From an uncultured Verrucomicrobia subdivision 3 bacterium (GTDB taxonomy: Bacteria > Verrucomicrobiota > Verrucomicrobiia > Limisphaerales > UBA11358): 64,000 nt of DNA. Where the stretch lies: the NCBI GenBank assembly GCA_903895255.1, contig CAITTG010000092.1, positions 64,306-128,305 on the forward strand. The letters are read 5' to 3'. This document shows, one piece after another, positions 1 through 64,000 of the stretch. The notes beneath the pieces are model-generated. The model was not told where the DNA came from and did no database searches. It saw only the letters and a program-made list of their open reading frames with translations. Positions within the stretch are counted from its first letter, which is position 1. Every line of letters starts with the position of its first letter. The position numbers and the translations under genes are program-made.

Positions 1-785
1 CGATGACTTTTACCATCCCACAACCAGATGCGGCGAACCCCGCTATCCGCGCAATATTCGTTATTATATAACAACAGGTGACGGTTTACCGGCGAGAATT
101 GCACATGGGTCACCCAGGCTTTGGGAACCGGTTCACAAGCCACCAAGTATCCCGTGGCGGTGTCATAGATCCGCAAATACGAGGAGAGCCCCTCCGCCTG
201 GATCCGTTGATCCACCTCGAAATTGGATTTGCCCGCCACCTGCTGGTAGCCTTCCAGGGCCCGGGCATCGGTGGTGGGCACGCAGAGCCAGGAACCGTCC
301 GCCGAGACATGGGTGAAGGCGGTGACCTGATCCGGGGGCAATTCGGCCAGCACTTTTTGCCGGCCATCCAGTGTCACCGAGCAAACCTGCCGATCCTGAA
401 GGTAATACACCACCCCGGTGCGGGGATCGAGGCTGACACTGCCCTTGCCAAAGCCCCGATAGGGTTGACCGTCGAAATACACATAGGATTTCAAGATGCC
501 CTCCGTGTTGGTGGTCAACTGCCGTTCCGACCCGGTCGTTAAATCCCGGGTGAAAAGATTCGGGTTGCCGGTCCGGTCACTAATGAAAACCAGATGCCGG
601 TCATCGGCGGTGAGGCTGGACGAGGTGAACTACAGCAACTGGTTGTTGCCGGTGTTCGTGGCGGTCACCATGCGGGCCGCGGTGCGATGGGAATTATCGA
701 CCACCACGCCGGGCTGACCGGCCGCCAAATGGGCGGCAAAAAAAAGACTGCTCCAACCAATCAGAAACAAGCGCCATGCATTCAT
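1..785 (-). pseudogene. Oligogalacturonate-lyase-like (PL22-like) / TolB-type beta-propeller secreted protein. The frame is interrupted by an in-frame TAG at 630..632, and the 3' end lies outside the window.
   Basis: Absent from the ORF track because there is no start codon after the stop and the frame runs off the window edge. Manual translation starts at the ATG at 785, which overlaps the GH95 stop as ATGA. It reads MNAWRLFLIGWSSLFFAAHLAAGQPGVVVDNSHRTAARMVTATNTGNNQLL*FTSSSLTADDRHLVFISDRTGNPNLFTRDLTTGSERQLTTNTEGILKSYVYFDGQPYRGFGKGSVSLDPRTGVVYYLQDRQ...WVTHVQFSPVNRH... The signal peptide and the propeller-like body are in the same frame. The family call is from memory of the 'LYF..s...DG..lvF.SDR.G..NLF..DL.tg...QLT' pattern. 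Confidence 0.55.
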
Positions 786-3220
786 AAATGCCAAAAACCG
801 GGAGTTTTAACCCTCCCTTGTGAATCCACCAAAAACAACTGGCCCGGGCGGGTGGGCAAGGTCACCCACCGGCCGGCGGCATGCAAGCGCAGAGGATGCC
901 CGAGCAGGGACTTGATGCGGGCGTTTTGGAGCGCGCCATGGCTCCAGGTCATGGCGACTTCAAAACCACCGCGCGCGCGCAAACCGCTGACCTGACCGGC
1001 GGGCCAGGCCCGGGGCAGCGCCGGCAATAATTCCACCTCGTAAACGCCATTGGTGTCGCAGGTCTGACTTTGCAGGAGTAATTCGCCGATGGCGGCGGTC
1101 TGGCCCAGGTTGCCATCAATTTGAAAATCGCAGAAACCCGGAAAGCGCGCGGTAAGGTTGGCATTGACTGCCTGGTGCAGGTGGGTATCGAGCACCTGCA
1201 AAGCGGTGTCACCGTCGTGCAGCCGCGCATAGACGTTGGCTTGAAAGGCCCCCTGCCAGCTCCCTATCCGGCCGTGCTGCCACATTTGCTCATGATCGAA
1301 AATTTTGCGCACCCCCGCGGCCAGTTCCGGTGTGCCGGCGGGGGTGATTTGCGCGCTGCAAATCAGGCCCCAACTGGACAGGGCCTCGTCATGCGCCATC
1401 CGCGGCCAGTCCGCGAGATACTCCTGCAATTCCCCGGAGGTGGGGCTGACGCGCATGGGCGGCAAGCGGGGCAGCGCTTTTTCCAGCTCCTGTCGAAACG
1501 CCGCGTCCGTGTCGAGAATGCGGGTGGCGCGAATACAGTTTTGAAACAGCTCGCGAATCATCTGCATGCTCGCGGTCGGCCCCAGGCAAACCGAGCCCGT
1601 GGTGCCGTCGGGTTTTTGCCAGAGATTTTCAAAATTAACATCCGGCCCGGTGACCAGCCAGCCGTGGTCCGGCTCCGCCACCAGGGAGTCGAGATAAAAT
1701 TGCGCCGCCCCTTGCAGGACCGGCCAGATTTCCGCTAGGTAGGCCGTATCGCCGGTGAACGCATAATGCTCCCACAGGTCCTGGCACAACCAGGCGCTGC
1801 CCACTTGAAAGATGGCCCATCTCGCCCGGCCCGAGACCGGTCCGGCAGTGCGCCAGATATCCGTGTTGTGATGCGCCATCCAGCCCCGCGCCCCGTAAAG
1901 TTCCCGCGCCACATTGGTACCGTCCACGCTGAGCTCCCGGGTCAGGGATATCAACGGCAGGTGGCATTCCGACAGATTGGCGGTTTCCACCGGCCAGTAG
2001 TTGATTTCGGCGTTGCAATTCAAGGTCCAGTTGGCCGCCCACGGCGGATAGAGCGAGTTATTCCAAAGGCCTTGCAAATTGGCGGGCTGCGTGCCCGGCC
2101 GGGAGCAGGAAATCAGCAGGTAACGGCCGAATTGATAGTACAGCGCCGCCAATGCCGGATCGTTGCCGGGCTGATAGGCCTTGACCCGCTCATCCGTCGG
2201 CAGCGCTTCCGCCGCCGGGTTGTGGCCGAGATCCAGTTTAACGCGTTGAAAGAGGTGTTGATAGTCGGCCATGTGCGCGGCCAGCAACTGGCGGTAGCGT
2301 TGCCCCGCCACGGCCGACCAAGCCTGTTCACAGAGCGCCCCGGGATCACGGCCCGCCTGGCTGGGGCTGCTATGCGGGCCGTTGTAGCTGGTGGCCGCGA
2401 CCAGCAGCAGGGTGACGGCATCGCACTGCTCCGCCACGACACCATTTGTCGTATACCGAATACGTCCACCTGACGCCGTTGCCGCCAGGCGGGCTGCAAA
2501 AGTCATGCCCCGAGGATTGGCGTTCGTGTCGTAAATGTGAATATGCTTGTGGTAACTGTCCGAATAACTGGGGCAACGACCGGCCAGCCAGTAGGAATCG
2601 AGCCCGATGGTGGTTTGGTGGGGCAATTGGCTGTCGAGAGCGGTGGCAAAGGAGATTTTTCCCGGCTGGCTGGCGGTCAGCCGCACCACAATGGCCTGCG
2701 CGGGGTGGGAGGCGAATATTTCGCGGACATAGGTCACACCGCCGACCTCATAACTTTCGCGCACCACACCACGGGATAAATCGAGTTCACGGCGATAATG
2801 AGTCGCCGCATTCGTGGCGGCGAAATCAATCTGCAGATCGCCCAAGGCCAGGTAATTTTCATCGTAGCGGCCGAGCATGTTTGTTTCGACGAGCTGTTGC
2901 GCCGCGAGTTCGTGTCCGGCCAGCAACTGGCGGCGGATTTCGGGCAGCGCGGGCAAGCCATTGGAGTTGATGTTTTCGTAGGGCTCGCCGGACCAAAGCG
3001 TGTCCTCGTTCAAGTCAATGCGCTCGCGGGCGACCCCACCCCAAACGGCGCCGCCCAGCCGGCCATTCCCGATAAAGAGCGATTCCGACCATTTTGTGGC
3101 CGGGTGCAGGTACCACAGCGCGGGCTCGCCCGGCGAGCGGCGGTCGTCCGCCAACCCCATGGTGGGAAGGCCAGTCGTCAACGTGATAAACAAACAGAGG
3201 TAATAAATATAAATTCGCAT
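782..3220 (-). CDS. Glycoside hydrolase family 95 (alpha-L-fucosidase-type), secreted
   Basis: 812-aa ORF with a signal peptide (MRIYIYYLCLFITLTTGL). GH95 hallmarks seen: DTLWSGEPYE, YRRELDLSRGVV.E.Y, ANLQGLWNNSLYPPWAANWTLNCNAEINYWPVE and DIWRTAGPVSG. Confidence 0.85.
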   Translation of the reverse strand: MRIYIYYLCLFITLTTGLPTMGLADDRRSPGEPALWYLHPATKWSESLFIGNGRLGGAVWGGVARERIDLNEDTLWSGEPYENINSNGLPALPEIRRQLLAGHELAAQQLVETNMLGRYDENYLALGDLQIDFAATNAATHYRRELDLSRGVVRESYEVGGVTYVREIFASHPAQAIVVRLTASQPGKISFATALDSQLPHQTTIGLDSYWLAGRCPSYSDSYHKHIHIYDTNANPRGMTFAARLAATASGGRIRYTTNGVVAEQCDAVTLLLVAATSYNGPHSSPSQAGRDPGALCEQAWSAVAGQRYRQLLAAHMADYQHLFQRVKLDLGHNPAAEALPTDERVKAYQPGNDPALAALYYQFGRYLLISCSRPGTQPANLQGLWNNSLYPPWAANWTLNCNAEINYWPVETANLSECHLPLISLTRELSVDGTNVARELYGARGWMAHHNTDIWRTAGPVSGRARWAIFQVGSAWLCQDLWEHYAFTGDTAYLAEIWPVLQGAAQFYLDSLVAEPDHGWLVTGPDVNFENLWQKPDGTTGSVCLGPTASMQMIRELFQNCIRATRILDTDAAFRQELEKALPRLPPMRVSPTSGELQEYLADWPRMAHDEALSSWGLICSAQITPAGTPELAAGVRKIFDHEQMWQHGRIGSWQGAFQANVYARLHDGDTALQVLDTHLHQAVNANLTARFPGFCDFQIDGNLGQTAAIGELLLQSQTCDTNGVYEVELLPALPRAWPAGQVSGLRARGGFEVAMTWSHGALQNARIKSLLGHPLRLHAAGRWVTLPTRPGQLFLVDSQGRVKTPGFWHL

Positions 3221-3587
3221 AAAATCATGACACCTCGAGGTGCTCGGCCAGGCTGGCTAATTCCAGACTGGTGGCTGGCTTAGTTTGACCAATCGCATCA
3301 GCTCCTGGCCAGAAATATTCCGGACCGAAATCCGAAGGTCATAAACACCCGGCGTCAAATCCACCGGGCCAAGCGCATCCGTGAGTTGGTTTCCCCACCG
3401 AACCGGGCCGGTAAATTGGACCCGCGACGAACGGTAGTCACATTACGCTATCATCCTGAGGGCCGGCAGGAAATTTCAAAAGGGTCCGGTTTTCGCGAAG
3501 AGCCGGACTGGCGAGGCAGCGAAGCCACCAATGGAATTGCCAGCGCAATCAAAATGGTAAAATATAGGCTCAAGTGGATCCCAGCCC

Positions 3588-6500
3588 ATGGAACCTGTGA
3601 AAACCAGCGGTCCCGCCATGCGGACCATTATACATTTAGACGCGGATGCGTTCTTTGCTTCCGTGGAGCAATCGGCGGACGCGCGCCTGCGGGGCAAGGC
3701 CATTGCCGTGGGGGGCGAAAGCCGGGGCATCATCGCCTCCGCGTCCTATGAGGCACGGCAGTTCGGCATTTACACGCCCATGCCCACCGCCCGGGCGCGC
3801 AAGCTGTGTCCCCAGTTGATTGTGCTGCCCGGTGATTACGAGCGGTACGAGCAGTTTTCCAACTGGATGTTTGGATACGCCTACGATTTCACCCCGAACG
3901 TGGAGCAAACGTCGATTGACGAGGGGTACTTTGACATCACCGCCAACCAAAGTCAGCCCGCTCCGGACATTGCCCGGACCATCAGCCGGGCCATCCGGCA
4001 GTCGCTCAAAATCACTGTCAGCGAAGGCCTGGCCACGAACAAGCTCATCAGCCAGATTGCCTCAAAACTCAACAAACCGGCGGCTTTCCAGGTAGTGCCG
4101 GCGGGCCGGGAAAAATCGTTCCTGCATCCCCTGCCCAATCGCTGGCTGCCGGGCGTGGGCCCGCAGGCCGCCCTGCGCCTGAATGCCGCGGGACTGGCGG
4201 AGATCGGCCAGATTGCCGCCACGCCGGTGGACGTGCTGGAATTGCTCCTGGGCCAGCAGGCACCGGCCCTGCGCCAGTTTGCCAACGGCATTGATGAGCG
4301 CCCCCTGATTCCAGCGGGCGAACCGCAGAAATCCTTCAGCCAGCAGGAAACCTTCGCCGAGGATGTGACCGATGAGGAATATGTCGGGGCCGTGCTGCGG
4401 CGCATGGCCGACCAATTGTTTGCCAAGGTGCGCGCGGAGGGCCGCAGTGTGCGCACCCTGACGGTCAAGGTGCGCTATAACGACCGGGACGAGAACCAGC
4501 GGGCATGCAGCCTGCGGGAGCCCACGGATTTGGAAACGGATGTTTACGGGCGGCTGTCCGGCCTGCTCAAGGAAGCCTGGCAGCGGCGCGTGAGCCTGCG
4601 CCTGGTGTCATTGAAATTATCGAATGTCTATGCCGGGATGTTTCGCAGCGAACTGGCGCTGGAAACCAACGCACGCCAGCATGAGGCCCGGGAACGACTG
4701 GCGGTGGTATTGGATGAACTGCGGCGGACCAAAGGCTGGTCGGTGGTGCTGCGCGGCCACGACCTGCGCCTGCGCGACGCGCCCCGTGACCTCGTGAAGG
4801 AACAGGCGCAACCGAAGGTCGCCATCCGGTATCCAGTCCGCCGAATCACCCGGCCGCCGGTGGCCGCGGCGCCTTACATTCCGCTCCGGGCGCGCAGTTA
4901 CTACACGTTTCTTGACTCCACGTTGTCCCCCGCCGCCCTGGTCAACCTGGCCAAACAACATGGCCAGACGGCCGTGGCGCTGACTGACCTGGGGAATTTA
5001 CATGGAGCGGTGGAATTCGCACAGGCGGCGAAGCGGGCGGGGATACAGCCGGTCTTCGGCACGGAATTGCGGGTCCAAGACCAGCCGCTGCTGCTGTTCG
5101 TGGCATCGGCGGCAGGCTATGCCAATTTGAACCGGCTGCTCTCGCTCAAGGCGGGCACGGATCATGCCGAGGGTGCGGTCGCGGCCCAGCAGCGGCGTCC
5201 CCTGCCCCGCGAACGACTGGAAGAATTCGGCGGCGGCCTGATCGCCGTCAGCCCGGACACGACGCTGGCGGAATTGTTTCCCGGTCGCTTCTATCAAATG
5301 GCCACCAAAGGAAGGACCGGCGGCCAGCACGCCGTGGTGGCCTGTCCGGCGATTCACTATGCGCTGCCGGGGGACCGGTTGAAATATGACATTGTGCAGT
5401 CCATCCGCACCCTGACCCTGCTCCGCCAGGCGCATCCGGAGAAACGCCCGGATGGCGCGCTCCATTTCCGCACTCCGTCCGAGCTGGCGGGCGCGTGCCG
5501 GGAACATCCGGAATGGGTGGCGCACACGCGGGAAATCGCGGAGCGCTGCCAGTTTGACCTGCCGTTCGGCAAGCCGCAATTCCCGGCGTTTGTCCCGCCG
5601 GACGGATCCACGCCGCGCGAATTTTTGCACCGGTTGGTGGCGGACGGGTTGCGATCCCGTTATGGCGCGCAGGCCAAAACCCACCAGCCGCAGGTGGCGC
5701 AGGAATTGCAGATCATCACGGCCGTGGGCTACGAGGAATATTTTCTGGTGGTCTGGAACATCCTGCAAGAGTGCCGGCGGCAGGGGATCGAATGGATCAC
5801 GCGGGGGAGCGCGGCGGATTCGCTGGTTTGTTACTGCCTGGGCATTAGTGACGTCTGCCCCATCCGTTTCCGGCTCTATTTCCGGCGGTTCCTGAACCAG
5901 GAGCGCATGGCGTTGAACAAGCTGCCGGACATCGACGTGGATTTTCCCCACGACCGCAAGGACGATGTGGTCAACATCCTCTTCGCCAAATATGGCCGCG
6001 ACCATTGCGCCGTGGTCGGGGGTTTCTCCACCTTCCAGGCGCGCAGCGCCTTTGCCGACGTGGCCAAGGTGCTGGGCATGGCCGAGCGCGAGGTGCGTAA
6101 ATTCACCCATTATTTTCCGTGGAGTTTCGGCGGCGGCTGGGGACCGGAAGAGCCCGCTGTGCAGACCGCCGATGAATTGCGCGCACAACTGACAGCCAGC
6201 CCCGAAAACCGCGACCTGCCCTTGAACGAGGAGCCTTTCAAAACCACCCTGGACATGGCGGTATTGCTGGACGGCTTCCCGCGGCATCCCAAAATGCACC
6301 CCTGCGGCGTGGTGCTCTCCCGCCAGCCCATGCACGAACTCACGCCCACGTTCATCGCCAACAAAGGCTGGCCCACGACCCACTATGACATGGACGCCGT
6401 GGAGGTCATCGGCCTGGTGAAAGTGGACGTGCTGGCCCAGGGCGGCCTGGCCGTGATGCGCGATGCCCGCGCCGCCCTCGCCCGCCGGGGGGTGACCGTG

Positions 6501-7955
6501 GATTTGAAGGTCCTAGAGCCGTGGGCAGACCCGGCGGTCTGGGACATGATTGCGGGAGGCGGCGGGAGATCGGTGCATCACATTGAAAGCCCGGCCATGA
6601 CCAGCCTGTGCCGGCAATGCCAGGTGCGGGACATTGACACGCTCATCGCCATCGTGAGCGTGATCCGCCCCGGAGCCGCCAACGAGGGCAAGAAACTGGC
6701 CTTCACCCGGCGTTATCAAGGGCTGGAGCCGGTCACGTATCCCGATCCCTCCCTGGCGGACGTTTTGTCCGACACCTTCGGCCTGGTGATTTATGAGGAA
6801 CACATTCTGCAAATCTGCGAGGCCTTCGCCGGCCTGCCCCCGGGCCGGGCGGATGTGTTGCGCCGGGCGTTGAACAAGCAGAAACGCGCCGTCATCGCAG
6901 AAATTTGCCGGGAATTTATCGAATCAGCCGCGGCACGGGGGCACACCCGGGCAAAAATCGAGGAGGTGTGGGGGCTGGTCACAGGCTTTGCCGGGTATGC
7001 GTTTTGCAAAGCGCATTCCACCGCGTACGGCGTGGAGGCCTACCAGTCCGCCTGGCTGAAGCGCTATTATCCGGCCGAATTCATGGCCGCGGTGCTGACC
7101 AATGGCAAGGGCTTTTATGATCCGCTGGTGTATGTGCTGGAATGCCACCGGCTCGGCCTCACCCTGCTATCCCCCTCCGTCAATGACCCGGGCCCGGCAT
7201 TCACCGCCCACGGCCAAGCCATCCGCGTGCCGCTGACCCGCGCACAAGGCTTGACCGAAGACACCGTAAACCGCTTGCTGGCCGAGCGGGCCCACGGGGA
7301 ATTCAGCTCCCTGGCAAATTTTTACGAGCGTGTCCGCCCCCACCCCGAGGAACTGGAGGCGATGATCCGCGCCGGGGGGATGGATGAATTTGGCCCGAGC
7401 CGCACCCGCGCATTTTGGGAGGCCCAGCAACTGCTCAAGGCCGACCGGCGGCAGCCCCGGTCCACCCGGGGCGCGCGGAATCTGGAGTTCGCCTTTGAAC
7501 CGCCCAAGGATCTGCTGGCATCCTTCTTTTCCAACCCCGCCAGCCTCCTGCGCGAACCCACGCGCCAGGAGCGGCTGGAGGCGGAAACCGCCTTGTTTGG
7601 CCACACCGTCAGCGGCCATCCGCTGGAATTGTTTCCCGACATCGCCTGGGACACCTACTGTCCGGTGGCCCGCCTGGGCGAACACCTCGGCGAAACGGTG
7701 GTGACGTGCGGCCTGGTGGTGGAGCAGCGCACCCACCATCAGGTCACCGGCGAACCCATGAAATTCCTCACCCTGGCCGACTGGACCGGGATGGTGGAGA
7801 CGGAACTCTTCGCGCAGAGCTACCGCAACTACGGCCTGGCGACCATCCGTTATCCCGTGCTGGAAGTCACCGCCACGGTGGAACCTTTTGAAAATGGCCG
7901 GGGCTTTTCCCTGCGCGTCCTGCGGGCGGGAAAACCGCGCGGGGGAACCGGGTGA
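3588..7955 (+). CDS. dnaE2: Fusion protein: Y-family DNA polymerase (DinB/Pol IV-like, catalytic residues intact) joined to a C-family error-prone polymerase alpha subunit (DnaE2/ImuC-like)
   Basis: Single uninterrupted 1,455-codon frame. The N-terminal part shows MRTIIHLDADAFFASVEQ, SYEARQFGI, SIDEGYFDIT and GLATNKLISQIASK. A 36-aa Arg/Pro linker spans nt 4764..4871. The C-terminal part starts with a degenerate PHP motif (YIPLRARSYYTFLDS) and continues with GYEEYFLVVWNIL, RGSAADSLVCYCLGIS, PDIDVDF and a C-terminal OB fold. A more DinB-like start is Met11 at nt 3618. Confidence 0.85.
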   Translation: MEPVKTSGPAMRTIIHLDADAFFASVEQSADARLRGKAIAVGGESRGIIASASYEARQFGIYTPMPTARARKLCPQLIVLPGDYERYEQFSNWMFGYAYDFTPNVEQTSIDEGYFDITANQSQPAPDIARTISRAIRQSLKITVSEGLATNKLISQIASKLNKPAAFQVVPAGREKSFLHPLPNRWLPGVGPQAALRLNAAGLAEIGQIAATPVDVLELLLGQQAPALRQFANGIDERPLIPAGEPQKSFSQQETFAEDVTDEEYVGAVLRRMADQLFAKVRAEGRSVRTLTVKVRYNDRDENQRACSLREPTDLETDVYGRLSGLLKEAWQRRVSLRLVSLKLSNVYAGMFRSELALETNARQHEARERLAVVLDELRRTKGWSVVLRGHDLRLRDAPRDLVKEQAQPKVAIRYPVRRITRPPVAAAPYIPLRARSYYTFLDSTLSPAALVNLAKQHGQTAVALTDLGNLHGAVEFAQAAKRAGIQPVFGTELRVQDQPLLLFVASAAGYANLNRLLSLKAGTDHAEGAVAAQQRRPLPRERLEEFGGGLIAVSPDTTLAELFPGRFYQMATKGRTGGQHAVVACPAIHYALPGDRLKYDIVQSIRTLTLLRQAHPEKRPDGALHFRTPSELAGACREHPEWVAHTREIAERCQFDLPFGKPQFPAFVPPDGSTPREFLHRLVADGLRSRYGAQAKTHQPQVAQELQIITAVGYEEYFLVVWNILQECRRQGIEWITRGSAADSLVCYCLGISDVCPIRFRLYFRRFLNQERMALNKLPDIDVDFPHDRKDDVVNILFAKYGRDHCAVVGGFSTFQARSAFADVAKVLGMAEREVRKFTHYFPWSFGGGWGPEEPAVQTADELRAQLTASPENRDLPLNEEPFKTTLDMAVLLDGFPRHPKMHPCGVVLSRQPMHELTPTFIANKGWPTTHYDMDAVEVIGLVKVDVLAQGGLAVMRDARAALARRGVTVDLKVLEPWADPAVWDMIAGGGGRSVHHIESPAMTSLCRQCQVRDIDTLIAIVSVIRPGAANEGKKLAFTRRYQGLEPVTYPDPSLADVLSDTFGLVIYEEHILQICEAFAGLPPGRADVLRRALNKQKRAVIAEICREFIESAAARGHTRAKIEEVWGLVTGFAGYAFCKAHSTAYGVEAYQSAWLKRYYPAEFMAAVLTNGKGFYDPLVYVLECHRLGLTLLSPSVNDPGPAFTAHGQAIRVPLTRAQGLTEDTVNRLLAERAHGEFSSLANFYERVRPHPEELEAMIRAGGMDEFGPSRTRAFWEAQQLLKADRRQPRSTRGARNLEFAFEPPKDLLASFFSNPASLLREPTRQERLEAETALFGHTVSGHPLELFPDIAWDTYCPVARLGEHLGETVVTCGLVVEQRTHHQVTGEPMKFLTLADWTGMVETELFAQSYRNYGLATIRYPVLEVTATVEPFENGRGFSLRVLRAGKPRGGTG

Positions 7956-7967
7956 ATCATGCAAAAA

Positions 7968-10900
7968 CTAATTTTTCACGGCAAACTGGTAACTGCCTGA
8001 TGCCACGGCCAGGACGGCGCAGCCACCTTCATTCCGCAGCCATTTCACTCCCGCCGCCTGCGGCAGCGGCTGGCCGCTTTCGGTGATTTGGCCAGCCGTG
8101 GTGGCGGGGCCGGCCGGCAGGTATACGGTGGCGGAGGTGTTGGCGGGGATGGTAACATCCAGAGCCAGCCCCTCCCCGGTTCGCCGCCAGGACGACTTGA
8201 TCGGTCCGCGAATGCAGTCATAGGCAGCGGCGACATTCGTGAGTCCGGGATCCAGTTGCGGCGCGATAATAATGTGCTGGTACGCCGTGCCATCGGGGCG
8301 GATGCCGCCGAGGTTTTCCAGCATCCATTGATAAACCGCGCCGAAGGAGTAGTGGGCGAAGGAATTCATGCCGGGATCCTGAAAACCCTTTTCCGGAGTC
8401 CAGCCATCCCAGCGCTCCCAAATGCTGGTGGCCCCGTGCTTGATGGAGAAGCCCCAGGAGGGAAACGTGTCATTGTGAATCAGCCGGCAGGCGACGTCGT
8501 TGCGCCCGATCTTGGCCAGTACCAGCATCAAATCCTTGGTGCCGATGAAGCCGGTGGACAAATGCCAGTCGCGCGCCTGAATGTTTTCGACCAGATGCTG
8601 CGCGGCGAGTTTCGCCCGGTCACCATCCACGAGATCAAATCCCAGCGCCAGCACATAACCGGCCTGGGTGTCGCCTTGCACGCGGCCGTCATCGGTGACA
8701 TAGGCCTGGTTGAAAGCCGCCTTGAGGCGCTCGTACAGCGCAGTGTATTTGGCCGCATCCCCGGTTTTACCCAGCACGGCCGCCGCCCGGGCCACCAAGC
8801 GGGTGGATTGCGCAAAGTAGGCAGTGCAAATGACATCTTTGGGGGTGGCCGCCTGGATGCTGAGCCAGTCGCCGAAACAATGATAATGATCGGGCGGGAG
8901 CAGGTTGGGCTTGCTGCGGTTCTGGCAGAAAGCGATAAACCGGGTCATGGCCGGATAATAGGTTTCCAAAATCCGTCGATCACCATAGACATCGTAAATC
9001 GTCCACGGGCAAATCACGCCGGAATCCGCCCAGGCGGGACCGCCATCGTCGCCGGCAATTTTCACCGGCGCCACCATGGGGAATTCCCCGTCCGCGCGCT
9101 GGCCGTCGGCGATCAAATCCACCAGCCATTTGGTGTAAAACGCCTGCACGTCACAATTCAGGGTGGCGGTGCGGACATAGACCTGCGCATCGCCCGTCCA
9201 GCCCAAACGCTCATCGCGCTGCGGACAGTCGGTGGGGATGTCGATGAAATTCGCCCGCTGGGTCCAGTAAATATTGTTGTGCAACTGGTTCAACATGGGG
9301 TCGGAACAGGCAAAACTGCCGGCGACCGGCGTGGCACTGCTCAGGGCCAGACCGACCACCGTGTCCGCCGCGGGCGGTTGGGTCAGGCCGGTGACCTCGA
9401 CATATTGAAATCCATGAAAGGTGAAATGCGGTTCCCATTCCTCCACCCCGCTGCCCGCGCACACATAGGTGTCCGTGGACCGTGCGGAGCGCAGGTTGGT
9501 GGTGTAAAGGGTGCCATCCGGATTGAGCCGCTCGGCAAAGCGCAATTGGATGCGCTGACCGGGCCGGCCCGAAATTTTGAGGCGGGCGATCCCGGCAAAG
9601 TTTTGCCCCAGATTGAGCACATAAACGCCGGGCCGGGGTTCGTTGATAGTTTTGGCCTTGAACTCCGCGAGAACCCGCACCGGCGGACCGGGATGGGCCT
9701 GCATGAGTGGATGCACCGTGGCATCGGTGACCACGGGTTGCCACGACTGGTCGGCAAAACCCGGACGGTCCCAACCGGTGGGCTCCCGGCGGGCATCAAA
9801 GGTTTCGCCCTTGAGAAAGTCGGCTTCCTGCACCGCCCCGGTGCTCGCTTTCCAGTCCGGACCGGTCCCAATGACTGCAGAGGAACCGTCGGCGTAGTCC
9901 AACTGCAATTGCATCCGCACGCGCGGCAGTTTGCCATAGTAATCGCGCTGTTTGGCATAACCGATGTAGCCGGCGTACCAGCCATCCGCCAGCACCGCGC
10001 CCAGGGCATTTTCCCCGGATCGAATTAATGAGGAGACGTCGTATGTGCGGTAATGCACCCGTTTGTCATAATCGGTCCAGCCAGGCGTGAAAAAGTCATC
10101 ACTGACGAGGTGCCCGTTAAGATGCGCCTCCACCAAGCCCAAGGCACTCACGTAAAGCGTGGCCCGCCGAACCGGCCGGCCGGCTTGAAAGGTCGTGCGC
10201 AAGTAAGGTGCCGGAGGCAAAAATGGTTCGACAGCACCGAGTATTCCCCAAGGGGCCACGCCAGGTTCCCCAATAATCCGTGGGGTTGACCAAGCATCCT
10301 CCGGCAGTGACACGCTCAGCCAGTTTGTGCCCGGGCTCCGGGCGGCGCGCCAGGAACCATCCGTCACCAGGCGAAAGGTTTGCCCATCCGCGGTGGTCAC
10401 GACCAAGGAGGCCAACAATCCGGCCGCGCCGGCATCGGCATTCTCCGCCAGCACCAAAAGATGGTTAACCCCGGGTTGCAGGGCGGTGGAGACGTCCGTT
10501 TGCTGGGGATGCCGCCAGCTTTCATTGCCGGGCGGGCTGGCTAAAACAGTTTGGTTATTGATGGCAAACTGAAAGCCGTCATCCGCCGTGGCCGTCAATT
10601 CAGCCCGCGAGATAGTAACACCGGCCGGGAGAGAGAAATCACGCGCAAACAGGCGAAAGCCCTTGGGCGGCTTGCCGCCATCCGGGGCGAACCAGAGCCA
10701 CTGCGCATGCTCAAACGGGGACACAGCCTGGCAGTTCGTGCGGGCGGCATCATAGCCAATCCATTGCGCCAGCCAGTCCGTCGGATCCAGCAAACCCATC
10801 GACCATTCCGCCGGCGTGCTCCAGACCGCCTGGTTCTGCGCATCCCAGACCCGTACCTTCCAGAAACAATGCTCCTGAGACAGGAGCGGCGAGCCGGCAT

Positions 10901-11231
10901 AAAGTGTGCCAATGGACTCATCGCTCTCCACCCGGCCGGAGTCCCACAAATCTCCCTTGTCCTGTTGCAATAATACCGGGGTGCTGGCGACCAGGATTTG
11001 ACAAGCCACCTGGCGGGCGCCCCGCTCGGCAGAAACCAGTTGCCAGGACAGTCGCGGGTGGATTTCGTCAATGCCCAGAGGGTTTACCCGATATTCGCAA
11101 CGCAAACCAACCGGGGTTAGACCGGAGGTGGTCATGCCATTCTCCGATGCCGCGCATCGATCCGTCAACCATCCGGCCAACAAACCCAAAAATAAAAGGC
11201 AAGGGCGAGCGACGTGAATGATGAATTTCAT
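7968..11231 (-). CDS. Alpha-L-rhamnosidase, GH78, with a CBM-like beta-sandwich inserted after the N-domain
   Basis: 1,087-aa ORF with a signal peptide. GH78 motifs seen: LRCEYRVNPLGIDEIHPRLSWQL, ATLYVSALGLVEAHLNGHLVSDDFFTPGWTDYDKRVHYRTYDV and DCPQRDERLGWTGDAQV. The inserted domain covers aa 175-329 (nt 10245..10709). Confidence 0.9.
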   Translation of the reverse strand: MKFIIHVARPCLLFLGLLAGWLTDRCAASENGMTTSGLTPVGLRCEYRVNPLGIDEIHPRLSWQLVSAERGARQVACQILVASTPVLLQQDKGDLWDSGRVESDESIGTLYAGSPLLSQEHCFWKVRVWDAQNQAVWSTPAEWSMGLLDPTDWLAQWIGYDAARTNCQAVSPFEHAQWLWFAPDGGKPPKGFRLFARDFSLPAGVTISRAELTATADDGFQFAINNQTVLASPPGNESWRHPQQTDVSTALQPGVNHLLVLAENADAGAAGLLASLVVTTADGQTFRLVTDGSWRAARSPGTNWLSVSLPEDAWSTPRIIGEPGVAPWGILGAVEPFLPPAPYLRTTFQAGRPVRRATLYVSALGLVEAHLNGHLVSDDFFTPGWTDYDKRVHYRTYDVSSLIRSGENALGAVLADGWYAGYIGYAKQRDYYGKLPRVRMQLQLDYADGSSAVIGTGPDWKASTGAVQEADFLKGETFDARREPTGWDRPGFADQSWQPVVTDATVHPLMQAHPGPPVRVLAEFKAKTINEPRPGVYVLNLGQNFAGIARLKISGRPGQRIQLRFAERLNPDGTLYTTNLRSARSTDTYVCAGSGVEEWEPHFTFHGFQYVEVTGLTQPPAADTVVGLALSSATPVAGSFACSDPMLNQLHNNIYWTQRANFIDIPTDCPQRDERLGWTGDAQVYVRTATLNCDVQAFYTKWLVDLIADGQRADGEFPMVAPVKIAGDDGGPAWADSGVICPWTIYDVYGDRRILETYYPAMTRFIAFCQNRSKPNLLPPDHYHCFGDWLSIQAATPKDVICTAYFAQSTRLVARAAAVLGKTGDAAKYTALYERLKAAFNQAYVTDDGRVQGDTQAGYVLALGFDLVDGDRAKLAAQHLVENIQARDWHLSTGFIGTKDLMLVLAKIGRNDVACRLIHNDTFPSWGFSIKHGATSIWERWDGWTPEKGFQDPGMNSFAHYSFGAVYQWMLENLGGIRPDGTAYQHIIIAPQLDPGLTNVAAAYDCIRGPIKSSWRRTGEGLALDVTIPANTSATVYLPAGPATTAGQITESGQPLPQAAGVKWLRNEGGCAVLAVASGSYQFAVKN

Positions 11232-11329
11232 GGCAAAAATATAGCCACGCTGACCTGCTGAAGAAAGTTGAAAACCGCCCGAGAAAAATGACTGAGGAAG
11301 AGGAGGGGCACCCCGGGGGGTGTATTTTG

Positions 11330-11352
11330 CATTTTAAAACGTTTTTAAAATG
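11330..11352. promoter_or_regulatory. Perfect AT-rich inverted repeat CATTTTAAAA-cgt-TTTTAAAATG, a candidate operator or promoter element upstream of GH78
   Basis: 10-bp arms with a 3-nt spacer, read directly from the sequence. It lies about 100-120 nt upstream of the GH78 ATG (11231) in an otherwise GC-rich context. Its right arm plus flank (TTTTAAAATGCC) recurs at 36637..36648. Confidence 0.4.
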
Positions 11353-11452
11353 CCGGTGGTTAAAAATACGCCCCAAGCAAGCGCCACCGTCGCGATCGAT
11401 GGCCAGCAACAGAGTTTAAAGGCTGAGCCGCTGACTTTTAGCGGTGCCCTGG

Positions 11453-12262
11453 CTACCATGGACCGGTGCCAACAACCACCGGGGCGTCATAGTAAGAGGC
11501 GTTGTTATCGGCATAATTAACGGCGGTTTTGGCAATAATATTGGCGGCCCCGTTGAATTTGATCCAGTCCACATGACCATCTTCATAGAGAAAATTCCCG
11601 CCCGTGGGAACACCGTTTTTTCCCGCGTGATTGGAGACCGGACCGCTATAACTAAAAGCACCGGTGAAAGAAATATCCCAGGGGTTGGCCGCACCGCTGG
11701 TCTCGATGGCATCGGCCATCACGGCGGCGAGGTGATAGGCTTGGTTTAATTTGGTCCGGGTATACCAGGGGCCATAAGCCGGGACGCTACCGTAAACGGA
11801 ATCGGCCGCCCGGGCGGGCAACCAGTGGTAGCCAATCAGGTTGGTAACACCGGCGGAGGCTTCATAATTCCGCCGCCAGGTGTCGGTGGGACAATACATG
11901 ACCACATTCTGAGCGCGCACCCCGGTGCTGCTGTTGCCGGTGATGTTTTTGTACAAATAGGAAGGGAAAAATCCGGTGTTGAAATTGCCACTGACCCATT
12001 CGGGCCCCTCGTTCTGGGCGGGCAAGGCGATGTTGTCCGGAAAGTGATCGGCAAAATCACCCGCATACATGGCCACCGCGATGCCCCACTGTTTGAGGTT
12101 GCTGGAGCATTGTGCTTGCAGCGCCCGGCTTTTGGCCTTGGCCAGGGCGGGCAGCAGCATGGCCGCCAAAATCGCAATGATGGCAATCACGACCAGCAAT
12201 TCAATCAGGGTGAAGGCGCCGGGCCGCCGGGGGTGAACCGATATTTCCAGGCAATCATTCAT
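11453..12262 (-). CDS. Prepilin-type N-terminal cleavage/methylation domain protein, DUF1559 / H-X9-DG-like pseudopilin family
   Basis: Shows [15 protein letters not shown]|[29 protein letters not shown] and a C-terminal [16 protein letters not shown]. The ORF track starts at 12322, but that ATG lies inside a 10-bp GC hairpin stem. The Met at 12262 gives a typical short prepilin leader. Confidence 0.8.
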
Positions 12263-12299
12263 ATATATTAAAGCAATTTCAGGCCAAACCTGATAAATT

Positions 12300-12358
12300 G
12301 GGGCGGGAACACCCGGTGGCATTCCCGCCCCAAACCCAGTTCAGGGCGAACCGCCCTG
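12300..12358 (-). terminator. Two consecutive GC-rich hairpins downstream of the 12365..15994 gene (possible terminator or attenuator, no clean U-tract)
   Basis: On the minus strand: CAGGGCG-gtt-CGCCCTG (12342..12358), then GGGGCGGGAA-N12-TTCCCGCCCC (12300..12331) followed by AATTTAT. Confidence 0.3.
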
Positions 12359-12364
12359 GTCGAC

Positions 12365-15300
12365 TCAGGGATAAACCATCCGGTAAAATTCCGCCGGATT
12401 GGTGGTGACGATGGTAATGGTGATCGAATTGGTGGTGGTCGAGCCTGGCACGGTCGCCCAGTTAGTGCTCAAGCCGGTTGCCAGAGTGTTGGTTTGCACC
12501 TGCAACCGCCAGCCGGTGTGATCCGCCGGCCAGCTCAGGGTCAAGGCGCTGCCGTGGACTGAGGTGGTGATGTTCGTTGGATTCGCATTCACGGTCGAAC
12601 CCACGACGATGCGCAACGTACCGTCGGTGGTGAGCGTGTTGGTGTTCCAAGCCAGGCCGGCTCCGGGAGTGGCCGGACTAATGGCGGCGAAACTACCCGC
12701 ATAGGACGTCGCTGAAAAGAGCGGGAAGGCGTCGCTGGTCGTCAGAGTGCCGCCGGCATTGGTGATCACCAGGGTGCCACCGTAGGTCAGAGTGCCAATA
12801 CCCGTGATGGTTGCATTCGTAGCCGCCGATTTGCTGATCTCCATGGCGGTCGTAGCGCCGGCGGACAAGGTGAGATTGGCGTTCACAGTGAGGGTGCCCA
12901 AGCCATCTCCGGGTTTGAGCGTGCCGCCGGCGGCGACAGTGACCGCGCCAGCGATGCCACCGGAACCGCCGAGTGTGCCGCCAGCGGCCACGGTGACATT
13001 CCCGGTCCCGCCAATTTGCCCCTCCACCAGCAGCGTGCCGCCGCTGACGGTAGTGGTGCCGGAATAGGTGTTCTGGCCACCCAACGTCCAAACCCCGGGG
13101 TCACGTTTCAACACGTTCAACGCCGTGCCGCCCGAGGCATCGGTGAGGATCCCGTTCCACAAGCCCACTCCCGCACCTTGCAGGTTCAGATCAACGGGGG
13201 CATAAGAAGTAACGTTGACCAAGGAGCTGGAAGCATCAATCGTCAACTGCCCCCGGGTGGCTTCCACGTTCAATTCGGTGCCGTTGACCCCGGCCGCCGA
13301 TCCGGTGGTGAAGGTTAATCCAGCGGTAATGTCATTCGTGCCACTAAAATTGGCAATGTGGGGGGCGGTGGCAGCCAGCCCGGTGTTGAACCGGGTGTCC
13401 AGTCGCAGCGGTTGCGTCCAGACGATATTGTTCGAGAGATACAAACCGCCAAAGTTGTCACCCCGGCCAATGGCGGTGGAACCATTGACGGGATCGCCCA
13501 ACGCCGCCGGGTTGTCAACAATGACGTCGGACCAAACAATCTGGTTTTGACCGGTATGGCTGCTGACCCCCGTGAGGACAGTGGTTTGAAAACCAGTGAA
13601 GTCGTACAAGCCGGTGCCCGAGACGGCATTGGGGATCACCAGCACACTCGCCGCACTGGCCGGAACCAGCACGCCGTTGTTGAGAATGGGTCCGGGATTG
13701 GGGGTGCTGGCGATGGACAGCGTCCCGTTATTGATGGCTTGAATGGTATAGGCGCTGTTGGTCGCGGACAGTACCGTGGTGCCCGTGCCATCCTGAATAA
13801 CGGTGCCCGAACCCACCAAAGTGGCGGCGATGGGCAGCAAACCGGCATCAGCGAAATCCAAGGTGCCGTTGTTGGTGATGAAACTGGCTTGTAGAAAGCC
13901 GTCGGTGCCATTGTAGCCGATTTGCAAATAGGTGTTGGTGGTCGCCGAGCCAGGCAGGGCGGTGATCGTAACACTGGAATACTGTTCGTTGGTGACCGCC
14001 AGATATAAGGAACCCGTGCCATCGCCAGTTACGAGGAGGCTCTGGCCACTGATGCTGTCACCAGTCATGATGTACCCATCGCCATTGAGGGCGTTGACGG
14101 TCACGGAGTTGGGATTGACGAGATTGGTGACATTGACGGTGTTGCCCCCGACATTATAACCCAAGCTGTCAAAGGTCACATTATTACCAGTGGCAAAATC
14201 GGCCTGTGAAACCCCGCCGTTCGTGGTCCAATTGGCCGTGACTGTATCCCAAGTGGTATAATCCACCTCGGGATACCAGGTGAGGTTGTTGGGAATAAGA
14301 ACGGAGACCCGGGACACGGTGCTGGTGACGACGTTGGCACTGTTGAGCTGGTTGCTGACCACCACGGTAAACTGGTCGCCATTATCCGCCAGCGTGGCGG
14401 GCGGCGAGGTGTAATTCTGATTGGTGGCGTTCAGAATGGCCACGCCGTTCTTGCGCCATTGAAAAGCCGGGGACCAGCCTTCCACCGTCACGCCCACAGA
14501 GATGGGCGCGCCCACTGCCACCACCTGGCTGGTGGGGGATGGGCCGCCAAAAATCGAGACGGGAGACTGGGGATTTTGATACACAAACGAGGAGGAACCG
14601 CTCGAACCGAAGGTGAGCGGGAGATTATTGCCCGTAAAGGTCAGGTTGGTGCCCGCCACCGCCGGGAGGAAGTTGCCGGTGAGGTTTTGATCGATCTCCA
14701 CGAGCCAGCCCATGTTGGTGGTGCTGCCAGTCGCGGAGGGATAGAGTTGAATGCGCACCCGGTTGGTGGCGGCGGAGCTGGGGGTGGGATTGCTGACGGT
14801 GGCGCCATTGATGAACAACTGGCTGGGGTTGGCCCCCGAGCCCAGGCGGGTGAGGACGCCCAACTTGGCGTTGACCACCCCGCCATAACCAGCGCCGCCG
14901 ATATTAATGGCGGTCCAAGCATCGGATGATTGGGAACCATTCGGAGTGACGATACCATCAAAAACCACCATGTCCCCCGCCAAAAGTGCATTACCGCTGA
15001 TGGCGACGCCGGGGTCGGTCACCGCGCCTTCACCGGCGGCCACCGTGGTGGTGGGGAAATTAAAAGTGAGGATGCCCGGAGTGGAGCGGACCGTGAGCAC
15101 CGAGACCGAGCTGGTCACGACATTACCAGCGGTGAGGAGGTTGGTAACGACCACGCTATATTGCGCGCCATTAAAAGAGGCGGTGGTTGGCGGGGTGGTG
15201 TAGGTAAGATTGGTGGCTCCCAGAATCGGAACGCCATTGGAACGCCATTGTTGGGCGGTTTGAATGGGATAGCCCTGGGTAATGGTGGCCGACACGGTTG

Positions 15301-15994
15301 CGGTAAGTCCCGCCGCCACGAGATTGGTGGCCGGGGAGGCGGCGGATACAGCAATGATCGGCTGGGTTTGGATGAACAAGTGAGCGGCATTATTCGCGCC
15401 AAACTGCAAGGGAATGGTATTGCCAGCAAACGTTAATCCAGTGCCATTGAGCGATGCATTATAGGTTCCAGTGGCACCCTGGTCGATTTCCACCAAATAG
15501 GTCATGTTCGTGGTGGAGCCAGTCAACGTGCAATCCAGCTCAATATGGACGCGGTTGGTCCGGGAATCCAGCGCGGCGGAACCAAACTGGGTGGAGGTCC
15601 CATTAACAAAGAGCTGCCATTTATTGCCGCTGGTGGTGCCCGTTTCGGCCAGCACCCCCAAAGTGGCGGAGGTCAGTCCCAAATAGCCGCCCGCATGCAG
15701 TTCCACCGCGCCCCAGGCATCACTCGTAGAGCCGGGCACGTTGATGACGATGCCATCAAAAACCACGACGTCCCCGATGTTCAAATTGCTGCCATTGATG
15801 GCGGTGGCGCCATTGGCCGGATTTACGGGACCACTGCCCGCGGCGGCGGTGGTGTTGTTAAAGCTAAAGGTGTTCGTCGCCGCCTGAGCGCTTAGCGACA
15901 CGATGGCCAGCCCAAGGCTAGCGAGCAGTCCGACCCGGGATGTGCGGATTACAGTTTGGATGATTCTGAACATAGGATTGTTGGTTTGGTGCAT
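12365..15994 (-). CDS. Large secreted surface protein with a tandem duplicated (unknown beta-sandwich + Ig-like) module, autotransporter-associated beta-strand (PATR) repeats and a C-terminal FYR-tail domain
   Basis: The ORF track start at 16006 is TTG. ATG options are 15994 (MHQTNN..) and 15973 (MFRIIQTVIRTSRVGLLASLGLAIVSLSAQA, a classical signal peptide). PATR-type segments include GTLTLGGQNTYSGTTTVSGGTLLV. The C-terminus is ...LSWPADHTGWRLQVQTNTLATGLSTNWATVPGSTTTNSITITIVTTNPAEFYRMVYP. Confidence 0.75.
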   Translation of the reverse strand: MHQTNNPMFRIIQTVIRTSRVGLLASLGLAIVSLSAQAATNTFSFNNTTAAAGSGPVNPANGATAINGSNLNIGDVVVFDGIVINVPGSTSDAWGAVELHAGGYLGLTSATLGVLAETGTTSGNKWQLFVNGTSTQFGSAALDSRTNRVHIELDCTLTGSTTNMTYLVEIDQGATGTYNASLNGTGLTFAGNTIPLQFGANNAAHLFIQTQPIIAVSAASPATNLVAAGLTATVSATITQGYPIQTAQQWRSNGVPILGATNLTYTTPPTTASFNGAQYSVVVTNLLTAGNVVTSSVSVLTVRSTPGILTFNFPTTTVAAGEGAVTDPGVAISGNALLAGDMVVFDGIVTPNGSQSSDAWTAINIGGAGYGGVVNAKLGVLTRLGSGANPSQLFINGATVSNPTPSSAATNRVRIQLYPSATGSTTNMGWLVEIDQNLTGNFLPAVAGTNLTFTGNNLPLTFGSSGSSSFVYQNPQSPVSIFGGPSPTSQVVAVGAPISVGVTVEGWSPAFQWRKNGVAILNATNQNYTSPPATLADNGDQFTVVVSNQLNSANVVTSTVSRVSVLIPNNLTWYPEVDYTTWDTVTANWTTNGGVSQADFATGNNVTFDSLGYNVGGNTVNVTNLVNPNSVTVNALNGDGYIMTGDSISGQSLLVTGDGTGSLYLAVTNEQYSSVTITALPGSATTNTYLQIGYNGTDGFLQASFITNNGTLDFADAGLLPIAATLVGSGTVIQDGTGTTVLSATNSAYTIQAINNGTLSIASTPNPGPILNNGVLVPASAASVLVIPNAVSGTGLYDFTGFQTTVLTGVSSHTGQNQIVWSDVIVDNPAALGDPVNGSTAIGRGDNFGGLYLSNNIVWTQPLRLDTRFNTGLAATAPHIANFSGTNDITAGLTFTTGSAAGVNGTELNVEATRGQLTIDASSSLVNVTSYAPVDLNLQGAGVGLWNGILTDASGGTALNVLKRDPGVWTLGGQNTYSGTTTVSGGTLLVEGQIGGTGNVTVAAGGTLGGSGGIAGAVTVAAGGTLKPGDGLGTLTVNANLTLSAGATTAMEISKSAATNATITGIGTLTYGGTLVITNAGGTLTTSDAFPLFSATSYAGSFAAISPATPGAGLAWNTNTLTTDGTLRIVVGSTVNANPTNITTSVHGSALTLSWPADHTGWRLQVQTNTLATGLSTNWATVPGSTTTNSITITIVTTNPAEFYRMVYP
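14297..15877 (-). repeat. Intragenic tandem duplication of a ~265-aa unit (aa 44-306 and 311-570)
   Basis: The two units align, for example NIGDVVVFDGIVINVPGSTSDAWGAVELHAGGY...TNRVHIELDCTLTGSTTNMTYLVEIDQ with LAGDMVVFDGIVTPNGSQSSDAWTAINIGGAGY...TNRVRIQLYPSATGSTTNMGWLVEIDQ. Each unit ends in an Ig-like segment (QWRSNGVPILGATN / QWRKNGVAILNATN). Confidence 0.75.
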
Positions 15995-16061
15995 GGCAGC
16001 CCGCAACGTTAATTAAAACGACTTTAGGCTATGGCAACACTGTCACTGAGATTACGGGCGG

Positions 16062-16111
16062 CGTAAATACCCTTTAAAAGTAGCCCTTACATCCCCGAAA
16101 CAGGGGATGGT
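16062..16111 (-). promoter_or_regulatory. Conserved intergenic motif, copy A: CGTAAAT-N11-GTAGCCC-N3-CATCCCC-gaaaca-GGGGATG-GT (plus-strand reading)
   Basis: 7-bp perfect hairpin or inverted repeat at 16090..16109. The motif is near-identical to copy B at 19564..19613 with identical spacing. It lies 56-117 nt upstream of the candidate starts of the 12365..15994 gene and downstream of the response regulator stop. Confidence 0.55.
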
Positions 16112-16279
16112 AAAGGCGACAGGTGGGGAAACTAAGGCAACAAGGCCGGGCACCATCCAGGTCGAGAATACCATGGCCCGAGCCGTTGGCCTTGGCAACG
16201 GAATCGGGCAGCAACTTGGGCCGCCAGCCCCGGCTGGTTGGAGGGCGGCCGAAAGCCAGCAAACCAACCGGCCATGGGC

Positions 16280-16975
16280 TTACACTGCCGGCGGAATAGT
16301 TTTGGAAGCCATGTAGCGGACCACTGCCTCGGTACGGGAACTGACATGCAGTTTTTCGAAGACATGTTTCAAGTGATGACAAACGGTATCCACGCTGATT
16401 TCCAACCGGTCAGCGATGATTTTATTGGCATAGCCCTTGGAAAGCAGCAGCAAAATCTGTTCCTCCCGCACGGATAAATGGAGCGACTCGTCGCGGGTCC
16501 GGGCCTTCAGGCGGAAGGATTCCACCACGCGCCGGGCAATTTCGCTGGTCATGGGGGCGCCGCCGTTGAGCACATCGAGCAAGGCGGCCCGCAAGTCGGC
16601 CGGCTTGGTGCGTTTCAACAAATAACCATCCGCCCCGGCCTCCAGGGCCATGAAAACCAGTTCCTCATCATTCATGGCAGTCAGAATGATGATCCGTAAT
16701 TTGGGCATCAGGACTTTCAGGCGCGAGACGCATTCGATGCCCGACATGCGCGGCAGGAAAATATCCATCAGCACCACATCGGGCTGGACTTCAGGGATGA
16801 CCCGGATGGCCTCCTCGCCGGTTTTGCAGGTGCAGATGCAGGCGAGATCCGGGAGGGAGTTGATGAGCTGGCTCCAGTCCTCCCGCACCTTGGGCTGGTC
16901 CTCCACGAGGGCGATTTTGAGGGGAGCCAGCGCGGGGGTTTTGACGGGAGCAGGGGCTTTGGTTGGTTTGGTCAT
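16280..16975 (-). CDS. Response regulator, NarL/FixJ family (REC + LuxR-type HTH)
   Basis: REC domain: KIALVEDQP...DVVLMDIFLPRMSGIE...IIILTA. HTH: LSVREEQILLLLSKGYANKIIADRLEISVDTVCHHLKHVFEKLHV. The start lies 1 nt after the kinase stop. Confidence 0.9.
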   Translation of the reverse strand: MTKPTKAPAPVKTPALAPLKIALVEDQPKVREDWSQLINSLPDLACICTCKTGEEAIRVIPEVQPDVVLMDIFLPRMSGIECVSRLKVLMPKLRIIILTAMNDEELVFMALEAGADGYLLKRTKPADLRAALLDVLNGGAPMTSEIARRVVESFRLKARTRDESLHLSVREEQILLLLSKGYANKIIADRLEISVDTVCHHLKHVFEKLHVSSRTEAVVRYMASKTIPPAV

Positions 16976-16976
16976 A

Positions 16977-18557
16977 TTAATGATGGATCGTTTGCGGTGG
17001 CCGGGCGGGAGCCGGCGGGCGGGGCCGGCCCAAGCTCCAGCGGGACCACCAGGAGCGCCGGCGCATTTGGATGACGGGAATGTGAAATTCCACCCGGCAA
17101 CCCTGGCCGGGCTGGCTGGTTACCCGGCAGGTACCGCCCACCTCGGTGAGCCGCTGCGCCATGTTATCCAAGCCATTGCGTTCGCCACGGGTTTGGGTCG
17201 GGTCAAAGCCGCGGCCATTATCCTGCACGGCCACCATCAGACCGAGACCCTGGCGGCGAATCTGGAGCAGCAATTCGGTGGCCCCGGAATGTTTGGCGGC
17301 ATTGTTGATGGCTTCTTTCACCGCCAGCAGCAGGCTGCGCCGAAAGGGCAGATCAAAGGCCACAGCGGACATCGCCGGCTCCACATCCAGGAGACATTGA
17401 ATAGAGGTGGATTTCAAAAAATTTTTGGCATGGCCGCAAACAAAGGTGGCAAACTCGTGCAGGTTGTCCCGCCGGGGATTGATCGCCCAGAGGATTTCAT
17501 CCATCGCCTGCAAGGCCTCGCGCGCATCCTCGGAAATGCGCTCCAACTGCCCGTGCGTGCGGGAACCCACGCGCTGTTCCGTCTGGGCGACCTCGCCCTG
17601 CAAGACCAGTTGGGTGACGCGGGTGCCGAGGTCATCATGAATATCACGAGCGATGCGGGCCCGCTCGCGCTGGAGGAGATCCTGCTCTTTTTGATGGAGC
17701 AAGACCTGGGTGGCGAGGCTGAAGCTGACCAGGCAGACCCCGCCGAAAATTACCAGCAGGAGAATTTCAAACCAGGTTTTCTGCCAAAAGGGGACGATGA
17801 TGGCCTCCAGGGGAGGCACCAGGTCAATATATTCCTGGTTAACCCCCCAGGGTCCTTCCCCGAACTTGGCCATAAAAGTGGCCGGCCGCCAGGAGTCATC
17901 CGGTTCGACGCGTTTTTCCCAACCGACAAGATCGTTAGGCACGATCAGCCAGTTGGTGTCGGATTGGATGGTGATGGCCTGGCCATTCCCCAAGCCCACC
18001 CGCATGCCCAGCACAAAACCGGCCTCACGTGAACTGTTATAGGCCTCCACCGCCAGCACATGGCGGCCCGGGGCCAGCAACGCCGTGATGTCATATTCAT
18101 ACAAGTGACGCCATTCCGCATCCCGCCCCAGTTCGCGGCCATCGAGGTAAAGAATATATTCATTGTCTGCCGTAATGCGCAGGCGCGAGCGCAGCACGGC
18201 GGAACCCTCCGGAATTTCAAAAGATTTCCAGAACCGCACAGTTTGCCGGTCAAACGTGTTGGTGTCCCAAATCCACGGCCCCATGTCGCTGAAGTTGTAC
18301 GAACCCCGTTCCCCCAGCGAATCCTTGGCTGCCTCCGCCGGATCATCCACCGCCGCACCATTCGTGAGACTGGACGGCGAGTTCGTGAGGCTTGGGAGCG
18401 GGCCGGTGGCATCCGTGATGGCCCCCCAAACTGAACCGGGCAGCAGGAGCGCAATTAACAAACCCATAACCAGCCCCACGAAGGAGGGCGGGACACGGAC
18501 CCGCCGGTCGGGCCACCATGGGCACGTGTTCGGCCTCGTCTGCAGCACACCTAGCAT
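16977..18557 (-). CDS. Sensor histidine kinase (HisKA_3 + HATPase_c) with a periplasmic CBM-like beta-sandwich sensor domain
   Basis: H-box RERARIARDIHDDLGTRVTQL, N-box EAINNAAKHSGA, G-boxes DNGRGFD and GLDNMAQRL..GG. Two TM segments (FVGLVMGLLIALLLPG and WFEILLLVIFGGVCLVSFSL) flank aa 100-247 (nt 17844..18287), which align to the GH78 inserts. The ORF track start at 18584 is GTG. The ATG at 18557 is preferred and 18467 is also possible. Confidence 0.85.
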   Translation of the reverse strand: MLGVLQTRPNTCPWWPDRRVRVPPSFVGLVMGLLIALLLPGSVWGAITDATGPLPSLTNSPSSLTNGAAVDDPAEAAKDSLGERGSYNFSDMGPWIWDTNTFDRQTVRFWKSFEIPEGSAVLRSRLRITADNEYILYLDGRELGRDAEWRHLYEYDITALLAPGRHVLAVEAYNSSREAGFVLGMRVGLGNGQAITIQSDTNWLIVPNDLVGWEKRVEPDDSWRPATFMAKFGEGPWGVNQEYIDLVPPLEAIIVPFWQKTWFEILLLVIFGGVCLVSFSLATQVLLHQKEQDLLQRERARIARDIHDDLGTRVTQLVLQGEVAQTEQRVGSRTHGQLERISEDAREALQAMDEILWAINPRRDNLHEFATFVCGHAKNFLKSTSIQCLLDVEPAMSAVAFDLPFRRSLLLAVKEAINNAAKHSGATELLLQIRRQGLGLMVAVQDNGRGFDPTQTRGERNGLDNMAQRLTEVGGTCRVTSQPGQGCRVEFHIPVIQMRRRSWWSRWSLGRPRPPAPARPPQTIHH

Positions 18558-18624
18558 CGGCTCCAAATTTAAGCTGATTCGCACGCGGTCTCAAGCGACA
18601 AGCAACCGGACGGACTCACGGCGG

Positions 18625-18657
18625 CAATAAAAAAAGGCCCGGACACGAGGTCCGGGC
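18625..18657 (-). terminator. Rho-independent terminator of the PEP-CTERM lectin gene
   Basis: Minus strand reads GGCCCGGAC-ctcgt-GTCCGGGCC followed by TTTTTTTATT, 26 nt after the stop codon. Confidence 0.85.
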
Positions 18658-18682
18658 CGGTGAAGTGAAAGGGCGACATCTA

Positions 18683-19474
18683 TCAGGCTTGGACGCGACG
18701 AATGCGGCGGAAGGCCAGCAAGGCGCCGCAACCGCCAGCCAGCAGCGCCCAAGTGGTGGGTTCGGGCACCGGGGTCACATATGAGGCGGTGAAAGCCGCC
18801 TCCACCGAACTGATTTGCGTCGGAGTCAGCACGCCAGTGTAAATGTCAATTTCAGCGACATCGCCAGCAAAACCGTCACCGCCGCCTTCATTGTTCCCAA
18901 TGCGGGTTATGGGTGAGGCAAACGTCGCGCCGGCGACCGTCCCGTCCGAGGAGCCATTAAGTTTAAACGAGGCGCCCGAAGAATTAACAGCGAGATCAAT
19001 CAAACTGAAACTAGTCGTGGGAATGACCGCATTACCATGACCAACATCGGCCGTATACTCGGTCAAATAATCCTGGTGGGTGTTATAAATGTCATATTCC
19101 AAAGCGTTCTTGGTGGAACCGCCGGTGAGGGCGTTGCGGGGGATGCCAGTGGTGGGCTGAACAAATGCAAACACCGTGTAGCCGGCGGTATAATCAATGG
19201 AGGAGGCGAGGAGCAGGGAGCCACCTGAGCCCGAGGCCGGCTGGGTCAAGCTCAGCGCCGCCGAACCGTTCGGCGTGGCACCGGCCGCCACGGTGGGCGC
19301 ATAAAGCGCGGGACCGGAATAGGTGGCGTTGTCACTGTTCCCGCTGGTATCAGTCCACACGCCCGTGGTGGGATTGAAATTGGAGGCTTTTAATTGCACG
19401 GCCAGTGTTTGCGCGCTAGCGGAAAGGCCGCCAGCGAGCGCGCAAACAGCGATTGCGACAGGAAGTTGCTTCAT
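18683..19474 (-). CDS. PEP-CTERM-anchored LamG/concanavalin-like lectin-fold protein
   Basis: Signal peptide MKQLPVAIAVCALAGGLSASAQ. C-terminal PEP-CTERM sorting signal VPEPTTWALLAGGCGALLAFRRIRR (nt 18686..18769). Confidence 0.85.
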   Translation of the reverse strand: MKQLPVAIAVCALAGGLSASAQTLAVQLKASNFNPTTGVWTDTSGNSDNATYSGPALYAPTVAAGATPNGSAALSLTQPASGSGGSLLLASSIDYTAGYTVFAFVQPTTGIPRNALTGGSTKNALEYDIYNTHQDYLTEYTADVGHGNAVIPTTSFSLIDLAVNSSGASFKLNGSSDGTVAGATFASPITRIGNNEGGGDGFAGDVAEIDIYTGVLTPTQISSVEAAFTASYVTPVPEPTTWALLAGGCGALLAFRRIRRVQA

Positions 19475-19563
19475 AATTTTTGGTTGCTGGCGCGTTTTGG
19501 CGCCCGATTGGTTTATTTTTATATTACTGGAGACGGAGATAGTGTGATTAAAATCTCAAACTC

Positions 19564-19613
19564 CGTAAATCGCCGGATAATGTAGCCCCGGCATCCCCGA
19601 AATAGGGGATGGT
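19564..19613 (-). promoter_or_regulatory. Conserved intergenic motif, copy B: CGTAAAT-N11-GTAGCCC-N3-CATCCCC-gaaata-GGGGATG-GT
   Basis: 7-bp perfect hairpin or inverted repeat at 19592..19611. It lies 90-139 nt upstream of the PEP-CTERM gene ATG (19474) and ends 6 nt from the GH78b stop codon. Confidence 0.55.
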
Positions 19614-19618
19614 CCGAA

Positions 19619-22600
19619 TCAAGGATAAATGAGCCGGTAAAAGACGCTGCCACCGGCCAGGGTTATTGGGGAAACATATTGATTGGTCAGATTGGTTCCC
19701 GGCAGGGTAAGCCAATTGGTACCAAGTCCCTGATTCAACGGATTGGTCTGCATCTGGAGGCTCCAGCCCGCATGGTCAGGGGGCCAGCTCATTTGAATCT
19801 CGCCGTTCACCACCGCGCAGCCGAGTTTGGGCGGCACCAAGGAGGGAGCCAGGGCGAGTTGCACATTGTCGAGGAACACGGTGTTATCGCCGCCGTTGGC
19901 ATCAGTGCCCATAAACGCCAGCGTTTGGGTGCCGGCGACCGCAGTAAAGGTGGCGGCATAAGTGGCATAGCTCTGGGCTGATTGCGGCGGGGCGTAGGCG
20001 CCGATGGTGGCGCCGCCCACCTGTAATTTCCACGTCTGGCCGGTCTGCGCCCCGTAAATATTATTGCGCTGGGCGGCGGCAAAGGTGAGCTTGTAATTCG
20101 CCCCGGCAAGCAACCCTGTCAGCGTTTGGGAAATGGCGCCGGTGCCCTGCAAAAACGCCACTTGCAGTCCTTGCGGTGCGGTGGTATTGCCAATGGTGAA
20201 CGCACTGCCGTTGGCGCTAATCCCCGAACCGCTCGTCCCGGACAGGGCGCTGAAAGTCCAGGAACCGCCGGCGGGAGCATAGGCATAGGTGCTGAGGCTC
20301 GGAGTTTCGAAGCCAAAATTCGGAATGGCCGCGGATGCCGGACTCATGGGCGTGGCGCTGACCTCGGTCGAATTGGCGCTCTCGTTGGTTCCCGCCAGGT
20401 CGGAAACCACATAATAATAGGGCAGGTTGTTGGTCAGGCCGGCATCCGTGTAATTGGTGCCGCTCACCGTGCCGGCAATGGCGTAACCGCTGCCAGGAGT
20501 CAGGGAGCGTTTGACGTGGTATCCAGAAGCATTCGTCACGGCATTCCAGCTCAGGGTCACCTGACTGTTCCCGGCCGCGGCGGCCAGTCCGGTGGGGGCG
20601 GGAAACACGTTCCAGGCAAATTGGTAAACGCCGGAGGCCACGGTCCAAACAAGACATGTCTGTGGGCCCGCACCTGACACTTGGGCAAAGGTTACACCCG
20701 GGGAATTGCTGTTCGGCGTGCCTTGCTGCCACAAGTTCACCCCACTCTCGCTCACCAGCAGGTTGGTGGTCAGGCTGCCAAGGATGGGCAGATAAATGGA
20801 ACCCGTCGCGCCGATCGGAATGGTGACTTTCAAGGTGGCTTGATTATTCGTCAATGTCCACGCGCTGGCAATCAGCCCGCGCCCGGAATTATAGCTGGCC
20901 GTGACCCAGGCCAGCCCGCCGACCAAAGCGGGTTTGATAATCACATGCTGGAAACCCGGCAGCGCCGGGTCCCATTGGATGCCCGCCAAGTCATGATAAA
21001 ACCATTCCGTAATGTGACCGAGCATGAAGTGATCCTGAGAATCACTCGGGTTGGCATCCCAGGCCTCCGTCAGGGCCGTGGCTCGCTGGCTGAGGATGTA
21101 ACCGTAACCTGGATCGTTGGTCCCACTGTGCAACTTGTAAACGACGTCGGGACGGCCCAGGTCGGTGAGCGCGCGCAGGAGGTAGCGGTGGCCAATTTCA
21201 CCGGCGGTGAGGCCTTTGGTATTGAGGTTCGCAATGAGTTCCGTGGTTACCGATGCCACATTGGTGGGATTGACGATGCCAAGGTACAAGGGCATCGCCT
21301 GAGATGTTTGGGACCCGGTGGAATAATAGCCGTTGGCGGCGGAGTAATAGGTGGTGTTGAAGGCCGCGCCGATGTTGGTGGCGAGCAGTGCGAACCTCGC
21401 CGCGTCAGTGACATAGCCCTGCTCGGCGGCGACCCGGGCCAGAATTTGCGCGTCCTGGCAATAATAAGCATCGGCGGTCAGGGAGACGGGGGTGTTTTGC
21501 GGGTAGCCCGGAGCATTGGGTCCAATATCATACCAGTCCCCCAGACCATTCGGATAATTCAGGAAATTATTAACGGCCTGATTCTGGAGGTAGCCGAAAT
21601 AGTTGGTCATCACGCCGTAATACGTGTGCAGCAACGTGTCATCCCCCGTAAACAGATAATGCTGCCAGGGGACGAGAATCACCGAGCTGCCCCATTCGGG
21701 CGAGTCCCGGTAACCGCCGCTGAAGACAGTGAATTCGGGGGCAATGCTGGGCACCAGGCCGGTGCCGGCCGAGGTCTGGCTGTCGGCCATGTCCTGCACG
21801 GCCTTGGCAAACAGCAAGCCCAGGTCAAACTCATATTGAAGGGATGGGCCGTTCAGGTTGTCCTGTTCCAGCCAGCCCAGCCGCTCGCGGTGCGGGCAGT
21901 CGGTAAGGATGCTGATCAAATTGTTACGCTGCGCCCAGCGGATAAGGTTGCGGGTGTTGTTGAAGAGGGTGCTGGAGCAGGCGAAATTACCCACGTTGGT
22001 GGCGGCACTCTGAATCACCGTGGCAGTGAGGGCATCAATGGCGGGGAGTTGGGTGGAGCCCGGCGCGGGACTTAAGGAAACTTGAAGATAACGGCAACCG
22101 TGGTAGAAAAAGCGGGGAGTCCAGGTTTCCTCGCCCGTGCCCGCCAGCGTGTACTGCCACCAGGCGGTGCCGCCCCCGGCGGAGGCGCGGTTGACCGTGC
22201 CGTCCGAATTGATCAGTTCCGCGGGGGTGATTTGCACCTGGGAGCCGGCCGGGCCATGGGTGGTGAGGGTGGGAATAAGGGCGGCATTCTGGCCCAGATC
22301 ATAGACAACAGTGCTGGTGGAGAGGGTGTTGGTTTGGATGGGCACCAGTGTTTGGGTGGCGATAATGGGCGGGGCCGCGTGGGATTGGCCGCGCAGAACG
22401 CCACCCGGACCGGTGGTGACCACCGGAACCGACCAGCCGGCGAGGTTGAATCCCGCCTGATTCCAGCCAGCGGCCAGCAATCGCGCATCATACGCTTCGC
22501 CGCCATAGACATGGGAGTAGGTGATGGGACCGGCGGTCGTCTGCCAGGTGGTGTCACTCGGGATGATCTGGGTGGTGCCATTGGTATAGTAAAGCTGAAT

Positions 22601-23872
22601 CTGGGCAATCACCTTGGGCGGACCGAACGAGCCGGTGAATTTGTTGTAATTGGTGGTGGCCTGGACATTATACATGCCGTTGCCCAGCATGACCCCGACG
22701 GCATTGTTACCATTGGTTAGATACGCGGTGAGGTCCAGGGCATCGTAAATGCAGGTCTGGTCGTATTTGCTCCAGTTGGGTGCCAGCAGGGAGTTGCCCA
22801 CTTTCAGCCCGTTGGCGGACAACTCATACTGGCCCAAACCGCAGACATAGGCCACGGCCCGCTGCAACCCAGAGCCAACCGTGAATTCGCGCCGAAAAAT
22901 TGGCAGCGCGGCGGCGACGGTTGTACCCGTCCCCCAGGGACTGATGCCATAGGTGCCCAGCACCAAGGCGCTCACCCACGCGCTGTCGTTGAAACCCGGC
23001 AAATTCCAGCCGGTTTGCAACGTTTTGGCGGCCTTCCAAGAGCCATCCATTTGAATATTGGTTTGGGAGCCATCAGCATAATTAAGGACGAGCATGCCGA
23101 GCAAGCCGGCGGGATTGGCCGCCGTGCCGGTATTGGCGGCCGAGATGGCCAGCACGTTGGCGCCGGGCACCAGTTGGGCGGTCACGCCCACTGGAGTCAC
23201 CGTGGTGTAATCCTGGCCCGAGCCAACGTTGGTGCCATTGACATAGGCGGTAAAAGCATTATCGGCCGTCACCAGCAGCGTGGCGGAGGTCAAGGCGGAA
23301 TCCGTGCGCACGGCGAAGCTCTTGCGGAAGTACCGGGTGGCGATGGGGGCGGACACGGCCGGATTGCCTTCCGGATACCAAATCCAGGAACAACTGGCGA
23401 GGCTGTAGCCGCCGGCCGCCGCCAGCCAACCTCCCTGCCAGTCGGTGGCCTTGAGCAAACCCATGGTCCAGGCCGACACCGGACTCCAAGCCGACACCAC
23501 CCCGTTCACATCCCACAGCCGGACCTGCCAGAACACCTGCTGCCCCGAGGCCAGGGCACTGCCACCATAGGGCACGCTAAATGGCTGCGGCGACACGACC
23601 TTCCCGCTGTCCCACAAATCTGGTTGATTACCGGCCAATAGCGCGGCGGAGGAGGCGGCTTGAATTTGCCAGGCGGTCTCGCTTTGCGCCCGTTCCCCGG
23701 GCACGGTATCCACCACCTGCCAGCTCAAGCGCGGGGTGAGGTTATCAATGCCCAGGGGTATCGACCAGCCATCGCATTTCAGATTGGCTGGCGCGATGCC
23801 CGCGCGCACATTCACCGCGCCCAACAATATGAGCACGCTGGCAACCCGCGCAGCCCAATTAAACAAGTTCAT
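19619..23872 (-). CDS. Alpha-L-rhamnosidase-like GH78 with a CBM-like insert, Fn3, a DUF642-like galactose-binding-like module and a C-terminal FYR-tail domain
   Basis: Motifs seen: LKCDGWSIPLGIDNLTPRLSWQV, AVAYVCGLGQYELSANGLKVGNSLLAPNWSKYDQTCIYDALDLT and DCPHRERLGWLEQDN. Fn3: VTLSWNAVTNASGYHVKRS...YYYVV. C-terminus: ...SWPPDHAGWSLQMQTNPLNQGLGTNWLTLPG...VFYRLIYP. The ORF track start at 23896 is TTG. The ATG at 23872 gives signal peptide MNLFNWAARVASVLILLGAVNVRAG. Confidence 0.85.
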   Translation of the reverse strand: MNLFNWAARVASVLILLGAVNVRAGIAPANLKCDGWSIPLGIDNLTPRLSWQVVDTVPGERAQSETAWQIQAASSAALLAGNQPDLWDSGKVVSPQPFSVPYGGSALASGQQVFWQVRLWDVNGVVSAWSPVSAWTMGLLKATDWQGGWLAAAGGYSLASCSWIWYPEGNPAVSAPIATRYFRKSFAVRTDSALTSATLLVTADNAFTAYVNGTNVGSGQDYTTVTPVGVTAQLVPGANVLAISAANTGTAANPAGLLGMLVLNYADGSQTNIQMDGSWKAAKTLQTGWNLPGFNDSAWVSALVLGTYGISPWGTGTTVAAALPIFRREFTVGSGLQRAVAYVCGLGQYELSANGLKVGNSLLAPNWSKYDQTCIYDALDLTAYLTNGNNAVGVMLGNGMYNVQATTNYNKFTGSFGPPKVIAQIQLYYTNGTTQIIPSDTTWQTTAGPITYSHVYGGEAYDARLLAAGWNQAGFNLAGWSVPVVTTGPGGVLRGQSHAAPPIIATQTLVPIQTNTLSTSTVVYDLGQNAALIPTLTTHGPAGSQVQITPAELINSDGTVNRASAGGGTAWWQYTLAGTGEETWTPRFFYHGCRYLQVSLSPAPGSTQLPAIDALTATVIQSAATNVGNFACSSTLFNNTRNLIRWAQRNNLISILTDCPHRERLGWLEQDNLNGPSLQYEFDLGLLFAKAVQDMADSQTSAGTGLVPSIAPEFTVFSGGYRDSPEWGSSVILVPWQHYLFTGDDTLLHTYYGVMTNYFGYLQNQAVNNFLNYPNGLGDWYDIGPNAPGYPQNTPVSLTADAYYCQDAQILARVAAEQGYVTDAARFALLATNIGAAFNTTYYSAANGYYSTGSQTSQAMPLYLGIVNPTNVASVTTELIANLNTKGLTAGEIGHRYLLRALTDLGRPDVVYKLHSGTNDPGYGYILSQRATALTEAWDANPSDSQDHFMLGHITEWFYHDLAGIQWDPALPGFQHVIIKPALVGGLAWVTASYNSGRGLIASAWTLTNNQATLKVTIPIGATGSIYLPILGSLTTNLLVSESGVNLWQQGTPNSNSPGVTFAQVSGAGPQTCLVWTVASGVYQFAWNVFPAPTGLAAAAGNSQVTLSWNAVTNASGYHVKRSLTPGSGYAIAGTVSGTNYTDAGLTNNLPYYYVVSDLAGTNESANSTEVSATPMSPASAAIPNFGFETPSLSTYAYAPAGGSWTFSALSGTSGSGISANGSAFTIGNTTAPQGLQVAFLQGTGAISQTLTGLLAGANYKLTFAAAQRNNIYGAQTGQTWKLQVGGATIGAYAPPQSAQSYATYAATFTAVAGTQTLAFMGTDANGGDNTVFLDNVQLALAPSLVPPKLGCAVVNGEIQMSWPPDHAGWSLQMQTNPLNQGLGTNWLTLPGTNLTNQYVSPITLAGGSVFYRLIYP

Positions 23873-24057
23873 AAAAATTAAGTGCGCGACAGCCAAAGCA
23901 CGCGATTTTCCGCCCGTTTATTTCCCGACCAGGATCCCACGGGCATGGCCCACCATTGGCACAAACACGGGTCGCGCGATGAAATAAAAATGACGCCACT
24001 TTTGATTCAAGATTAATAATACTTCAGCGAAGCGGGCGACACCACACCCCTAAAGAT

Positions 24058-24089
24058 GTAGCCTGGGCATCACCAAAACAGGGGAGTCA
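24058..24089 (-). promoter_or_regulatory. Degenerate third copy of the GTAGCC...hairpin motif (GTAGCCTGGGCATCACCAAAACAGGGGAGTCA)
   Basis: Aligns with copies A and B, but the stem is degraded (4 of 7 pairs) and the CGTAAAT box is missing. It lies about 190-220 nt upstream of the GH78b start. Confidence 0.3.
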
Positions 24090-24238
24090 ATGGATTAACT
24101 GGCGAGCCAGCCGATGGGGGTGTTGCGCTGAAAGGCTGGCGGCTTGGCGCCTTCGGGAAGGAACGGTGAACCGACCGAAACAGACGAGCCAAGGTGATGG
24201 CAGGCGGGATTGCACAACCGGACCAAGCTTGGGCACGG

Positions 24239-27200
24239 CTAGGGCTGAAACACCCGATAGAAGCGATGGGGGTAATTGGTCGCCTGCCAGTCAAACCAAA
24301 TGAACTGGTTGGTGAGAGCGGTATTGGTGGCGAGCGGCGCCCAGTTGATCAGGTTGGTGGTGGTCTGGAGGACGTAATTGCTGCCAGGGATGCCCGTGAA
24401 ACCCAACTGAAAGACCTGGTTGGAGAAACCTTGGGAGGTGAAGGCCACCGGCTGAACCAAAAACAACGCGCTGGCGGCCACGCTGTTATTGTAACCGGGG
24501 GCAAAAGCACTGGCGGCCAGGGTGGCATTGTTATAGAAAGTGAGACTTCCGGGAAAGCGCAAGGAATTGGTCGTGGGCAGGGAGCCATCCAGGGTGTAAT
24601 AGATCGTTGCGTTGGTGTTGGGATCCACCACACTAACCGGCACCGAGGCTTGGTAGTTGCCGCCATTTGGGTTGATGACTGGCGGAGCCAGTGCGGGAAT
24701 ACCGGGCAGAAGGTTGATCCAGCCTGCGAAAACAGCAACAGCATTGGTATCGATAAGGTTGCGGGCGAGTGGCGGCATTTTATAGGCGGCGTTGGTGGTA
24801 TTGACCCGGGCGTAAATCATGGAACGCCACACGTCTTGCGACCGCACAATGCAGGCATGGTCGTAGCCAAGGGTGACCGCGGCCGGGTAATTGGTGATAT
24901 TCTGACTGGCCAGCTGGGTGTCGTAACGCGCGTCAAAGGAGATACCGGTGCCACCCGGTTGGTGGCACTGCGCGCAATTGGCATCCAGGTACGAGCGACT
25001 GCGGTCCTGGAGCGTGGCGGTGAGGTTGGTCAACGCGGACATTTTCTCCAAATTAGTGATGGTTGCCTCGTCAAATGCCGGGTTTAAGAGACCGAGCCGG
25101 TTGAGCGTCCGCAACTGATTGTCGGTTACCCCGGTCGCCGGATAGGTGTTATTGCCATTCAATTGGCGGGTATTGAGGCCGAGCACGTAATTGGCCACCG
25201 GCGTGTGACAGGTGAGGCAGTCCGCCGGGCTGGGGTAATACCACGTCTGGGTGGTGAGGCCGGTCGCGTTGGTGATGGTAATGGTCTCGTTCAGGCGGTT
25301 GCTCAGCAAGTCCGCATCGCTGTTGTCGGTCCGCCATTTGTAAGTGACGCCGTAAACCGCGCCATTGATGTCGCGCACCAGCAACCGCGTTTCCAAGCGG
25401 CGCACCACGCCGGGGTTGCTGGTGTCGGTGTTCAAAGTAAATGTCTTCACAAATACCGAGCCGGCGGGAAAGGTCCACGACCCGGTGGGGGCAAAGGTAA
25501 TTTGCTGGCCGGGCGTGGGCGGTGCACCGGAGCCGGGCACGGAGAAATAGCGGGCCTTCAACGCGCCATCCGACCATAGGGGCGTGTTGGGCACATAGGG
25601 AATGAGGCCATTGGTGGGGATCATGGCGGGGGTGTTGCTGAACACGCCGGTTTGCGACAGCAAGAGCGGCAGCGGGCCCTGGTAGGTCGTGGGCAGGTTC
25701 AGGAAGGCCGGCAGCGCGGCGTTGGTGGTCAGGCCATAGGGCTGCCCGGTGGCCGGGAGCACCGTGATATTTACGGGCGCGGAAGTGGCACCCAAGCCGC
25801 TGCCATCCACCGCCACAGCAGTCAGCGCATAGTTGCCGGCCGCCAATCCAGTGGCGGTAAGGGTGTACGGCGGACTGGCGGCGGTGCCCAGCAGGGTGCC
25901 ATTCGCATAAAAGCTCACCTGGCTGAGCGGGTTGAAGGGCGCGTCGGCGTCGGCGCCCAGCGTGACACTCGCACTGGCGGTGTACGCGGCAGCGTTGGTC
26001 GGACTGAGTAACACCACCGCCGGCGGCGGGTTGGTGTAGGGATACAATTGTGTCGGCGGAATCACGGCCAGTGGAGTGGATGGACTGCTCCAGGCCAGCG
26101 ATGCCTCCGCGCCACCACCGCCCTGGTAATAATCCATGCGAATATTATAAAGCTGCTGGGCCTTCAGGGTGATCGAACCTTGGTAGGTCGTTGGGGCCTG
26201 GTCCAGCCAGGCATCCACCAGCAACTGGCCGTTCAGCCACAAGCGCACCCCGTCATCGGCCGTGACAGAAAACGTGTAGGTCTCGTTATACTGCGGTTCC
26301 ACCGACCCCAGCCAGCGCGCGGTAAAGACGGTCTGGCCGATGCGCGGGTCCGGACCGGTGGTGTTCCAGTTAAAATTCACCACGGCGTCGGTGCGGGTCA
26401 GAGTGGGTGCGACGTTAAAGGCCAGGTTGGTGAAAGCGGCGCTCGGGGTGTTGGTCCAGTATTCGCCCGTCAAACCGGCCCCGGTGCCAGTAGCGGAGCT
26501 GTTGCTAAAACTCGCGCTGGCCACGGCGCTGGCCACCGTGCCCGGCAGACTGGCGATGACTTGCAACGAAGCGCTGTTGGTGAGCAGCAGCGCCGCAGTG
26601 TAGAGCGTGGAGTTGGTTGTGGGGAGGGTGCCATCCAGAGTATAATAAAGGCCCACTCCTGGCGAAGTGTCAGACAGGGTGACCGTCACCGCATTGGTGA
26701 AAAGTCCGCCGGCCGGAACGATGACCGGCGTGGGCTGGAACACCCCGTTGCCGAAGACGGAGAGCACATATTGCCCCCCCACATAGACCTTGCCATTCGC
26801 AATGGTGGGAGTGGTCATTTTTACCGCGCCACCCGGGTTGTCGCGTGTCGGGTTCAGGCTGCTGTTATAAAGTTCCTGCGCCAAGTTGGTGGCGTTGTAC
26901 GCATGCAAGACCGCAGGTCCGCCACTGGCAAAGGCATCCGGCTGGAGGGACCAGGCGATGGCATTGCCCATGCCGCTGGCGGAGATGGATGGCGTGCCTC
27001 CGGCCCCGCCGTAGCTCGTGGCCGCCGCCGAGACGGGCGTGGTGGCAATAACAGAATTGCTAATCGCAAACGCCTTCAGCACGTCGCCCAGGCCTTGGTA
27101 GTAGATCAGGCCGTTGAAATAAGCCGGACAGCTCCATGTCCCGCCCACCGCGTTGGGAATTTCCTGAACAATTTGCGTGTCCGCAGCGGGGTTGTATTTG

Positions 27201-30200
27201 CCCAGATTGTCGCGGTCCAGCAGGTAGATTTTACCTTCCTTGCCACAGCCCACCAGGAGGTGCGGATGCGCTGTGCCACCGACGGCATCCGGCAGCAAGA
27301 GTGGGCCGCCGGAGCCGAGATCCTCGTCCGCGGCCGACAAGCCGGCCTGGTTGTACGGAGTGAAATAATCCGCCACGCGCAGGCCGTTCGTGGTGGCCAG
27401 TTTCACAAAACTGTCGGAATAATCGCCGCCATTGGTATTGGCGCTAAAACTGCCATTGCCAGTTTCGAAATAAAGGTTGGTCGCGGCATCCACGCACAGG
27501 CCGTCCCCGGCCATCCACAGCGCGCCCTCGGCGGCGTTGGCGCCAAAGGCGGCGACGGTGGCGTTGGGGGTGGTGTTATAAACTAAATTAGTCACCGGCT
27601 GGAGCGTGGTGGCATTGAACCCAATCACCCAGCCGTGATAAGGGTCCGTGTCGGCAAAACTGCCATAGGCCACATACACCAGGCCGCCGGCCAGCGTCAG
27701 CCCGGGGCGCGCATTCTCCTGCCGCGCATTGAACCGCACCACGCCGTTGGAACTGTCCACCCCGCGGCCGGGCACCGACGCGGAGACCACCACCGGACTG
27801 TTGGGCAACTCCATGCCATTGGTCAGGCTGAGGGCGTGGAGGCGGTGATAATAATTCGTCGTGGCCCCCACCTCCCGGCTCAGCACATTGACGTAAAGCA
27901 CCCCCGCCACCGGATCAATGACCGGCGTGCCGGTGATGCCCACCTCGGGAACGATGTCCAAATAATTACCATTCCCATACCGCTGGCCGAACTCGTGATT
28001 GTTGCTCAGCGGCGCGATGCCCGGCGTGACGTGCCAGAGAACCCCGCCGTTCGGGCCGGCATTACTGTCCGCATCCAGCGCATAAATGCTGTCATGCTCC
28101 GTGGCCACGAAGACGACATTATGCACGCCCTGGCCGGGAACGTTGAGGTTCGCCACATAAAGCGGCTGCGCATACACATAGCCATCGAGCGCATAACTGA
28201 ACAACCGCCCGAAGGTGTTGACATTGACGTTCGCCAGGGTGAGCAGAAACTCATTGGTGTTTGCCCCGGCACGAGTGTTGTCATTGTGAAAGGTGGTGAC
28301 ATTGGGCGGCGCGGAAGTTGGCAGGGGCAGCACCGTCAGAAAGGCTGGCTGGCTGGCATTCGTGCCCTCGGCATTGGCGGCAATCACGCTGTACGCGCCC
28401 GCATCGCTGGCGCGGAGGTTTGCCACCGTCAGTGCAGGCGCGGTCTGGCCGGACAAATTGGTGCCGTTATGCTGCCATTGCAAGCTGATCGGTTGGGAAC
28501 CGGCCACGCCCACAGTGAAGGTGGCAAGGCCATTGAGATAGTTGGTTGCCGACGGCGGACTCGGCTGGGTGGCAAACTGGGGTGCGGAGGCGGCATTCAC
28601 GACCAGGGTGAGGGACGGGCTCAGGCTGGCGGCAGTGTTATTACTGACAACCACCGAGTAATAATTGGTGGTATTCGCCGCCAACCCCGGCAAGACCAGG
28701 GAGCTATTGGTTGCGCCTGGAACATTGATGCCATTCACCTGCCATTGGAAAAAAAAAGGCGTGCGGCCGGTGGGGGTCTCACTCAAGGTCACGGCGGTGC
28801 CGCCATAGACCGGGCTGCCGGGCGCGGCCACCGGAGCGTTGGCCACCAGCACGGTGTTGCCAATCCGCCACGCATCCGGGACCACGCCGGCGGTGATTTG
28901 CACCTCGTCGAGGAAACCCCGAAACGTCTGCGGGTTGGCCGCCAGCGGATACGTGTTGCGGCCCAGGAATAGATTCCCGTTGTCCGTGGCGGGCAACGGC
29001 AGAAAACCCGCCGGAAGATTGTTGGTGGCCACGGCCAGCGAGCCATCCGCATTGGCAATCGTGAGCCTTAGTTGCCCATTCGTCCCGGCCAGGGTGTCGC
29101 ACACCGCCAGCAGATAATGCCACTGGCCGTCGGCATAATTCGCTCCGGCCAAATCCACATAGTTCGTGAGACCGAGGCTAGCATTGGCCACTTTGAACCG
29201 GACGCCGCCGGTCGCTGCCTCGTTCATATCAATGCCATAACGAAAAGTCTGGCCGGTGTCCGTGCCCTGGGCCGCCAGCTCCATCGTCCCCGCGCCGCTC
29301 TGATTACCGTCCGTTGCGAAAAACAACTCAATGGAAAACGGCCCGGTGAAATCCATTTCGTCACCGTACTGGTCCTGCGGAAAGAACAAGGCGCCATCCA
29401 CGTTCGTGATCGATTCCGCATCGTAGGAAAAACTCCCCGGGCCATGCGCGTTAACAAACATCGAGCTGGGGGCGGTGTTAGTGGCCAGGGTCACCGGGTT
29501 GCCCGGGAGGCCATTGAAGGTGATGAGGTCATCGATCGCCGCTGGCAGGATACCGGTGGTGTAAATGCCCTGCCCCACCGTCGTGTCGCTATCCACCACG
29601 CCAGTGAAGGCTCCCACACCAGCGCTGTTGGGCGCGGTGATCTGCGCCTCCATCCGCCAGCAGGCGACGTTGTAGGGCGGGATGACCGTCAACGGCGCGA
29701 CCGAACTGGTCACCGCCCCCCCGCTATTTGCAACCATCACGGAATAGTTCGCACTGGCACCGGAGACGGGATACAAGTTCAAGTTGGGCAGCGTCGCTCC
29801 GACAACGGGGACGCCATTGCTGAGCCATTGATAGGTGAGCGCCCCCAGACCCGTGGCGGTGACATTAAACCCGGCCGGACCTCCCAGATCCGTGGTGACC
29901 GAGGCCGGTTGGCCAGTAATGGCTGGCGGCGGCACATTCGCTGCGGTCGCCCAAGTTGTGCCCAGATGGTAAAGACTCAGCGACACCAGTTGCACCCCGC
30001 TGCCGATGGCGGTCATGCCGAGCGGCTGAGGACCGGCCACCGGGGTCACGCTCATGGGCATGTACAAGAAACCGCCGTTGCCGAAAATCTCAACCGACCC
30101 GCGGTCCACTAGAAAGCGCAGATGCACGACGCCGTTGCTGGGACTCAGCGCATTGGTCAAGCCCGCGCAAGCCACCGTCCGGCTGGCGGCGTTGTAAACC

Positions 30201-32113
30201 ACCGGGGTGCCGGCCAGATTGAATACCACCTGATTGGTGGCCCCCGGCTGGAATTGGGCGTCCAAATCAAAGGCCTCCCCGCTCATTCCCGCCAGGGCGT
30301 TGGCCCCGTTCACCAGCGACTGCGCGGGCCAGGTGTTGGTGGTGAGCCGGAGCTGCGCGATTTCCGCCACCGGATTGGCATCCAGCCACGGACCGGAAGG
30401 CGCGCTTTGCAAGGTCAGCACCACCGGGAAATTCATGATGGAATTGAACGGCACGCCCGTGAAATTTACCGTTCCCTGGGAAATGAGAATGCGCCGGCCA
30501 TCCGCCGCCGGGATATTGTTAAAGGTTTGCGCCGCCGCCATGCTGTTCCCCTGCCGGATCACATTCGGCCCATTGAGCGCGGTAAAGGTGTTGCCGTCAA
30601 ACTGGCCGGTGTAATAATTGCCCGCCCCCGCCCAGAAAACCCATGACAGGTTGTTGGGGTTGCCGTCCAGCGGCAATTGAAACAGCTCCGGCACCTCGAT
30701 CACGCCCGGAAAGGTGAACGTGGAGGTTTGCGTCCAGTGTTTCAGGTCGGTCGAGGAGAAGAAGCCGAAGTCGTGGTTGTTCAGCCAGAGCACGAGCACC
30801 CATTTGTTGCCGGGCGCGTACCAGATGACCTTCGGGTCACGGTTGTCGCCGCCCACGAGATTGGGGATGACGGGATTGTTCGTGTACTTGGTCCAGGTTA
30901 CCCCCTGATCGAGGCTGTAAGCCAGGCACTGGGTGAAGAGCTGGCCGGCGGACATCCGGGGATTGTTGCTGTGACCGCCGGCCGCGGTGTAAAAAGCCAC
31001 CAGGGCGTTCGTGCCAAAACCCGCGCTATTGTTCTCATCCACCACCGCCGAGCCGGACCACATCGCCCCCAGCCAGTCCGGATACAGCGCCTCCGGCAGT
31101 TCCTGCCACTGCACCAGGTTCGTGCTCACCGCGCTGCCCCAGTGCATGTTGTCCCACTCGGTGCCATAGGGATTGTGCTGGTAATACAAATGATACTGTC
31201 CGTCGTAAAAAACCATCCCGTTCGGATCGTTGAGCCAGCCTCGGCGCGCGGTATAGTGATACACCGGCCGCGTCGTTTCCTGATAAATCGGGGTGGTGGT
31301 CAGGATGTTGGTGGCCTGCACCAAGGCCGTGAGCTGGCTGGCATTGGCGGCCGCGGAATCCACCCGCACGAGCAGCTCCCCTTGAAACGCCGTTAAATCG
31401 AGAAACGCATAATAATCCGGGGTGCCATTGGTCACCAAGGCGAGGTTAAACTCGTGAATCACCAGCCCGTTTTGCAGCAGCTCCACCAGATGGCTGGGAC
31501 CGGCATAACTGACCGGCAAATTTAAATAGTGGTTCGTGGCCACCAGCCGGTTGGGCAACGAAGTGGCCGTCTCGGTGATCTGGTCCACATTGATGTGGCC
31601 CCAACCATTGGTGCAGGCGTCGACGATTTGGAGCTGCGCGGTTTGATTGAGATAACCGCTGACATTCCACTGCAACCAGTCCAGTGCCTCGCGGTCACCC
31701 ATGCCCACCGCCGAGAAAACGACTTTCCCGCCCACCAGCAGATTGACACAGGTTTGGGTCCGATGGTTGCCCGCGCCAATGAGAAATTTAAGATAAGTGC
31801 GGGTGATGGTGAAGGGAGGCGAGGTCAAAGTCCCGGTGCTGGCGTCCCCATTATAAAAGGTGTTTACCAGCCCTTTGCCCAGATAACCGGACACGGCCTG
31901 CTGGCCGGCGAGGGTGCCCTGCGCCGGCCCGGGCCCCATGGCCGAGCCCGTGACCGTCCAGCTTCCGCCGGGCAACCACGCGTAATTGGTCGCCTCAAAA
32001 TCCGCCAGCACAATGTCCTGCGCCCGCAAAGCACCCGCGAGGGCCACCAGTCCCAGCCAGACGAGGAGACCTTTTACCAACCCGCCCGCCCGCCCGGTTC
32101 GCTTGGCAATCAT
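24239..32113 (-). CDS. Giant multidomain secreted GH32 (beta-fructofuranosidase/levanase-type). Domain order: N-terminal beta-sandwich, GH32, Ig-like, LamG, Ig-like x2, PQQ/BamB-like beta-propeller, CHB_HEX_C-like, PA14, Ig-like, diheme CxxCH module, CHB_HEX_C-like, FYR-tail domain.
   Basis: GH32 catalytic motifs WLNDPNG, RDPKV and IEVPELF. PA14: GLTGEYWTN...FTARWLGSVEPQYNETYTFSVTADDGVRLWLNG. Propeller: TFHNDNTRAGANTNE...LDGYVYAQPLYV...VFVATEHDSIYALDA. CLTCH at nt 25205..25219 and CAQCH at nt 24962..24976. The ORF track start at 32116 is TTG, immediately followed by the ATG at 32113. Confidence 0.85.
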   Translation of the reverse strand: MIAKRTGRAGGLVKGLLVWLGLVALAGALRAQDIVLADFEATNYAWLPGGSWTVTGSAMGPGPAQGTLAGQQAVSGYLGKGLVNTFYNGDASTGTLTSPPFTITRTYLKFLIGAGNHRTQTCVNLLVGGKVVFSAVGMGDREALDWLQWNVSGYLNQTAQLQIVDACTNGWGHINVDQITETATSLPNRLVATNHYLNLPVSYAGPSHLVELLQNGLVIHEFNLALVTNGTPDYYAFLDLTAFQGELLVRVDSAAANASQLTALVQATNILTTTPIYQETTRPVYHYTARRGWLNDPNGMVFYDGQYHLYYQHNPYGTEWDNMHWGSAVSTNLVQWQELPEALYPDWLGAMWSGSAVVDENNSAGFGTNALVAFYTAAGGHSNNPRMSAGQLFTQCLAYSLDQGVTWTKYTNNPVIPNLVGGDNRDPKVIWYAPGNKWVLVLWLNNHDFGFFSSTDLKHWTQTSTFTFPGVIEVPELFQLPLDGNPNNLSWVFWAGAGNYYTGQFDGNTFTALNGPNVIRQGNSMAAAQTFNNIPAADGRRILISQGTVNFTGVPFNSIMNFPVVLTLQSAPSGPWLDANPVAEIAQLRLTTNTWPAQSLVNGANALAGMSGEAFDLDAQFQPGATNQVVFNLAGTPVVYNAASRTVACAGLTNALSPSNGVVHLRFLVDRGSVEIFGNGGFLYMPMSVTPVAGPQPLGMTAIGSGVQLVSLSLYHLGTTWATAANVPPPAITGQPASVTTDLGGPAGFNVTATGLGALTYQWLSNGVPVVGATLPNLNLYPVSGASANYSVMVANSGGAVTSSVAPLTVIPPYNVACWRMEAQITAPNSAGVGAFTGVVDSDTTVGQGIYTTGILPAAIDDLITFNGLPGNPVTLATNTAPSSMFVNAHGPGSFSYDAESITNVDGALFFPQDQYGDEMDFTGPFSIELFFATDGNQSGAGTMELAAQGTDTGQTFRYGIDMNEAATGGVRFKVANASLGLTNYVDLAGANYADGQWHYLLAVCDTLAGTNGQLRLTIANADGSLAVATNNLPAGFLPLPATDNGNLFLGRNTYPLAANPQTFRGFLDEVQITAGVVPDAWRIGNTVLVANAPVAAPGSPVYGGTAVTLSETPTGRTPFFFQWQVNGINVPGATNSSLVLPGLAANTTNYYSVVVSNNTAASLSPSLTLVVNAASAPQFATQPSPPSATNYLNGLATFTVGVAGSQPISLQWQHNGTNLSGQTAPALTVANLRASDAGAYSVIAANAEGTNASQPAFLTVLPLPTSAPPNVTTFHNDNTRAGANTNEFLLTLANVNVNTFGRLFSYALDGYVYAQPLYVANLNVPGQGVHNVVFVATEHDSIYALDADSNAGPNGGVLWHVTPGIAPLSNNHEFGQRYGNGNYLDIVPEVGITGTPVIDPVAGVLYVNVLSREVGATTNYYHRLHALSLTNGMELPNSPVVVSASVPGRGVDSSNGVVRFNARQENARPGLTLAGGLVYVAYGSFADTDPYHGWVIGFNATTLQPVTNLVYNTTPNATVAAFGANAAEGALWMAGDGLCVDAATNLYFETGNGSFSANTNGGDYSDSFVKLATTNGLRVADYFTPYNQAGLSAADEDLGSGGPLLLPDAVGGTAHPHLLVGCGKEGKIYLLDRDNLGKYNPAADTQIVQEIPNAVGGTWSCPAYFNGLIYYQGLGDVLKAFAISNSVIATTPVSAAATSYGGAGGTPSISASGMGNAIAWSLQPDAFASGGPAVLHAYNATNLAQELYNSSLNPTRDNPGGAVKMTTPTIANGKVYVGGQYVLSVFGNGVFQPTPVIVPAGGLFTNAVTVTLSDTSPGVGLYYTLDGTLPTTNSTLYTAALLLTNSASLQVIASLPGTVASAVASASFSNSSATGTGAGLTGEYWTNTPSAAFTNLAFNVAPTLTRTDAVVNFNWNTTGPDPRIGQTVFTARWLGSVEPQYNETYTFSVTADDGVRLWLNGQLLVDAWLDQAPTTYQGSITLKAQQLYNIRMDYYQGGGGAEASLAWSSPSTPLAVIPPTQLYPYTNPPPAVVLLSPTNAAAYTASASVTLGADADAPFNPLSQVSFYANGTLLGTAASPPYTLTATGLAAGNYALTAVAVDGSGLGATSAPVNITVLPATGQPYGLTTNAALPAFLNLPTTYQGPLPLLLSQTGVFSNTPAMIPTNGLIPYVPNTPLWSDGALKARYFSVPGSGAPPTPGQQITFAPTGSWTFPAGSVFVKTFTLNTDTSNPGVVRRLETRLLVRDINGAVYGVTYKWRTDNSDADLLSNRLNETITITNATGLTTQTWYYPSPADCLTCHTPVANYVLGLNTRQLNGNNTYPATGVTDNQLRTLNRLGLLNPAFDEATITNLEKMSALTNLTATLQDRSRSYLDANCAQCHQPGGTGISFDARYDTQLASQNITNYPAAVTLGYDHACIVRSQDVWRSMIYARVNTTNAAYKMPPLARNLIDTNAVAVFAGWINLLPGIPALAPPVINPNGGNYQASVPVSVVDPNTNATIYYTLDGSLPTTNSLRFPGSLTFYNNATLAASAFAPGYNNSVAASALFLVQPVAFTSQGFSNQVFQLGFTGIPGSNYVLQTTTNLINWAPLATNTALTNQFIWFDWQATNYPHRFYRVFQP

Positions 32114-32122
32114 CAAAACAAT

Positions 32123-34186
32123 TTACCGCCACGCTGATTTCAGCGTCCATACTTCCGCCGAATGGATTTTCGTATTCTCCGCCGGCCCGAAGAATTCCAC
32201 CCCGCGGCTACCCGCCGAGGGATAAACCAAATCGGTGATGACCCGTTCGCCGTTGTTTACAAAGACTTCCACCGAACAGGCATCCACAAAGATGTGCAAC
32301 TGGACGGGGCCACTGGCGCGGGGCAGCGGGGCGTCCTGCACTCCGGGAAATTGGGGATTGAAACCCACGTTGCCGGATTGCGAACGGTCCACAAATACCC
32401 GTCCCGCCGAGCGATCCACGCCAATCGCCGTCGCCTCATTTGCGCCTTTCAACACTTTCACCCCGGACACTCCAGTGGTGGCCGGCGCGAGTTCCACCAG
32501 CAATTCCAATTGCTTACCCTGAATCGCCTGGTCCACCAGCCACGCATTCGCCTGCGCCAGATCCCCGCCGGGAAAGACCAGATGCCGGTCGCGCAACGAC
32601 TCCATTTCCCGCGTGGGTTTCTGCACCAGCCGGAGGCCCTCGGTGGTGCGGCGCAAGCCCACCTCGCGCGGTATGGACATCGCACTGCGCCACGGCGAGG
32701 TGGGCACGTCCCCGCCATACTGCCAGTTGCTCATCCAGCCGAGCCAAAGGCGGCGGCCGTCTGACTTTGGCACATCGCTCCACGACACGGCGGCGTAATA
32801 ATCCTTGCCGTAATCAAACCAAAGGGCCGCCTCGGAGGCGGAATGCGCCGGGGCGTCCGCCAGCATGATCTGGTCCACATTGATGTGGCCCCAGCCGCCG
32901 GTCGCATGGTCCACAATTTGCAGCACGGCACTTTGCCCCATGAAATCACGCACGTCCCAGGCGTGCCAGGTCAACTGCTCGGCATCCTGGCCGGAGGCCG
33001 TCCGCACCACCTTGCCGTCCACCAGCAGGTTCATGCAGGTTTCCTTTTGCGAGCCGCCGCCGATGAGGAAATTCACATACGCATGCGTGAGTGCAAACGC
33101 CGGCGAAGTCAGTGTGCCTTGGGTGCCATCGCCATGGTAATAGCTGTTCACCAACCCATGGCCAACATAGCCCGTCACCGGATTTTGATCGCCCAGCACG
33201 CCCTGGGCCGGGCCGGGACCGAAAGCCTCGCCAGTGGTTTTCCAATCACCATAGTCCTTGCCCTCGAAATCCGCGATCACCGTGCCGTCCGGCACCACCG
33301 CCGGCGTTGGCTGGAGCGTCTCATCCGGGTCCGCCGTGAAATTCGTGCCGTCAAACTGGCCGATGAAATATTGCCCGCCTGAACCGCCCGCCACACTGCC
33401 CGGGTTCATGTTCACCGCGAGCACCCAGTGTTTTTCGTTGGTGCCCTGCACCGGCAGTTCAAACAAGTCGGGGCATTCCCACACACCGCTCGTGGCGCCA
33501 GCCGGGCCAAATTCACTGAGCAGCGTCCACTCCTTGAGATTGGGCGAACTGTAAAACAACACTTTGTGATCCGCCGCCAGTGAAACCGTCATAATCCAGC
33601 GGTGGGTGGCCTCATACCACTGCACTTTTGGATCACGAAAATCACGTGAGTTGAGGTTGATGACCGGGTTGCCCGCATATTTCGTCCAGGTGCGCCCCTT
33701 GTCATTGCTGTAGGCGATGTTCTGAAATTGCAGGTTATCCGCCGGCCGGTAGCCCGCATAAATGGCGATCATTGGCGGCTGGCCATTAATGCCAAATCCG
33801 CTCGTGTTATGCCAGTCCACCACCGCGCTGCCGGAAAAAATCATCACGCCGTCCGCCTCAGGCAGCGCCAGCGGCAGATGCTGCCAGTGAACCAGGTCCG
33901 GACTCACCGCGTGCCCCCAGCTCATGTGGCCCCACGTGTTGCCAAAGGGATTGTACTGGTAAAACAGATGATACTCCCCGGCGTAATACACCAGTCCATT
34001 GGGGTCGTTCATCCAGTTCTTTTCCGGCGTGAAATGGAACTGGGGCCGGAAAGGCTCCGTGTAATAATCGGCGGGCCGGGCCGGGGCATCCGCCCGGGTG
34101 GTGAGCAGCGACACCCCCAGACCCAATCCCAGAAAAATTCCCTGGCTGAGGATTCGGCCCGAACGGCCGGCAAGCATGAGTTTCAT
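32123..34186 (-). CDS. GH32 exo-fructosidase (levanase/inulinase-type) with a beta-sandwich domain nested inside the propeller
   Basis: Motifs FRPQFHFTPEKNWMNDPNGLVYY, FRDPKV and WECPDLFEL. Signal peptide from MKLMLAGRSGRILSQGIFLGLGLGVSLL (ATG at 34186). The ORF track extension to 34408 overlaps the kinase gene. Confidence 0.9.
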   Translation of the reverse strand: MKLMLAGRSGRILSQGIFLGLGLGVSLLTTRADAPARPADYYTEPFRPQFHFTPEKNWMNDPNGLVYYAGEYHLFYQYNPFGNTWGHMSWGHAVSPDLVHWQHLPLALPEADGVMIFSGSAVVDWHNTSGFGINGQPPMIAIYAGYRPADNLQFQNIAYSNDKGRTWTKYAGNPVINLNSRDFRDPKVQWYEATHRWIMTVSLAADHKVLFYSSPNLKEWTLLSEFGPAGATSGVWECPDLFELPVQGTNEKHWVLAVNMNPGSVAGGSGGQYFIGQFDGTNFTADPDETLQPTPAVVPDGTVIADFEGKDYGDWKTTGEAFGPGPAQGVLGDQNPVTGYVGHGLVNSYYHGDGTQGTLTSPAFALTHAYVNFLIGGGSQKETCMNLLVDGKVVRTASGQDAEQLTWHAWDVRDFMGQSAVLQIVDHATGGWGHINVDQIMLADAPAHSASEAALWFDYGKDYYAAVSWSDVPKSDGRRLWLGWMSNWQYGGDVPTSPWRSAMSIPREVGLRRTTEGLRLVQKPTREMESLRDRHLVFPGGDLAQANAWLVDQAIQGKQLELLVELAPATTGVSGVKVLKGANEATAIGVDRSAGRVFVDRSQSGNVGFNPQFPGVQDAPLPRASGPVQLHIFVDACSVEVFVNNGERVITDLVYPSAGSRGVEFFGPAENTKIHSAEVWTLKSAWR

Positions 34187-34193
34187 CGTTTGA

Positions 34194-35138
34194 TTAAATG
34201 GCGGCGTTGGCGGGCACGACCTTGGGGGCCAGTTGCTGGTGGGGAGCCGGATGACTGGCCAGCCGTTCCGCAAATTGCCGCGGCAACGGCGGCGTGGCAC
34301 CGGCGCTGGCGCAGACAAAGCGGGCCACTTCATCCGCGAAGCAATTGATCTCGTCCAGCGGCATTCTGCGCAGCAACCCCAGTACCAGTGCCGCGGTAAA
34401 CGAATCACCCGCTCCGACGGTGTCCACTACTTTGATCGGCACCGAGGGACAATCCGACCACTGCCCGTTTTGATAGAGCAAACTGCCCGCCGGACCCCGC
34501 GTGAGGGCCACCACATCCAGTTCAAACCGACCGGCCAGCGCCTGGATCATTTCGCGGGTGCTGCCCGTCAGGCCGAATTGCTCCGCCAGCACCGGCAGTT
34601 CCCCGTCATTCAATTTGAGCACATTGGCCAGTCGCAGGGATTGCTCGATGATTTCCGGCGTGAAATACTTCTGGCGCAAGTTAATATCGAAAATCCGCAG
34701 AGTGCCCACGGGTGCGGTGGCCACCAGTTGTTGAATCGACGCCCGGGCGAGCTCGCTGCGCTGGGCCAGGCTGCCGAAGCAAACGGCATCCGCCTCGTTA
34801 ATGGCGGTTTTGGCGGCAGACGTCACCTCCAACCGGTCCCAGGCGGCGTTTTCATGAATGATATACTGGGGTATCCCCGCTTCGGAAAGGGTGACCGTGA
34901 CCATGCCCGTCGCGGCCGTCGGGTCCACCTGGACCGTGCCGCACCCAATCCCCTGCCCCTCCAGACGTTTAAAAATATCATCCCCAAACCCATCGTTGCC
35001 CACGCGTGTCACGACGCAGGCCTGAGCCCCCAGCGCATGGGCGTGGCAGGCAAAATTCGCCGGCGCCCCGCCCAGTTTCATTCCCGAGGGCAGCAAGTCC
35101 CACAGCACCTCGCCAATCCCGACAATTTTAAATTTCAT
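34194..35138 (-). CDS. PfkB-family carbohydrate kinase (fructokinase-type)
   Basis: Shows MKFKIVGIGEVLWDLLPSGMKLGGAPANFACHA..., C-terminal DTVGAGDSFTAAL and the anion-hole GAGD. The ATG at 35138 is preferred. The ORF track extension to 35453 overlaps the transporter gene. Confidence 0.85.
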   Translation of the reverse strand: MKFKIVGIGEVLWDLLPSGMKLGGAPANFACHAHALGAQACVVTRVGNDGFGDDIFKRLEGQGIGCGTVQVDPTAATGMVTVTLSEAGIPQYIIHENAAWDRLEVTSAAKTAINEADAVCFGSLAQRSELARASIQQLVATAPVGTLRIFDINLRQKYFTPEIIEQSLRLANVLKLNDGELPVLAEQFGLTGSTREMIQALAGRFELDVVALTRGPAGSLLYQNGQWSDCPSVPIKVVDTVGAGDSFTAALVLGLLRRMPLDEINCFADEVARFVCASAGATPPLPRQFAERLASHPAPHQQLAPKVVPANAAI

Positions 35139-35146
35139 GCGGAGCG

Positions 35147-36472
35147 TCAAACAATTCCCAGCTTCTTTTGCATTTGTTCCAGCGGCACGCCCTTGGTTTC
35201 CGGCACCAGCGTCTTCACCCAGATGAGTTGCAGCACCATCATGAACGCGAAAAACGCGAACACGCCACCCGGCGGAAACACCGTGACCATTTTCGGGAAG
35301 AAGGTCGTGAGCAACGCGGCAAAAATCCAGTGCGTGAAACTCCCCAGCGATTGTCCCTCGGCCCGGTGCCGGTTCGGGAAAATTTCCGAGATAAACACCC
35401 AGATCACCGCCCCCTGACCGATGGCGTGCGCCGCGATGAAGGCAAAAATACACACCGGCACAATGGCGTAATGCGCCGTGAAAAACGCCCAGGACACCAT
35501 TCCCAGCGAAAGGATGTAACCGAAAGAGCCAATGAACAGCAGCGTGCGGCGGCCCAGGCGGTCAATCAACCACAGGCCCACAAATGTGAAAATCAAATTG
35601 GTCACGCCAATCCCCACGGATTGCAGCAGCGCCGCCTTCGCGCCCAGCCCGGTCAATTCGAAAATGCGCGGGGCAAAATACAGAATGGCATTGATGCCGG
35701 ACAACTGGTTGAAGAAGGCGATCAAAAACGCCAGCATGATGGGCAGCCGCAGCCGCCAGGTCCAAAACTTGTCCGTCGCGTGGCCCTCGTTGGACGCCGT
35801 GGTAATCCGGTCCGCTTCCGCGTCCAGCTCGGCCGCCGTGGCCTCCGGCTGAATCAACCGCAACACCTGCAAACCCGCCGCGCGGTCATTCTTCCGGCCC
35901 AGCAGCCAGCGCGGACTCTCCGGCAGCCCCAGGCAGCACACCACATACACCAGGGAGGGAAACGCCGCCACGCCCAGCATCCAGCGCCACGCATTTTCAC
36001 CGGTGCCCGCCAGCAACGCGTTGGACAAAAAGGCCACCAGGATGCCGAACACAATGTTAAACTGGAACATCCCCGCCAGCCGTCCACGATGCGCGGGCGG
36101 TGCGATTTCTGAAATATACAGCGGCGCCACCACCGTGGAGATACCGATGCCCAGGCCGCCCAGGACGCGCGCCATGATGAAGGAATAAACATCCCCCGCC
36201 AGCGCCGACCAGATCGCTCCCACCAGATACAGGCCGCCAATGCACAGCAGCGTCGCTTTGCGGCCGAACCTGTCCGTCGGCCAGCTTCCGCACAAGGAGC
36301 CGATGACCGTGCCGTAAAGTGCCGAGGCCATGGCGATGCCATGCACCCCGGCGCTCAACCCCCACAAAGTTTGGATTTTTTGCTCGGCCCCGGAAATGAC
36401 CACAGTGTCAAAGCCAAACAGGAAGCCCGCCAGCGCGGAGGTGACGGCCCAGAAAAAGATGCGCGGATTCAT
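35147..36472 (-). CDS. MFS sugar porter family transporter
   Basis: Motifs seen: GFLFGFDTVVISGA, PESPRWL, RLGRRTLL and VPETKG, with 12 predicted hydrophobic spans by eye. The start is either ATG 36472 (MNPRIFFWAV, preferred) or ATG 36595 (the ORF track start, which adds 41 non-hydrophobic residues). Confidence 0.85.
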   Translation of the reverse strand: MNPRIFFWAVTSALAGFLFGFDTVVISGAEQKIQTLWGLSAGVHGIAMASALYGTVIGSLCGSWPTDRFGRKATLLCIGGLYLVGAIWSALAGDVYSFIMARVLGGLGIGISTVVAPLYISEIAPPAHRGRLAGMFQFNIVFGILVAFLSNALLAGTGENAWRWMLGVAAFPSLVYVVCCLGLPESPRWLLGRKNDRAAGLQVLRLIQPEATAAELDAEADRITTASNEGHATDKFWTWRLRLPIMLAFLIAFFNQLSGINAILYFAPRIFELTGLGAKAALLQSVGIGVTNLIFTFVGLWLIDRLGRRTLLFIGSFGYILSLGMVSWAFFTAHYAIVPVCIFAFIAAHAIGQGAVIWVFISEIFPNRHRAEGQSLGSFTHWIFAALLTTFFPKMVTVFPPGGVFAFFAFMMVLQLIWVKTLVPETKGVPLEQMQKKLGIV

Positions 36473-36636
36473 GCGCTGCAGGTTGGCCGAACCGGCGGAA
36501 CTTTTCAACCCGCCATGTGGCCGGCCCGAAGGGGCCGGGCGCGAGGTTGCGTGGCGGTCGTCCGCCTGAAAAGTAGGGGGAGGAATGGAGGCCATATATA
36601 AAAGGATATTCCGGGCGAGGTTGTTGCTAAATCAAG

Positions 36637-36648
36637 GTTTTAAAATGC
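36637..36648. promoter_or_regulatory. TTTTAAAATGCC 12-mer shared with the GH78 upstream palindrome
   Basis: Exact match to 11343..11354. It sits in the leader or upstream region of the MFS-fructokinase-GH32 operon, 42-53 nt from ATG 36595 and 165-176 nt from ATG 36472. Confidence 0.25.
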
Positions 36649-36676
36649 CAGGGAGCTTGCGCCCCGGCGGGCCGGA

Positions 36677-37504
<828 letters not shown>

Positions 37505-37564
37505 AGTCTTGTTTGGCTTATTTCTTCGATTTTTAAAAGGATATAAGATTTTAAGTTGAATGCA

Positions 37565-37596
37565 GGCCGGCCCGCGGCACCCGCCCCGGGCCGGCC
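37565..37596 (-). terminator. 10-bp GC hairpin (GGCCGGCCCG-N12-CGGGCCGGCC) just downstream of the LamG protein gene, a possible terminator
   Basis: Read directly from the sequence. It is followed on the minus strand by an AT-rich stretch but no uninterrupted U-tract. Confidence 0.35.
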
Positions 37597-37613
37597 CCTG
37601 TCATTAAGTCAGA

Positions 37614-39884
37614 TCAGTGCTTGATCTTGTAGAACTGCGCGGCGCCACTCTTGGCCACCGTCGCCTGGAAGTTACCACCGCCCAGCGAGGTGACGCTGGC
37701 GGCCAGGGTGGTGTAGGTGCCATTCACGGTGGGCGAGCCCACCAGGGTGTAGGACGATGCCAAGGCCGCCGGACTGCCGGTGAATTGAATCGTCACCGTG
37801 CTTCCGCTCAGGCTGATGCCAGTGATACTCGGCGGACCCGCCACGTAGCCCAACTGGCCGGTGGCCGGGGTAATCAAGCCGGAGGAAACCTGCACTTCAT
37901 CAATTTCACCAATGAACGTGCGCGGATCAGTGTTGCCGCCATCGACCAACGGGTAGCGGAAACGACCAACAAACAAGTTGCCCGTGACTTGGTTCGCCAG
38001 CGGACTATAACCGGCCGGCAGCGCGGCCGTGACATTCGTGCCACTGCCATCCGCGTTAGCCACCGACAAGCTGATGGTGTTGGCCACGGAATCGTATTTG
38101 GCCTGCAGATAATGCCAGGCACCGTCCGCATAATTAGCGTTGTTCAAGACGACGGACTGGATACCGGGGTTGGTGTCCTCCCAAGACGGGCCGGTCGGGG
38201 CGGTGCCCAAATTATTGACCTTGAAGCTGATGGCACCCGGACCCGCCTGGTTCAAATTAACCCCGTAGCGGAAGGTGTTGCCACCGTCCGAGCCCTGGCA
38301 GAGTAATTCCATCGGGCCAGTTCCGCTCTGGTCGCCATAGCTCCGGAAAAACAGCTCCAGCGTGAAGTCGGTTTGGAAGTCAAAGACGTCCGGTCCGAGC
38401 GGGTAAAACACCACGCCATTCACATTTTGAATGAACGAGGCGTCAAAGGCATTCGTGCTGCCATTGTTGCCATTGATAAACATCGTCGCCGGCGGAACGG
38501 CATTAGTCAGCCCGATACCGCCGTTGGCACCAATGCCACTCGGGTTGGGCGCGTCGTTAAAGGTAATCAAATCATAAATCCCACCGGGCAGAACATCATC
38601 CACGGTGGCCTGCGGAAACGTCACCGCCTCGGTGAAGTTAAACGACCAACGGGTCTGGGGAATGGCCGGCACCACGGAAACCACCATGGGCGCGCTGATG
38701 GCGGGCGGGCCACCGCACGGCGTGGTCGCCGTCACTTGGTAGGTGCCCGATTCAGCGGGCGTCGCCGGGTAGAGATTGAGCGCCAGATTGGTCGCGCCCG
38801 GAATGTTAACTCCGTTCAATTGCCACTGGTATTGCAGTGGGCCGCCCAGCACTTGGACGGGCCAGGTGGCTGGCGAGACATTCAAAACTGAACCCTGGGC
38901 CACTGAGGTGGTGGAGGCCGTGTTGTTGAACACCGGTGCATTGCAGGCCGCGGCATTCGCCATCAATTTGCTGTTGGGCAGCGAGGCGTTGGAATAACGG
39001 AGTTGGTTAATCTCACCGTCGAATTGCTCGTTTTGGTTTTCATCGCAACCGAGAAACACCGGGCCCTGACTACCGGAACCGCCCGGATTCAAGGGCACCG
39101 TGATATAGGTGGAAGTCTCGGCGCTGGTGCCGTCCTGATTCACCACCAGCAAATCCATGGTCTCGGTCGCGGTGTTAAACCGCATCGCCGCATAATGCCA
39201 CTGGCCGTCGTCCAGCCGGTGACCGTGGTTTTGCGCCGCCGTGATGCGGCAGTCGATGCCGAACACCGCCACGTTCCAGCTCCAGAAGCGGATGCTGCCA
39301 ATATTATTAGTGTTGCCCGCGTTGTCGTTCAGGGACAAAAACGCATAGGCCGACTGGTGGTGATCAAAAATGAGGAACTGGGTCTGGGTGCCCGTTGACG
39401 GATCATTCGCCGTGTCCGACTTGAAATAGATTTCCCAGGTAAAATCCGGGCCGTTAAAATTGTTGCCATAAGTGGTGTTGTCACAGGTCAGGCTCCCGCC
39501 CGCGCCGGAAAACAAGTCCGCGCCGCAATCCCAGGACCCCGTCCCGGCCGTGAAATAATTGTCACCGTTGAACATGCCCGCCGGGGGCGCGTCCGCCGTG
39601 AAGGTTGGACCGGCGGAAACCGGCCCCTGAAACCACAGGTCCTGCACCGAAACCGGCACCCCGCTCACGGTTCCAGGAATCGTTCCCTGGCCAGCGTTCG
39701 TGGCCAAATCCAATATGCCGTTGCCGCTCGGGCTCAAGGTCACACTGGCAGCCGCGCCCAGCTTCCAGTAGGCGACGGTCGTGGCGTTGGTATCTGACTC
39801 CTGCGCGAAGGCCACCCCCGAGGCTCCCACGCAGAGCGCGGCGGCCAGGGCCGCCGTCTGCTTGATTCTGACGTTTGCTTTCAT
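37614..39884 (-). CDS. Secreted LamG - Ig-like - LamG protein with a C-terminal FYR-tail-type domain
   Basis: Signal peptide MKANVRIKQTAALAAALCVGASGVAFAQ (ATG 39884; the ORF track start at 39977 is GTG). The second LamG (FTLELFFRSYGDQSGTGPMELLCQG...TFRYGVNLNQ...YADGAWHYLQAKYD...EIDEVQVS) is homologous to the LamG of the GH32 giant. C-terminus: ...SSYTLVGSPTVNGTYTTLA...AAQFYKIKH. Confidence 0.8.
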   Translation of the reverse strand: MKANVRIKQTAALAAALCVGASGVAFAQESDTNATTVAYWKLGAAASVTLSPSGNGILDLATNAGQGTIPGTVSGVPVSVQDLWFQGPVSAGPTFTADAPPAGMFNGDNYFTAGTGSWDCGADLFSGAGGSLTCDNTTYGNNFNGPDFTWEIYFKSDTANDPSTGTQTQFLIFDHHQSAYAFLSLNDNAGNTNNIGSIRFWSWNVAVFGIDCRITAAQNHGHRLDDGQWHYAAMRFNTATETMDLLVVNQDGTSAETSTYITVPLNPGGSGSQGPVFLGCDENQNEQFDGEINQLRYSNASLPNSKLMANAAACNAPVFNNTASTTSVAQGSVLNVSPATWPVQVLGGPLQYQWQLNGVNIPGATNLALNLYPATPAESGTYQVTATTPCGGPPAISAPMVVSVVPAIPQTRWSFNFTEAVTFPQATVDDVLPGGIYDLITFNDAPNPSGIGANGGIGLTNAVPPATMFINGNNGSTNAFDASFIQNVNGVVFYPLGPDVFDFQTDFTLELFFRSYGDQSGTGPMELLCQGSDGGNTFRYGVNLNQAGPGAISFKVNNLGTAPTGPSWEDTNPGIQSVVLNNANYADGAWHYLQAKYDSVANTISLSVANADGSGTNVTAALPAGYSPLANQVTGNLFVGRFRYPLVDGGNTDPRTFIGEIDEVQVSSGLITPATGQLGYVAGPPSITGISLSGSTVTIQFTGSPAALASSYTLVGSPTVNGTYTTLAASVTSLGGGNFQATVAKSGAAQFYKIKH

Positions 39885-40079
39885 GTTTATGGTTTGCTGT
39901 TTGGTTGTGTTGCGGTCAATTTCCCCGCAACTGGCCGGTCCTGAACCACGGGTTGCCCGGCCGAAACACTCGTTCACGCCGGTCCCGCAGAGCTGCCATC
40001 GGGCTCAAAATCGCGCCGATGAAAACCGGTTGGTGCAGTCGCTGGGTACATCATTAGTTATAGCCAATTGTTAAAAACC

Positions 40080-40110
40080 TGCAAATACAGACTAGACTGG
40101 ATTGCAAATA
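40080..40110. promoter_or_regulatory. Direct repeat TGCAAATA (x2, 23 nt apart) in the AT-rich divergent region between the LamG operon and the regulator gene
   Basis: Copies at 40080..40087 and 40103..40110, 48-78 nt upstream of the regulator ATG (40158). Confidence 0.25.
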
Positions 40111-40157
40111 GATGATATTACAACTTTGGAAGCAGTCATTACCAATCACGTTCCCGC

Positions 40158-41279
40158 ATGAAAACCAAACCCAAGCATAATGAAATCAGCGGATTCCTGG
40201 AAACTGAAATTGCCGCCGGCCGCTATAAAGATGGCGACCGCCTCCCCAGCGAGGTGCAACTGGTGCAAAAATTTGGTGTTTCCCGGCCGACGGTGGCCCG
40301 AGCCCTGCGAGACTTGGAGGACAAAGGACTGATTGACCGTCGGGCCGGCTCCGGCACCTATGTGAGTTCCCATCATAACCGCACGGCCGCAACCCGGATT
40401 TTAGGCCTGCTGGTGCCCGGCCTGGCCACCACCGAAATTTTCCAAATCATCTGCGGTGAAATCGCCAGCCTCGCCCGCGTCAATGATTACGGCCTCCTTT
40501 GGGGCGGATCCACCAATCCCCGCGTGGACACCGACGCCAGCCTGAAGCACGCGGAGGAAATCTGCAAACAATTCATCGAGCGCAAGGTCAGTGGCGTCTT
40601 CTTTGCCCCCGCTGAATTGCAACCCGGCCAGGAGGAGGCCAACACCCGGCTCGCCGAATCCCTGCGGGAGGCCGGCATACCTGCGGTATTACTCGATCGT
40701 GATTTACTGAATTTCCCCGAGCGGAGTGACTTTGACCTGGTCGGCATTGACAACATGGCGGGAGGCTATCTCGTGGCCCAGCATCTCATCAAACTCGGCT
40801 GCCGCCGCATTTTCTTTGTCGCCCGCCCCCTCTCGGCCGCCACCGTGAACGCCCGTATCGCCGGCGTGCGCGAAGCCTTTGTGCGCCATCGCCTTGAGCC
40901 CGACCCCGGCTGGGTGCGCAACGGCGACCCCGCCGACCTCAAATTCGTGCGCTCGCTCGTGGCCGGCCGCCAGGCGGATGCCTTTATTTGCGCCAATGAC
41001 GACACCGCCGCCGTGCTGCTGCGCTCCCTGGAATCCCAGGGCGTGCACGTGCCCAAGGACGTTCGCGTGGTGGGTTTTGACGATGTAAAATATGCGACCC
41101 TCGTCTCCGTGCCGCTCACCACCATTCATCAGCCCTGCCGGGACATCGCCATCATCGCCTTTCAAACCATGATGAAACGCCTGGCCGAACCGCTGCTCCC
41201 CATTCAAAGCATCACCCTCACGCCCCGTCTCGTGGTCCGTGAGTCCTGTGGCGCCTATCTGCCCCGCCCGAAACCATAA
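40158..41279 (+). CDS. Hybrid transcriptional regulator: GntR-type winged HTH fused to a LacI-type (PBP1) sugar-binding domain
   Basis: GntR HTH: LPSEVQLVQKFGVSRPTVARALRDLEDKGLIDRRAGSGTYV. PBP1 core: ILGLLVPG..., GVFFAP, LVGIDNMAGGYLVAQHLIKLGCRRIFFV, AFICANDDTAAVLLRSL, VVGFDD. Confidence 0.85.
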   Translation: MKTKPKHNEISGFLETEIAAGRYKDGDRLPSEVQLVQKFGVSRPTVARALRDLEDKGLIDRRAGSGTYVSSHHNRTAATRILGLLVPGLATTEIFQIICGEIASLARVNDYGLLWGGSTNPRVDTDASLKHAEEICKQFIERKVSGVFFAPAELQPGQEEANTRLAESLREAGIPAVLLDRDLLNFPERSDFDLVGIDNMAGGYLVAQHLIKLGCRRIFFVARPLSAATVNARIAGVREAFVRHRLEPDPGWVRNGDPADLKFVRSLVAGRQADAFICANDDTAAVLLRSLESQGVHVPKDVRVVGFDDVKYATLVSVPLTTIHQPCRDIAIIAFQTMMKRLAEPLLPIQSITLTPRLVVRESCGAYLPRPKP

Positions 41280-41289
41280 AACGCCGATA

Positions 41290-42516
41290 TCAGGCCAGTG
41301 GCTGAAAATCCAAAACCACCGGTCGATCTCCTTGAATGGCCCTGACCTGTTCGGCAGCGGCGGCCACTTCCGCGCGGTTCGCGTGAATGGCCACTGCCAA
41401 AGCAAAATGGCGCGTTTCCCCCGGCTGCAATTTCGGCACCCGACCCGCTGCCCGTTCCCGACGGCGCGTGGCCGGAAAGCCCGTGCCGGGTTCCAACCCG
41501 GTGACATACCCCTCGGCCTCGGCCGCGAGATTTTTCCAAAGGGTCACGCAGGGCAATTGGGCAACGGGAAAAGCCATGGATACCGCCCGGTCGCCCACGG
41601 CGTTTTGCAGCATGATCCTCCCCTGCCCCGCAGCATCGGCCAGCGGATGCAAACAATAGACCTGCTCAATGAATCCCGGTTGCGGCCCGGTGTAGCCGGC
41701 AAAGTCCGCCACCTGCTCCGCAGCTCGCGCATTAAACGGCGTGACCCGCTCAACCGCGCCCAGAAACTGGCTGCCCGCCCCCAGCAATGGCGGACCAAAA
41801 TTTGCATGGTAGATGATTTGAAATTCCTGGTCATGCGCACCGTGATTCGTCACCGCATCCTCGACCCGGAAGGTGTTGCTGCCCATTTCCATGGAAATAC
41901 TCGTCCACAATGATAGCTTGGGACCGTAAAACATCCGTTCCTCGACCAAGCCGCGAACCACAATGCGCGGCGGCGGGCCGGCCTCGATGACCACTTCCAC
42001 CTCCGAAGCCGGAATGTTCCCAATTTTGCCATGCAACGTCAGGTCCAGTTCCACCTGTTCACCGAGATTATTCCGAAACTGGTCCTTGCCCGGATGGCCT
42101 GCCCATTCAAGCCCGCACCGCACCAACCATTCATTAAAGCCTTCCAGCCAGCCCAAACCACCCCGGCTGTCCAGGCGGATAAACTGCGGATGCACGGCTT
42201 CTTTCACTGGTGAATCCCAGCCCAACCGGACATCGCCGGAGTCCACCCGCAAAATACTCATGCCTCGCGTGGGCACCACCACCAGGCGCAACCGGCCATT
42301 ATCCAATTCAATGACATCAACCCCCGCCTGACGGCCGCCACAAAGCGTATATTTTTTAACGGACCAGGCGAAAGCTGTGGCCAGGGGCAACTCTCGCTGG
42401 CTGACCGCCCAGGAAGTCAAATGGGTGCGATTGGCCGCGCTGGTCAACGATTGGCATAAGGCCGGATTGCCTGGAGGTAATACACATGTCTGTTTTTTTA
42501 AATCGGTGGATTCCAT
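41290..42516 (-). CDS. Aldose-1-epimerase-like protein (DUF4432 family)
   Basis: 408-aa ORF. DVIELDNGRLRLVVVPTRGMSILRV and the mutarotase-like beta-sandwich pattern match my recollection of DUF4432. It is convergent with the regulator gene across a 10-nt gap. Confidence 0.6.
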   Translation of the reverse strand: MESTDLKKQTCVLPPGNPALCQSLTSAANRTHLTSWAVSQRELPLATAFAWSVKKYTLCGGRQAGVDVIELDNGRLRLVVVPTRGMSILRVDSGDVRLGWDSPVKEAVHPQFIRLDSRGGLGWLEGFNEWLVRCGLEWAGHPGKDQFRNNLGEQVELDLTLHGKIGNIPASEVEVVIEAGPPPRIVVRGLVEERMFYGPKLSLWTSISMEMGSNTFRVEDAVTNHGAHDQEFQIIYHANFGPPLLGAGSQFLGAVERVTPFNARAAEQVADFAGYTGPQPGFIEQVYCLHPLADAAGQGRIMLQNAVGDRAVSMAFPVAQLPCVTLWKNLAAEAEGYVTGLEPGTGFPATRRRERAAGRVPKLQPGETRHFALAVAIHANRAEVAAAAEQVRAIQGDRPVVLDFQPLA

Positions 42517-42692
42517 GCTTTATTCACCGAACCATTGCCGTTGCAAGCGAGGATGTCCATCCAAAAATGCTGACCAAACTCAAGGCATAGTTGTGGGCTG
42601 GGAGCGGCTCGTCTCTGCGCATGCCTAAGGGTATGCGATTGCGTGTTGCATCACCGCAACGATCCCTGCTGACCATCACTCGGGCGGCGTTC

Positions 42693-45600
42693 TCACGGCA
42701 CCTCAAGCCGATAGAACTGTTGCCGGTTGCGTGGCTGGAAGACATTGGTAACGGTGAAATTTCCGCTGGCGTCAAATTGATTGGTTAGCAACGGGGTCCA
42801 ATTCAACAACGGGGTGGCCAGGTTGGTCGTCGTCAGCAAGTAATAACTGCTGCCGGGAGCGCCACCGGAACCGGTCAGCACCAGACTGCCGGGCGTGGAC
42901 TGCACCGGCCCAAAGCGAGGGGCGGTGACAATGATATTAACCTTGCCCACCACGGAGGAGTCGATGGTGTAATTATATCCGACCGGGGCCGTGCCGATAA
43001 CCAAAGCGCCCACGCTCAGGGCGCCACCGTAAGTGAAGAGCGGATAAGTTCCGGGACCGAAACCGGCTGTTGCGCTTAGATTAAGGGTGCCGGCCAGGGT
43101 CAGATCACCGGCAACCGCCACCTGGCTGCCACCGGCACCCACCTGAAAGTCCAGGGTGCTGCCATTGTTCAAGCCCAAGTCATTGGTGATGGTTAGGGTG
43201 CCGAATCCATTGCTGCCCGGGGCCAGGGTGGCCCCGGCGGTCAGGCTTACCTGGCCGCCGATGATGCCGTTGCCCCCAAGCGTGGCGCCGGGATTAACCG
43301 TGACGGTGCCGGAACCGGTGCCGCTGCCAACCGGGCTGTTGATAATCAACGCACCACCATTAACCGTAGTGTTGCCGGAGAAGGTATTGTTGCCTGTCAG
43401 CGTTAGCGCGGCCGGACCGTTGACAACCAGGGCCGTCGGGGAGGCGCCATCGGAAATCGTGCCGTTGAAAACACTGTTGGTGTTGACGCCGCCGACCACA
43501 TAGGTGGTCTGATTTGCGGGAGCGGTGGAGGCCCCCGCCAGAGCGGTGGCCGGACCGCCAAACAGCGCCCCGAAGGAGACGGTCGCGCCGCCATTTTTGT
43601 TATTGATCCCGCCGTTGACGCCGAAATTCCAAACGGCGGCGGCGCTGCCAAAGGCGGTGGTGTTCACCTCGCGGAGCCAATTGCCGGTGGTAAAGTTAAT
43701 GGTGCCACTAAAACCGCTCCAATCACCGCTGGGCGAGAAGGTGCCGCCACCGCCCAGCGTCACGGTGAGCAGGCCGGAACCCTGTAAATTGAAAGTGGCG
43801 TAGGGCTGGCCGTAGGTGACCAGCGAGTTGGTGCCGGCCGAGGTGATGGTGGTGCCCGTGCCCACGCCATTGAGGAAGAGGGTGCCACCATTGAGAACAA
43901 CCGGACCAAAGCCGCCCGCGTAAAAATTATTGACCAGTTGCAAAGTGCCGCCATTCACAAAGGTGCCGCCGGTGTAGCTATTGCTGGAATTCAAGGTCAG
44001 CGAGCCGGGACCGTTCTTGACGAGGCTGGCGATGCCGCCCAGCACGCCACCACCAATGGTGTAGGCGGTCGTGTTGTTGGTTACCAGCACCGCCGCCGGC
44101 TGGACCACTCCGTTGATATTCACGTTGCCGTTGGTGGAGGTGTCGTCAAAGCGCACCAGGTCCAGATTATAAAACTCGTCGGCCCTGATACCATTCAGCC
44201 AGTTGACCGTGGTGGCCAGGTCCCAATTACCGCCATTGGCACCCTGCCACACGAGGGAACTGGCGCTGCCGGAGACCACCAGTTGCACCCCGGTGGTGGT
44301 GTTCTGGAGGCTAAAGCCCTGCCGGGTGCTGGTGGGCAGGTCTGTCACGAGACTCCCGCCATAATTATTACCCGCCGCGCCACCGATCAAGGTGTACGTC
44401 CCCGCGCCGAGCGCGTTGTTGACGAGGTTCAGGTTGTACGTTTGCACGCCGGTCTCATTGAGCGTGCCGCCGGGCAGCAGAATCTCATCATTGGGACCGC
44501 CGGGCGAACTGGACAGGTCAAAAACCAGCGCCGACGTGTTCAGATTCAGACTGTTGCTCACCGTCAGGGTGCCGAAGCCACCGTTGCCCAGGTCCGGTTC
44601 CAGGATGCCGCCACTCTGGATGGTCACCCCATTGCCCAGGATGCCGTCGCCTTCCAGAACCGCACCGCTATTAACGGTCACCGGGCTGCTGCTGAAACTG
44701 CCGGCCACCGCCAGGATACCGCTGCTCACCGTGGTGTTGCCGGTGTGCGTGCTGTTGCCGCTCAGGGTCAGCGTACCGGTGCCGGTTTTGATCACATTCG
44801 CCGAGCTTTGAAACTGGCCCGCAAAGGTGGTGCTGAGATTGAGCGCTCCAATGCTAAAGGTGGGGGCGCCAGCGTATTGATCATAGAACGCCGCGTTGGG
44901 ATTGTTGCCGGACAACGCGCCGAAGTAGTAGGTATTGCCGGCCGAGTTGTCGTGGAAACCCAGGGTGACGGGCGCGTTGAGGGTGGTTAACGCATCTGAA
45001 AATCCGGAGAACGCGCCGCCATTGGCGACGAAGAGCAAGCCACCGCTGCCAAGCAGGTTAATCGTGCCGGTAAACGCCCCAGCGTTGCCCTTGATTTCGT
45101 CCGTGGCCCCGGTGTTTTGAACATTTAGGTTGAGCGTGCCCGCGCCGGTGAGGGTGCCGGTCAGGTCGATATCATTGCCCAAATCAATCGTGGCCGTGGA
45201 CCCGGCGGGCACCACCAGCGCATTGGCGAGGTTCAGGTAATCGCCGGCCGCGTAGTTATTAACCACCGTGCCATTCTGGATGGTGAGAGCACCAGTGCCC
45301 AGGGAACTGCCATCATTAAACTGAATGGTGCCGCCGTTCAAAGCCTCGGCTCCACTGAGACTGTTGGCGTTGTTCACGGTAAGGGTGCCCGAGCCGGATT
45401 TAGTGAGCGTGCCCGCGCCACTGATCGAGCCACTGCCGCCAATGGTGTAATTTTGCGTGGCGTTGAACGTCACACCGGCGGGCGCGACCAGGCCGTTGAT
45501 TTGAATTGCCGGGCTGGCGGAGCCGGTGTCATCAAAAGTCACAGTGTCGCTGGAATTAAAGGTGCCCAGATTGTTGCCATTAAACCAGTCGGCGGTATTG

Positions 45601-48600
45601 GTGGTGTCCCAGATGTTATTGACGCCATCACCGCGCCACACCAGGTTTTTGGGGAGGTAGGTGATGGACACCAGCAGGCCCATCGTATTGGTCATGGTGG
45701 TGCCGTCCGGGTCCGCGGCGACGAAGTTGAAACTGGTCAGCCCGGTGAAACCGGGATTGGGTTTGAAAAAGGCATAGTGGCTGTTGGTGACCGTCACCGA
45801 GCCGTTGGCCGCGCCGGACACGGTGTAGGTCCCGCCGTTGGTGAAACCAAGAGTATATTGCCACAAGTCAATCACGGTGGCATTCGTCTGGACAAAGGCG
45901 TGCGGCGCGGCCAGCCAGTTGATGTAATCTTCAATGTAGGTGTAACCATCGGGCGCGGTGGCCATGGCCTGGTTGGTGTAAAGGTTCAGGCCCACGGCGT
46001 TCTTCCAGATGTCGGGAATGCCGTCGCCATCGGTTTCCACCAACTGAGTGCCGCCGTTGATGGTGCCATAACCGCCGTTGCCCAGGCCGGTGTTAGCCGG
46101 GCTGGTGATCAAATTACCAGCGGTGCCAAGCGACATTACCTGGCTGATGACGAGCGCATCCAATTGATCGGACGGAAAAGGACCGGCGCTGGAGACATCC
46201 GTGCGGTAGGCCGTCGTGGCAGAAACCGTGGGAATAGTGGCAGTGATGGGGGACCATGGGGTGGCCGACACGGTGTCCCCGCCCGGCGCGGTGGGAACCC
46301 CGTTCAACGTGCCGTTGCCGCTGGTGTCCAGCAAATTGCCCACGGCATACACCGTCTGGCCGCCGTCGAACTGGAAGAAATCATCCTGCGGGGCGGTGCT
46401 GGAAGGACCGGTGATGAAGTAATTATTAACAATGTCATGGCTGAAATGCCCGGCGGTGTCGGCAGTGGTGTAGCCGGCCTGATAATCATAGACCACATTG
46501 TTGACATAGACCGTGCTGGCCTTGGCGAGGGGCTGGCGGTTGTGGGCATTGACCCAGAGATTGTTAACATATGTGGCATCGCCACCTTCCACGTGGGCTC
46601 CGAACTGCTGGTTGATGGGGTCGGCGATAATGCAGTTTTGAATCGTAAAGTCAGTGGTGTGGACGGCATCAAAACTATCCCACTGGCCAAACTCCACCGA
46701 GGTGTGGTCAAAAATCATGTTGCTGGCATAACCATTGCCCGAGCCGATGTTGATGCCGCTGGAACCGGAGCTGCTGCCGCCCTGCCGGACGCGCAGACCA
46801 CGGCAGATGATGTTGTTATCGCCGTAGAAAGACAATTCATTCCCCATCAAACCAATGCCACCACCCGGAGCCGTCTGGCCGGCGATGGTCAGATTGCTGG
46901 CGGCCGCCACCGCCGAGCCCAGGTTGATGTAACCGCCGACATCGAACACAACAATGCGGTTGCCCTGGCTGACGGCCGCCCGGAACGTGCCCGGACTGCC
47001 ATCATCGGCGAGGGAAGTCACATGGTAAACCGTGCCACCGCGGCCACCGGTGGCGTTGGCGCCATATCCCAGCGCGCCCGGGAAGGCCATCACGGGAGGA
47101 TAGACGATGGGATTAGTGATCGATCCGGCGGCGATGGTCAGGTAAACCGCGCCATTGGTGATTACCACCGAGGGATAGGTGTTGGTGACCAGGCCGTTGC
47201 CGGTCACGGAGACTGCTGTGGGATCAGAACCCGTGATGGAGCCGGTGCCGGCAACATCATTGGTGACAAGCAGGTATTGGCCGAGTCCGAGCGCCGGTCC
47301 GGGGTTGTTGATGGTAAAGACTGTGCTGGTGGCCAGCGTCAAAGTACCGTTGGCCACGATCAACGAGGCGCTGCCATTGGAGTAGGTGAGGGAGACGATT
47401 CCCGGGCCGGTGGCGATGCTGCCATTGATCAAACCAGGAGAAGAGCTGTTACCCAGGGATTGCGTGGCGGACAGGGAAAATCCACCGAGGGCGGTGACAT
47501 CAAAGGTGGCCGCGCTGGCAACAATAATGTGATCGCTATCGGCAATCGAACCGGAGCCGCCAAGAGCCAGCGTGCCAGCGTTGATGGTGGTGGGGCCGGT
47601 ATAAGTATCCGCCCCTTTCAAAGTGAGGGTCCCGCTGCCCAGTTTGGTGAGACCGCCATCCGGCGTGCCGGCGCCATGCAGCAAGGGCGCCGCCAGTGTG
47701 ATCGTGTTGCCATTGTCATTGACGATCGCCCCGCCCGCATTCACCACGGCGGTGAGCTGGACGGGGGTATTCGGCAAGAAACCATTGCCCAGATCACCCG
47801 TCAAGGCGGCCAGAGTGCCACCGTTGAAGTAAATGGCACTGCTTTGATTGCCCCAGGTGGATTCCTGAAAATTCTGCACCGCCAGCGTGCCCCCGTTCAG
47901 GTTCAATGCGAAGCTGCCGACCGTGCTGCCACCCGAGGTGTAAAACATATCGAGCGCGCCATTCACAGTCACCAGCGTCGTGGTGTCGCCGGGCGTGCCG
48001 ATGGTCAGCGACCCGGTGCCACCGGGCCGGCCCTGACCGTTGCCGTAACTCAAGGCGCGACCGTTGCCGTCCGCATTGGCCGTGACTTGTGCCCCGTTGG
48101 TGATGGTCAGCGTGGCGAGCGTGCCATAAGTGCCGCTGCCGCTGCCGCCGGTGGGCGAGGTAATATACAAGCCATTGGGAGAAACCAGCGTCGCGCCATT
48201 AATGGCGACATTGGCCTGGCCGTATTGTCCGGAAATATCCAAATGACTGCTCAGGCTGCTGGGACTGCTGATCAGGAGCCCGCCACTATACACCACGGTG
48301 TTGCCGGTATAGGTCGCGTCCGACAAAGCCAGCGTGCCCGAGCCCCATTCGCTCAAGGAACCAATCCCCGTGAGGTTGCCAGCGAACAGGGTGTTCGCAT
48401 TGTTATTACCCACGGTCAAATTGAGCGCCGCGCCGGCCAGGTTGGTGAGTCCGAGGCTGAGGGCGGTATTGGTGCCCGCCAGTTCACCCAGAATCGCCGT
48501 CGTGATGGCGGGATCAAAAACCACCATGCCACTATTGTAATTCAAAGTGCTGTTGGCGAGCGCGAGGGAATTGGCGAGTTGCAGGACACCGTTGGAGATC

Positions 48601-51600
48601 GAGGTCGCCCCGGTGAAGGTGTTTGCCCCGCTCAAAACCAGGGTGCCGGTGCCGCCCGCCGAGTTGACAGTGAGGGCGTTTGCTCCGGTATTGCCCGCGG
48701 AGGCAATGGTGCCGGCCACCGTGAAGATCTGGCCACCATCGGCGTCAATGAGTCCCAGACCGCCGGCACTACCGGCAATCGCACCGATATCGATGCTATT
48801 GGTCACCAGGAAAGTGCCGTTACCGAGCAGGTCCCCGCCCTCCAGCAGGATAAGAGCGGAGTTCGCGACATTATTGGGAGAGTTAAGGCTGAGAATCCCG
48901 GCGTTGATAGTGGTATTTCCAGTGAAGAGGTTGTTGCCTTGCAATGCCAGGGTGCCATTGCCGACCTTGGTGAGCGCGCCACTGCCGGCCAGCGTGCCGG
49001 CCAGGGTCAAATTATTGCCGTTGTTATCCACCGTGACCGTGGCACCGAAAGCCAGCGCCAGATTATTGGCGAGACTCAAACCCGGAGCACCCGCCTGGAG
49101 CGTGCTGCTGCCGGCAATATTCAAATCCCCCGCGCCCAACCCGGCGGCATTGGCCACTTGCAGCGTGCCACCGCCTGTGAGGATCGTGCCCACGCTGCCA
49201 CTCGCCGGTCCATAGCTGTTCGCCCCGGCCAGAATCGTGGTGCCCGAGCCATTCATCGTCATTGTCTTGGAGGCCGCGGAGCGGTTGCTCACACTGCCGG
49301 AAATGGCCAGCGCGCTGCCGGCTGCCACGGTGACCTGCGCGGTATCATTCAAGGCCAGCGCGGTTTGGATGGCGTTTGCCGCCCCCGCGGTCACGGCCAC
49401 GGTCGCTCCATGCCCGTTGTTGTCCAGCGTCAACGCGCTGCCGCCATTGGCCACCACAAAGGAATTGGCGTTCGTGAACGCAAGCCCGCCGACCGACTCG
49501 CCGGCGTTCAGGGTTACCGTGCGCAAGGCGGAGCCGACGCCCAGCGTGGCCAAGTCGCCCGCCGCGTGCGGCACACTGGGATTGCTGCTCCAGTTGGTGC
49601 CGGCCGTCCAGTTGCCGTTGGCATCCACCACCCAAGCCGCCTGGGCACCACCAGAAGCCACCGTCAGCGCAACCACGCCGCCGCCGGTGGTTATGGAAGC
49701 CACGGTGCCATTGGCCACCCCCGCGCCGGTGAAGACCGGAGTACCCGCATAAAAAGTCCCGGTGCTGCCAGCGGCCGTATAATGTAGTAGCGTATAAGTG
49801 CCAATCGGCAGAGGAGAGCTTCCCGGGACATTGATGGTCACGAGGTTGGTGTTAAAAGTCACCGCACCAACCGTCAAAGGCGTGTTGGTAACGCCCGTGC
49901 TAAAGAACGCCGCGGACCCGGGCTGCCAGTTAACGCCGCCGGAAATGATTCCGGTGCCACCCAGGGTGCCGCCATTGGCCACGGTCACGTTGCCTGAGCC
50001 CGTGGCGGAACCGGCCGTATTGTTGACCAGCAAAGTGGCGTTGGTCACGGTGGTGCCCCCGGAATAATTATTCGCCCCGGACAAGGTCAGCAAACCGTTG
50101 GCCGCCGTGCTGAAAACCGTCAGCGCGCCGCCGCCACCATTGCCAATCGTCCCGGCCCAGGCAACCGAGTGACCATTGACATCAATCGTCGCATTGCCCG
50201 CAAAGGTGACGGGCTGGCCGCTGATATCCAGCGCGGTCCCGGCGGCGCCGGTTGCCAGCGCGGCGTTGTATTGCAAGGTGCCACCATTAAAAATCGTCGG
50301 CCCTTGATCAGCCCCGCCGAGGGCATACTGGCTGTTGATGCTCAAAGTGGCCCCGCCGGTAATGATCGTGCCACCATACTGAAAGTTGCCCGCCGTGCCA
50401 TTGGGAAACGTCAGGGCCACGGTGCCCGTGGCGAATACCGGCGTGGGATTTGCGGTGTTCAATGACTGGCCGCTAGCGGTCGAGCCCGTACCCGGCAGCA
50501 GGCCCGGCACATTACCATTGGCCGCCGAGGCGGGAATGCCAATCACCAAGGGGCCCGTGTTCGCCGCGCCGCCCACCTGTCCGTCCACCGTCAGTGTGGT
50601 TCCGGCCGCGGCGGCCAGACCACCGCCATTACCCAGCAAGGTGACGCCGCGCTTGGGGGTGGTGCCAGCATTATCCAAGGCCAAGGTCGCGTTGCCAAAG
50701 AGCGTGCCGCCGTTAAGATTGACACCGGTGCCCGTGGCAATCGCGCCAAGTGCGGAATTGGCCGGGATGACCAGCGTTCCCCCGTCCAGATAGGTCTGCC
50801 CGGAATAACTGCTCCCACTGGAAAAAACCGTCGTGCCGGCGCCCGCCAGAATGATTTGGCAGGCGCTGGAAGTGCCCTGGCGGCCATCCGATATGGTCGG
50901 GGACAGATTAAAATATCCCAAGGTGTTATTCTGCCAGATCACGCCCGCCTGGGCGCCATTGACACTGCTGATACGGGCAATCTGCCAGGTGCCGCCGCCG
51001 CTGATGCCGGCGTTGGTCGCCCCAAGGTTGGGCGTCACGAGGATGCCGCCGAAGGTTAAATTGCCACCGCCGCCCGAGGCCGCCGCGGGCGCGGACGGGT
51101 TGTTGAATCGAATCGTGGGGGCATATGAATTATTGTTAATCGCCAGGTTATTGACCGTCACGTCCACATTGGCATTTGCCGCCCAGGCCGTGGAATAAAA
51201 ACCGGCCACCTGGCTGCCCCCAATGATCGCATAGGGCGACGCCCCCGACGCGCCACTCGCCAGACTGGTGCTCGCCCAGTCATATAGTCCGACGGTGGCG
51301 TAGGCCGCGGTCGGGGTGGTTGCATTCGGCCCCTCGCCCAAAATCACGCCCAGGGAGGCGGCGCTGGAACCAAGCGTGGTGGTGGTGATGGTCGCGGTCG
51401 CCGGGACAGTGACACCGCCGCTACCTGTTGTGGCCGGTCCATTAAACTGCACCGCGGCACCGTAACTCGGCGTCAAGGCGCCCAATGAAACCGTGGGATT
51501 GTTCCCGCCCGGCGCCGGGGCAACGCTGAGGGTGGAGAGTCCCGGACTGAAGGTGGTGCTGGCAAATCCCTGACTGGTCGTGGCGCTGGCATTGCCGATT

Positions 51601-52184
51601 ATATTCAAGTTGCCACCCGCCAGCGTCAGCGCTTGAGACGGAACCAGCGTGCTCACCGGGGAACCGCTAGCACTGAAGTCCAAAATCAACGTTCCGGCAT
51701 TGTCCTTGAGTCCCCCCGTGAACGTATCCGTCACGCCCCCGAGGGTGAGGGTCCCCAGGCCCGCCTTGCCAAGGCCCGCCGTGCCCGCGATCACCGTGCT
51801 AATCGTGGCAGCCTTGCCGGTGCCCAAGGGGTTTACCACCACAGTGGGCGTGGTGCCCGCCAGTGTAAGGATATTCCCGGTGCTGCCGTTATTGTCCAGC
51901 CACCAACCGTCGATGGCGCTGGTGTTAAGATCGCCAAAAAACAGATTACCGATGGTGCGTGCAGAGTTGAGATGCACCACGGTGGGGTCGGTCGTCAGGC
52001 TCACCAGACTAAAATTTGCCGTGTCACCGCTGCCCGAGGCCACGGTGCCGTTCAGCCAGTTCGCGGGGCTGCTCCACAGCCCCCCGGAGACGGCATTGGT
52101 CCAGATGCCGTTTTGAGCGCGCAAGGCCAAAGGCGACGCCATTAAAAGCAGGCCGGCAAAGGGGATAAAGGCAATTCGTTTCAT
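42693..52184 (-). CDS. Giant (about 3,160 aa) secreted PATR-repeat beta-helix surface protein with an embedded PL1-type pectate lyase module and a C-terminal FYR-tail domain
   Basis: Signal peptide MKRIAFIPFAGLLLMASPLALRAQ (ATG 52184). The ORF track start at 52604 overlaps GH43. There are dozens of 'G.GTLTL.G.N.Y.G.T.v..GtL' PATR units. PL1 module at nt ~46270..47090: FPGALGYGANATGGRGGTVYHVTSLADDGSPGTFRAAV...NRQPLAKASTVYVNNVVY. A DGDGIPD calcium-type motif is also present. C-terminus: ...SYYLLTTTNLATPLLNWTPLLTN...QQFYRLEVP. Confidence 0.8.
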   Translation of the reverse strand: MKRIAFIPFAGLLLMASPLALRAQNGIWTNAVSGGLWSSPANWLNGTVASGSGDTANFSLVSLTTDPTVVHLNSARTIGNLFFGDLNTSAIDGWWLDNNGSTGNILTLAGTTPTVVVNPLGTGKAATISTVIAGTAGLGKAGLGTLTLGGVTDTFTGGLKDNAGTLILDFSASGSPVSTLVPSQALTLAGGNLNIIGNASATTSQGFASTTFSPGLSTLSVAPAPGGNNPTVSLGALTPSYGAAVQFNGPATTGSGGVTVPATATITTTTLGSSAASLGVILGEGPNATTPTAAYATVGLYDWASTSLASGASGASPYAIIGGSQVAGFYSTAWAANANVDVTVNNLAINNNSYAPTIRFNNPSAPAAASGGGGNLTFGGILVTPNLGATNAGISGGGTWQIARISSVNGAQAGVIWQNNTLGYFNLSPTISDGRQGTSSACQIILAGAGTTVFSSGSSYSGQTYLDGGTLVIPANSALGAIATGTGVNLNGGTLFGNATLALDNAGTTPKRGVTLLGNGGGLAAAAGTTLTVDGQVGGAANTGPLVIGIPASAANGNVPGLLPGTGSTASGQSLNTANPTPVFATGTVALTFPNGTAGNFQYGGTIITGGATLSINSQYALGGADQGPTIFNGGTLQYNAALATGAAGTALDISGQPVTFAGNATIDVNGHSVAWAGTIGNGGGGALTVFSTAANGLLTLSGANNYSGGTTVTNATLLVNNTAGSATGSGNVTVANGGTLGGTGIISGGVNWQPGSAAFFSTGVTNTPLTVGAVTFNTNLVTINVPGSSPLPIGTYTLLHYTAAGSTGTFYAGTPVFTGAGVANGTVASITTGGGVVALTVASGGAQAAWVVDANGNWTAGTNWSSNPSVPHAAGDLATLGVGSALRTVTLNAGESVGGLAFTNANSFVVANGGSALTLDNNGHGATVAVTAGAANAIQTALALNDTAQVTVAAGSALAISGSVSNRSAASKTMTMNGSGTTILAGANSYGPASGSVGTILTGGGTLQVANAAGLGAGDLNIAGSSTLQAGAPGLSLANNLALAFGATVTVDNNGNNLTLAGTLAGSGALTKVGNGTLALQGNNLFTGNTTINAGILSLNSPNNVANSALILLEGGDLLGNGTFLVTNSIDIGAIAGSAGGLGLIDADGGQIFTVAGTIASAGNTGANALTVNSAGGTGTLVLSGANTFTGATSISNGVLQLANSLALANSTLNYNSGMVVFDPAITTAILGELAGTNTALSLGLTNLAGAALNLTVGNNNANTLFAGNLTGIGSLSEWGSGTLALSDATYTGNTVVYSGGLLISSPSSLSSHLDISGQYGQANVAINGATLVSPNGLYITSPTGGSGSGTYGTLATLTITNGAQVTANADGNGRALSYGNGQGRPGGTGSLTIGTPGDTTTLVTVNGALDMFYTSGGSTVGSFALNLNGGTLAVQNFQESTWGNQSSAIYFNGGTLAALTGDLGNGFLPNTPVQLTAVVNAGGAIVNDNGNTITLAAPLLHGAGTPDGGLTKLGSGTLTLKGADTYTGPTTINAGTLALGGSGSIADSDHIIVASAATFDVTALGGFSLSATQSLGNSSSPGLINGSIATGPGIVSLTYSNGSASLIVANGTLTLATSTVFTINNPGPALGLGQYLLVTNDVAGTGSITGSDPTAVSVTGNGLVTNTYPSVVITNGAVYLTIAAGSITNPIVYPPVMAFPGALGYGANATGGRGGTVYHVTSLADDGSPGTFRAAVSQGNRIVVFDVGGYINLGSAVAAASNLTIAGQTAPGGGIGLMGNELSFYGDNNIICRGLRVRQGGSSSGSSGINIGSGNGYASNMIFDHTSVEFGQWDSFDAVHTTDFTIQNCIIADPINQQFGAHVEGGDATYVNNLWVNAHNRQPLAKASTVYVNNVVYDYQAGYTTADTAGHFSHDIVNNYFITGPSSTAPQDDFFQFDGGQTVYAVGNLLDTSGNGTLNGVPTAPGGDTVSATPWSPITATIPTVSATTAYRTDVSSAGPFPSDQLDALVISQVMSLGTAGNLITSPANTGLGNGGYGTINGGTQLVETDGDGIPDIWKNAVGLNLYTNQAMATAPDGYTYIEDYINWLAAPHAFVQTNATVIDLWQYTLGFTNGGTYTVSGAANGSVTVTNSHYAFFKPNPGFTGLTSFNFVAADPDGTTMTNTMGLLVSITYLPKNLVWRGDGVNNIWDTTNTADWFNGNNLGTFNSSDTVTFDDTGSASPAIQINGLVAPAGVTFNATQNYTIGGSGSISGAGTLTKSGSGTLTVNNANSLSGAEALNGGTIQFNDGSSLGTGALTIQNGTVVNNYAAGDYLNLANALVVPAGSTATIDLGNDIDLTGTLTGAGTLNLNVQNTGATDEIKGNAGAFTGTINLLGSGGLLFVANGGAFSGFSDALTTLNAPVTLGFHDNSAGNTYYFGALSGNNPNAAFYDQYAGAPTFSIGALNLSTTFAGQFQSSANVIKTGTGTLTLSGNSTHTGNTTVSSGILAVAGSFSSSPVTVNSGAVLEGDGILGNGVTIQSGGILEPDLGNGGFGTLTVSNSLNLNTSALVFDLSSSPGGPNDEILLPGGTLNETGVQTYNLNLVNNALGAGTYTLIGGAAGNNYGGSLVTDLPTSTRQGFSLQNTTTGVQLVVSGSASSLVWQGANGGNWDLATTVNWLNGIRADEFYNLDLVRFDDTSTNGNVNINGVVQPAAVLVTNNTTAYTIGGGVLGGIASLVKNGPGSLTLNSSNSYTGGTFVNGGTLQLVNNFYAGGFGPVVLNGGTLFLNGVGTGTTITSAGTNSLVTYGQPYATFNLQGSGLLTVTLGGGGTFSPSGDWSGFSGTINFTTGNWLREVNTTAFGSAAAVWNFGVNGGINNKNGGATVSFGALFGGPATALAGASTAPANQTTYVVGGVNTNSVFNGTISDGASPTALVVNGPAALTLTGNNTFSGNTTVNGGALIINSPVGSGTGSGTVTVNPGATLGGNGIIGGQVSLTAGATLAPGSNGFGTLTITNDLGLNNGSTLDFQVGAGGSQVAVAGDLTLAGTLNLSATAGFGPGTYPLFTYGGALSVGALVIGTAPVGYNYTIDSSVVGKVNIIVTAPRFGPVQSTPGSLVLTGSGGAPGSSYYLLTTTNLATPLLNWTPLLTNQFDASGNFTVTNVFQPRNRQQFYRLEVP

Positions 52185-52404
52185 AAAAAGATTCGCAATA
52201 AAATGGGCTCCAAACATACATGTGCTATTCGACGGCAAAACATGACAAAATATCCGGCGGCGACCGCACGATGACTCTGCATTTGGAAAACGGAAAAATC
52301 TTAGACCAATTCGCGCGGTTTGTCGCGCTACCGAAATGGGTGACCGTGCGGGAGCACTTTTGAACGTGCACCGGCTGGGAGAATTAAACTCACCCGCCAA
52401 GGGT

Positions 52405-54147
52405 TTAGTGAGTTTGATAGTCATAGCTAAAACGGCTGAAATCCACCCGGCCGTGATCGCCCAGGTCATTGTAAGTAAATAATCCCAGACGCGTTCCCCG
52501 GTAGTTGTGCCAGCCGAAGGCAAAGCGCGCGCCGATGGGGGTGAACGTTTTGCCATCCAAACTATAGGCGAACACACAGCCGCCTTGATTGTCGATCTTG
52601 GCACGTACCCAGGCCAGACCTTCCGGCCTGAGTTCCGGCCCCAAGGTGATGACTCCGTCCTGGTTGAATGCTATGTGCCGCTGGCCATGCTGCTGGATCA
52701 CGCCGATCTGTGCGTAATCCCTCCAAAAGAACAAGAGGCCGCCCAACTGGCCATCTGCCATGCCCGAAGCGTCCAATTTTACGGCCACGGTACCGCCGTC
52801 GGTGCCTATAATGCGCTGAGTAAGTGTGTCGCCGGCCTTGAAAAAGTCGCCTTTCACCAGCGGGGCAAAGGCCTCAAGGCGCAGCCAACCCGGCCGCGCC
52901 GTGAGCGACCATTTATCCGACCGGGGCTGGTAATTCCACTCCCATTGTGGGCCCAGCATAGCAGTGCTGAAATCATCCGAAGATTGCAGCGTCTGAATAG
53001 GAAAACCCGCAATGGGTTTCCGCGCGGTCCAGACCAGGTTGCCCACGCCGTTCGTATCCAAGGCCCCGGGCATGGGCCAGCCATCCACCCACCGGACGGG
53101 CATTAATTCCGAGGGGCGGCCATCGTAAGTACCGGTTTGATCCATCGGACGGGGAATCATGGCGTCCGCATCCCCACGGCGGGCGTGGAGATATTCCGCG
53201 CCATTCTCGCCACGTCCCTGCTGGGTGATAAAGCACCAGTCGCCCGCCTCAGTTTGGACCAGACCGCCTTGATTGGGCTGGCGGTCGTAACGCGCGGGGG
53301 CATCCTCCAAAATGATCTTCTTCTCCCATGGTCCAGCCAGGCTATTTGCGCGCATCATCACTCCCACCCGCACGTTTTGCTTTCGATGGAACTCATTGTG
53401 GAAGTAATAATACTGGCCATTGATCTTGTAGAGTTTGTTGCCTTCACTGGTGGTGAGCGGATCCAAGACCCGGACGCAGGCGGGATCAAGGTTTTTGCCG
53501 TCCGCACTCATTTTGAACAAGTGCGGCACCCATTTCCCGAAGGGGTCGGTGGGACGACCGGGATTGCTGAGAATCAGGTAGGCCTGGCCATCGTCATCCC
53601 AAAATGGCGCGGGATCATCCCAGCCCTGACTGTCCCACACGCGGGTCACCGGTGCCCAGGGGCCGGCGGCGTTGGTGGCGGTGGTCATGAACACCCCTTC
53701 GTCCATCGAGGTCCAGAACACCCAGAACTTGCCGTCGTGATAACGGATTGTCCCAGCATAGATGCCACGATTGTAACGGTTCATGCGGTCCCAGTTTAAT
53801 TCCGGCCCCATTTGCGTCAGATCCGCCACACAATGGCTTAAATATTGCCAGTTCACCAAATCCTTCGAGTGCAGCACCGCCATGCCGGGCGAGTATTGGA
53901 AAGTGGAGGTGATGAAATAATAGTCACTGCCGACGCGAATCACATCCGGATCGGAAAAGTCGCCCGGCAGCACCGGATTCTTGTAAGTGCCATCACCTTG
54001 ATCACCCCACGCGCCTTGATTGCCGACATCCGCGTGCAGCAAGGCTATCGAGGCGGCTAAAAGTGCCCACCATAAGGCGGCAATCAAGCCAACATTGCGC
54101 CTGGAAAAACTGGCCTCAGGACTGATTTTTTCCCCTCGGCACATCAT
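52405..54147 (-). CDS. GH43 glycoside hydrolase (beta-xylosidase / alpha-L-arabinofuranosidase-type) with a C-terminal concanavalin-like domain
   Basis: Shows YKNPVLPGDFSDPDVIRVGSDYYFITSTFQYSPGMAVLHSKDLVNW and a C-terminal WEWNYQP...WLRL beta-sandwich. The ATG overlaps the GH29 stop (ATGA at 54144..54147). Confidence 0.85.
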   Translation of the reverse strand: MMCRGEKISPEASFSRRNVGLIAALWWALLAASIALLHADVGNQGAWGDQGDGTYKNPVLPGDFSDPDVIRVGSDYYFITSTFQYSPGMAVLHSKDLVNWQYLSHCVADLTQMGPELNWDRMNRYNRGIYAGTIRYHDGKFWVFWTSMDEGVFMTTATNAAGPWAPVTRVWDSQGWDDPAPFWDDDGQAYLILSNPGRPTDPFGKWVPHLFKMSADGKNLDPACVRVLDPLTTSEGNKLYKINGQYYYFHNEFHRKQNVRVGVMMRANSLAGPWEKKIILEDAPARYDRQPNQGGLVQTEAGDWCFITQQGRGENGAEYLHARRGDADAMIPRPMDQTGTYDGRPSELMPVRWVDGWPMPGALDTNGVGNLVWTARKPIAGFPIQTLQSSDDFSTAMLGPQWEWNYQPRSDKWSLTARPGWLRLEAFAPLVKGDFFKAGDTLTQRIIGTDGGTVAVKLDASGMADGQLGGLLFFWRDYAQIGVIQQHGQRHIAFNQDGVITLGPELRPEGLAWVRAKIDNQGGCVFAYSLDGKTFTPIGARFAFGWHNYRGTRLGLFTYNDLGDHGRVDFSRFSYDYQTH

Positions 54148-55820
54148 GGTGTGAGTTTGAAAACCAGGGCGATATCATTCGGCATTTGTTTGGGCGGTGT
54201 CAGCATGAGCGCGGGCCCGGTTTGAGACCATTTCACCGGTTCAGAACTGCCCAGCAGAGTGATATTGCGGATGGGCTTGTGCAAGAGTCCCGCGGCCGTG
54301 CCCAGTGATTTAATCTGCACATCACTTTGGGGAGCGCCAAGGAGGATGACGTAAAGCACATCCCCTTTGGTCGTAAAGCGCACATCTTCCGCAGTGAATG
54401 GCTTGCCTTTGCCTTCGTTGAAACCTTGCGCGGAGAGCGCGGCCCCCGCCGAGGCCGGACCTTCGCCAAAAACCTCCCAAGGGCGCGTGTCAAAAATACA
54501 TTCCCGGTTCACGTCCATCCACGAGCCGATGCCTTCGAGCACGGCTTTTTCCCTGTCGTCAATCGAGCCGTCGCCGCGCACGGGAATGTTGAGCAGCAGA
54601 TCGCCGTTTTTACTGACGATGTCGCAGAGCATCTGAATGACGGTCTTCGCGCTCTTGTAACGGTTTTTATCGTAGAGCGACCGGTCGTAATGCCAGTTGC
54701 CAATGCAGGTGTCCGTCTCCCACGGTTGGGCCTCGATTTTGTTGGACGCACCCCGCTCGATGTCGCGAACCAAGCATTTCTGCTGGTCCGCGGAAAGCAT
54801 TTTGCCGAATAGGACGGCTTCCAGTTTGCCGTCGTGCTGCCGCATGTTGAAGTTGTAAAAATCGGCGGCGATTTTCAAACCGGCGTCGCTGACCGGCCAC
54901 AACGGCAGGGCGTCGTCGTCGAAGTAAAGCAAGTCGGGTTTGTACTTGTGAACGAGGTCAAGCGTGCGGTTGTAAAATTTATCACAGTAAGCCTGGTCGG
55001 GAAGGCTCGCGCCGTTTTCCCAATTCCACTGGCCGTGAATGGCATTGGCATTGGTGAAATTCAAACTGGGGGTGTGATTTTGCGCGTACAGGTCTTGCGG
55101 ATCGAGGCCGTCCCACCATTTGCCCCGGCCGTCGGCCCGGGTCAATTTGCCGTCATAAGGCACGCCCGCGAACGGCCCGACCCGGTCGGCGCCCTGGGCG
55201 ATCTCATAAAAACTCCATGCATGCGCGGCATGAACGCTCACACCGAAAGGCAGCCCCTGTTCGCGCGCGGCCCGGGCGAAATCGCCAATAATGTCCTGAT
55301 GCGGCCCGACGTTGACGCTGTTCCACGGCTGATATTTGCTGTCGTACATGTCGAAGTTGTCGTGGTGATTGGCCATCGCGAAAAAATATTGCGCGCCAAC
55401 TTTTTTGTAGAGGGCAACGAGCTTATCCGCATCAAACTTTTCCGCCTTCCAGATGTGAATGACATCCTTGAATCCAAACTGCGACGGCGGACCGTAATGG
55501 GCGAGGTGGTATTTATTTTGGCGGCTGCCCTCCACATACATGTTGCGGGCATACCAGTCGCCGGCCTCCGGCACGTTTTGCGGTCCGAAGCACGCCCAGA
55601 TGCCAAACTTGGCATTGCGAAACCAGTCCGGGCATTGGTACTGCCGGAGGGAATCCCATGTCGGCTGAAATTTTCCGGGCGTCACGGGCTCGCTGGCCGT
55701 GCTAACGATGACAGTTGGCACGGAGGTTTCCGGGATGGGCTCAGTGAGAATTTGCGCGCATCCGCAATCCGCAACGGCAAGCCCGACGCCAACAATGAAG
55801 ATGGACGAAAGTTTTTTCAT
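54144..55820 (-). CDS. GH29 alpha-L-fucosidase
   Basis: Signal peptide MKKLSSIFIVGVGLAVA. Motifs seen: FGIWACFGPQNVPEAGDWYARNMY and YFFAMANHHDNFDMYDSKYQPWNSVNVGPHQDIIGDF. Confidence 0.85.
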   Translation of the reverse strand: MKKLSSIFIVGVGLAVADCGCAQILTEPIPETSVPTVIVSTASEPVTPGKFQPTWDSLRQYQCPDWFRNAKFGIWACFGPQNVPEAGDWYARNMYVEGSRQNKYHLAHYGPPSQFGFKDVIHIWKAEKFDADKLVALYKKVGAQYFFAMANHHDNFDMYDSKYQPWNSVNVGPHQDIIGDFARAAREQGLPFGVSVHAAHAWSFYEIAQGADRVGPFAGVPYDGKLTRADGRGKWWDGLDPQDLYAQNHTPSLNFTNANAIHGQWNWENGASLPDQAYCDKFYNRTLDLVHKYKPDLLYFDDDALPLWPVSDAGLKIAADFYNFNMRQHDGKLEAVLFGKMLSADQQKCLVRDIERGASNKIEAQPWETDTCIGNWHYDRSLYDKNRYKSAKTVIQMLCDIVSKNGDLLLNIPVRGDGSIDDREKAVLEGIGSWMDVNRECIFDTRPWEVFGEGPASAGAALSAQGFNEGKGKPFTAEDVRFTTKGDVLYVILLGAPQSDVQIKSLGTAAGLLHKPIRNITLLGSSEPVKWSQTGPALMLTPPKQMPNDIALVFKLTP

Positions 55821-55923
55821 GAAAACAGATTTAACGAATCATAATTTTTTTGGCGGAGTGCCGGCAACCCAATCGCCGACACCCCGCCATACCCCTACCG
55901 GGGACCCAAACCCGGTAAAATGT

Positions 55924-58900
55924 TCACGGATAAATCAACTGGTAAAATTCCGTCGGCAATCCGGGGTTAATCGGCACGCTGACCGAGTTGACCGTGGTTG
56001 AACCAGGCACCGTCATCCAATCATTGGTGTTGGAGCTGATACCGAGCTGGAGGTGGTTGGTCTGCACGAGCAAACGCCAACCCGTGTGATTCGCTGGCCA
56101 GGCAAGGTGGAGTGTGCTGCCGCTGACACTGTAGGTGATATTCGTCGGATTGGTGGCGACGGTTACCGGCAAGACCACCTGCAAACTGCCCGGGCCCGTG
56201 AAGTAAGTTGAGGCAGTGGTGCTGTTGTAAATGCCTGGCACCTGGCTCACGCCATTTAACACCAAGTTGGTCACATTGTTGGTCACGGCAAAGTCCAATT
56301 GCAGCACCGCGCCGCTGGCCACGGAAACCGTGGAATTGGTGGCAATGACCAGCTGCACGATTTCCAGCGTGCCGCCCGCGACCGTGGTGTTGCCCGTGTA
56401 GGTATTCGCACCCGCGAGCGTCAGGGTGCCGGTGTTCTGCTTGGTCAGCCCGCCACTGGTGTTCGCTGCGAGGGTGGCCGTGCCCAGCGTCGCCGCGCTG
56501 CTGTAGCCGCCGCCGAAAAGGGTCACCGTGGGGGCCGAGGTGTAGCCCGTGCCCGGGCTGAGAATGGTGATGTTGGTGACGGCACCACCAGAGATAGCAG
56601 CCACCGCCGTGGCTCCCACGCCGCCACCGCCAGTGATGGTGACAATCGGCGTGTCCAAATAACCCGCGCCACCGGTGGCCACCGGGATGCTGCTAACGCC
56701 ATTGCCCGTCGGGGCAAGCAAGGGCTGCGCGATGGTGATGGCATTGCCGCCATCATCAATTACTGCGCCGCCGCTGTAAATGGTCGCCGCCGTCAAGCCC
56801 TGCAGGAACGTCGTGGTTGCCGCGGCGGCCATCAGAGTGCCGCCATTGAAATTCAACCGGGAGGTGCTGGTCCCGGCCGTGCCCACATAGTTGGCGGTAA
56901 CCGTGCCGCCCAGGAGGTTGACCGAGCCAGCCGTGGTATAGCCGGCGATACCAAACTGCAGCGGGCCACCGGTCAAATTGACCGCCGCCGAACCGGACAC
57001 ATTCAATATGCCGGTGCCGCGATCACCCACGTGGATCCCCAAGTTGTCGTTCAAGGTGCCGCCGCTCACATTCGCCACCCCGATGGCCCCGGCGATATTC
57101 GCGAGGGAGAACTCTTGGGCACTGTCACTGAGGGTGCCGCCGCTCATGTTGAAAACCCCCTCGGAAGCACTGTTGCCATAGGCGCCGCCCACGACAAAAT
57201 AGGCATCCCCCGGAGTCACGTCCCCAATGGTGACGTTGCCCCCGCTCAAGTCAAACGCACCGTATGCTCCACTGGCCTGGGCAATATGAAACTCGCCCGC
57301 GCCGCATTCCAGATTGCCGGAACTCATGAATAAGAAGCCATTGGCCCCGGAAACATTGCCGATGGCCACGGCCGGATTGTTGGCGTAGTTGGCACTCACC
57401 GAGCCGCCGTTGATGTTTAAAATCGCATTACCGGCGGCATTGCCCACTATTACCTGGCTGGTGGAGGTGCTGATCGCGCCCGTGCCATTCACCACCACCG
57501 TGCCACCGTTCACCGTCGTGGCGCCCGTATAAGAGTTGGCACCGCCGAGTGTCAGCGTGCCACTACCGGCCTTGGTCAGGCCGCCGTTGTCGGAGACCGC
57601 GCCGTTCAGCGTGGTATTATGGCCGCCATCCGTCACCGTCAGCAAATTGCCGCCATTGTCCAGATTCTGGCCCAGGATCAAGTCTCCGTTCGCGGCATTC
57701 AAGCTTTGGGGCCCCGCAGCCAGCGTAACTGGCACGTTAAGGTTTTCCACATTAGCGGAATCGTTGGTGACGCCGCCGGCTGTGATGGTCAGGGTGTCGC
57801 CCGGTGTGCCGATGTTAAAGCTGCCGGCGCCGCTGGCGAAGGTCACGCTGGTGACGCTGTAATTATTGTCCATGGACGGCGTCAACCCGGTGGTGCCGGC
57901 AAAAACAAGGGTGTCGCCCGTCAACCCGGGTGCCAAGGTGCTCAGCCAATCGGCATTGTCACTCCAATTGCCAGCGCCGAGGCCGTTCCAAATTTCCGTG
58001 GTCGCAATCACGTTCAACGTCGCGCCCCCGGAGGCGCTCAGGGAATTGGCATCCGTGGCAGTGACCGCCAGTAACTGCCCGCCTGGACCGGTGCTGGTGG
58101 GGACCACAAACGTGTTGGTGTAAACATTGCCATTCGACAGCACCAGGCTCGTTGCGGCCGGTCCGCCGAAGGCGCTCAAATTAACCGTCACTCCGGCATT
58201 GGGGTCAATGGCTCCACTGCCGGGCGTCACGGTCGCCGATATTTTCACGCTTTGCCCGCGAACCGCCGTGGCAGGGTTGAGGGCTACGGTGGCCACCAAA
58301 GGTCCGGCGAGCGGGGCGTAATGCAGCACGAGATTATTGCCGATCAACTGCAGCGAATAATTAGCCGCGTTGGCCGGTTTGGTGCCGTCCCAAATCAGCG
58401 CCGGCAGGCTCGCAATATTCGGGCTGGTAAGATTGGTCACGAGCACATAATCCGCCGTGGTGTCCAGCGGGCTGGCGCCATCCAAAGAATGCACATGGAA
58501 CACCCCGCCATTGACCGTCAGGGTGCCGCCATTCACGCCGACCGCGATCTGATCGTTGGCACCACTGGCACTGTTGGTGACATCAAAATAGAGAGTGCCA
58601 CCGCCACTCAAATCCAGATCGTTGTTGAAGGTCAAAATGCCCGTCGTGCCGATCGTACCGGGATAAATGCTCACGCCGGGTGACGTGGCAAAGGAGCCGT
58701 TATTGGTCCCGCTGCCGGACAAGGACTGACCGGCGGACAACGTCAGTGTCCCCAGGGGAGAAACATCCAGCGTGGCACCATTGGCCACCACATAGCCGGC
58801 GGTGGCCGTGGGGGCGGTCTGCAATGACAGCGTCCCGGCCGCCACTGTTGTCAGGTTGGTATAAGTATCAGTGCCGGTCAGCGTCAGCGTGCCTTCGCCC

Positions 58901-61900
58901 TGCTTGGTCAATCCACCGCTAACGTCAACCGCCAGCGTGGCGGTGCCCAGCGTGGCCGCGATGGTGTAACCACCGCCAAACAGCGTCACCGTCGGGGCTG
59001 CGGTATAACCCGTGCCCGGACTGAGGATGGTAATGCCGGTGACCGCGCCGCCGGCGACATTCGCCACGGCGGAAGCGCCCACCCCACCGCCGCCAGTGAT
59101 GCTGACCACCGGCGTGTCGATATAGCCCGCCCCGCCGGTTGCCACCGGAATGGTGCTGACACCATTGCCGACCGGGGCCAGCAAGGGTTGGGCAATGGTG
59201 ATGGCATTACCGCCGTCATTAATGGTCGCGCCGCCGCTGTAAACGGTCGCCGCCGTCAAACCCTGCAAGAACGTCGCGCTCGGCGCGCCAGCCGCCAGCG
59301 TGCCGCCGTTAAAATTCAATCGCGAGGTCGCGGTTCCGGCCGGCGCAACATTATTCGCCGTGACCGTGCCGCCCAACAGATTGGCAGTGCCCGTGGTGGT
59401 GTTGCCGCTGAGACCAAATTGCAGCGTGCCACCGGTCAGATTCACCGCCGCCGAACCAGAAACATTCAACGTCGCCGTGCCCCGGTCGCCCACGTGGAGG
59501 CCCTTGCTGTCGTTGAGCGTGCCGCCACTTATATTCGCCACGCCGGTCCCGCCGGCCGTGTTGGCAATCGAAAATTCCTGGGCATTGTCGTTGATGGTTC
59601 CCCCCGTCATGTTCAAAACGCCTTCGCCACCGGCCCCGACGACAAAATAGGCATCCGTGGCATTGACGTCGCCCACGGTGATGGTGCCATTGCTGAAGTC
59701 AAACGCGCCATAAGCCCCCGCCGCCTGGCCAATGTGAAATTCACCCGCGCTGCAATCCAAACTGCCGCCCGTCAGGGACAAAAACCCGTCCGCGCCCGTC
59801 ACATTGCCCAGCGCCCCGGCGGGATTGAAGTTGGCGTTGATGTTCACCGCGCCGCCCGCGAGGTTCAAGAAAGCGTTGCCCGTCGTGCCGCCCACGATGA
59901 GGCCGCTCGTGGTGGCACCGCTGCCCGTGATAATTCCACCAGTGGCATTCACCGTCAGGCTGCTGTTGATGGTCACGGTGGCCGTGCTGGCCGCTCCGTT
60001 GCTAATCAAACCGCTCACCACCACCGCACCGCCGCTCACCAGCGTGTTGCCGGCATACGAGTTCGTGCCCGCGAGCGTGAGGGTGCCGGTGCCGGTCTTG
60101 GTCAATCCGCCGCCGCCAGTAATGGGTCCGGCGACCGTGGTGCTGAAGCCGCCGTCGGCGACGGTCAGCAAATTACCGCTGTTGCTGACGCCTTGTCCCA
60201 GCGTGAGGCTGCCCGCCGAGGCGGCGAGCGATTGCGCCGTGTTGGTCAAAACCAACGGCACATTCAAGGTCTGCGGACTGGCGGAGTTGTTCACCACTCC
60301 GCTGGCCGTCACGGTCAAGGTCCCGCCCGTGGAGCCGATATTAAAACTCCCGGCACCATTAGTGAAGGTCAACCCCGTGATGCTGTAACTATTGTTCATG
60401 GTCGAGATCAGCCCGGTGGTTCCGGCAAAGACCAGGGTGTCGCCAGCCAAACCGGGCGCAAATGTGCTGACCCAGTCGGCATTGTCGCTCCAGTTACCCC
60501 CGCCCAAGCCGTTCCATGTCTCGGTGGTCGTATTCACCGTCAGGGCAATTGTGGCGGAGGCATTGTTGCCGGCGGTGTCAGTGGAAGTCGCCACCACGTT
60601 CGTGGTTTCCGCAATACTAGTCGCGGGAATGATGATCGTGTTGGTATAAACATTCGGGGTGGCGGAAAGATACAAGTTCACCGCGGAAGCACCACCTATG
60701 GCACTCAAATTGACCGTCACGGCGCTGATCGTGCCAACGTTCGCCGTGGTTGTCACACTAATCAAGGTGGGCTGGTTGCGAACCACCGTGGCGGGCGCGG
60801 CGGTGGCCGCCGAAATGGTCGGCGGGGTGGTGCCGGCATAATGCAGCCGCACCTGGTTGCCGCTTTGGATTACTTGGAAGTTGGCGGCACCCGTGGGCGT
60901 CGTGGCCAGCCAAACCGGAGTGGCATTAAAAGTGCCCGTGATACTGGCCGAGCCGCCCGTCAAATTGAACAGGACATAGTCATGGACCAAATCCAGAGTG
61001 GTGCCGCAAATGATGCCGACACTCACCCCGCCGCTGCTGAGCGTGCTGCTGGTGCCACTCAAAACCACTTGGTCGTTGCCGCCACCCGCAGCCGTGGTGC
61101 CCAGATTAAAGTTCGCCTGCGCACCGCTGGCGTAGGTCAGGTTGCCACCAATCGTGTTGGTCGCGCCCGCGCCCGAACTGGGCTGCGTTTTCCCACCGTT
61201 GTTCACGAATACATTGCCGGCGATCGTTCCGCTACCTCCCAAAATCCCGTTCACCACCGTGCCGCCCGTGTGCGTGCTGCCGCCATTCAAATACAAGCCG
61301 CCACCGGTCCCGGAATTGGCCACGGTCAACAGACCGCCACCGTTGTTACCAATGGCGTTGGCATAGGCCACCACGTGACCGTTGACATCAATGGTGCCGT
61401 TGCCGGTCAGCGCAACCGGCTGGCCGCTAATATCCAGCGCCGTCCCGGCGGCGCCAGTGGCCAGCGTCGCGGTGTATTGCAATATGCCGCCGTTGAAAAT
61501 CGTCGGTCCTTGATTCGCGCCACCCAGGCCATATTGCGAGTTGATCGCCAGCGTGGCCCCGCCCGTGATCAGCGTCCCGCCATATTGAAAGTTGCCCGCC
61601 GTGCCGCTGGGGAACGTCAGCGCCACCGTGCCCGTGGCATAGACGGGCGTGGGGTTCGCCGTGCCATTGCCCGTGCCCGGCAGCAACGCCGCCACGTACC
61701 CGTTCGCCGCCAAAGCCGGAATACCGATGACCAGCGGGCCGGTGTTCGCCCCGCTCCCAATTTGACCGTCAACCGTCAAGGTATAGCCCGTCTCCGCCGC
61801 CAAGCCACCACCGTTGCCCAGCAAGGTGACCGGACGCACATTGGCGCCGGCATTGTCCAAGGCGACATTATTACTCGCGACCAGCGTGCCACCATTCAAG

Positions 61901-63486
61901 TAAAGCGGCAGCGCCGACGCTGCGCGGCCGATTTGCGTATTGTTGTTGATCACCGTGCAACCACCATTAAGATAAGGTGCCCCGTAGTTGCCGCTGTTGG
62001 CTCCCGAACCGATAAGCACCACCGTGCCAGCCCCCCCCTTGACATAACAGGTGGCCCGCGTCGTCGCACTGTAATAAGTGAATGGGGTGTTGATTAACAA
62101 TTCGCCCGCCGTGTTGTTCTGATAGATATCAATTGGCGAGTTGCCTGCCGAGGTGTAAGCGCCAGCGATCCACGCCCCACCATTGGCCAAGGTGGTGTTG
62201 TAGGGCCCGACGTTGGGCGTCACGAGTATGCCACCGATAAGAAACACGTATCCACTGCCGCCCGCTCCCGTGGTGGCGGTGTAGGCCCCGGGCACATTAA
62301 AGCGAATGTCGTCAACATAGGCCGGCTTCGAATTGTTAAACGTGGCATTGCCCAGCAAATCATAATTGAGGTCGGCATTAGCCGCCGTTCCCCCACTGGC
62401 CACGGTGGTATAAAACCCGCTGACCTGGTCGCCCGCCATGATGCTCTGCGGACCGGTGCCGGCGGTGACGACTGAGGCCCAGTTGTAAAGACCAACCGTG
62501 GCGATGGCCTGTCGGGTGGTCGGCCAGAGGAGTTTGTTTTGGTTGCCCAGGGTTGTGGTGGTGACCGTTCCCGTCGCCACCAAATTAGTGACCGTTCCGC
62601 CCGAATAATTCGTGTCGTAGGCGGGCCCCACAAACATCGTCTGCGAACCCGCTGTTTGCGTAAAAGCCCCCAGATTAAGGGTCGGGAGTGGATCGGACAG
62701 GTTGCCGCCATTCGGCCCAACTGAGATCACATCGGAACCCGGATTGACGGTCGCCCCGTTCACCGTCTGGCTGCTGGCATTTGCCGCGTTGCCAATTACT
62801 TGGAAGGTGCCACCACCCAAATTCAAGGCGGAGGAAGCGCTAATCAAATTGGCCGCCGCACCCAGGTTCGAAAAATCCAATAGCAGCGTGCCGGCATTCA
62901 CCGTCGTCGCGCCCGCATAAGTATTGGCCGCCGAACCGTTAAGATCCAGCGTGCCAAAACCAGTCGCCGTCAGGCCAAAGGTGGCGCCGGAAACCAGCCC
63001 ACCAAGGGTCAGGACACCGCCGGTGGCCACCCCGACATTGGCGGTGGCGGACAAGGCCAGCGGGAAATTCAGCGTCTCCGGATTCAACGAATTATCCACA
63101 ATGCCGCCGCTCAGCCCGATGGAACTGCCGGTGACGGTGTAAGCGACGGCGGTAGAATTAAACGTCAAACCCGCGATCGAAGCCGCCGCGGCGTTGTTGT
63201 TCAGCGCCGTCCCGGAACTGCCGGCCGGCCCGAAGAACAGCGAGTCCCCCGTGATGGGGGGATTGTTGGCCCCCGACCAGTTGGCATCACCCCAGTTCGC
63301 ACTGGTGTTGCCCACCCAGGTGTCGTTGCCGGTGGCGGCTTTCGTGTTTAACACGCCCGCCAATAAAAGCAGGCTGGTGATTTGAGTCAGATGAGTATTT
63401 TTCACGGTTGATTTGGGTTTGGCAGGAAGCGGAATATTAGCAGGCAAAACGAGGCCCAACAGCAGTCTGAACCGGCGAAAAATCAC
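55924..63486 (-). CDS. Giant (about 2,500 aa) secreted PATR-repeat beta-helix surface protein with an internal ~840-aa tandem duplication and a C-terminal FYR-tail domain
   Basis: No ATG lies near the 5' end. Candidate GTG starts are 63486 (MIFRRFRLLLGLVLPA..) and 63405 ((V)KNTHLTQITSLLLLAGVLNTKAA, a good signal peptide). The N-terminal ~700 aa are paralogous to the 42693..52184 protein. C-terminus: ...LAWPANHTGWRLLVQTNHLQLGISSNTNDWMTVPG...TEFYQLIYP. Confidence 0.8.
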   Translation of the reverse strand: MIFRRFRLLLGLVLPANIPLPAKPKSTVKNTHLTQITSLLLLAGVLNTKAATGNDTWVGNTSANWGDANWSGANNPPITGDSLFFGPAGSSGTALNNNAAAASIAGLTFNSTAVAYTVTGSSIGLSGGIVDNSLNPETLNFPLALSATANVGVATGGVLTLGGLVSGATFGLTATGFGTLDLNGSAANTYAGATTVNAGTLLLDFSNLGAAANLISASSALNLGGGTFQVIGNAANASSQTVNGATVNPGSDVISVGPNGGNLSDPLPTLNLGAFTQTAGSQTMFVGPAYDTNYSGGTVTNLVATGTVTTTTLGNQNKLLWPTTRQAIATVGLYNWASVVTAGTGPQSIMAGDQVSGFYTTVASGGTAANADLNYDLLGNATFNNSKPAYVDDIRFNVPGAYTATTGAGGSGYVFLIGGILVTPNVGPYNTTLANGGAWIAGAYTSAGNSPIDIYQNNTAGELLINTPFTYYSATTRATCYVKGGAGTVVLIGSGANSGNYGAPYLNGGCTVINNNTQIGRAASALPLYLNGGTLVASNNVALDNAGANVRPVTLLGNGGGLAAETGYTLTVDGQIGSGANTGPLVIGIPALAANGYVAALLPGTGNGTANPTPVYATGTVALTFPSGTAGNFQYGGTLITGGATLAINSQYGLGGANQGPTIFNGGILQYTATLATGAAGTALDISGQPVALTGNGTIDVNGHVVAYANAIGNNGGGLLTVANSGTGGGLYLNGGSTHTGGTVVNGILGGSGTIAGNVFVNNGGKTQPSSGAGATNTIGGNLTYASGAQANFNLGTTAAGGGNDQVVLSGTSSTLSSGGVSVGIICGTTLDLVHDYVLFNLTGGSASITGTFNATPVWLATTPTGAANFQVIQSGNQVRLHYAGTTPPTISAATAAPATVVRNQPTLISVTTTANVGTISAVTVNLSAIGGASAVNLYLSATPNVYTNTIIIPATSIAETTNVVATSTDTAGNNASATIALTVNTTTETWNGLGGGNWSDNADWVSTFAPGLAGDTLVFAGTTGLISTMNNSYSITGLTFTNGAGSFNIGSTGGTLTVTASGVVNNSASPQTLNVPLVLTNTAQSLAASAGSLTLGQGVSNSGNLLTVADGGFSTTVAGPITGGGGLTKTGTGTLTLAGTNSYAGNTLVSGGAVVVSGLISNGAASTATVTINSSLTVNATGGIITGSGATTSGLIVGGTTGNAFLNLAGGAVNINANFNPAGALGNVTGADGFLSLTGGSLDCSAGEFHIGQAAGAYGAFDFSNGTITVGDVNATDAYFVVGAGGEGVLNMTGGTINDNAQEFSIANTAGGTGVANISGGTLNDSKGLHVGDRGTATLNVSGSAAVNLTGGTLQFGLSGNTTTGTANLLGGTVTANNVAPAGTATSRLNFNGGTLAAGAPSATFLQGLTAATVYSGGATINDGGNAITIAQPLLAPVGNGVSTIPVATGGAGYIDTPVVSITGGGGVGASAVANVAGGAVTGITILSPGTGYTAAPTVTLFGGGYTIAATLGTATLAVDVSGGLTKQGEGTLTLTGTDTYTNLTTVAAGTLSLQTAPTATAGYVVANGATLDVSPLGTLTLSAGQSLSGSGTNNGSFATSPGVSIYPGTIGTTGILTFNNDLDLSGGGTLYFDVTNSASGANDQIAVGVNGGTLTVNGGVFHVHSLDGASPLDTTADYVLVTNLTSPNIASLPALIWDGTKPANAANYSLQLIGNNLVLHYAPLAGPLVATVALNPATAVRGQSVKISATVTPGSGAIDPNAGVTVNLSAFGGPAATSLVLSNGNVYTNTFVVPTSTGPGGQLLAVTATDANSLSASGGATLNVIATTEIWNGLGAGNWSDNADWLSTLAPGLTGDTLVFAGTTGLTPSMDNNYSVTSVTFASGAGSFNIGTPGDTLTITAGGVTNDSANVENLNVPVTLAAGPQSLNAANGDLILGQNLDNGGNLLTVTDGGHNTTLNGAVSDNGGLTKAGSGTLTLGGANSYTGATTVNGGTVVVNGTGAISTSTSQVIVGNAAGNAILNINGGSVSANYANNPAVAIGNVSGANGFLFMSSGNLECGAGEFHIAQASGAYGAFDLSGGNVTIGDVTPGDAYFVVGGAYGNSASEGVFNMSGGTLSDSAQEFSLANIAGAIGVANVSGGTLNDNLGIHVGDRGTGILNVSGSAAVNLTGGPLQFGIAGYTTAGSVNLLGGTVTANYVGTAGTSTSRLNFNGGTLMAAAATTTFLQGLTAATIYSGGAVIDDGGNAITIAQPLLAPTGNGVSSIPVATGGAGYLDTPIVTITGGGGVGATAVAAISGGAVTNITILSPGTGYTSAPTVTLFGGGYSSAATLGTATLAANTSGGLTKQNTGTLTLAGANTYTGNTTVAGGTLEIVQLVIATNSTVSVASGAVLQLDFAVTNNVTNLVLNGVSQVPGIYNSTTASTYFTGPGSLQVVLPVTVATNPTNITYSVSGSTLHLAWPANHTGWRLLVQTNHLQLGISSNTNDWMTVPGSTTVNSVSVPINPGLPTEFYQLIYP
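56227..61269 (-). repeat. Intragenic tandem duplication, two units of ~2.5 kb (aa ~740-1580 and ~1581-2420)
   Basis: Anchor pairs: LHYAGTTPP(881)/LHYAPLAGP(1721), TETWNGLGGGNWSDNADW(988)/TEIWNGLGAGNWSDNADW(1830), and GGGVGASAVANVAGGAVTGITILSPGTGYTAAPTVTLFGGGYT(1465)/GGGVGATAVAAISGGAVTNITILSPGTGYTSAPTVTLFGGGYS(2286). The nucleotide copies are diverged (clearly related, not identical). Confidence 0.8.
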
Positions 63487-63677
63487 CAGCCATCAGCTTT
63501 GTGGCGTTAGAGCTTGGAACGAACATATTTGGGCTTCACCAATACACGCGGAAACGGAGGGCCAAAAGGTGCCAAAAAATTTAAAAATATTTTCAACCTC
63601 GCTTTGGTGGTGAAACCAGGGCAAAAAAGCCTCCGGCCGAAAACGTTCCAGGACCTTGCCCCTTTGCTGGCAATGTC

Positions 63678-64000
63678 CTAATCAGCTCCCAATGTCGCGG
63701 CATCACAATCGACGCTTGCCCCGGCTTCCTGCACGACCTGGCGGGCATAAACCCAGTCAAACCAAAAGCCATAGCCCGGCCGGCCCCGATCCAGGCCGCT
63801 TTTGAATTTCGCGTCAACCAACTGCCGGGCTTGCGCCAGTGCGGCACAGGCTTCGCTGGTTTGGCCCTCATGGTAATACGCCATCGCCAAGGTGGCATCG
63901 ACCACGGCATCGCAAGGCGGGAAGCGTTGCCCCTGCGCCTGGGCGCGCTGGCACCATTGGATGGCCGCCTGGTCATTACCGCACCGATACTGCCAGAGGC
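63678..64000 (-). CDS. C-terminal part of a helical-repeat (TPR-like) protein; the 5' end lies outside the window
   Basis: The frame is open from the window edge: LWQYRCGNDQAAIQWCQRAQAQGQRFPPCDAVVDATLAMAYYHEGQTSEACAALAQARQLVDAKF...TLGAD*. The ORF track shows only the part after an internal GTG (63678..63905). Confidence 0.5.
   Translation of the reverse strand, partial: LWQYRCGNDQAAIQWCQRAQAQGQRFPPCDAVVDATLAMAYYHEGQTSEACAALAQARQLVDAKFKSGLDRGRPGYGFWFDWVYARQVVQEAGASVDCDAATLGAD

Follow-up and report, generated by a model that had tools for sequence, protein, structure and literature searches.

A gene joining a Y-family DNA polymerase to a C-family DNA polymerase (polY::dnaE) was located at 3588..7955 on the plus strand of the window, the 64-kb stretch of DNA analysed here. 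It lies between a divergent GH95 gene (782..3220, minus strand) and a convergent GH78 gene (7968..11231, minus strand). Translation of the region gave one gene of 1455 codons with no stop, and the following features were assigned.

3221..3617, no strand: upstream non-coding region with no lexA and no SOS operator (pattern, PSSM and tblastn searches)
3588..7955, plus: fusion gene polY::dnaE, 1455 open codons; likely conserved start ATG 3618 (M11), giving 1445 aa
3618..4637, plus: Y-family (DinB/Pol IV-type) core with palm, fingers, thumb and little finger, residues 11-350 (Pfam IMS and IMS_C, NCBIfam, structure matches)
3639..3656, plus: palm motif DADAFF with catalytic D18 and D20 and steric-gate position F23 (aligned to DinB DMDAFF)
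3918..3923, plus: catalytic D111-E112 of the Y-family module (SIDEGY, aligned to DinB SIDEAY)
4644..4661, plus: clamp-binding-like hexapeptide RSELAL, residues 353-358 (family pattern (Q/R/F)-x-E-L-x-L)
4683..4775, plus: RecA-N-terminus-like segment, helix then strand, residues 366-396, EARERLAVVLDELRRTKGWSVVLRGHDLRLR (profile alignment to RecA/UmuC)
4776..4877, plus: variable disordered tether, Pro/Ala/Arg-rich, residues 397-430 (length, dN/dS, pLDDT)
4878..5687, plus: PHP domain with a degenerate metal site, R434-x-R436 for H-x-H (Pfam PHP 433-558)
5622..6938, plus: C-family polymerase core with palm, thumb and fingers (Pfam DNA_pol3_alpha 3.1e-67, DNA_pol3_finger 3.4e-30)
5928..5936, plus: C-family catalytic D781 and D783 (PDIDVDF), equivalent to E. 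coli D401/D403 and Taq D463/D465
6426..6428, plus: third C-family catalytic aspartate D947 (KVDVL), equivalent to E. coli D555 and Taq D618
7155..7409, plus: (HhH)2 duplex-binding domain (Pfam HHH_6 1190-1274, E 2.9e-16)
7428..7562, plus: variable segment at the place of the DnaE1 internal clamp motif (dN/dS 0.69; alignment)
7563..7937, plus: C-terminal OB-fold region, ending without a tau-binding domain (aligns with the Taq alpha OB to residue 1107 of 1220)

The conserved start is probably M11, as the 94%-identical ortholog (P0001) is 1445 aa long and its locus (L079) is missing the upstream ATG. In the family alignment, 30% or more of the fused proteins had gaps at the first 10 residues. Pfam domains in the full protein were ordered IMS (17-160), IMS_C (248-347), PHP (433-558), DNA_pol3_alpha (679-950), DNA_pol3_finger (955-1117) and HHH_6 (1190-1274). 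The open frame, these domains and the aligned catalytic residues bear out the sequence-only reading that one ORF combines a DinB-like Y-family polymerase with a C-family polymerase of DnaE2 size. The AF2 model of the fusion protein had a pLDDT of 88 and a pTM of 0.52.

The N-terminal half passed the NCBIfam Pol IV equivalog NF002677 (271 bits, cut-off 256) and the top solved-structure match of its core was DinB 7yll (E 2.4e-58). The module was mostly modelled by AF2 at a pLDDT above 90, and a Foldseek search with this model related its fold to DinB-DNA complexes (TM 0.68-0.69). Residues D18, D20, D111 and E112 lined up with catalytic carboxylates known from solved DinB structures. D111 and E112 were invariant in the 113 fused proteins and D18 and D20 were kept in 111, the remaining two being N-terminally truncated, while the steric-gate position 23 was F in 105 proteins and Y in six. 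This conservation, together with the equivalog pass, supports the earlier claim of an intact, DinB-like set of catalytic carboxylates and rules out an ImuB-like half with a dead site. With the UmuC model the N half reached 67-72 bits where the cut-off is 431, and a UmuC-type assignment was rejected. The boundaries first proposed for the polymerase (residues ~11-392) were correct for the core at 11-350; residues 351-396 form a conserved tail that is distinct from the thumb, the little finger and a plain linker.

It is improbable that the Y-family module acts mainly as an ImuB-like adaptor for clamp and RecA recruitment, with DnaE carrying out essentially all synthesis. Such a division would follow the canonical ImuA-ImuB-DnaE2 system, in which the Y-family member has an organising but no catalytic role (PMC6511836), and one unfused relative does pair DnaE with a PolY without the D-E pair (SVGS for SIDE). 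However, no complete fused sequence had lost any of the four Y-family carboxylates or the steric gate, the N half was above the Pol IV cut-off, and the PolY core had a dN/dS of 0.053 (all dN/dS values are pairwise, window gene against the 94%-identical ortholog).

For the C-terminal half the top solved-structure match was Taq Pol III alpha (2hpi, E 2.4e-117). Residues D781, D783 and D947 were kept in 73 of 73 fused proteins and, in a broader set, in 112 of 112, and the DnaE core had a dN/dS of 0.07. All seven catalytic carboxylates were present in 72 of the 73 proteins, and no complete sequence had lost one. By residue conservation and dN/dS, both polymerase active sites are intact and strongly constrained by purifying selection. 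The PHP start, correctly described before as degenerate, has R434-x-R436 in place of H-x-H; its metal-ligand positions were variable or substituted throughout the fused family and the domain was folded at high confidence in the AF2 model. The segment at 7428..7562 was gapped in 40-42 of 73 family members and held no conserved internal clamp motif, E. coli QADMF (920-924) aligning to RNLEF. NCBIfam alignments of the C half stopped at model position ~1046 of 1146, so that it ends ~100 residues short of E. coli and Taq alpha and is without the tau-binding C-terminal domain, in line with the OB fold and missing tail described earlier. The OB-fold family PF01336 was precomputed for many fused homologs.

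The C half was known from the sequence-only reading as DnaE2/ImuC-type, of which the DnaE2 size and C-family membership stand and "ImuC-type" is too specific, given 529 bits against a cut-off of 939 for the error-prone-polymerase (DnaE2/ImuC) model. Its tree position, very far from E. coli DnaE1, places it in what appears to be a separate clade of short DnaE proteins. The DnaE1 model did score the C half above the DnaE2 model (646 versus 529 bits), as would be expected if the fusion were the cell's replicative alpha, a DnaE1 substitute with an acquired DinB domain. This is very improbable, as the DnaE1 cut-off of 1002 bits was missed, the tau-binding domain and a conserved internal clamp motif are lacking, the PHP metal site is degenerate, the distance from E. 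coli DnaE1 is great and the gene is located in a LexA-repressed operon in most genomes. In addition, DnaE1 or DnaE3 has been reported in every bacterium examined (surveys PMC3919608, PMC12926913).

Between the two polymerases, the hexapeptide RSELAL directly follows the little finger. It aligned with QLNLF, the clamp motif of UmuC, as well as with the sequences QLDLF, QMDLF and QAQLF in unfused relatives. Across 113 fused proteins L356 was present in 112 and L358 in 107, while position 353 was most often R (63 proteins), followed by Q (22) and F (19). The window motif is non-canonical (R for the usual Q and L for the terminal F) and clamp binding is therefore not assured. The family profile of the tail aligned with E. 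coli RecA 8-33 at a score of 19.7, higher than that of any of 200 shuffles (at most 18.0), over a short similarity of 25 columns (hhalign P ~0.01). The segment also aligned with UmuC 367-389, the published RecA-NT motif region (PMC6511836). D376 was invariant (113/113), R389 and H391 were each kept in 112 of 113, the dN/dS of the tail was 0.046 and a helix was predicted by AF2 at 360-382 (pLDDT 80-93). These alignments indicate that the Y-family module keeps a putative C-terminal interaction tail, in which a RecA-NT-like helix and strand come after a hexapeptide resembling the Pol IV clamp motif. The "Arg/Pro-rich linker" of the earlier description thus applies to the variable tether at ~397-430 (nt 4776-4877) and not to the flanking junction with its conserved motifs. 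The tether was weakly conserved, ranged from 23 to 168 aa (median 34, 73 fused proteins), had a dN/dS of 0.42 and fell below pLDDT 50 at residues 401-421.

No fewer than 148 species-level genomes, almost all from Verrucomicrobiota, contained a confirmed relative, and among these 148 the junction was open as a single ORF in ~70 independent GTDB assemblies. All 240 best matches listed from two database searches carried IMS, IMS_C, PHP and pol3_alpha, so that among the matches listed at least 240 protein clusters, from different projects, contain the fusion. The fused clade was kept as one ORF down to ~50% identity, and this distribution shows the fusion to be real and of ancient origin in Verrucomicrobiota. 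In one cluster of 32 members, a single protein was split into 454 + 1007 aa. That split and the split polY-dnaE arrangements known among relatives are what could be cited for an artefact in which adjacent polY and dnaE2 genes were merged by a lost stop codon or frameshift, an explanation to which we attach almost no probability. It is refuted at the family level by the open junctions across independent assemblies and projects; the junction of the 94% ortholog is likewise open and the linker evolves in frame (dN/dS <1). The fusion was common in metagenomes, yet no published description of it was found in the literature that could be searched, which agrees with the initial statement that no characterised two-polymerase fusion was known. 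The covalent PolY-DnaE fusion therefore appears undescribed, although the pairing of PolY with DnaE2B is already known.

In 68 of 79 loci, or 68 of the 73 informative ones, the gene directly upstream, in the same orientation, was lexA (LexA_DNA_bind and Peptidase_S24), with a median gap of 46 bp; gaps of 4 bp were frequent. A 20-bp palindromic operator (consensus TACTATCCATATGGATAGTA) scored 11-30 bits in ~40 of 52 loci by a PSSM built from the relatives (background 99.99th percentile 4.2). This arrangement predicts that in most genomes one transcript carries lexA and the fusion, starting from a promoter that the operator overlaps. In the window, no LexA box of four types was found in 3221..3587 with up to one mismatch, the best PSSM score in 3100-3700 was -5.8 against 11-30 for real operators, no lexA was detected across the 64 kb by tblastn with 53 LexA proteins, and no sigma-70 consensus was found upstream on the plus strand. 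The proximal 175 bp upstream were 78.5% identical to the ortholog locus L079, about the neutral level. The SOS box was thus rightly reported as missing, an absence peculiar to the window's sub-lineage, which by these searches has lost lexA and operator, unlike most relatives. The window copy, still under selection, is presumably expressed outside direct LexA control. No imuA or imuB gene adjoins it, as noted before of imuA, the neighbours being the GH95 and GH78 genes. Its description as the only non-glycan gene in the window was roughly right, although a histidine kinase and a GntR/LacI-type regulator are also present.

The nearest unfused relatives of the C half adjoin separate PolY genes. 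In L090 an active PolY shares 52% identity with the N half, carries QMDLF and the same tail, and lies 5 kb upstream of a DnaE that shares 46% identity with the C half; in L082 an inactive PolY is followed by a MarR gene and then by a DnaE with 45% identity to that half. Solo genes closely related to the DnaE module also occurred with no PolY nearby, and the DnaE part evidently needs no PolY, fused or adjacent, in order to work.

We consider it reasonably probable that the protein is a single-chain translesion-synthesis machine, a covalently fused PolY and short-DnaE mutasome module of the DnaE2B-PolY-RecA type, each functional step of which we infer from sequence. DNA damage would lead to LexA cleavage and induction of the fusion protein, a step unsupported for the window copy since it has neither lexA nor an SOS box. 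The tail may then recruit the protein to the beta clamp and the tip of the RecA filament, as in Pol V. Most speculatively, the Y-family site would carry out insertion across from the lesion, after which extension of the distorted terminus would fall to the tethered DnaE site. Fusion would guarantee 1:1 stoichiometry and joint delivery of both activities. It is rather unlikely that the modules are instead independent, a flexible leash serving only to co-express Pol IV-like and DnaE2-like enzymes with no active-site hand-off. The disordered tether of unconstrained length (23-168 aa), the pTM of 0.52 with no fixed module arrangement and the solo DnaE genes would fit such independence. Against it, the single ORF was kept to ~50% identity though the operon already offered co-expression, the conserved tail is placed exactly between the modules and in published models PolY and DnaE2B associate physically in a complex (PMC12926913).

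Known two-polymerase and mutasome systems offer several parallels to the proposed single-chain machine. Eukaryotic translesion synthesis uses two polymerases, Rev1 or a Y-family inserter and the Pol zeta extender. The likeness is conceptual, a Y-family enzyme being physically coupled to a second polymerase, from a replicative-type family, so that insertion is followed by extension, whereas Pol zeta is B-family and unrelated to C-family DnaE, the eukaryotic complex is non-covalent and the inserter-extender split is hypothetical for the fusion. With the SOS-regulated E. coli Pol V Mut (UmuD'2C-RecA-ATP) the fusion shares SOS regulation and a tail collinear with UmuC, in which the little finger is followed by a clamp motif and a RecA-NT-like segment. 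It differs in having no UmuD partner, a whole second polymerase in place of a UmuD'-binding tail and a DinB-type rather than UmuC-type core (67-72 bits versus 431).

The ImuA-ImuB-DnaE2 (ImuC) mutasome of Mycobacterium, Caulobacter and Pseudomonas likewise couples a Y-family protein, bearing clamp and RecA-NT-like motifs, with a degenerate-PHP DnaE under LexA control. In the fusion, by contrast, the Y-family part is catalytically intact where ImuB is dead, the ImuB-C beta-barrel domain and ImuA are absent, the C half falls below the ImuC-type model (529 versus 939 bits) and the link is covalent. The DnaE2B-PolY-RecA module was described in Bacteroidetes such as Cellulophaga algicola (Timinskas & Venclovas, NAR 2019, PMC6511836; NAR 2026, PMC12926913), where DnaE2B pairs with active or inactive PolYs bearing RecA-NT motifs in genomes without imuA/imuB. 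There the components are separate genes with predicted non-covalent complexes, here they form one polypeptide in Verrucomicrobiota, and the likeness of the C half to DnaE2B is one of gene organisation. Both systems are without imuA or imuB, the operons of the described module "often, but not universally" include lexA, and the unfused relatives L090 and L082 show its gene-pair organisation.

The plus strand was free of stop codons from 3588 to 7955 (1455 codons), as the sequence-only reading had stated, and the Y-family and C-family halves that it had recognised in this single ORF were both called by profile HMMs, in that order. Residues of the fusion protein are counted from the ATG at 3588.

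Domains of the fusion protein (window 3588-7955, plus strand)
Residues 17-160, IMS (Pfam, E 2.4e-43)
Residues 248-347, IMS_C (Pfam, E 5.9e-21)
Residues 433-558, PHP (profile HMM)
Residues 679-950, DNA_pol3_alpha (profile HMM, E 3.1e-67)
Residues 955-1117, finger domain (profile HMM)
Residues 1190-1274, HHH_6 (profile HMM)

The conserved start of the fusion is probably M11 (ATG at 3618); the 94%-identical ortholog (locus L079) has 1445 aa and the upstream ATG is missing from its locus.

A lost stop codon or frameshift as the cause of the fusion was refuted at the family level by the single ORF found across related genomes. A collection of 5.8 billion proteins was searched twice, the queries being the window protein and a fused family member sharing about 50% identity with it, and the best 120 matches listed per query all carried the IMS, IMS_C, PHP and pol3_alpha domains and were almost all 1260-1550 aa in length. 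Scanning GTDB with one genome for each species gave 148 confirmed relatives; 78 loci were kept, and related loci were read with 10 kb on either side. Proteins from the kept loci were 49-82% identical to the window protein with coverage of residues ~10-1451 and were encoded by a single uninterrupted ORF, apart from copies truncated at contig ends and two in which a frameshift is possible. In the 32-member cluster of fused proteins around P0121, one member is represented by two products of 454 aa and 1007 aa, P0283 and P0284, encoded on the same 7220-bp contig; either the sequencing introduced a frameshift or this is an uncommon natural fission.

Record titles placed almost all relatives in the Verrucomicrobiota, in subdivision 3, Pedosphaerales or Limisphaerales, with further members in the Methylacidiphilales, Chthoniobacterales, 'Spartobacteria' and Verrucomicrobiales. 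Eight loci on MAG contigs (L009, L024, L038, L063, L015, L054, L005 and L071) encoding fusions 59-78% identical to the window protein were titled Akkermansia muciniphila, Chitinophaga pinensis, Bifidobacteriaceae, Hyphomicrobiales, Limnocylindrales or Acidoferrum. These titles are probably binning or labelling errors and not signs of horizontal transfer. Two full-length fused paralogs (L048 and L074), each ~53% identical to the window protein, were located ~100 kb apart on one Methylacidiphilales MAG contig, CBDDEB010000003.1.

The Y-family half had been described as catalytically intact, and D18/D20 (DADAFF) and D111/E112 (SIDEGY) did align to the DinB catalytic residues. Among 113 fused proteins, D111/E112 were invariant, D18/D20 were present in 111, and the steric-gate residue F23, which also aligns to DinB, was F in 105 and Y in 6. 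A search of solved structures returned DinB as the best match to this half (7yll, E 2.4e-58), and Foldseek matched the N module of an AF2 model to DinB-DNA complexes with TM 0.68-0.69 (E ~1e-28). Residues 1-392 passed the NCBI Pol IV equivalog model NF002677 (271.3 bits, cut-off 256), while the cut-offs of other Pol IV models were missed. This half is predicted from its domains and catalytic residues to be an active-type DinB/Pol IV polymerase. An ImuB-like dead site was refuted by the four intact and conserved carboxylates, and it is improbable that the Y-family module is mainly an ImuB-like adaptor with synthesis left to the DnaE module.

The C half was confirmed as a C-family alpha subunit with the order PHP, polymerase core, HhH and OB. 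Its best match among solved structures was Taq Pol III alpha (2hpi, E 2.4e-117), and PDIDVDF and KVD align with D463/D465/D618 of that enzyme. These three aspartates (D781, D783 and D947) were kept in 112/112 fused proteins, and all seven catalytic carboxylates of the two halves were kept in 72 of the 73 fused proteins translated from loci, the exception being N-terminally truncated. The C half ends ~100 residues before the DnaE1 C-terminus, and the tau-binding domain is therefore absent, as previously noted. The PHP metal site is degenerate with R434/R436 in place of H-x-H, and the other ligand positions are substituted or variable across the family. The assignment of this half to the DnaE2/ImuC type was borne out by the short architecture and the degenerate PHP domain but not by the curated error-prone DNA polymerase model (NF004225, DnaE2/ImuC), which it failed at 528.7 bits against a cut-off of 939. 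The DnaE1 model NF004226 was also failed (645.9 bits, cut-off 1002), and among family models only the Pol III alpha superfamily model was passed. The position of the internal DnaE1 clamp motif (QADMF) is variable, and more than half of the family has a gap there. RNLEF, at the aligned place in the window protein, was rejected as a conserved internal clamp motif of the DnaE1 type because most family members lack it or have a gap. The DnaE part lacks replisome-docking features. A search for Verrucomicrobiota DnaE1 returned ten DnaE1-sized matches with uninformative cluster names.

The junction had been described as an Arg/Pro-rich linker, which holds for residues ~397-430 but not for the conserved motifs upstream of ~397. 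Directly after the little finger is a conserved hexapeptide (RSELAL in the window, residues 353-358), in which L356 was present in 112/113 and L358 in 107/113 fused proteins while position 353 was R in 63, Q in 22 and F in 19. On account of the residues at 353, 356 and 358, the hexapeptide was likened to the Pol IV-type QxxLxL clamp motif. A profile alignment places it on QLNLF of UmuC, and unfused relatives carry canonical QLDLF, QMDLF or QAQLF at this position. Within the following segment (366-396), D376 was found in all 113 fused proteins and R389 and H391 in 112. The family profile of this segment aligned by hhalign to E. coli RecA residues 8-33 with a score of 19.7, a value reached by none of 200 shuffles (mean 11.3, maximum 18.0). 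RecA 8-33 is the N-terminal oligomerisation helix-strand. The segment also aligned to UmuC 367-389, a region published as a RecA-NT-like motif (PMC6511836), and AF2 predicted a confident helix at 360-382.

The true linker (~397-430) is Pro/Ala/Arg-rich, spans ~34 aa before the PHP domain and is fast-evolving, with lengths of 23-168 aa across the fused family. A comparison of the long linkers of some relatives found no common domain. Three loci with linkers among those of 83-168 aa (L049, L066 and L076) had a short motif, (V/Y)VxRQRLG(N/H)S, in common. AF2 modelling of residues 1-700 with an alignment of the 113 fused sequences gave a mean pLDDT of 88, which describes the module folds and not the relative placement of the modules, and the sole disordered stretch was 401-421. 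A model of the same residues from a shallow alignment (38 sequences, 74-94% identical) was discarded (pLDDT 45, pTM 0.29). Comparison of the window gene with its 94% ortholog gave dN/dS values of 0.053 for the PolY core, 0.046 for the tail (351-396), 0.42 for the linker, 0.15 for PHP, 0.07 for the DnaE core, 0.09 for OB and 0.69 for the segment 1281-1325. Purifying selection is strong on both halves, including in this lineage lacking lexA. Two intact, selected polymerase sites are separated by a conserved clamp-like and RecA-NT-like tail and a disordered tether. It is unlikely that the modules are independent and the fusion mere co-expression on a leash without hand-off, a reading favoured by the disordered tether and opposed by the conserved tail.

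The genomic context of the fusion was dominated by lexA, which was directly upstream on the same strand in 68/79 loci, with six other loci cut by contig ends. This count was from a tblastn recount; clustering of neighbouring ORFs alone gave 53 loci, an undercount because antisense ORFs had been chosen in GC-rich DNA. The upstream genes encode LexA_DNA_bind and Peptidase_S24 domains (Pfam), and the gap between lexA and the fusion had a median of 46 bp and was frequently 4 bp. Downstream of a TTGACA -35 box and ahead of the lexA start codon was a 20-bp palindrome with the consensus TACTATCCATATGGATAGTA, scoring 11-30 bits in ~40/52 loci where the 99.99th percentile of the background was 4.2. Some versions were E. 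coli-like CTGT-N8-ACAG and some GTTC-N4-GAAC. In two loci without lexA the palindrome box was directly before the fusion. The gene is predicted to be co-transcribed with lexA behind an operator in most genomes. The Verrucomicrobia LexA motif of Erill et al. 2016 is reportedly TGTTC-N4-GAACA.

The operator arms, located ~0-25 bp upstream of the lexA start in the L001-L078 set (L021, L005, L004, L029, L060 and L033 are examples), change jointly between lineages, the variants including TACTATCC-N4-GGATAGTA, TACTACTC-N4-GAGTAGTA, TAGTGTCT-N4-AGACACTA, TACTGTAT-N4-ATACAGTA and GTGTTC-N4-GAACAC. These variants are a compact example of operator-repressor co-evolution inside one phylum. Genes for a DUF72 protein (24 loci) and a GIY-YIG protein (11 loci) recurred near the lexA-fusion operon, on the upstream side of lexA (L003, L004, L005 and others), and may be extra members of a local SOS neighbourhood. 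The conserved neighbours in the 78 loci were LexA, DUF72 and GIY-YIG only, with no imuA among them.

The window copy differed with regard to lexA and its operator. The lack of an upstream SOS box noted from the sequence was upheld, the best operator PSSM score near the gene being -5.8 and nothing across the window exceeding 6.3, and a promoter scan found no sigma-70 consensus upstream of the fusion on the plus strand. No lexA was found across the 64-kb window. A weak LexA-like tblastn match at ~40.2 kb was the winged helix of a GntR/LacI-type regulator, and another at ~48.8 kb lay inside a giant ORF; neither was lexA. The window contains a very large minus-strand ORF at 42693-52604 (3303 aa) with a long antisense ORF at 45453-49787. 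The genes flanking the window fusion likewise include none that resembles recA or imuA, in agreement with the earlier observation on imuA. The convergent GH78 gene downstream of the fusion is found in the L079 locus as well, and lexA is absent there too. Loss of lexA and its operator is real and common to the window and L079, and LexA control of the window copy is not supported.

The fusion in the window is flanked by a divergent GH95 gene and the convergent GH78 gene. The window is CAZyme-rich as described, but the fusion is not its only non-glycan gene, as a histidine kinase and the GntR/LacI-type regulator are also present. Relative to L079 (1-10000), the window (3221-3617) lacks DUF1800, DUF1501 and a 180-aa ORF between GH95 and the fusion. 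In the window's sub-lineage the fusion gene apparently either moved into a glycan-utilisation island or was left stranded there.

By analogy with Pol V and the proposed PolY-RecA complexes, the tail would bring the fusion protein to the beta clamp and RecA, and behind the lexA operator the protein would be damage-inducible. The two polymerase sites may cooperate, possibly as inserter and extender. We tentatively favour a translesion-synthesis machine on a single chain. A bolder version, in which the Y-family site inserts opposite a lesion and the tethered C-family site extends the same primer end, with recruitment by RecA and the clamp via the tail and with constitutive, LexA-independent expression in the window's lineage, is as a whole possible and not probable. 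In the lexA-less lineage the two-polymerase enzyme might have turned into a constitutive tolerance or mutagenesis factor.

An exhaustive search with the C half against 1.84 billion representatives ranked fused clusters first; below them came unfused proteins (974-1146 aa, 40-55% identical) and then a plateau near 35% identity. None of nine tested relatives, including the nearest unfused ones, passed the DnaE1 or ImuC-type cut-offs. A rough NJ tree grouped all fused proteins in one clade, with the solo DnaEs P0124 and P0126 either basal to it or within it; unfused proteins, some of them PolY-associated, were the next outgroups, and E. coli DnaE1 was far off. At one unfused locus (L090) a separate PolY was 52% identical to the N half, kept the D-E pair and carried QMDLF and the same RecA-NT-like tail. 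Its gene was ~5 kb upstream of the DnaE gene in the same orientation; the intervening PemK toxin and TIR-domain genes (L090 1366-4072) look like defence or mobile genes. Another locus (L082) had the order PolY without the D-E pair, a MarR-type gene and DnaE, and three unfused relatives were solo genes. Given the tree and the contexts of the unfused relatives, a single fusion event in a Verrucomicrobiota ancestor that had polY and dnaE as a gene pair is the most likely origin.

Other unfused loci were also inspected. L087 was rejected as a tight lexA-like/polY/dnaE operon, as the polY-dnaE junction (5871-6000) is a 100-N scaffold gap preceded by a TGA stop. Upstream of its polY is a 128-aa ORF (4260-4643) with a LexA-like C-terminal end (VIQGVVVALIRR) and no DNA-binding domain, itself preceded by a palindrome. 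No PolY similarity was seen in a 342-aa ORF immediately preceding the gene for the unfused DnaE P0132. In L092 the unfused P0140 (3994-7194, plus strand, 1066 aa) is convergent with a second DnaE-like gene (7780-10881, minus strand, 1033 aa), and only a gene for a 178-aa phosphoribosyltransferase lies between them.

The suggestion that the fusion is uncharacterised stands provisionally, as a search of full-text literature other than subscription journals found no account of a PolY-DnaE fusion. The Venclovas-group surveys of 2013, 2019 and 2026, including the 2026 supplements, use the words 'fused' and 'fusion' in unrelated senses only, and public records carry generic names ('DNA polymerase IV', 'DNA polymerase III subunit alpha' and 'error-prone DNA polymerase'). 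Conservation of the fusion amounts to evidence of the 'Rosetta-stone' kind that an active PolY and a short DnaE2-type polymerase work as a single physical unit, for which the earlier basis was gene neighbourhood and AlphaFold models (PMC6511836, PMC12926913). One polypeptide with two intact sites from different families and docking-like motifs would be a convenient experimental system, since one protein suffices instead of a three-part complex. With it one could probe the division of labour between Y-family and C-family polymerases in bacterial mutasomes, and why the Y-family site was inactivated in some lineages (ImuB, iPolY) and kept here. The lexA-operon and lexA-less copies form a natural comparison that could show how control over error-prone synthesis is gained or lost.

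Among known systems, the ImuA-ImuB-ImuC cassette was rejected for the fusion because of its intact Y-family site, the lack of an ImuB-C domain and of a neighbouring imuA, and the failed ImuC model. In contrast to ImuB, the RecA-NT-like segment is followed by no ImuB-C beta-barrel, just the disordered linker and then PHP. The order of the tail elements resembles that of UmuC, although the fusion has no UmuD partner. The closest published system is the DnaE2B-PolY-RecA module, in which an active PolY with a RecA-NT motif accompanies DnaE2B in genomes without imuA or imuB and whose operons frequently include lexA (PMC6511836, PMC12926913). The likeness lies in a short DnaE2-like polymerase and a PolY with a RecA-NT motif, while the PolY-DnaE association in the fusion is covalent. 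By this analogy, the fusion may work like a covalent DnaE2B-PolY-RecA module, with its C half as a candidate DnaE2B.

Follow-up and report, generated by a model that had tools for sequence, protein, structure and literature searches.

Background

The T9SS CTD of Bacteroidota is a small beta-sandwich of seven strands that forms the very C-terminus of functionally unrelated enzymes and adhesins exported by Sec. No T9SS is known from Verrucomicrobiota. Type I dockerins, which are Ca-binding helical pairs of EF-hands, are docking modules of ~70 aa that do not depend on the cargo, stand mostly at the C-terminus of many CAZymes per organism and are more conserved than the catalytic parts. PEP-CTERM/exosortase signals fill the same architectural slot with a short membrane-spanning signal. 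Two pilus-related arrangements are also close. The pairs formed by large pilus-tip proteins such as PilY1 and the minor pilins, or by T2SS cargo and pseudopilus, have a large exported protein encoded beside a type-IV-pilin-like gene, and in chaperone-usher pilins an Ig fold without its G strand is completed by donor-strand complementation. T2SS substrates are in general not known to have a recognisable targeting signal. The way in which giant adhesin-like proteins and polysaccharide-degrading enzymes cross the outer membrane, or are retained on the surface, is poorly understood in Verrucomicrobia and other PVC bacteria.

A C-terminal module in six large genes

The window, that is, the whole stretch of 64 kb of DNA analysed here, contains six large genes that end in an alignable module of about 75 residues placed directly ahead of the stop codon, all of them on the minus strand and all found where the preliminary description had located them. 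Its division into two subtypes could also be reproduced. Subtype 1 is formed by tail A (12368..12589, WPADHTGW ... FYRMVYP-stop), tail B (19622..19846, WPPDHAGW ... FYRLIYP-stop) and tail F (55927..56157, WPANHTGW ... FYQLIYP-stop). Subtype 2 contains tail C (24242..24463, GIPGSNYVLQTTTNL..W ... FYRVFQP-stop) and tail E (42696..42920, GAPGSSYYLLTTTNL ... FYRLEVP-stop). Independent profiles, built solely from tails of other genomes, recovered the window tails of subtype 1 at E 1e-33 to 1e-42 (A at 1e-42, F at 2e-35 and B at 3e-33) and those of subtype 2 at 1e-20 to 1e-24 (C and E, respectively). Judged by these scores, the likeness among the tails is far above chance. By hhalign the two subtypes align to each other (E 1.9e-6, 89.7% probability), and forms in between are present; on this profile evidence both are real and homologous. 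The sixth tail, D (37617..37850), ends in FYKIKH-stop and is divergent and subtype-2-like. It had already been described as the weaker member (37614..37811), and the searches agree, as a jackhmmer run seeded with tail D settles on subtype 2 and its hhalign probability is 55.6% (E 1.2e-4), making it a probable member and the weakest of the six. A six-frame scan of the window gave no further copy and no internal copy.

No annotated family could be named for the module from the letters alone, and none appeared when the six tails were scanned against Pfam and NCBIfam at E<=10, which returned nothing relevant. The only matches of the tails, to pacearchaeosortase and blaGIL at E about 0.1, were dismissed as noise. 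A PDB sequence-profile search with the tail gave nothing significant either (best E 0.025). The six tail sequences have no PEP motif, no hydrophobic anchor or transmembrane helix, no basic tail and no match to TIGR02595, unlike the product of the neighbouring gene at 18683..19474, which matches TIGR02595 and is a true PEP-CTERM protein, as had been supposed.

Carrier proteins

Cargo identities of the six carriers were taken from Pfam. Carrier A (12365..16006, 1213 aa) is a PATR/Ig protein whose DNA is about 85% identical to a locus of a Verrucomicrobia subdivision 3 MAG (L002). Carrier B (19619..23896, 1425 aa) is a GH78 alpha-L-rhamnosidase with a C-terminal extension, and carrier C (24239..32116, 2625 aa) combines GH32 with Ig, CHB_HEX_C, PA14 and Big_7 domains. 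Carrier D (37614..39977, an ORF of 787 aa) has two LamG domains, while carriers E and F (55924..63486, 2520 aa) are giants with nine and five PATR repeats, respectively. The listed ORF of carrier E extends to 52604, but its signal peptide, MKRIAFIPFAGLLLMASPLALRA followed by Q at the cleavage point, starts at M141, so that the true gene is probably 42693..52184 instead of 42693..52604. All six are read from the minus strand. With a GH78, a GH32, a protein with two LamG domains and three PATR proteins, the carriers are indeed functionally unrelated, and their genes amount to 35.2 kb or 55% of the window, in line with the earlier estimate of more than half.

Sec signal peptides were judged by eye to be present in all six window carriers. 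Among the full-length carriers of related loci they were called in 77 of 80, with a crude and permissive detector that was also positive for 59% of control ORFs; this is too permissive, and what we say about export is based on the six window proteins read by eye. The cargo types seen with the tail are GH78, GH32, GH28, GH29, GH2, a PL4-like lyase, LamG, Ig and PATR, and 57 cargo clusters were counted among the tail carriers of the first locus set. The carrier genes are often in tandem, with 2-4 per locus. In the subtype-2 locus set a single cargo family accounts for 76 of about 117 carriers. The window itself has GH78 and GH32 paralogues in short forms without the tail and long forms with it, and its LamG proteins end either in PEP-CTERM (18683..19474) or in the tail (gene D).

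Family size, C-terminal placement and lineage

A profile search with the tail recovered 4,651 protein clusters (at 50% identity). Among the best 150 of the 4,651 cluster representatives, the module ended no more than 5 aa from the C-terminus in 147. Similar figures were obtained in 1.2 Mb of genome loci (106 of 108 copies), in 0.94 Mb of metagenome loci (129 of 130) and among subtype-2 database matches (117 of 120). The fixed terminal position, independent of the cargo, that had been noticed in the window is therefore found in all the data sets tried. Internal copies were also sought, and every intact copy examined was C-terminal, all the non-terminal cases being genuine FN3 arrays, frameshifts, read-through or remnants of decayed copies. 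Among them, the internal copies in P0121 and P0122 were rejected as family members, as they are canonical PF00041 arrays in which many weak matches were summed, and the non-terminal matches in L019, L068 and L092, together with an N-terminal copy in P0124, were attributed to frameshifts, read-through, remnants or fusion. The tandem-module proteins P0125 and P0141 do contain internal copies, with a repeat period of ~75 aa versus the ~95 aa of canonical FN3, which suggests that a free C-terminus is not required for folding.

The WPxxHxGW subtype was found in Verrucomicrobia subdivision 3 / Limisphaerales only. The tail is part of a large, lineage-restricted domain family for which neither Pfam nor NCBIfam has a model.

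Predicted fold and relation to FN3

The AF2 models of tails A and E (pLDDT 90.6 and 88.9) are both sandwiches of six strands, the last of them formed by FYRL. In the hhalign comparison with FN3 (PF00041) the tail aligned with 84% probability (E 7e-6) over 63 columns, covering the 96 positions of FN3 from 3 to 70-73, and then the protein ends. The profile alignment puts FYRL..P on the F strand of FN3 and, because the chain finishes there, the tail looks like an FN3 domain without its G strand. From this alignment and the strand count, the G strand appears to be absent. The core residues that the two have in common are LSW (strand B), GW/GY (strand C) and FYR(L/V) (strand F). Foldseek against PDB gave FN3 domains as best neighbours, with probabilities of 0.93-0.98 but E values of about 0.02; they included Tencon and fibronectin (both at probability 0.97) and the DCC FN3 (TM 0.57). 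For both models, only generic FN3/Ig sandwiches, at E>=0.007, were among the top 50 neighbours listed. The PF00041 HMM did not match the tails (Pfam, E<=10), although the same library did detect the canonical FN3 arrays of P0121 and P0122.

The possibility that the module was a plain Fn3 domain had been raised in the preliminary description as an argument against a sorting role, and it was half right. By profile and predicted fold the tail is a remote relative of FN3. It is not plain FN3, because its chain stops with strand F, its occurrence is restricted by lineage and its place is strictly at the end of the protein. It has about 75 aa versus about 90-95 aa, and six predicted strands versus the seven of FN3 (A-B-C-C'-E-F-G), apparently with neither F-G loop nor G strand. 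In addition, it has an invariant WPxDHxGW in the predicted B-C loop.

Conservation of the tail

Tails carried by unrelated cargo are 58% identical. Where the cargo could be aligned, the cargo was 37% identical and the tail 62%, the rest of the cargo being unalignable. The persistence of 58% tail identity over unrelated cargo and many species, against 37% in alignable cargo, indicates that selection acts on the tail itself. The invariant residues are located in the loop WPxDHxGW and not just in the core, and many of the conserved positions are occupied by aromatic residues and His (W36, H40, W43, W60, F84 and Y85).

Adjacent type-IV-pilin-like genes

Two genes of the window code for type-IV-pilin-like proteins, and both are found directly behind tail genes on the minus strand. 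One of them (11453..12322), a DUF1559-like protein with a prepilin N_methyl segment and the candidate partner of subtype 1, starts 42 nt downstream of the gene A stop, and the other (36677..37504) is located about 110 nt downstream of gene D. Both match PF07963 (N_methyl) at E 1e-9 to 3e-8 and TIGR02532 above its cutoff, and both have the prepilin cleavage/methylation motif (G|FTLIELLVV...E5) followed by a hydrophobic helix. DUF1559 (PF07596) was matched weakly. No equivalog-level match to GspG/H/I, PilA or ComG was obtained for either gene, since these matches cover the N-terminal helix only and are far under the curated cutoffs. The DUF1559/H-X9-DG-like pilin family is greatly expanded in PVC bacteria, and the window pilin is presumably part of this expansion.

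The same arrangement was found in other loci. A prepilin-type gene was present at no more than 600 nt downstream of 31 of 90 tail genes versus 7 of 379 other ORFs (Fisher p 2e-18), and in the loci set 45 of the 52 prepilin-type genes stood directly beside a tail gene on the same strand, where 14.9 would be expected. The pairing extends across 18 cargo clusters, and in subtype 1 it persists while the cargo body changes. When the comparison was reversed and seeded with the pilin, an intact tail gene was directly upstream in six of eight contexts and a remnant in one more. A subtype-1 (WPxxHxGW) tail gene is usually paired with a neighbouring type-IV-pilin-like gene, and this is a new finding; in the literature on DUF1559, H-X9-DG, Limisphaerales secretion and PVC pseudopilins we found no description of either the tail or the pairing. 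About half of the subtype-1 genes are without an adjacent pilin gene, and part of the adjacency is the conserved synteny of one cassette. Pilin adjacency was also considered for the whole superfamily and rejected: in an independent subtype-2 set it was found for only 7 of 110 genes, and 9 of 18 pilin genes were adjacent versus 6.8 expected. As it is missing in subtype 2, the pairing cannot explain the superfamily as a whole.

Possible role of the tail

We propose that the tail is a cargo-independent C-terminal docking or localisation domain, a reading to which we give about an even chance. Its constant position at the C-terminus and, for one subtype, the usual pairing with a pilin-like gene make it a good candidate for a localisation or docking tag. 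In Verrucomicrobia subdivision 3 (Limisphaerales/Pedosphaera) the FN3-derived tail of six predicted strands has come to stand at the very end of many exported proteins with Sec signals and unrelated functions, CAZymes as well as adhesin-like giants. In the proposed scheme, once the protein has been exported by Sec, the folded tail would bind a shared partner in the envelope, in particular through the side where the invariant B-C loop (WPxDHxGW) and the adjacent free C-terminus meet, and this partner would either take the protein across the outer membrane or retain it at the surface of the cell. In the case of the WPxxHxGW subtype, the pilin-like protein encoded beside the cargo gene would probably be involved as this partner or in its pathway. 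Against docking count the generic Ig/FN3 sandwich fold, FN3 modules in CAZymes being often mere spacers or weak binding domains, and the internal copies of the tandem-module proteins, and the 64-kb window contained no candidate secretion or sorting machinery. The preliminary description had suggested that the module may be a secretion, sorting or surface tag; the terminal position, the independence from the cargo, the Sec signals, a tail more conserved than its cargo and the tailed and tail-less forms of the same enzyme families in the window all favour this part of the claim, whereas the likeness to T9SS survives only as an analogy.

The tail might also be a divergent T9SS-type CTD, or the signal of one of the other known routes of C-terminal sorting (PEP-CTERM/exosortase, T1SS or T5SS), and it does share the logic of the T9SS CTD, a ~75-aa beta-sandwich that ends diverse Sec-exported cargo. 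We consider this highly improbable and reject the identity with the T9SS CTD. PF18962 (Por_Secre_tail), TIGR04183, TIGR04131 and the PEP-CTERM models were unmatched at E<=10, while PF18962 did detect the own CTD of P0122, used as positive control for the library. Among the 50 best PDB neighbours that Foldseek listed for either model, none was a CTD structure, the tail has six predicted strands and not seven, and it belongs to another phylum. Furthermore, no T9SS machinery gene (Sov/SprA, PorV, PorU, GldKLMN) was seen among the genes of the window and of the annotated loci. The PEP-CTERM signal shares the slot, as the two LamG proteins of the window illustrate, but the tail is predicted to be a folded domain and is devoid of the transmembrane helix and basic tail of that signal. 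T1SS substrates differ from the carriers in that the latter have Sec signal peptides, and the carriers have no beta-barrel of autotransporter size. As for the docking systems, dockerins have an unrelated fold, and no cohesin-like scaffold was identified in the data covered. PilY1 ends in a propeller to which the tail is unrelated. The chaperone-usher pilins resemble the tail in being an Ig-like sandwich that apparently lacks the last strand, but no sequence relationship, chaperone/usher genes or donor strand were found for the tail, which ends large enzymes and not a fibre subunit.

Two other readings were considered, and both seem to us unlikely, to a similar degree. The tail might be a carbohydrate-binding module, a CBM-like FN3 sandwich that directs its carriers, enzymes as well as adhesins, to one shared glycan, which would be a substrate or a polysaccharide of the cell's own surface. 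The carriers are mostly CAZymes within glycan-degradation loci, the conserved aromatic and His positions would suit such a function, CBM-type sandwiches are among the distant fold neighbours, and there is a sub-threshold resemblance to a discoidin/CBM32-type domain (E 0.04, not significant). However, CBMs are found at either end of proteins as well as inside them, and the tail is last in every intact protein examined; one near-invariant module accompanies enzymes for substrates as unrelated as rhamnosides, fructans, pectin and fucosides; it is also present on PATR and LamG proteins without a catalytic domain; and no Pfam CBM family was matched by the tails. If the ligand were a glycan of the own envelope, this reading would merge with anchoring. 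Alternatively, the tail could be a passive FN3-like end-cap or spacer that has no specific partner and has spread within one lineage as domains were shuffled and genes duplicated. The remote FN3 relationship, the lineage restriction with tandem genes, which fit recent shuffling, and the single cargo family that dominates the subtype-2 locus set go in this direction. Against a spacer stand the excess of tail over cargo identity, the invariant residues in the loop, the pilin pairing that subtype 1 keeps while the cargo body changes, and the lack of a reason for a spacer to form the last residues of a protein.

Within the docking proposal, a more specific and doubtful version can be formulated for the WPxxHxGW tail. 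It might be the docking element of an undescribed system of cargo-pilin pairing, in which the FN3 tail without G strand would couple each Sec-exported enzyme or adhesin to a dedicated, adjacent pilin-like protein, possibly with a strand of the partner filling the G position. From there the cargo would either be driven across the outer membrane or exposed on the fibre of a pseudopilus or pilus.

Implications

An abundant family (4,651 clusters), strictly C-terminal and absent from Pfam and NCBIfam, provides a handle on the question of protein export and surface display in PVC bacteria. The tail predicts which proteins of Limisphaerales have a common fate and is a portable tag for reporter fusions, and the gene pairing nominates a specific family of pilin-like partners. 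If the cargo-pilin version were true, a T2SS/T4P-like machine would have a targeting signal in the form of a domain, the tail, and part of the DUF1559/H-X9-DG-like pilin family would acquire a function. Even if the tail were a mere binding module, a model of this family would help to annotate thousands of C-termini now called "hypothetical" in metagenomes from soil, peat and lakes.

Tailed genes in the window

Genes A to F all lie on the minus strand and end in an alignable module followed directly by the stop codon, as described from the raw sequence, and together they take up 55% of the window, in line with the earlier estimate of more than half. The carriers had been called functionally unrelated, and their domain content bears this out. 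Gene A (12365..16006, -) codes for a PATR/Ig protein, gene B (19619..23896, -) for a GH78 protein, gene C (24239..32116, -) for a GH32 protein with Ig, CHB_HEX_C, PA14 and Big_7 domains and gene D (37614..39977, -) for a protein with two LamG domains, while genes E (42693..52604, -) and F (55924..63486, -) have nine and five PATR repeats, respectively. A Sec-type signal peptide is present at the N-terminus of all six. In gene E, a canonical signal peptide (MKRIAFIPFAGLLLMASPLALRA, followed by Q) begins only 140 codons into the longest ORF, and the real start is probably M141, at 52184. A profile of the six tails, run in all frames, detected neither a seventh copy nor an internal copy in the window.

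Immediately downstream of the giant gene E, a DUF4432 protein (E 5e-104) is encoded at 41290..42516 (-). Elsewhere, a single 1455-aa ORF at 3588..7955 (+) has a Y-family polymerase (IMS, IMS_C) joined to a DnaE2-type Pol III alpha (PHP, DNA_pol3_alpha, finger, HHH_6). The two parts look like an imuB-like and a dnaE2 gene fused together; such genes are usually separate.

A widespread family with two subtypes

The two subtypes seen initially are real. Subtype 1 (WPxxHxGW..QTN; tails A, B and F) and subtype 2 (GxxGxxYxLxSTNL..W; tails C and E) are bridged by intermediate sequences and match in a profile-profile comparison (89.7% probability, E 1.9e-6), in an alignment that reaches the common FYRL..P end. 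With profiles made solely from the tails found in other genomes, the E-values are 1e-33 to 1e-42 for A, F and B and 1e-20 to 1e-24 for E and C, so the similarity among tails is not due to chance. The divergent tail of D, used alone as jackhmmer start, converged on subtype 2 (hhalign 55.6%, E 1.2e-4) and by its sequence is a probable member of the family.

No annotated family could be named in the preliminary description, and indeed neither Pfam-A nor NCBIfam gave a match to any of the six tails even at E<=10; a sequence-profile search of the PDB gave nothing significant. HMMER, run exhaustively over 1.84 billion cluster representatives, returned 4,651 proteins at E<=1e-3 (1,474 at E<=1e-10), and 451 confirmed copies were found by scanning one genome per GTDB species with two narrow subtype-1 peptide patterns. 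The tail belongs to a genuine and abundant family of domains that neither Pfam nor NCBIfam models. The best 79 loci of the scan came almost all from Verrucomicrobiota subdivision 3, Limisphaerales or Pedosphaera MAGs, and one of them is ~85% identical to the window DNA over gene A and the two-component genes beside it. Typical subtype-1 loci were also found in MAGs labelled Bifidobacteriaceae (L018 and L030, CAYUGC01), Acidiferrales (L003, L010 and L026, DATHQS01) and Acidoferrum (L040), likely through mis-binning or mislabelling.

The fixed terminal position noticed in the window held well beyond it. Counting as terminal any module that ends no more than 5 aa from the C-terminus, this was the case in 147 of the best 150 representatives of the profile search, 106/108 copies in related genome loci (1.23 Mb), 117/120 subtype-2 database matches and 129 of 130 copies in independent metagenome loci (0.94 Mb). 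Every exception was inspected individually. The database proteins P0121 and P0122 were rejected as members with internal copies, being canonical PF00041 FN3 arrays in which many weak matches sum up (P0122 ends in a T9SS Por_Secre_tail). The other rejected cases were a frameshift (L068), a read-through into junk sequence (L092), a decayed remnant (L019) and a fragment of a frameshifted protein like that of gene C (P0354). P0125 (511 aa) and P0141 (533 aa) are small exported proteins made up of 5-6 tandem true modules with a period of ~75 aa, the last copy being terminal; they may, for instance, form a scaffold or fibre. The module can therefore be internal when repeated, and only in such tandem arrays did the intact proteins examined have internal copies of the true module. 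With all exceptions explained and the arrays ending terminally, the tail is the last element of every intact protein examined.

A truncated FN3-like fold

AlphaFold2 models from deep alignments (pLDDT 90.6 for the subtype-1 tail and 88.9 for subtype 2) both have six beta strands in identical order, the last one being the FYRL motif. Foldseek gave only weak PDB matches for either model. For subtype 1 the leading ones were FN3 domains (Tencon, fibronectin; E ~0.02, probability up to 0.98, TM 0.40-0.49), and for subtype 2 generic Ig/FN3-like sandwiches, such as the FN3 of DCC at TM 0.57. No T9SS CTD was among the best 50 PDB matches listed for either model. The subtype-1 profile matched complete FN3 repeats (84% probability, E 7e-6), with module positions 4-72 aligned to FN3 positions 3-70 of 96, so that the terminal FYRL..P corresponds to the FN3 F strand with its Y-x-Y-R-V tyrosine-corner motif. 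The tailed proteins stop at the point where FN3 goes on to the F-G loop and the G strand. The period of the tandem modules, ~75 aa versus ~95 aa in canonical FN3 arrays, agrees with an end at the F strand. From the alignment and the strand count we conclude that the tail is a putative FN3-derived sandwich without G strand, a remote and truncated relative of FN3. The invariant WPxDHxGW motif is the B-C loop of the tail, and by FN3 topology strand F should end at the same pole. The B-C loop and the free C-terminus may form a composite surface, which would account for the obligatory terminal position.

Association with pilin-like genes

Two pilin-like genes with a prepilin-type N-terminal methylation motif follow tail genes in the window, one (11453..12322, -) 42 nt after gene A and the other (36677..37504, -) ~110 nt after gene D. 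Both products have weak DUF1559 similarity and resemble GspG/H, PilA and ComG in the N-terminal part only. Among the subtype-1 loci, a prepilin-type gene was found <=600 nt downstream of 31 of 90 tail genes versus 7 of 379 other ORFs (Fisher p 2e-18), and of none of 63 large tail-less ORFs. Conversely, 45/52 prepilin-type genes directly adjoined a tail gene on the same strand (~15 by random placement). The downstream pairing covers 18 cargo clusters, other clusters have the pilin upstream, and about half of the subtype-1 genes are paired.

A reciprocal test was seeded on pilin homologues alone. Six of its eight contexts had an intact tail-ended gene with its stop 16-140 nt upstream of the pilin, one had a decayed tail remnant and one was negative or truncated. 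The upstream protein body varies (Ig-type, PATR, LamG); tail and pilin persist. Many of these contexts (L157-L169, Limisphaerales metagenome contigs) are one conserved cassette, also matching the window at 11453..23896 (-), with the order GH78 with tail, small LamG protein (with PEP-CTERM in the window), HisKA_3 kinase, GerE-type regulator, large tailed protein and pilin. Short decayed or orphan tail remnants adjoin pilin-like genes in L019 (5667..6011), L166 (8969..9130) and L167 (5420..5581); they possibly remain from cargo genes that were lost. An independent subtype-2 set had no pilin enrichment (7/110 genes adjacent; 9 of 18 pilin genes versus 6.8 expected), hence the link is a feature of subtype 1 (and of D in the window) and not of the whole superfamily. 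Neither the tail nor the cargo-pilin pairing is described in the literature searched.

Residues 109-248 of the window's HisKA_3 kinase (16977..18584, -), in its predicted extracytoplasmic part, match the alpha-L-rhamnosidase model NF041573 (E 6e-15). The gene lies between two GH78 genes, and the N-terminal domain of the enzyme may thus have given rise to a domain that senses rhamnosides.

Possible role of the tail

The first locus set contained 57 cargo clusters, and the carriers include GH78, GH32, GH28, GH29, GH2, PL4-like lyase, LamG, Ig and PATR proteins. Between unrelated cargo proteins, the subtype-1 tails share 58% identity, and in alignable cargo pairs the figures are 37% for the cargo and 62% for the tail; as read from these identities, the tail is under a constraint of its own. 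In the window, GH78 and GH32 occur both as short tail-less genes (7968..11231 and 32123..34408) and as their long tailed paralogues B and C, and LamG is combined with a PEP-CTERM signal at 18683..19474 and with the tail in gene D, a pattern that resembles a periplasmic/surface split. Without being a PEP-CTERM signal, the tail is thus found where a recognised sorting signal would stand.

Cargo diversity, tail constraint and slot equivalence favour a partner-binding role in localisation or docking, and speak against a passive FN3 cap disseminated by domain shuffling, which we consider improbable. They also make a substrate-specific CBM unlikely, but are compatible with a module that binds a common glycan, for example the cell's own envelope polysaccharide; such a module seems to us just as doubtful as the passive cap. 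The tail works like T9SS CTDs and dockerins in architecture but fails the membership tests of both, and we regard a diverged form of the T9SS signal, or the signal of another known sorting system, as very improbable. The observations of the preliminary description were thus confirmed, and its interpretation as a sorting or attachment tag stands in part: strict terminal position, cargo independence, own constraint and the sorting-signal slot support it, and the T9SS CTD match was not found.

The function that we infer as most likely, with middling confidence, is docking or localisation through a C-terminal domain that is independent of the cargo. The tailed protein would be exported by Sec, and the tail would then bind a shared envelope partner, through which the protein would cross the outer membrane or stay on the surface. 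In subtype 1, the obvious candidate for this partner, or for a component of the pathway, would be the neighbouring pilin-like protein, and coupling of the cargo to a pseudopilus or pilus via the G-less FN3 tail is a tentative proposal, of rather low probability. What is new is a putative FN3-derived terminal tag, in a family whose position is unusually strict and whose genomic partner, the pilin-like genes, was unexpected.

Follow-up and report, generated by a model that had tools for sequence, protein, structure and literature searches.

Diheme c-type cytochromes of the SO2930 family (TIGR03806) are, according to the TIGRFAM description, proteins of approximately 350–400 amino acids that are paired with a parallel β-helix partner, TIGR03805. 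SO_2930 has been placed among the outer-membrane or extracellular c-type cytochromes of Shewanella (PMC4837345), and heme-binding domains have been noted on some bacterial 6-bladed PQQ enzymes (bioRxiv 10.64898/2026.07.10.737718). Secreted redox proteins implicated in polysaccharide breakdown include Cbp2D and CjX183 of C. japonicus as well as TERTU_3803 and TERTU_2913 of T. turnerae (PMC8981238, PMC10916295). In the fungal auxiliary-activity quinohemoprotein CcPDH (AA12 + AA8 + CBM1), a single secreted chain unites a cytochrome domain with a sugar dehydrogenase and a domain that binds carbohydrate (PMC4332668).

We analyzed a stretch of 64,000 nucleotides (hereafter, the window) from an uncultured Verrucomicrobia subdivision 3 bacterium, in which a GH32 domain and a diheme module are encoded by a single giant gene (Table 1). 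The uninterrupted ORF was found with the GH32 and the further domains that the initial annotation had described, and the motifs located there (CLTCH, CAQCH, WLNDPNG, RDPKV, EVP, and the KMPP at nt 24770–24781 of the minus-strand ORF) were all present in the translation. Translation may start at TTG 32116 or at ATG 32113, and the protein is predicted from its Sec-type signal peptide to be secreted.

Table 1 Positions of features of the giant gene and of its upstream neighbors in the window.
Feature	Position (nt)	Strand	Basis or remark
Giant ORF	24239–32116	minus	Uninterrupted; 2,624 aa from ATG 32113; stop codon 24239–24241
Sec-type signal peptide (MIAKRTGRAGGLVKGLLVWLGLVALAGALRAQ)	32018–32113	minus	Inferred from translation by eye
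N-terminal β-rich domain accompanying GH32	31274–32017	minus	Weak DUF4980 match, E 0.0019
GH32 catalytic unit (GH32N aa 286–545, GH32C aa 586–681)	30071–31258	minus	PF00251 E 5.6e-58, PF08244 E 3.5e-6
Ig-like, LamG-like, Ig-pair linker (aa ~725–1262)	28328–29941	minus	Pfam Ig_3, I-set; weak Laminin_G_2
8-bladed PQQ-alcohol-dehydrogenase/BamB-like β-propeller, first domain of cassette	26732–28306	minus	AF2 + Foldseek
CHB_HEX_C domain 1	26519–26716	minus	Pfam
PA14 domain, carbohydrate-binding type	26075–26476	minus	Pfam E 4.6e-25
Big_7 Ig-like domain	25817–26023	minus	Pfam E 6.2e-11
Diheme c-type cytochrome module, TIGR03806-like	24707–25744	minus	NCBIfam match nt 24710–25666, E 2.4e-59
CLTCH, heme 1 attachment motif (C176, C179, H180, module numbering)	25205–25219	minus	215/215 relatives
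CAQCH, heme 2 attachment motif (C257, C260, H261, module numbering)	24962–24976	minus	215/215 relatives
Met-Pro-Pro, candidate distal Met ligand of heme 2 (M323)	24770–24778	minus	M323, P324 in 215/215
CHB_HEX_C domain 2	24482–24670	minus	Pfam E 1.1e-14
C-terminal ~75-aa FYR tail domain	24242–24466	minus	Kept in 77/81 cassette ORFs
Fructan-utilization genes upstream: 761-aa GH32 paralog, PfkB sugar kinase, MFS sugar transporter	32123–36595	minus	Pfam

The diheme module and its family

Chance alone would give a protein with the composition of the giant (2,625 residues, of which 14 are Cys and 32 are His) 0.00084 CxxCH motifs, and at least two of them with a probability of approximately 4e-7. 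The other 20 long ORFs of the window are all free of such a motif. Residues 2150–2468 aligned with positions 3–313 of the 314-position TIGR03806 profile at 201.1 bits (Table 1). The likeness to the HNE_0200/SO_2930 type, which the initial annotation had suggested, is therefore borne out as homology over the full length of the family, although the score lies below the curated cut-off of 313.3 bits. Given that all tested PVC-type relatives, whether stand-alone, GSDH-fused, or in a cassette, scored 198–243 bits, the module belongs to a homologous clade that is sister to the curated family.

The Cys and His residues of both motifs as well as M323 and P324 were invariant in all 134 representatives and, with the loci included, in all 215 relatives, and the two positions between the cysteines of each motif varied among full-length relatives. 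With a profile match and complete conservation of the Cys, His, and Met residues, the assignment stands, and CLTCH and CAQCH are confirmed at the sequence level as real and as part of a conserved diheme cytochrome c domain. The module was represented by 6,832 clusters (50% identity) at E ≤ 1e-3, with at least 290 copies among the GTDB species representatives of this clade. TIGR03805 was not found in the giant protein in an NCBIfam scan, and the flanking genes were GH78 and GH32 by Pfam.

To gain insight into the structure of the module, we obtained an AF2 model of its 346 amino acids (pLDDT of 88), which consisted of a β-rich NH2-terminal half and a helical, class I cytochrome–like COOH-terminal half. 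One predicted helix (residues 173–179) ends at CLTCH. The COOH-terminal portion of ~110 residues has the layout of a class I cytochrome, with a predicted helix (245–257) that ends at CAQCH (257–261), followed by M323-P324 and a second predicted helix (333–345). With hhalign, the COOH-terminal 111 residues aligned end to end with a cytochrome c551 sequence, CxxCH being placed on CxxCH and MPP on MPP (P = 0.003). Scores for the Pfam families Cytochrome_CBB3 (PF13442, 22.6 versus a threshold of 27) and Cytochrom_C (PF00034, 21.0 versus 21.3) were just or somewhat below threshold, with both matches centered on CAQCH, and precomputed PF13442 matches exist on some homologs.

GH32 head, cassette, and fusion

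The head of the giant protein, from residue 1 to approximately residue 1,100, comprises the NH2-terminal domain, GH32, Ig, and LamG. Both Pfam domains of GH32 and the motifs WLNDPNG (nucleophile), RDPKV, and EVP (acid/base) are intact, in agreement with the active appearance described in the initial annotation; the first two motifs agree with those of relatives, and EVP is a variant of ECP that was also seen in 6 relatives. The NH2-terminal domain, which shares 56% identity with part of the neighboring GH32 gene, is present in all stand-alone relatives. The proposed LamG region gave a weak Pfam match (E = 0.009) and found support in the neighboring LamG gene (37614–39977 of the window), with which it shares 43% identity. 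The closest GH32 relatives, with 60–70% identity, are proteins of ~1,160 amino acids that stop after LamG. The GH32 head was stand-alone in 78 of 78 metagenome loci, none of which contained parts of the cassette, either in the ORF itself or up to 10 kb away.

The remainder of the protein, from approximately residue 1,270 to residue 2,624, is a cassette of ~1,350 amino acids with the order propeller, CHB_HEX_C, PA14, Big_7, diheme module, CHB_HEX_C, and FYR tail; Pfam agreed with the earlier identification of PA14, two CHB_HEX_C, and Ig-like (Ig_3, Big_7) domains. The combination of propeller, PA14, and module was present in 71 of 81 ORFs from 80 Verrucomicrobia loci, and the module of giant ORFs was always located ~250 amino acids ahead of the stop codon. 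In about 8–12 loci and in the representatives P0124, P0129, and P0130, a signal peptide directly precedes the propeller, so that the cassette constitutes the entire protein in these cases. Heads sampled from cassette proteins (n = 20) were of the PATR, LamG, Ig, or Fn3 type and included no other glycoside hydrolase. The cassette is thus an autonomous secreted protein that is common in Limisphaerales/Pedosphaera-type soil Verrucomicrobia. Its FYR tail, which may serve in sorting or anchoring, shares 42% identity with the COOH-terminus of an unrelated PATR giant at 42693–52604 in the window.

The fusion of GH32 and cassette was found only in the window and in one syntenic MAG (L002) among the 80 genome loci with the module and the 78 metagenome loci with the GH32 head. 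The linkage of a glycoside hydrolase to c-type heme is therefore rare, as had been suspected. The description of the module as embedded in a GH32 protein was not upheld, however, given that the module belongs to an independent cassette. In this lineage, a complete secreted fructanase and a secreted cassette, each of which exists on its own elsewhere, have been fused in the giant gene. Because the cassette is independent and the GH32 head is normally a separate protein, the hemes would have their natural redox partner in the propeller of the cassette rather than in the glycosidase.

The propeller and a proposed role for the module

The AF2 model of the propeller (pLDDT of 83, pTM of 0.88) most closely resembled the quinohemoprotein alcohol dehydrogenases 1yiq (E = 6.2e-13, TMq of 0.57) and 1kb0 in a Foldseek search, followed by PedH (TMq of 0.60), MDH/XoxF, sorbose dehydrogenase, and BamB. 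BamB, which has no cofactor, fits the fold about as well as do the PQQ enzymes. No sequence match was found in Pfam (E ≤ 1), NCBIfam, or the PDB, including by profile search, and the initial designation as a PQQ/BamB-like propeller was thus supported by fold and not by sequence. A set of polar residues is invariant in the propeller family, as are D332-x-D334 and K361 (segment numbering). In a local alignment, K361 fell on the essential Lys493 of Gcd, the PQQ-glucose dehydrogenase of E. coli. The alignment score was 43, compared with 30.6 ± 4.5 for shuffled sequences, 31 of 2000 of which scored as high; the same pairing appeared in a profile match (E = 0.013). An invariant D-x-D-L located ~27 residues upstream of K361 recalls D466-M-D468-L of Gcd. 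Full hhalign of the propeller against E. coli Gcd aligned one blade motif and no more.

The gene neighborhoods of relatives also bear on the cofactor. A GSDH (PQQ glucose/sorbosone dehydrogenase) domain was present in 87 of the best 150 module representatives (50% identity) and was always NH2-terminal to the module. Genes for pqqB/C/E were found within 7 kb of the cassette gene in 7 of 80 loci, in at least four distinct arrangements. In two of these loci (L055 and L076), pqq genes are located immediately upstream of the cassette gene on the same strand, with scores of 503 bits for PqqE (cut-off of 381) and 331 bits for PqqC (cut-off of 240). A YVTN gene resembling TIGR03866, the PQQ-dependent catabolism-associated β-propeller, was present in 27 of 80 cassette loci, often as a divergent neighbor 72–213 bp from the cassette gene. 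The linkage to pqq and YVTN genes points to a cofactor-dependent enzyme rather than an inert stalk. No pqq, YVTN, or cytochrome-maturation gene was detected within the 64-kb window.

The pairing with GSDH, the 8-bladed PQQ-ADH-like propeller, and the adjacency of pqqBCDE together suggest a concrete and testable role for the TIGR03806 family in Verrucomicrobia of soil and peat, namely that its members provide PQQ-type carbohydrate dehydrogenases with their cytochrome domain. In the fused giant, we consider that the module probably serves as the built-in electron acceptor of a quinohemoprotein-type dehydrogenase propeller. Both CxxCH motifs would take up covalent heme after Sec export. Heme 2, attached at CAQCH with M323, would lie in a class I–like His/Met subdomain fit for electron transfer, and heme 1, attached at CLTCH, would be packed on the β-rich subdomain with its invariant polar residues. 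With PA14 assisting in its positioning, a carbohydrate or an alcohol may be oxidized at a putative PQQ site; the electrons would then reach the hemes and, beyond them, either an external acceptor or the respiratory chain. Such transfer presupposes contact between propeller and module across ~330 residues, which are occupied by three β-sandwich domains (CHB, PA14, and Big_7).

As a counterpoint to the acceptor role, a similar propeller, that of T. turnerae TERTU_3803, was assayed for PQQ binding and showed none (PMC10916295), the BamB fold fits, and the propeller family is also common without the heme module, either alone or with Calx-β, LamG, or ricin domains. The lack of sequence matches for the propeller, the scores of the module below the curated cut-offs, and the absence of pqq, YVTN, and cytochrome-maturation genes from the window also weigh against this role.

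A different function for the hemes would be catalysis, with heme 2 feeding electrons to heme 1 at a peroxidase-, oxidase-, or MauG-like site that acts on H2O2 or a carbohydrate-derived substrate. The β-rich half contains many invariant polar residues (D59, K63, R65, K100, E118, T119, R120, Y135, and W137), and the alignment of relatives offered heme 1 no sixth ligand in the form of an invariant His or Met, apart from M323, which goes with heme 2. Column 101 is His in 75 of 79 GSDH-type modules but Thr in the giant, with either Thr or Asn at this position in most cassettes; if this His is a ligand of heme 1, then coordination in the cassette group differs. The module also occurs alone as secreted proteins of 360–460 amino acids, and stand-alone genes for module plus CHB adjoin cassette genes in at least 22 loci. 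In addition, no solved cytochrome matched the whole 346-aa model in Foldseek (best E of 0.027, TM ≤ 0.15), and no solved structure or tested function was found for any member of the TIGR03806 family. The strictly NH2-terminal position of the PQQ-type dehydrogenase partner in the GSDH fusions is nevertheless that expected for an electron-acceptor domain, and we regard a catalytic module as unlikely, even though the two functions are compatible with each other.

It is also conceivable, but in our estimation decidedly improbable, that the cassette is mainly a scaffold for surface display or anchoring of variable heads, onto which GH32 was grafted, with the hemes being structural or unlinked to fructan breakdown. 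The heads are indeed variable and mostly adhesin-like, the FYR tail is common to both giants of the window, the 78 stand-alone GH32 relatives have no cassette parts nearby, and the locus encodes fructose import and phosphorylation. In contrast, the heme ligands and the polar residues of the propeller are invariant, and, between the window and L002 (73–96% amino acid identity for each domain), the propeller (93%) and the diheme module (92%) are conserved at least as well as is GH32 (90%). A scaffold may still describe the narrower matter of how GH32 is coupled. That the long ORF is an artifact of two neighboring genes joined by an assembly or sequencing error is extremely unlikely: head and cassette each occur elsewhere as separate proteins and frameshifts visibly break up many database relatives, but the independent MAG L002 carries an orthologous, uninterrupted ORF of 2,627 codons in a region syntenic over 19.5 kb at 82% nucleotide identity, and Ig domains bridge the junction, where no trace of another signal peptide is left.

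Of the two uses of the module envisaged at the outset, redox function, here as the electron acceptor of the propeller, is favored well over a non-redox use of the fold, and an oxidative activity auxiliary to GH32 is possible. A tentative extension, which we hold to be rather doubtful, is that the polypeptide joins a fructan hydrolase, a PQQ dehydrogenase (perhaps of the lanthanide type in view of the invariant D-x-D), and a structurally new diheme cytochrome, such that sugar released by GH32 would be oxidized in place and its electrons passed onward through the hemes to an extracellular acceptor or the respiratory chain. Import of the released fructose, rather than its oxidation outside the cell, is suggested by the neighboring genes for a PfkB kinase and an MFS transporter; the GH32 paralog beside them is 46% identical to the GH32 of the giant. 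If the coupling is real, the giant would be the first glycoside hydrolase physically joined to a redox chain resembling an auxiliary activity, and the TIGR03806 family would gain a function as the cytochrome partner of 6- and 8-bladed PQQ sugar dehydrogenases. The GH32 fusion is a candidate "Rosetta stone" for the coupling of hydrolytic and oxidative carbohydrate processing in bacteria. It would be comparable to fungal CDH and PDH systems and of interest for work on direct-electron-transfer biosensors and on the auxiliary activities of CAZymes. Should the coupling prove incidental, the gene is still a clear case of domain accretion on a common surface-protein cassette.

Comparison with known systems

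The module shares with the TIGR03806 family the same domain of ~314 amino acids end to end, the pair of CxxCH motifs in register, the invariant Met-Pro, and secretion, whereas it sits in a multidomain protein of 2,624 amino acids and scores 201 bits compared with the curated cut-off of 313 bits. In Cbp2D/CjX183 and TERTU_3803/TERTU_2913, as in the giant, c-type cytochrome domains occur together with carbohydrate-binding modules and a propeller annotated as PQQ-like in secreted multidomain proteins. Their cytochrome domains (X183 and X132) contain one CxxCH each and belong to other families, however, and they carry CBMs where the giant carries a glycoside hydrolase. CcPDH and cellobiose dehydrogenase (AA3_1 + AA8) follow the same one-chain logic, but these eukaryotic proteins hold heme b in an AA8 fold, have a 6-bladed PQQ or a flavin catalytic domain, are not fused to a hydrolase, and show no homology to the module of the giant.

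Type II quinohemoprotein alcohol dehydrogenases (ADH IIG, 1yiq; QH-ADH, 1kb0) likewise consist of an 8-bladed propeller and a c-type cytochrome on one secreted chain, and the genomic linkage of relatives of the giant to pqq genes and to a YVTN propeller gene of the TIGR03866-like type is a further likeness to these enzymes. The propeller of the giant, with its putative PQQ binding, shows no detectable sequence similarity to PQQ-ADH families. Whereas these dehydrogenases carry a monoheme class I domain of ~100 amino acids, the giant has a diheme module of ~320 amino acids with a different fold, and three β-sandwich domains including PA14 separate its propeller from the cytochrome. GSDH-TIGR03806 fusions (such as P0163, P0166, and P0149) differ from the giant in having a 6-bladed rather than an 8-bladed propeller, His rather than Thr at column 101, and no GH head such as its GH32. 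Their modules are nonetheless 43–57% identical to that of the giant, and the order of domains is the same: a dehydrogenase-type propeller, Ig/CHB_HEX_C linkers, and the module.

The diheme cytochrome module

The giant ORF was found to run without interruption, and the GH32 domain and the CLTCH, CAQCH and KMPP motifs described in the initial annotation were all present at matching coordinates. The N-terminus of the encoded protein resembles a signal peptide, its GH32 region contains WLNDPNG, RDPKV and EVP, and the GH32 catalytic motifs are intact and typical. Matches to Pfam were obtained for GH32N, GH32C, Ig_3, two CHB_HEX_C domains, PA14 and Big_7. Given a composition of 14 Cys and 32 His per 2,625 residues, the analytic expectation for CxxCH motifs in a composition-matched sequence is 0.00084, and the two motifs, which lie 81 residues apart, are therefore not attributable to chance. 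No CxxCH was present in any of the window's 20 other long ORFs.

Positions of features in the window (nt) and in cassette-bearing genome loci (L numbers)
Feature	Position	Strand	Remark
Giant ORF	24239..32116	-	start TTG 32116 or ATG 32113 (giving 2,624 aa)
CLTCH	25205-25219	-	read in giant ORF
CAQCH	24962-24976	-	read in giant ORF
KMPP	24770-24781	-	read in giant ORF
Module column 101	~25451-25474 (aa ~2225, VFVKTF)	-	His to Thr/Asn between architectures
FYR tail	24242-24466	-	~75 aa
C-terminus of PATR-repeat giant	42696-42872	-	3,303-aa protein
Segment of GH32 neighbour	32867-33280	-	aa ~377-514 of the 761-aa product of gene 32123-34408
PfkB ORF	34194-35453	-	
MFS transporter ORF	35147-36595	-	
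Polymerase fusion ORF	3588-7955	+	1,455 aa
DUF1559-like genes	11453-12322; 36677-37504	-	prepilin-type motifs
Further CAZyme genes	782-23896; 52405-55820		
pqqB-C-(D)-E genes	L055:3325-5990; L076; also L014, L017, L018, L023, L028		directly upstream or ≤7 kb from cassette genes
Module + CHB_HEX_C gene	L055:11404-13329; L020:2273-4275		examples
Insert between Big_7 and module	L021:8768-10003		example

The resemblance to the HNE_0200/SO_2930-type family, suggested in the initial annotation, proved correct. The NCBIfam model TIGR03806 ("SO2930 family diheme c-type cytochrome") covered aa 2150-2468 with nearly its whole profile (positions 3-313 of 314; E 2.4e-59), though with 201 bits, under the curated cut-off of 313 bits, and Pfam cytochrome c models matched around CAQCH slightly below threshold. 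A search of 50%-identity protein representatives assigned 6,832 clusters to the module family at E ≤ 1e-3 and 2,207 at E ≤ 1e-30. The sole mention of TIGR03806, HNE_0200 or SO_2930 found in the literature was in a table, which places SO_2930 with the outer-membrane/extracellular c-type cytochromes of Shewanella (PMC4837345).

We compared 215 modules: 134 came from full-length representatives with 43-75% identity to the query, the other 81 from genomic ORFs. Residues C176, C179, H180, C257, C260, H261, M323 and P324 (module numbering) were invariant in all 215, with the "x" positions of both CxxCH motifs varying freely. The AlphaFold2 model of the module, based on an alignment of 41 sequences, was confident (pLDDT 88, pTM 0.88) and predicted an N-terminal half rich in beta structure (residues ~35-170) followed by a helical half at the C-terminus, with a helix closed by each CxxCH and a C-terminal helix after Met-Pro. 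The last 111 residues aligned end-to-end with Pseudomonas cytochrome c551, CxxCH with CxxCH and MPP with MPP (hhalign P 0.003). On the basis of this alignment, the sub-threshold Pfam matches and the helix layout of the model, heme 2 (CAQCH) is read as a putative class-I-like His/Met site. Foldseek gave no match for the module model (best E 0.027, TM ≤ 0.15), so that the evidence for a class-I C-terminal half consists of the secondary structure and the weak hhalign result. PDB sequence searches with the module, as single sequence and as profile, yielded no relatives, the only matches being to the flanking Big_7 and CHB_HEX_C domains.

Heme 1 (CLTCH) is predicted to be located at the boundary to the beta domain, in which many polar residues are invariant (D59, K63, K100, E118, T119, Y135, W137). 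Apart from M323, no invariant His or Met was found that could serve heme 1 as sixth ligand. At column 101, 75 of 79 modules fused to a PQQ glucose/sorbosone dehydrogenase domain (GSDH) have His, the module of the giant protein has Thr, and 72 of 81 cassette ORFs have Thr or Asn. If this His is the sixth ligand, heme 1 coordination in cassette-type modules would differ from that in GSDH-fused ones.

A conserved secreted cassette

A scan of GTDB species representatives for the module yielded at least 290 relatives, and we examined the best 80 loci of these, almost all from Verrucomicrobiia/Limisphaerales/Pedosphaera MAGs and often several per genome. The module lay ~250 residues ahead of the stop codon of a 1,200-2,600-codon ORF in every one of these best 80 loci. 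BLAST of the giant protein's domains against the ORFs revealed a conserved order of propeller (aa 1271-1795 of the giant protein), CHB_HEX_C, PA14, Big_7, module, CHB_HEX_C and a C-terminal domain designated the FYR tail. Propeller, PA14 and module co-occurred in 71 of 81 ORFs, the rest being mostly truncated or frameshifted. In several loci and in the cluster representatives P0124, P0129 and P0130, the propeller directly follows the signal peptide, which indicates that the cassette is an autonomous secreted protein of ~1,400 aa. Twenty sampled N-terminal heads consisted of PATR repeats, LamG, Ig and Fn3 domains. The initial annotation had viewed the module as part of a glycoside hydrolase; its assignment to a diheme cytochrome family stood, but this frame did not, since by its domain context the module belongs to the cassette rather than to GH32. 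As for other CAZymes that carry the module, the same fusion was present at one further locus (L002), and no other glycoside hydrolase was found among the 20 sampled heads.

Eight cassette proteins (L018, L021, L028, L033, L040, L048, L050, L052) contain ~400 extra residues between Big_7 and the module, for which no Pfam match was obtained. A shorter second gene consisting only of module and CHB_HEX_C adjoins the cassette gene in at least 22 of the loci L002-L081 and could encode either a soluble cytochrome partner or a paralog. The FYR tail, which is without a Pfam model, is kept in 77 of 81 cassette ORFs and is 42% identical to the C-terminus of an unrelated PATR-repeat giant in the window; this similarity suggests that it may be a sorting or anchoring domain common to giant Verrucomicrobia surface proteins. 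Genes with prepilin-type N-terminal methylation motifs (DUF1559-like) occur twice in the window and in 24 cassette loci. They adjoin giant-protein and CAZyme genes in both the window and its relatives, and may be part of a secretion/pseudopilus system for large proteins.

The propeller and its putative association with PQQ

The propeller showed no match in Pfam (E ≤ 1), NCBIfam or, as single sequence and profile, PDB sequence searches. Its AlphaFold2 model is 8-bladed (pLDDT 83, pTM 0.88), with the best Foldseek matches to the quinohemoprotein alcohol dehydrogenases 1yiq and 1kb0, PedH, MDH/XoxF and sorbose dehydrogenase, and also to BamB. Among the 150 best module-family representatives, 87 contained GSDH (PF07995), always N-terminal to the module and often with Ig or CHB_HEX_C linkers, and 24 contained the 8-bladed propeller. 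The propeller family is also widespread without the module.

Clustering of flanking ORFs placed PqqE, PqqC and PqqB within 7 kb of the cassette gene in 7 of 80 loci and in no fewer than four arrangements; both PqqE and PqqC exceeded their equivalog cut-offs, and pqqB-C-E lies directly upstream on the same strand in L055 and L076. A YVTN propeller gene was present in 27 of 80 loci, frequently divergent from the cassette gene at a distance of 72-213 bp, and matched TIGR03866 ("PQQ-dependent catabolism-associated beta-propeller protein") with 264 bits versus a cut-off of 287. A gene for an M42 peptidase and a prepilin-like gene recur in pqq-bearing neighbourhoods. The 64-kb window contained no pqq, YVTN or cytochrome-maturation genes, and a search of the literature on Pedosphaera and PQQ found nothing relevant.

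The propeller family shows invariant D332-x-D334-L and K361 (propeller numbering). The K361 segment "GKEGKIYLLDRDN" aligns with the Lys493 region "AKTGNIFVLDRRN" of the E. coli PQQ-glucose dehydrogenase Gcd; 31 of 2,000 shuffles scored as high in the pairwise comparison, and the family profile gave E 0.013. In Gcd, D466-M-D468-L (compare D332-x-D334-L) is situated ~27 residues upstream of Lys493. The K361/Lys493 alignment provides a weak active-site hint toward PQQ. An hhalign comparison of the propeller family with Gcd aligned only a 16-residue blade motif, from which PQQ ligands are not mappable. Domain pairing, gene neighbours and the active-site hint are three independent observations that point to PQQ chemistry.

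The best-supported model of the cassette is a quinohemoprotein-type dehydrogenase. Its architecture, conservation and genomic associations were observed directly, and we infer from them the attachment of heme, the binding of PQQ, electron transfer between domains and the nature of the substrate. The propeller would oxidise its substrate, possibly a carbohydrate as PA14 suggests, at a PQQ site, and electrons would then pass through the diheme module to an external partner, which the adjoining module + CHB_HEX_C genes could encode. Three findings call for caution with this model: a comparable propeller, that of T. turnerae TERTU_3803, did not bind PQQ (PMC10916295), the propeller family is common without the module, and pqq, YVTN and cytochrome-maturation genes are absent from the window.

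The GH32 fusion and comparison with known systems

An assembly artefact was rejected as the origin of the fused ORF, given that L002, a Verrucomicrobia subdivision 3 MAG with 19.5 kb of synteny with the window (82% nt identity), encodes an ortholog with the same intact ORF (2,627 codons; 73-96% aa identity per domain). The fusion is thus real as judged from the two genomes, which provided its only instances among the loci examined. In a metagenome scan, the GH32 head (aa 30-690) was matched at 78 loci. The nearest relatives, at 60-70% identity, measure ~1,160 aa, share the arrangement of N-terminal domain, GH32, Ig and LamG, and end after LamG; more distant ones are ~730 aa. Neither propeller nor module sequence was present in the ORF or within 10 kb of the GH32 relatives in these 78 loci, and coupling of GH32 to the cassette is therefore without independent genomic support beyond the fusion itself. 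The surrounding fructan-utilisation locus (second GH32, PfkB kinase, MFS sugar transporter, GntR/LacI-type regulator) appears to import and phosphorylate fructose, and cassette heads are usually adhesin-like, so that mere co-localisation of GH32 and cassette on a common scaffold is a serious alternative to their coupling. The GH32 fusion may be incidental.

The head of the giant protein resembles neighbours in the window: its GH32 is 46% identical to the second GH32 (gene 32123-34408), and the LamG part of the head shares 43% identity with gene 37614-39977. The second GH32 has a segment between its GH32 N- and C-terminal parts that is 56% identical to the domain N-terminal to the giant's GH32, indicating the same domain at different positions in two adjacent paralogs. 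The PfkB and MFS ORFs overlap by ~300 nt, the PfkB Pfam match starts only at aa 126, and translation of PfkB probably begins at an internal codon. Further CAZymes in the window are GH95, two GH78 rhamnosidases (one of 1,425 aa), GH43 and a GH29 fucosidase. The window also encodes a PEP-CTERM LamG protein beside a HisKA_3/LuxR two-component pair, and three PATR/autotransporter-repeat giant proteins. A single ORF carries both a Y-family polymerase part (IMS aa 17-160, IMS_C 248-347) and a part resembling Pol III alpha of the DnaE2 type (PHP, DNA_pol3_alpha, finger, HHH_6). It has the appearance of a fusion between an ImuB/DinB-like protein and DnaE2, two proteins normally encoded by separate genes of the mutagenesis cassette.

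By homology the window module is of the TIGR03806 type, with the module and all PVC-type relatives tested under the curated cut-off. The TIGR03806 family description names a TIGR03805 partner, which is absent in the window protein. As a quinohemoprotein-type dehydrogenase, the cassette would functionally resemble type II quinohemoprotein alcohol dehydrogenases, but it shows no sequence similarity to them, has a different and larger diheme cytochrome, and carries PA14 and Ig domains in between. The cassette also parallels the bacterial extracellular redox proteins Cbp2D and TERTU_3803 (PMC8981238, PMC10916295). The X183 and X132 domains of these proteins have one CxxCH each and are not of the module's family, and identity of the module with CAZy X132 was rejected on account of this single motif. 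Further parallels are the fungal CcPDH and CDH (PMC4332668), and heme-binding domains have been described on some 6-bladed PQQ enzymes (preprint, bioRxiv 10.64898/2026.07.10.737718). We found no glycoside hydrolase with a redox unit of this kind described in the literature. The giant protein is best read as a quinohemoprotein-like dehydrogenase whose diheme cytochrome is uncharacterised, joined to GH32 in one lineage. The analysis proposes for the large TIGR03806 family a definite role that can be tested, and it brings out a cassette that is abundant in Verrucomicrobia and uncharacterised.
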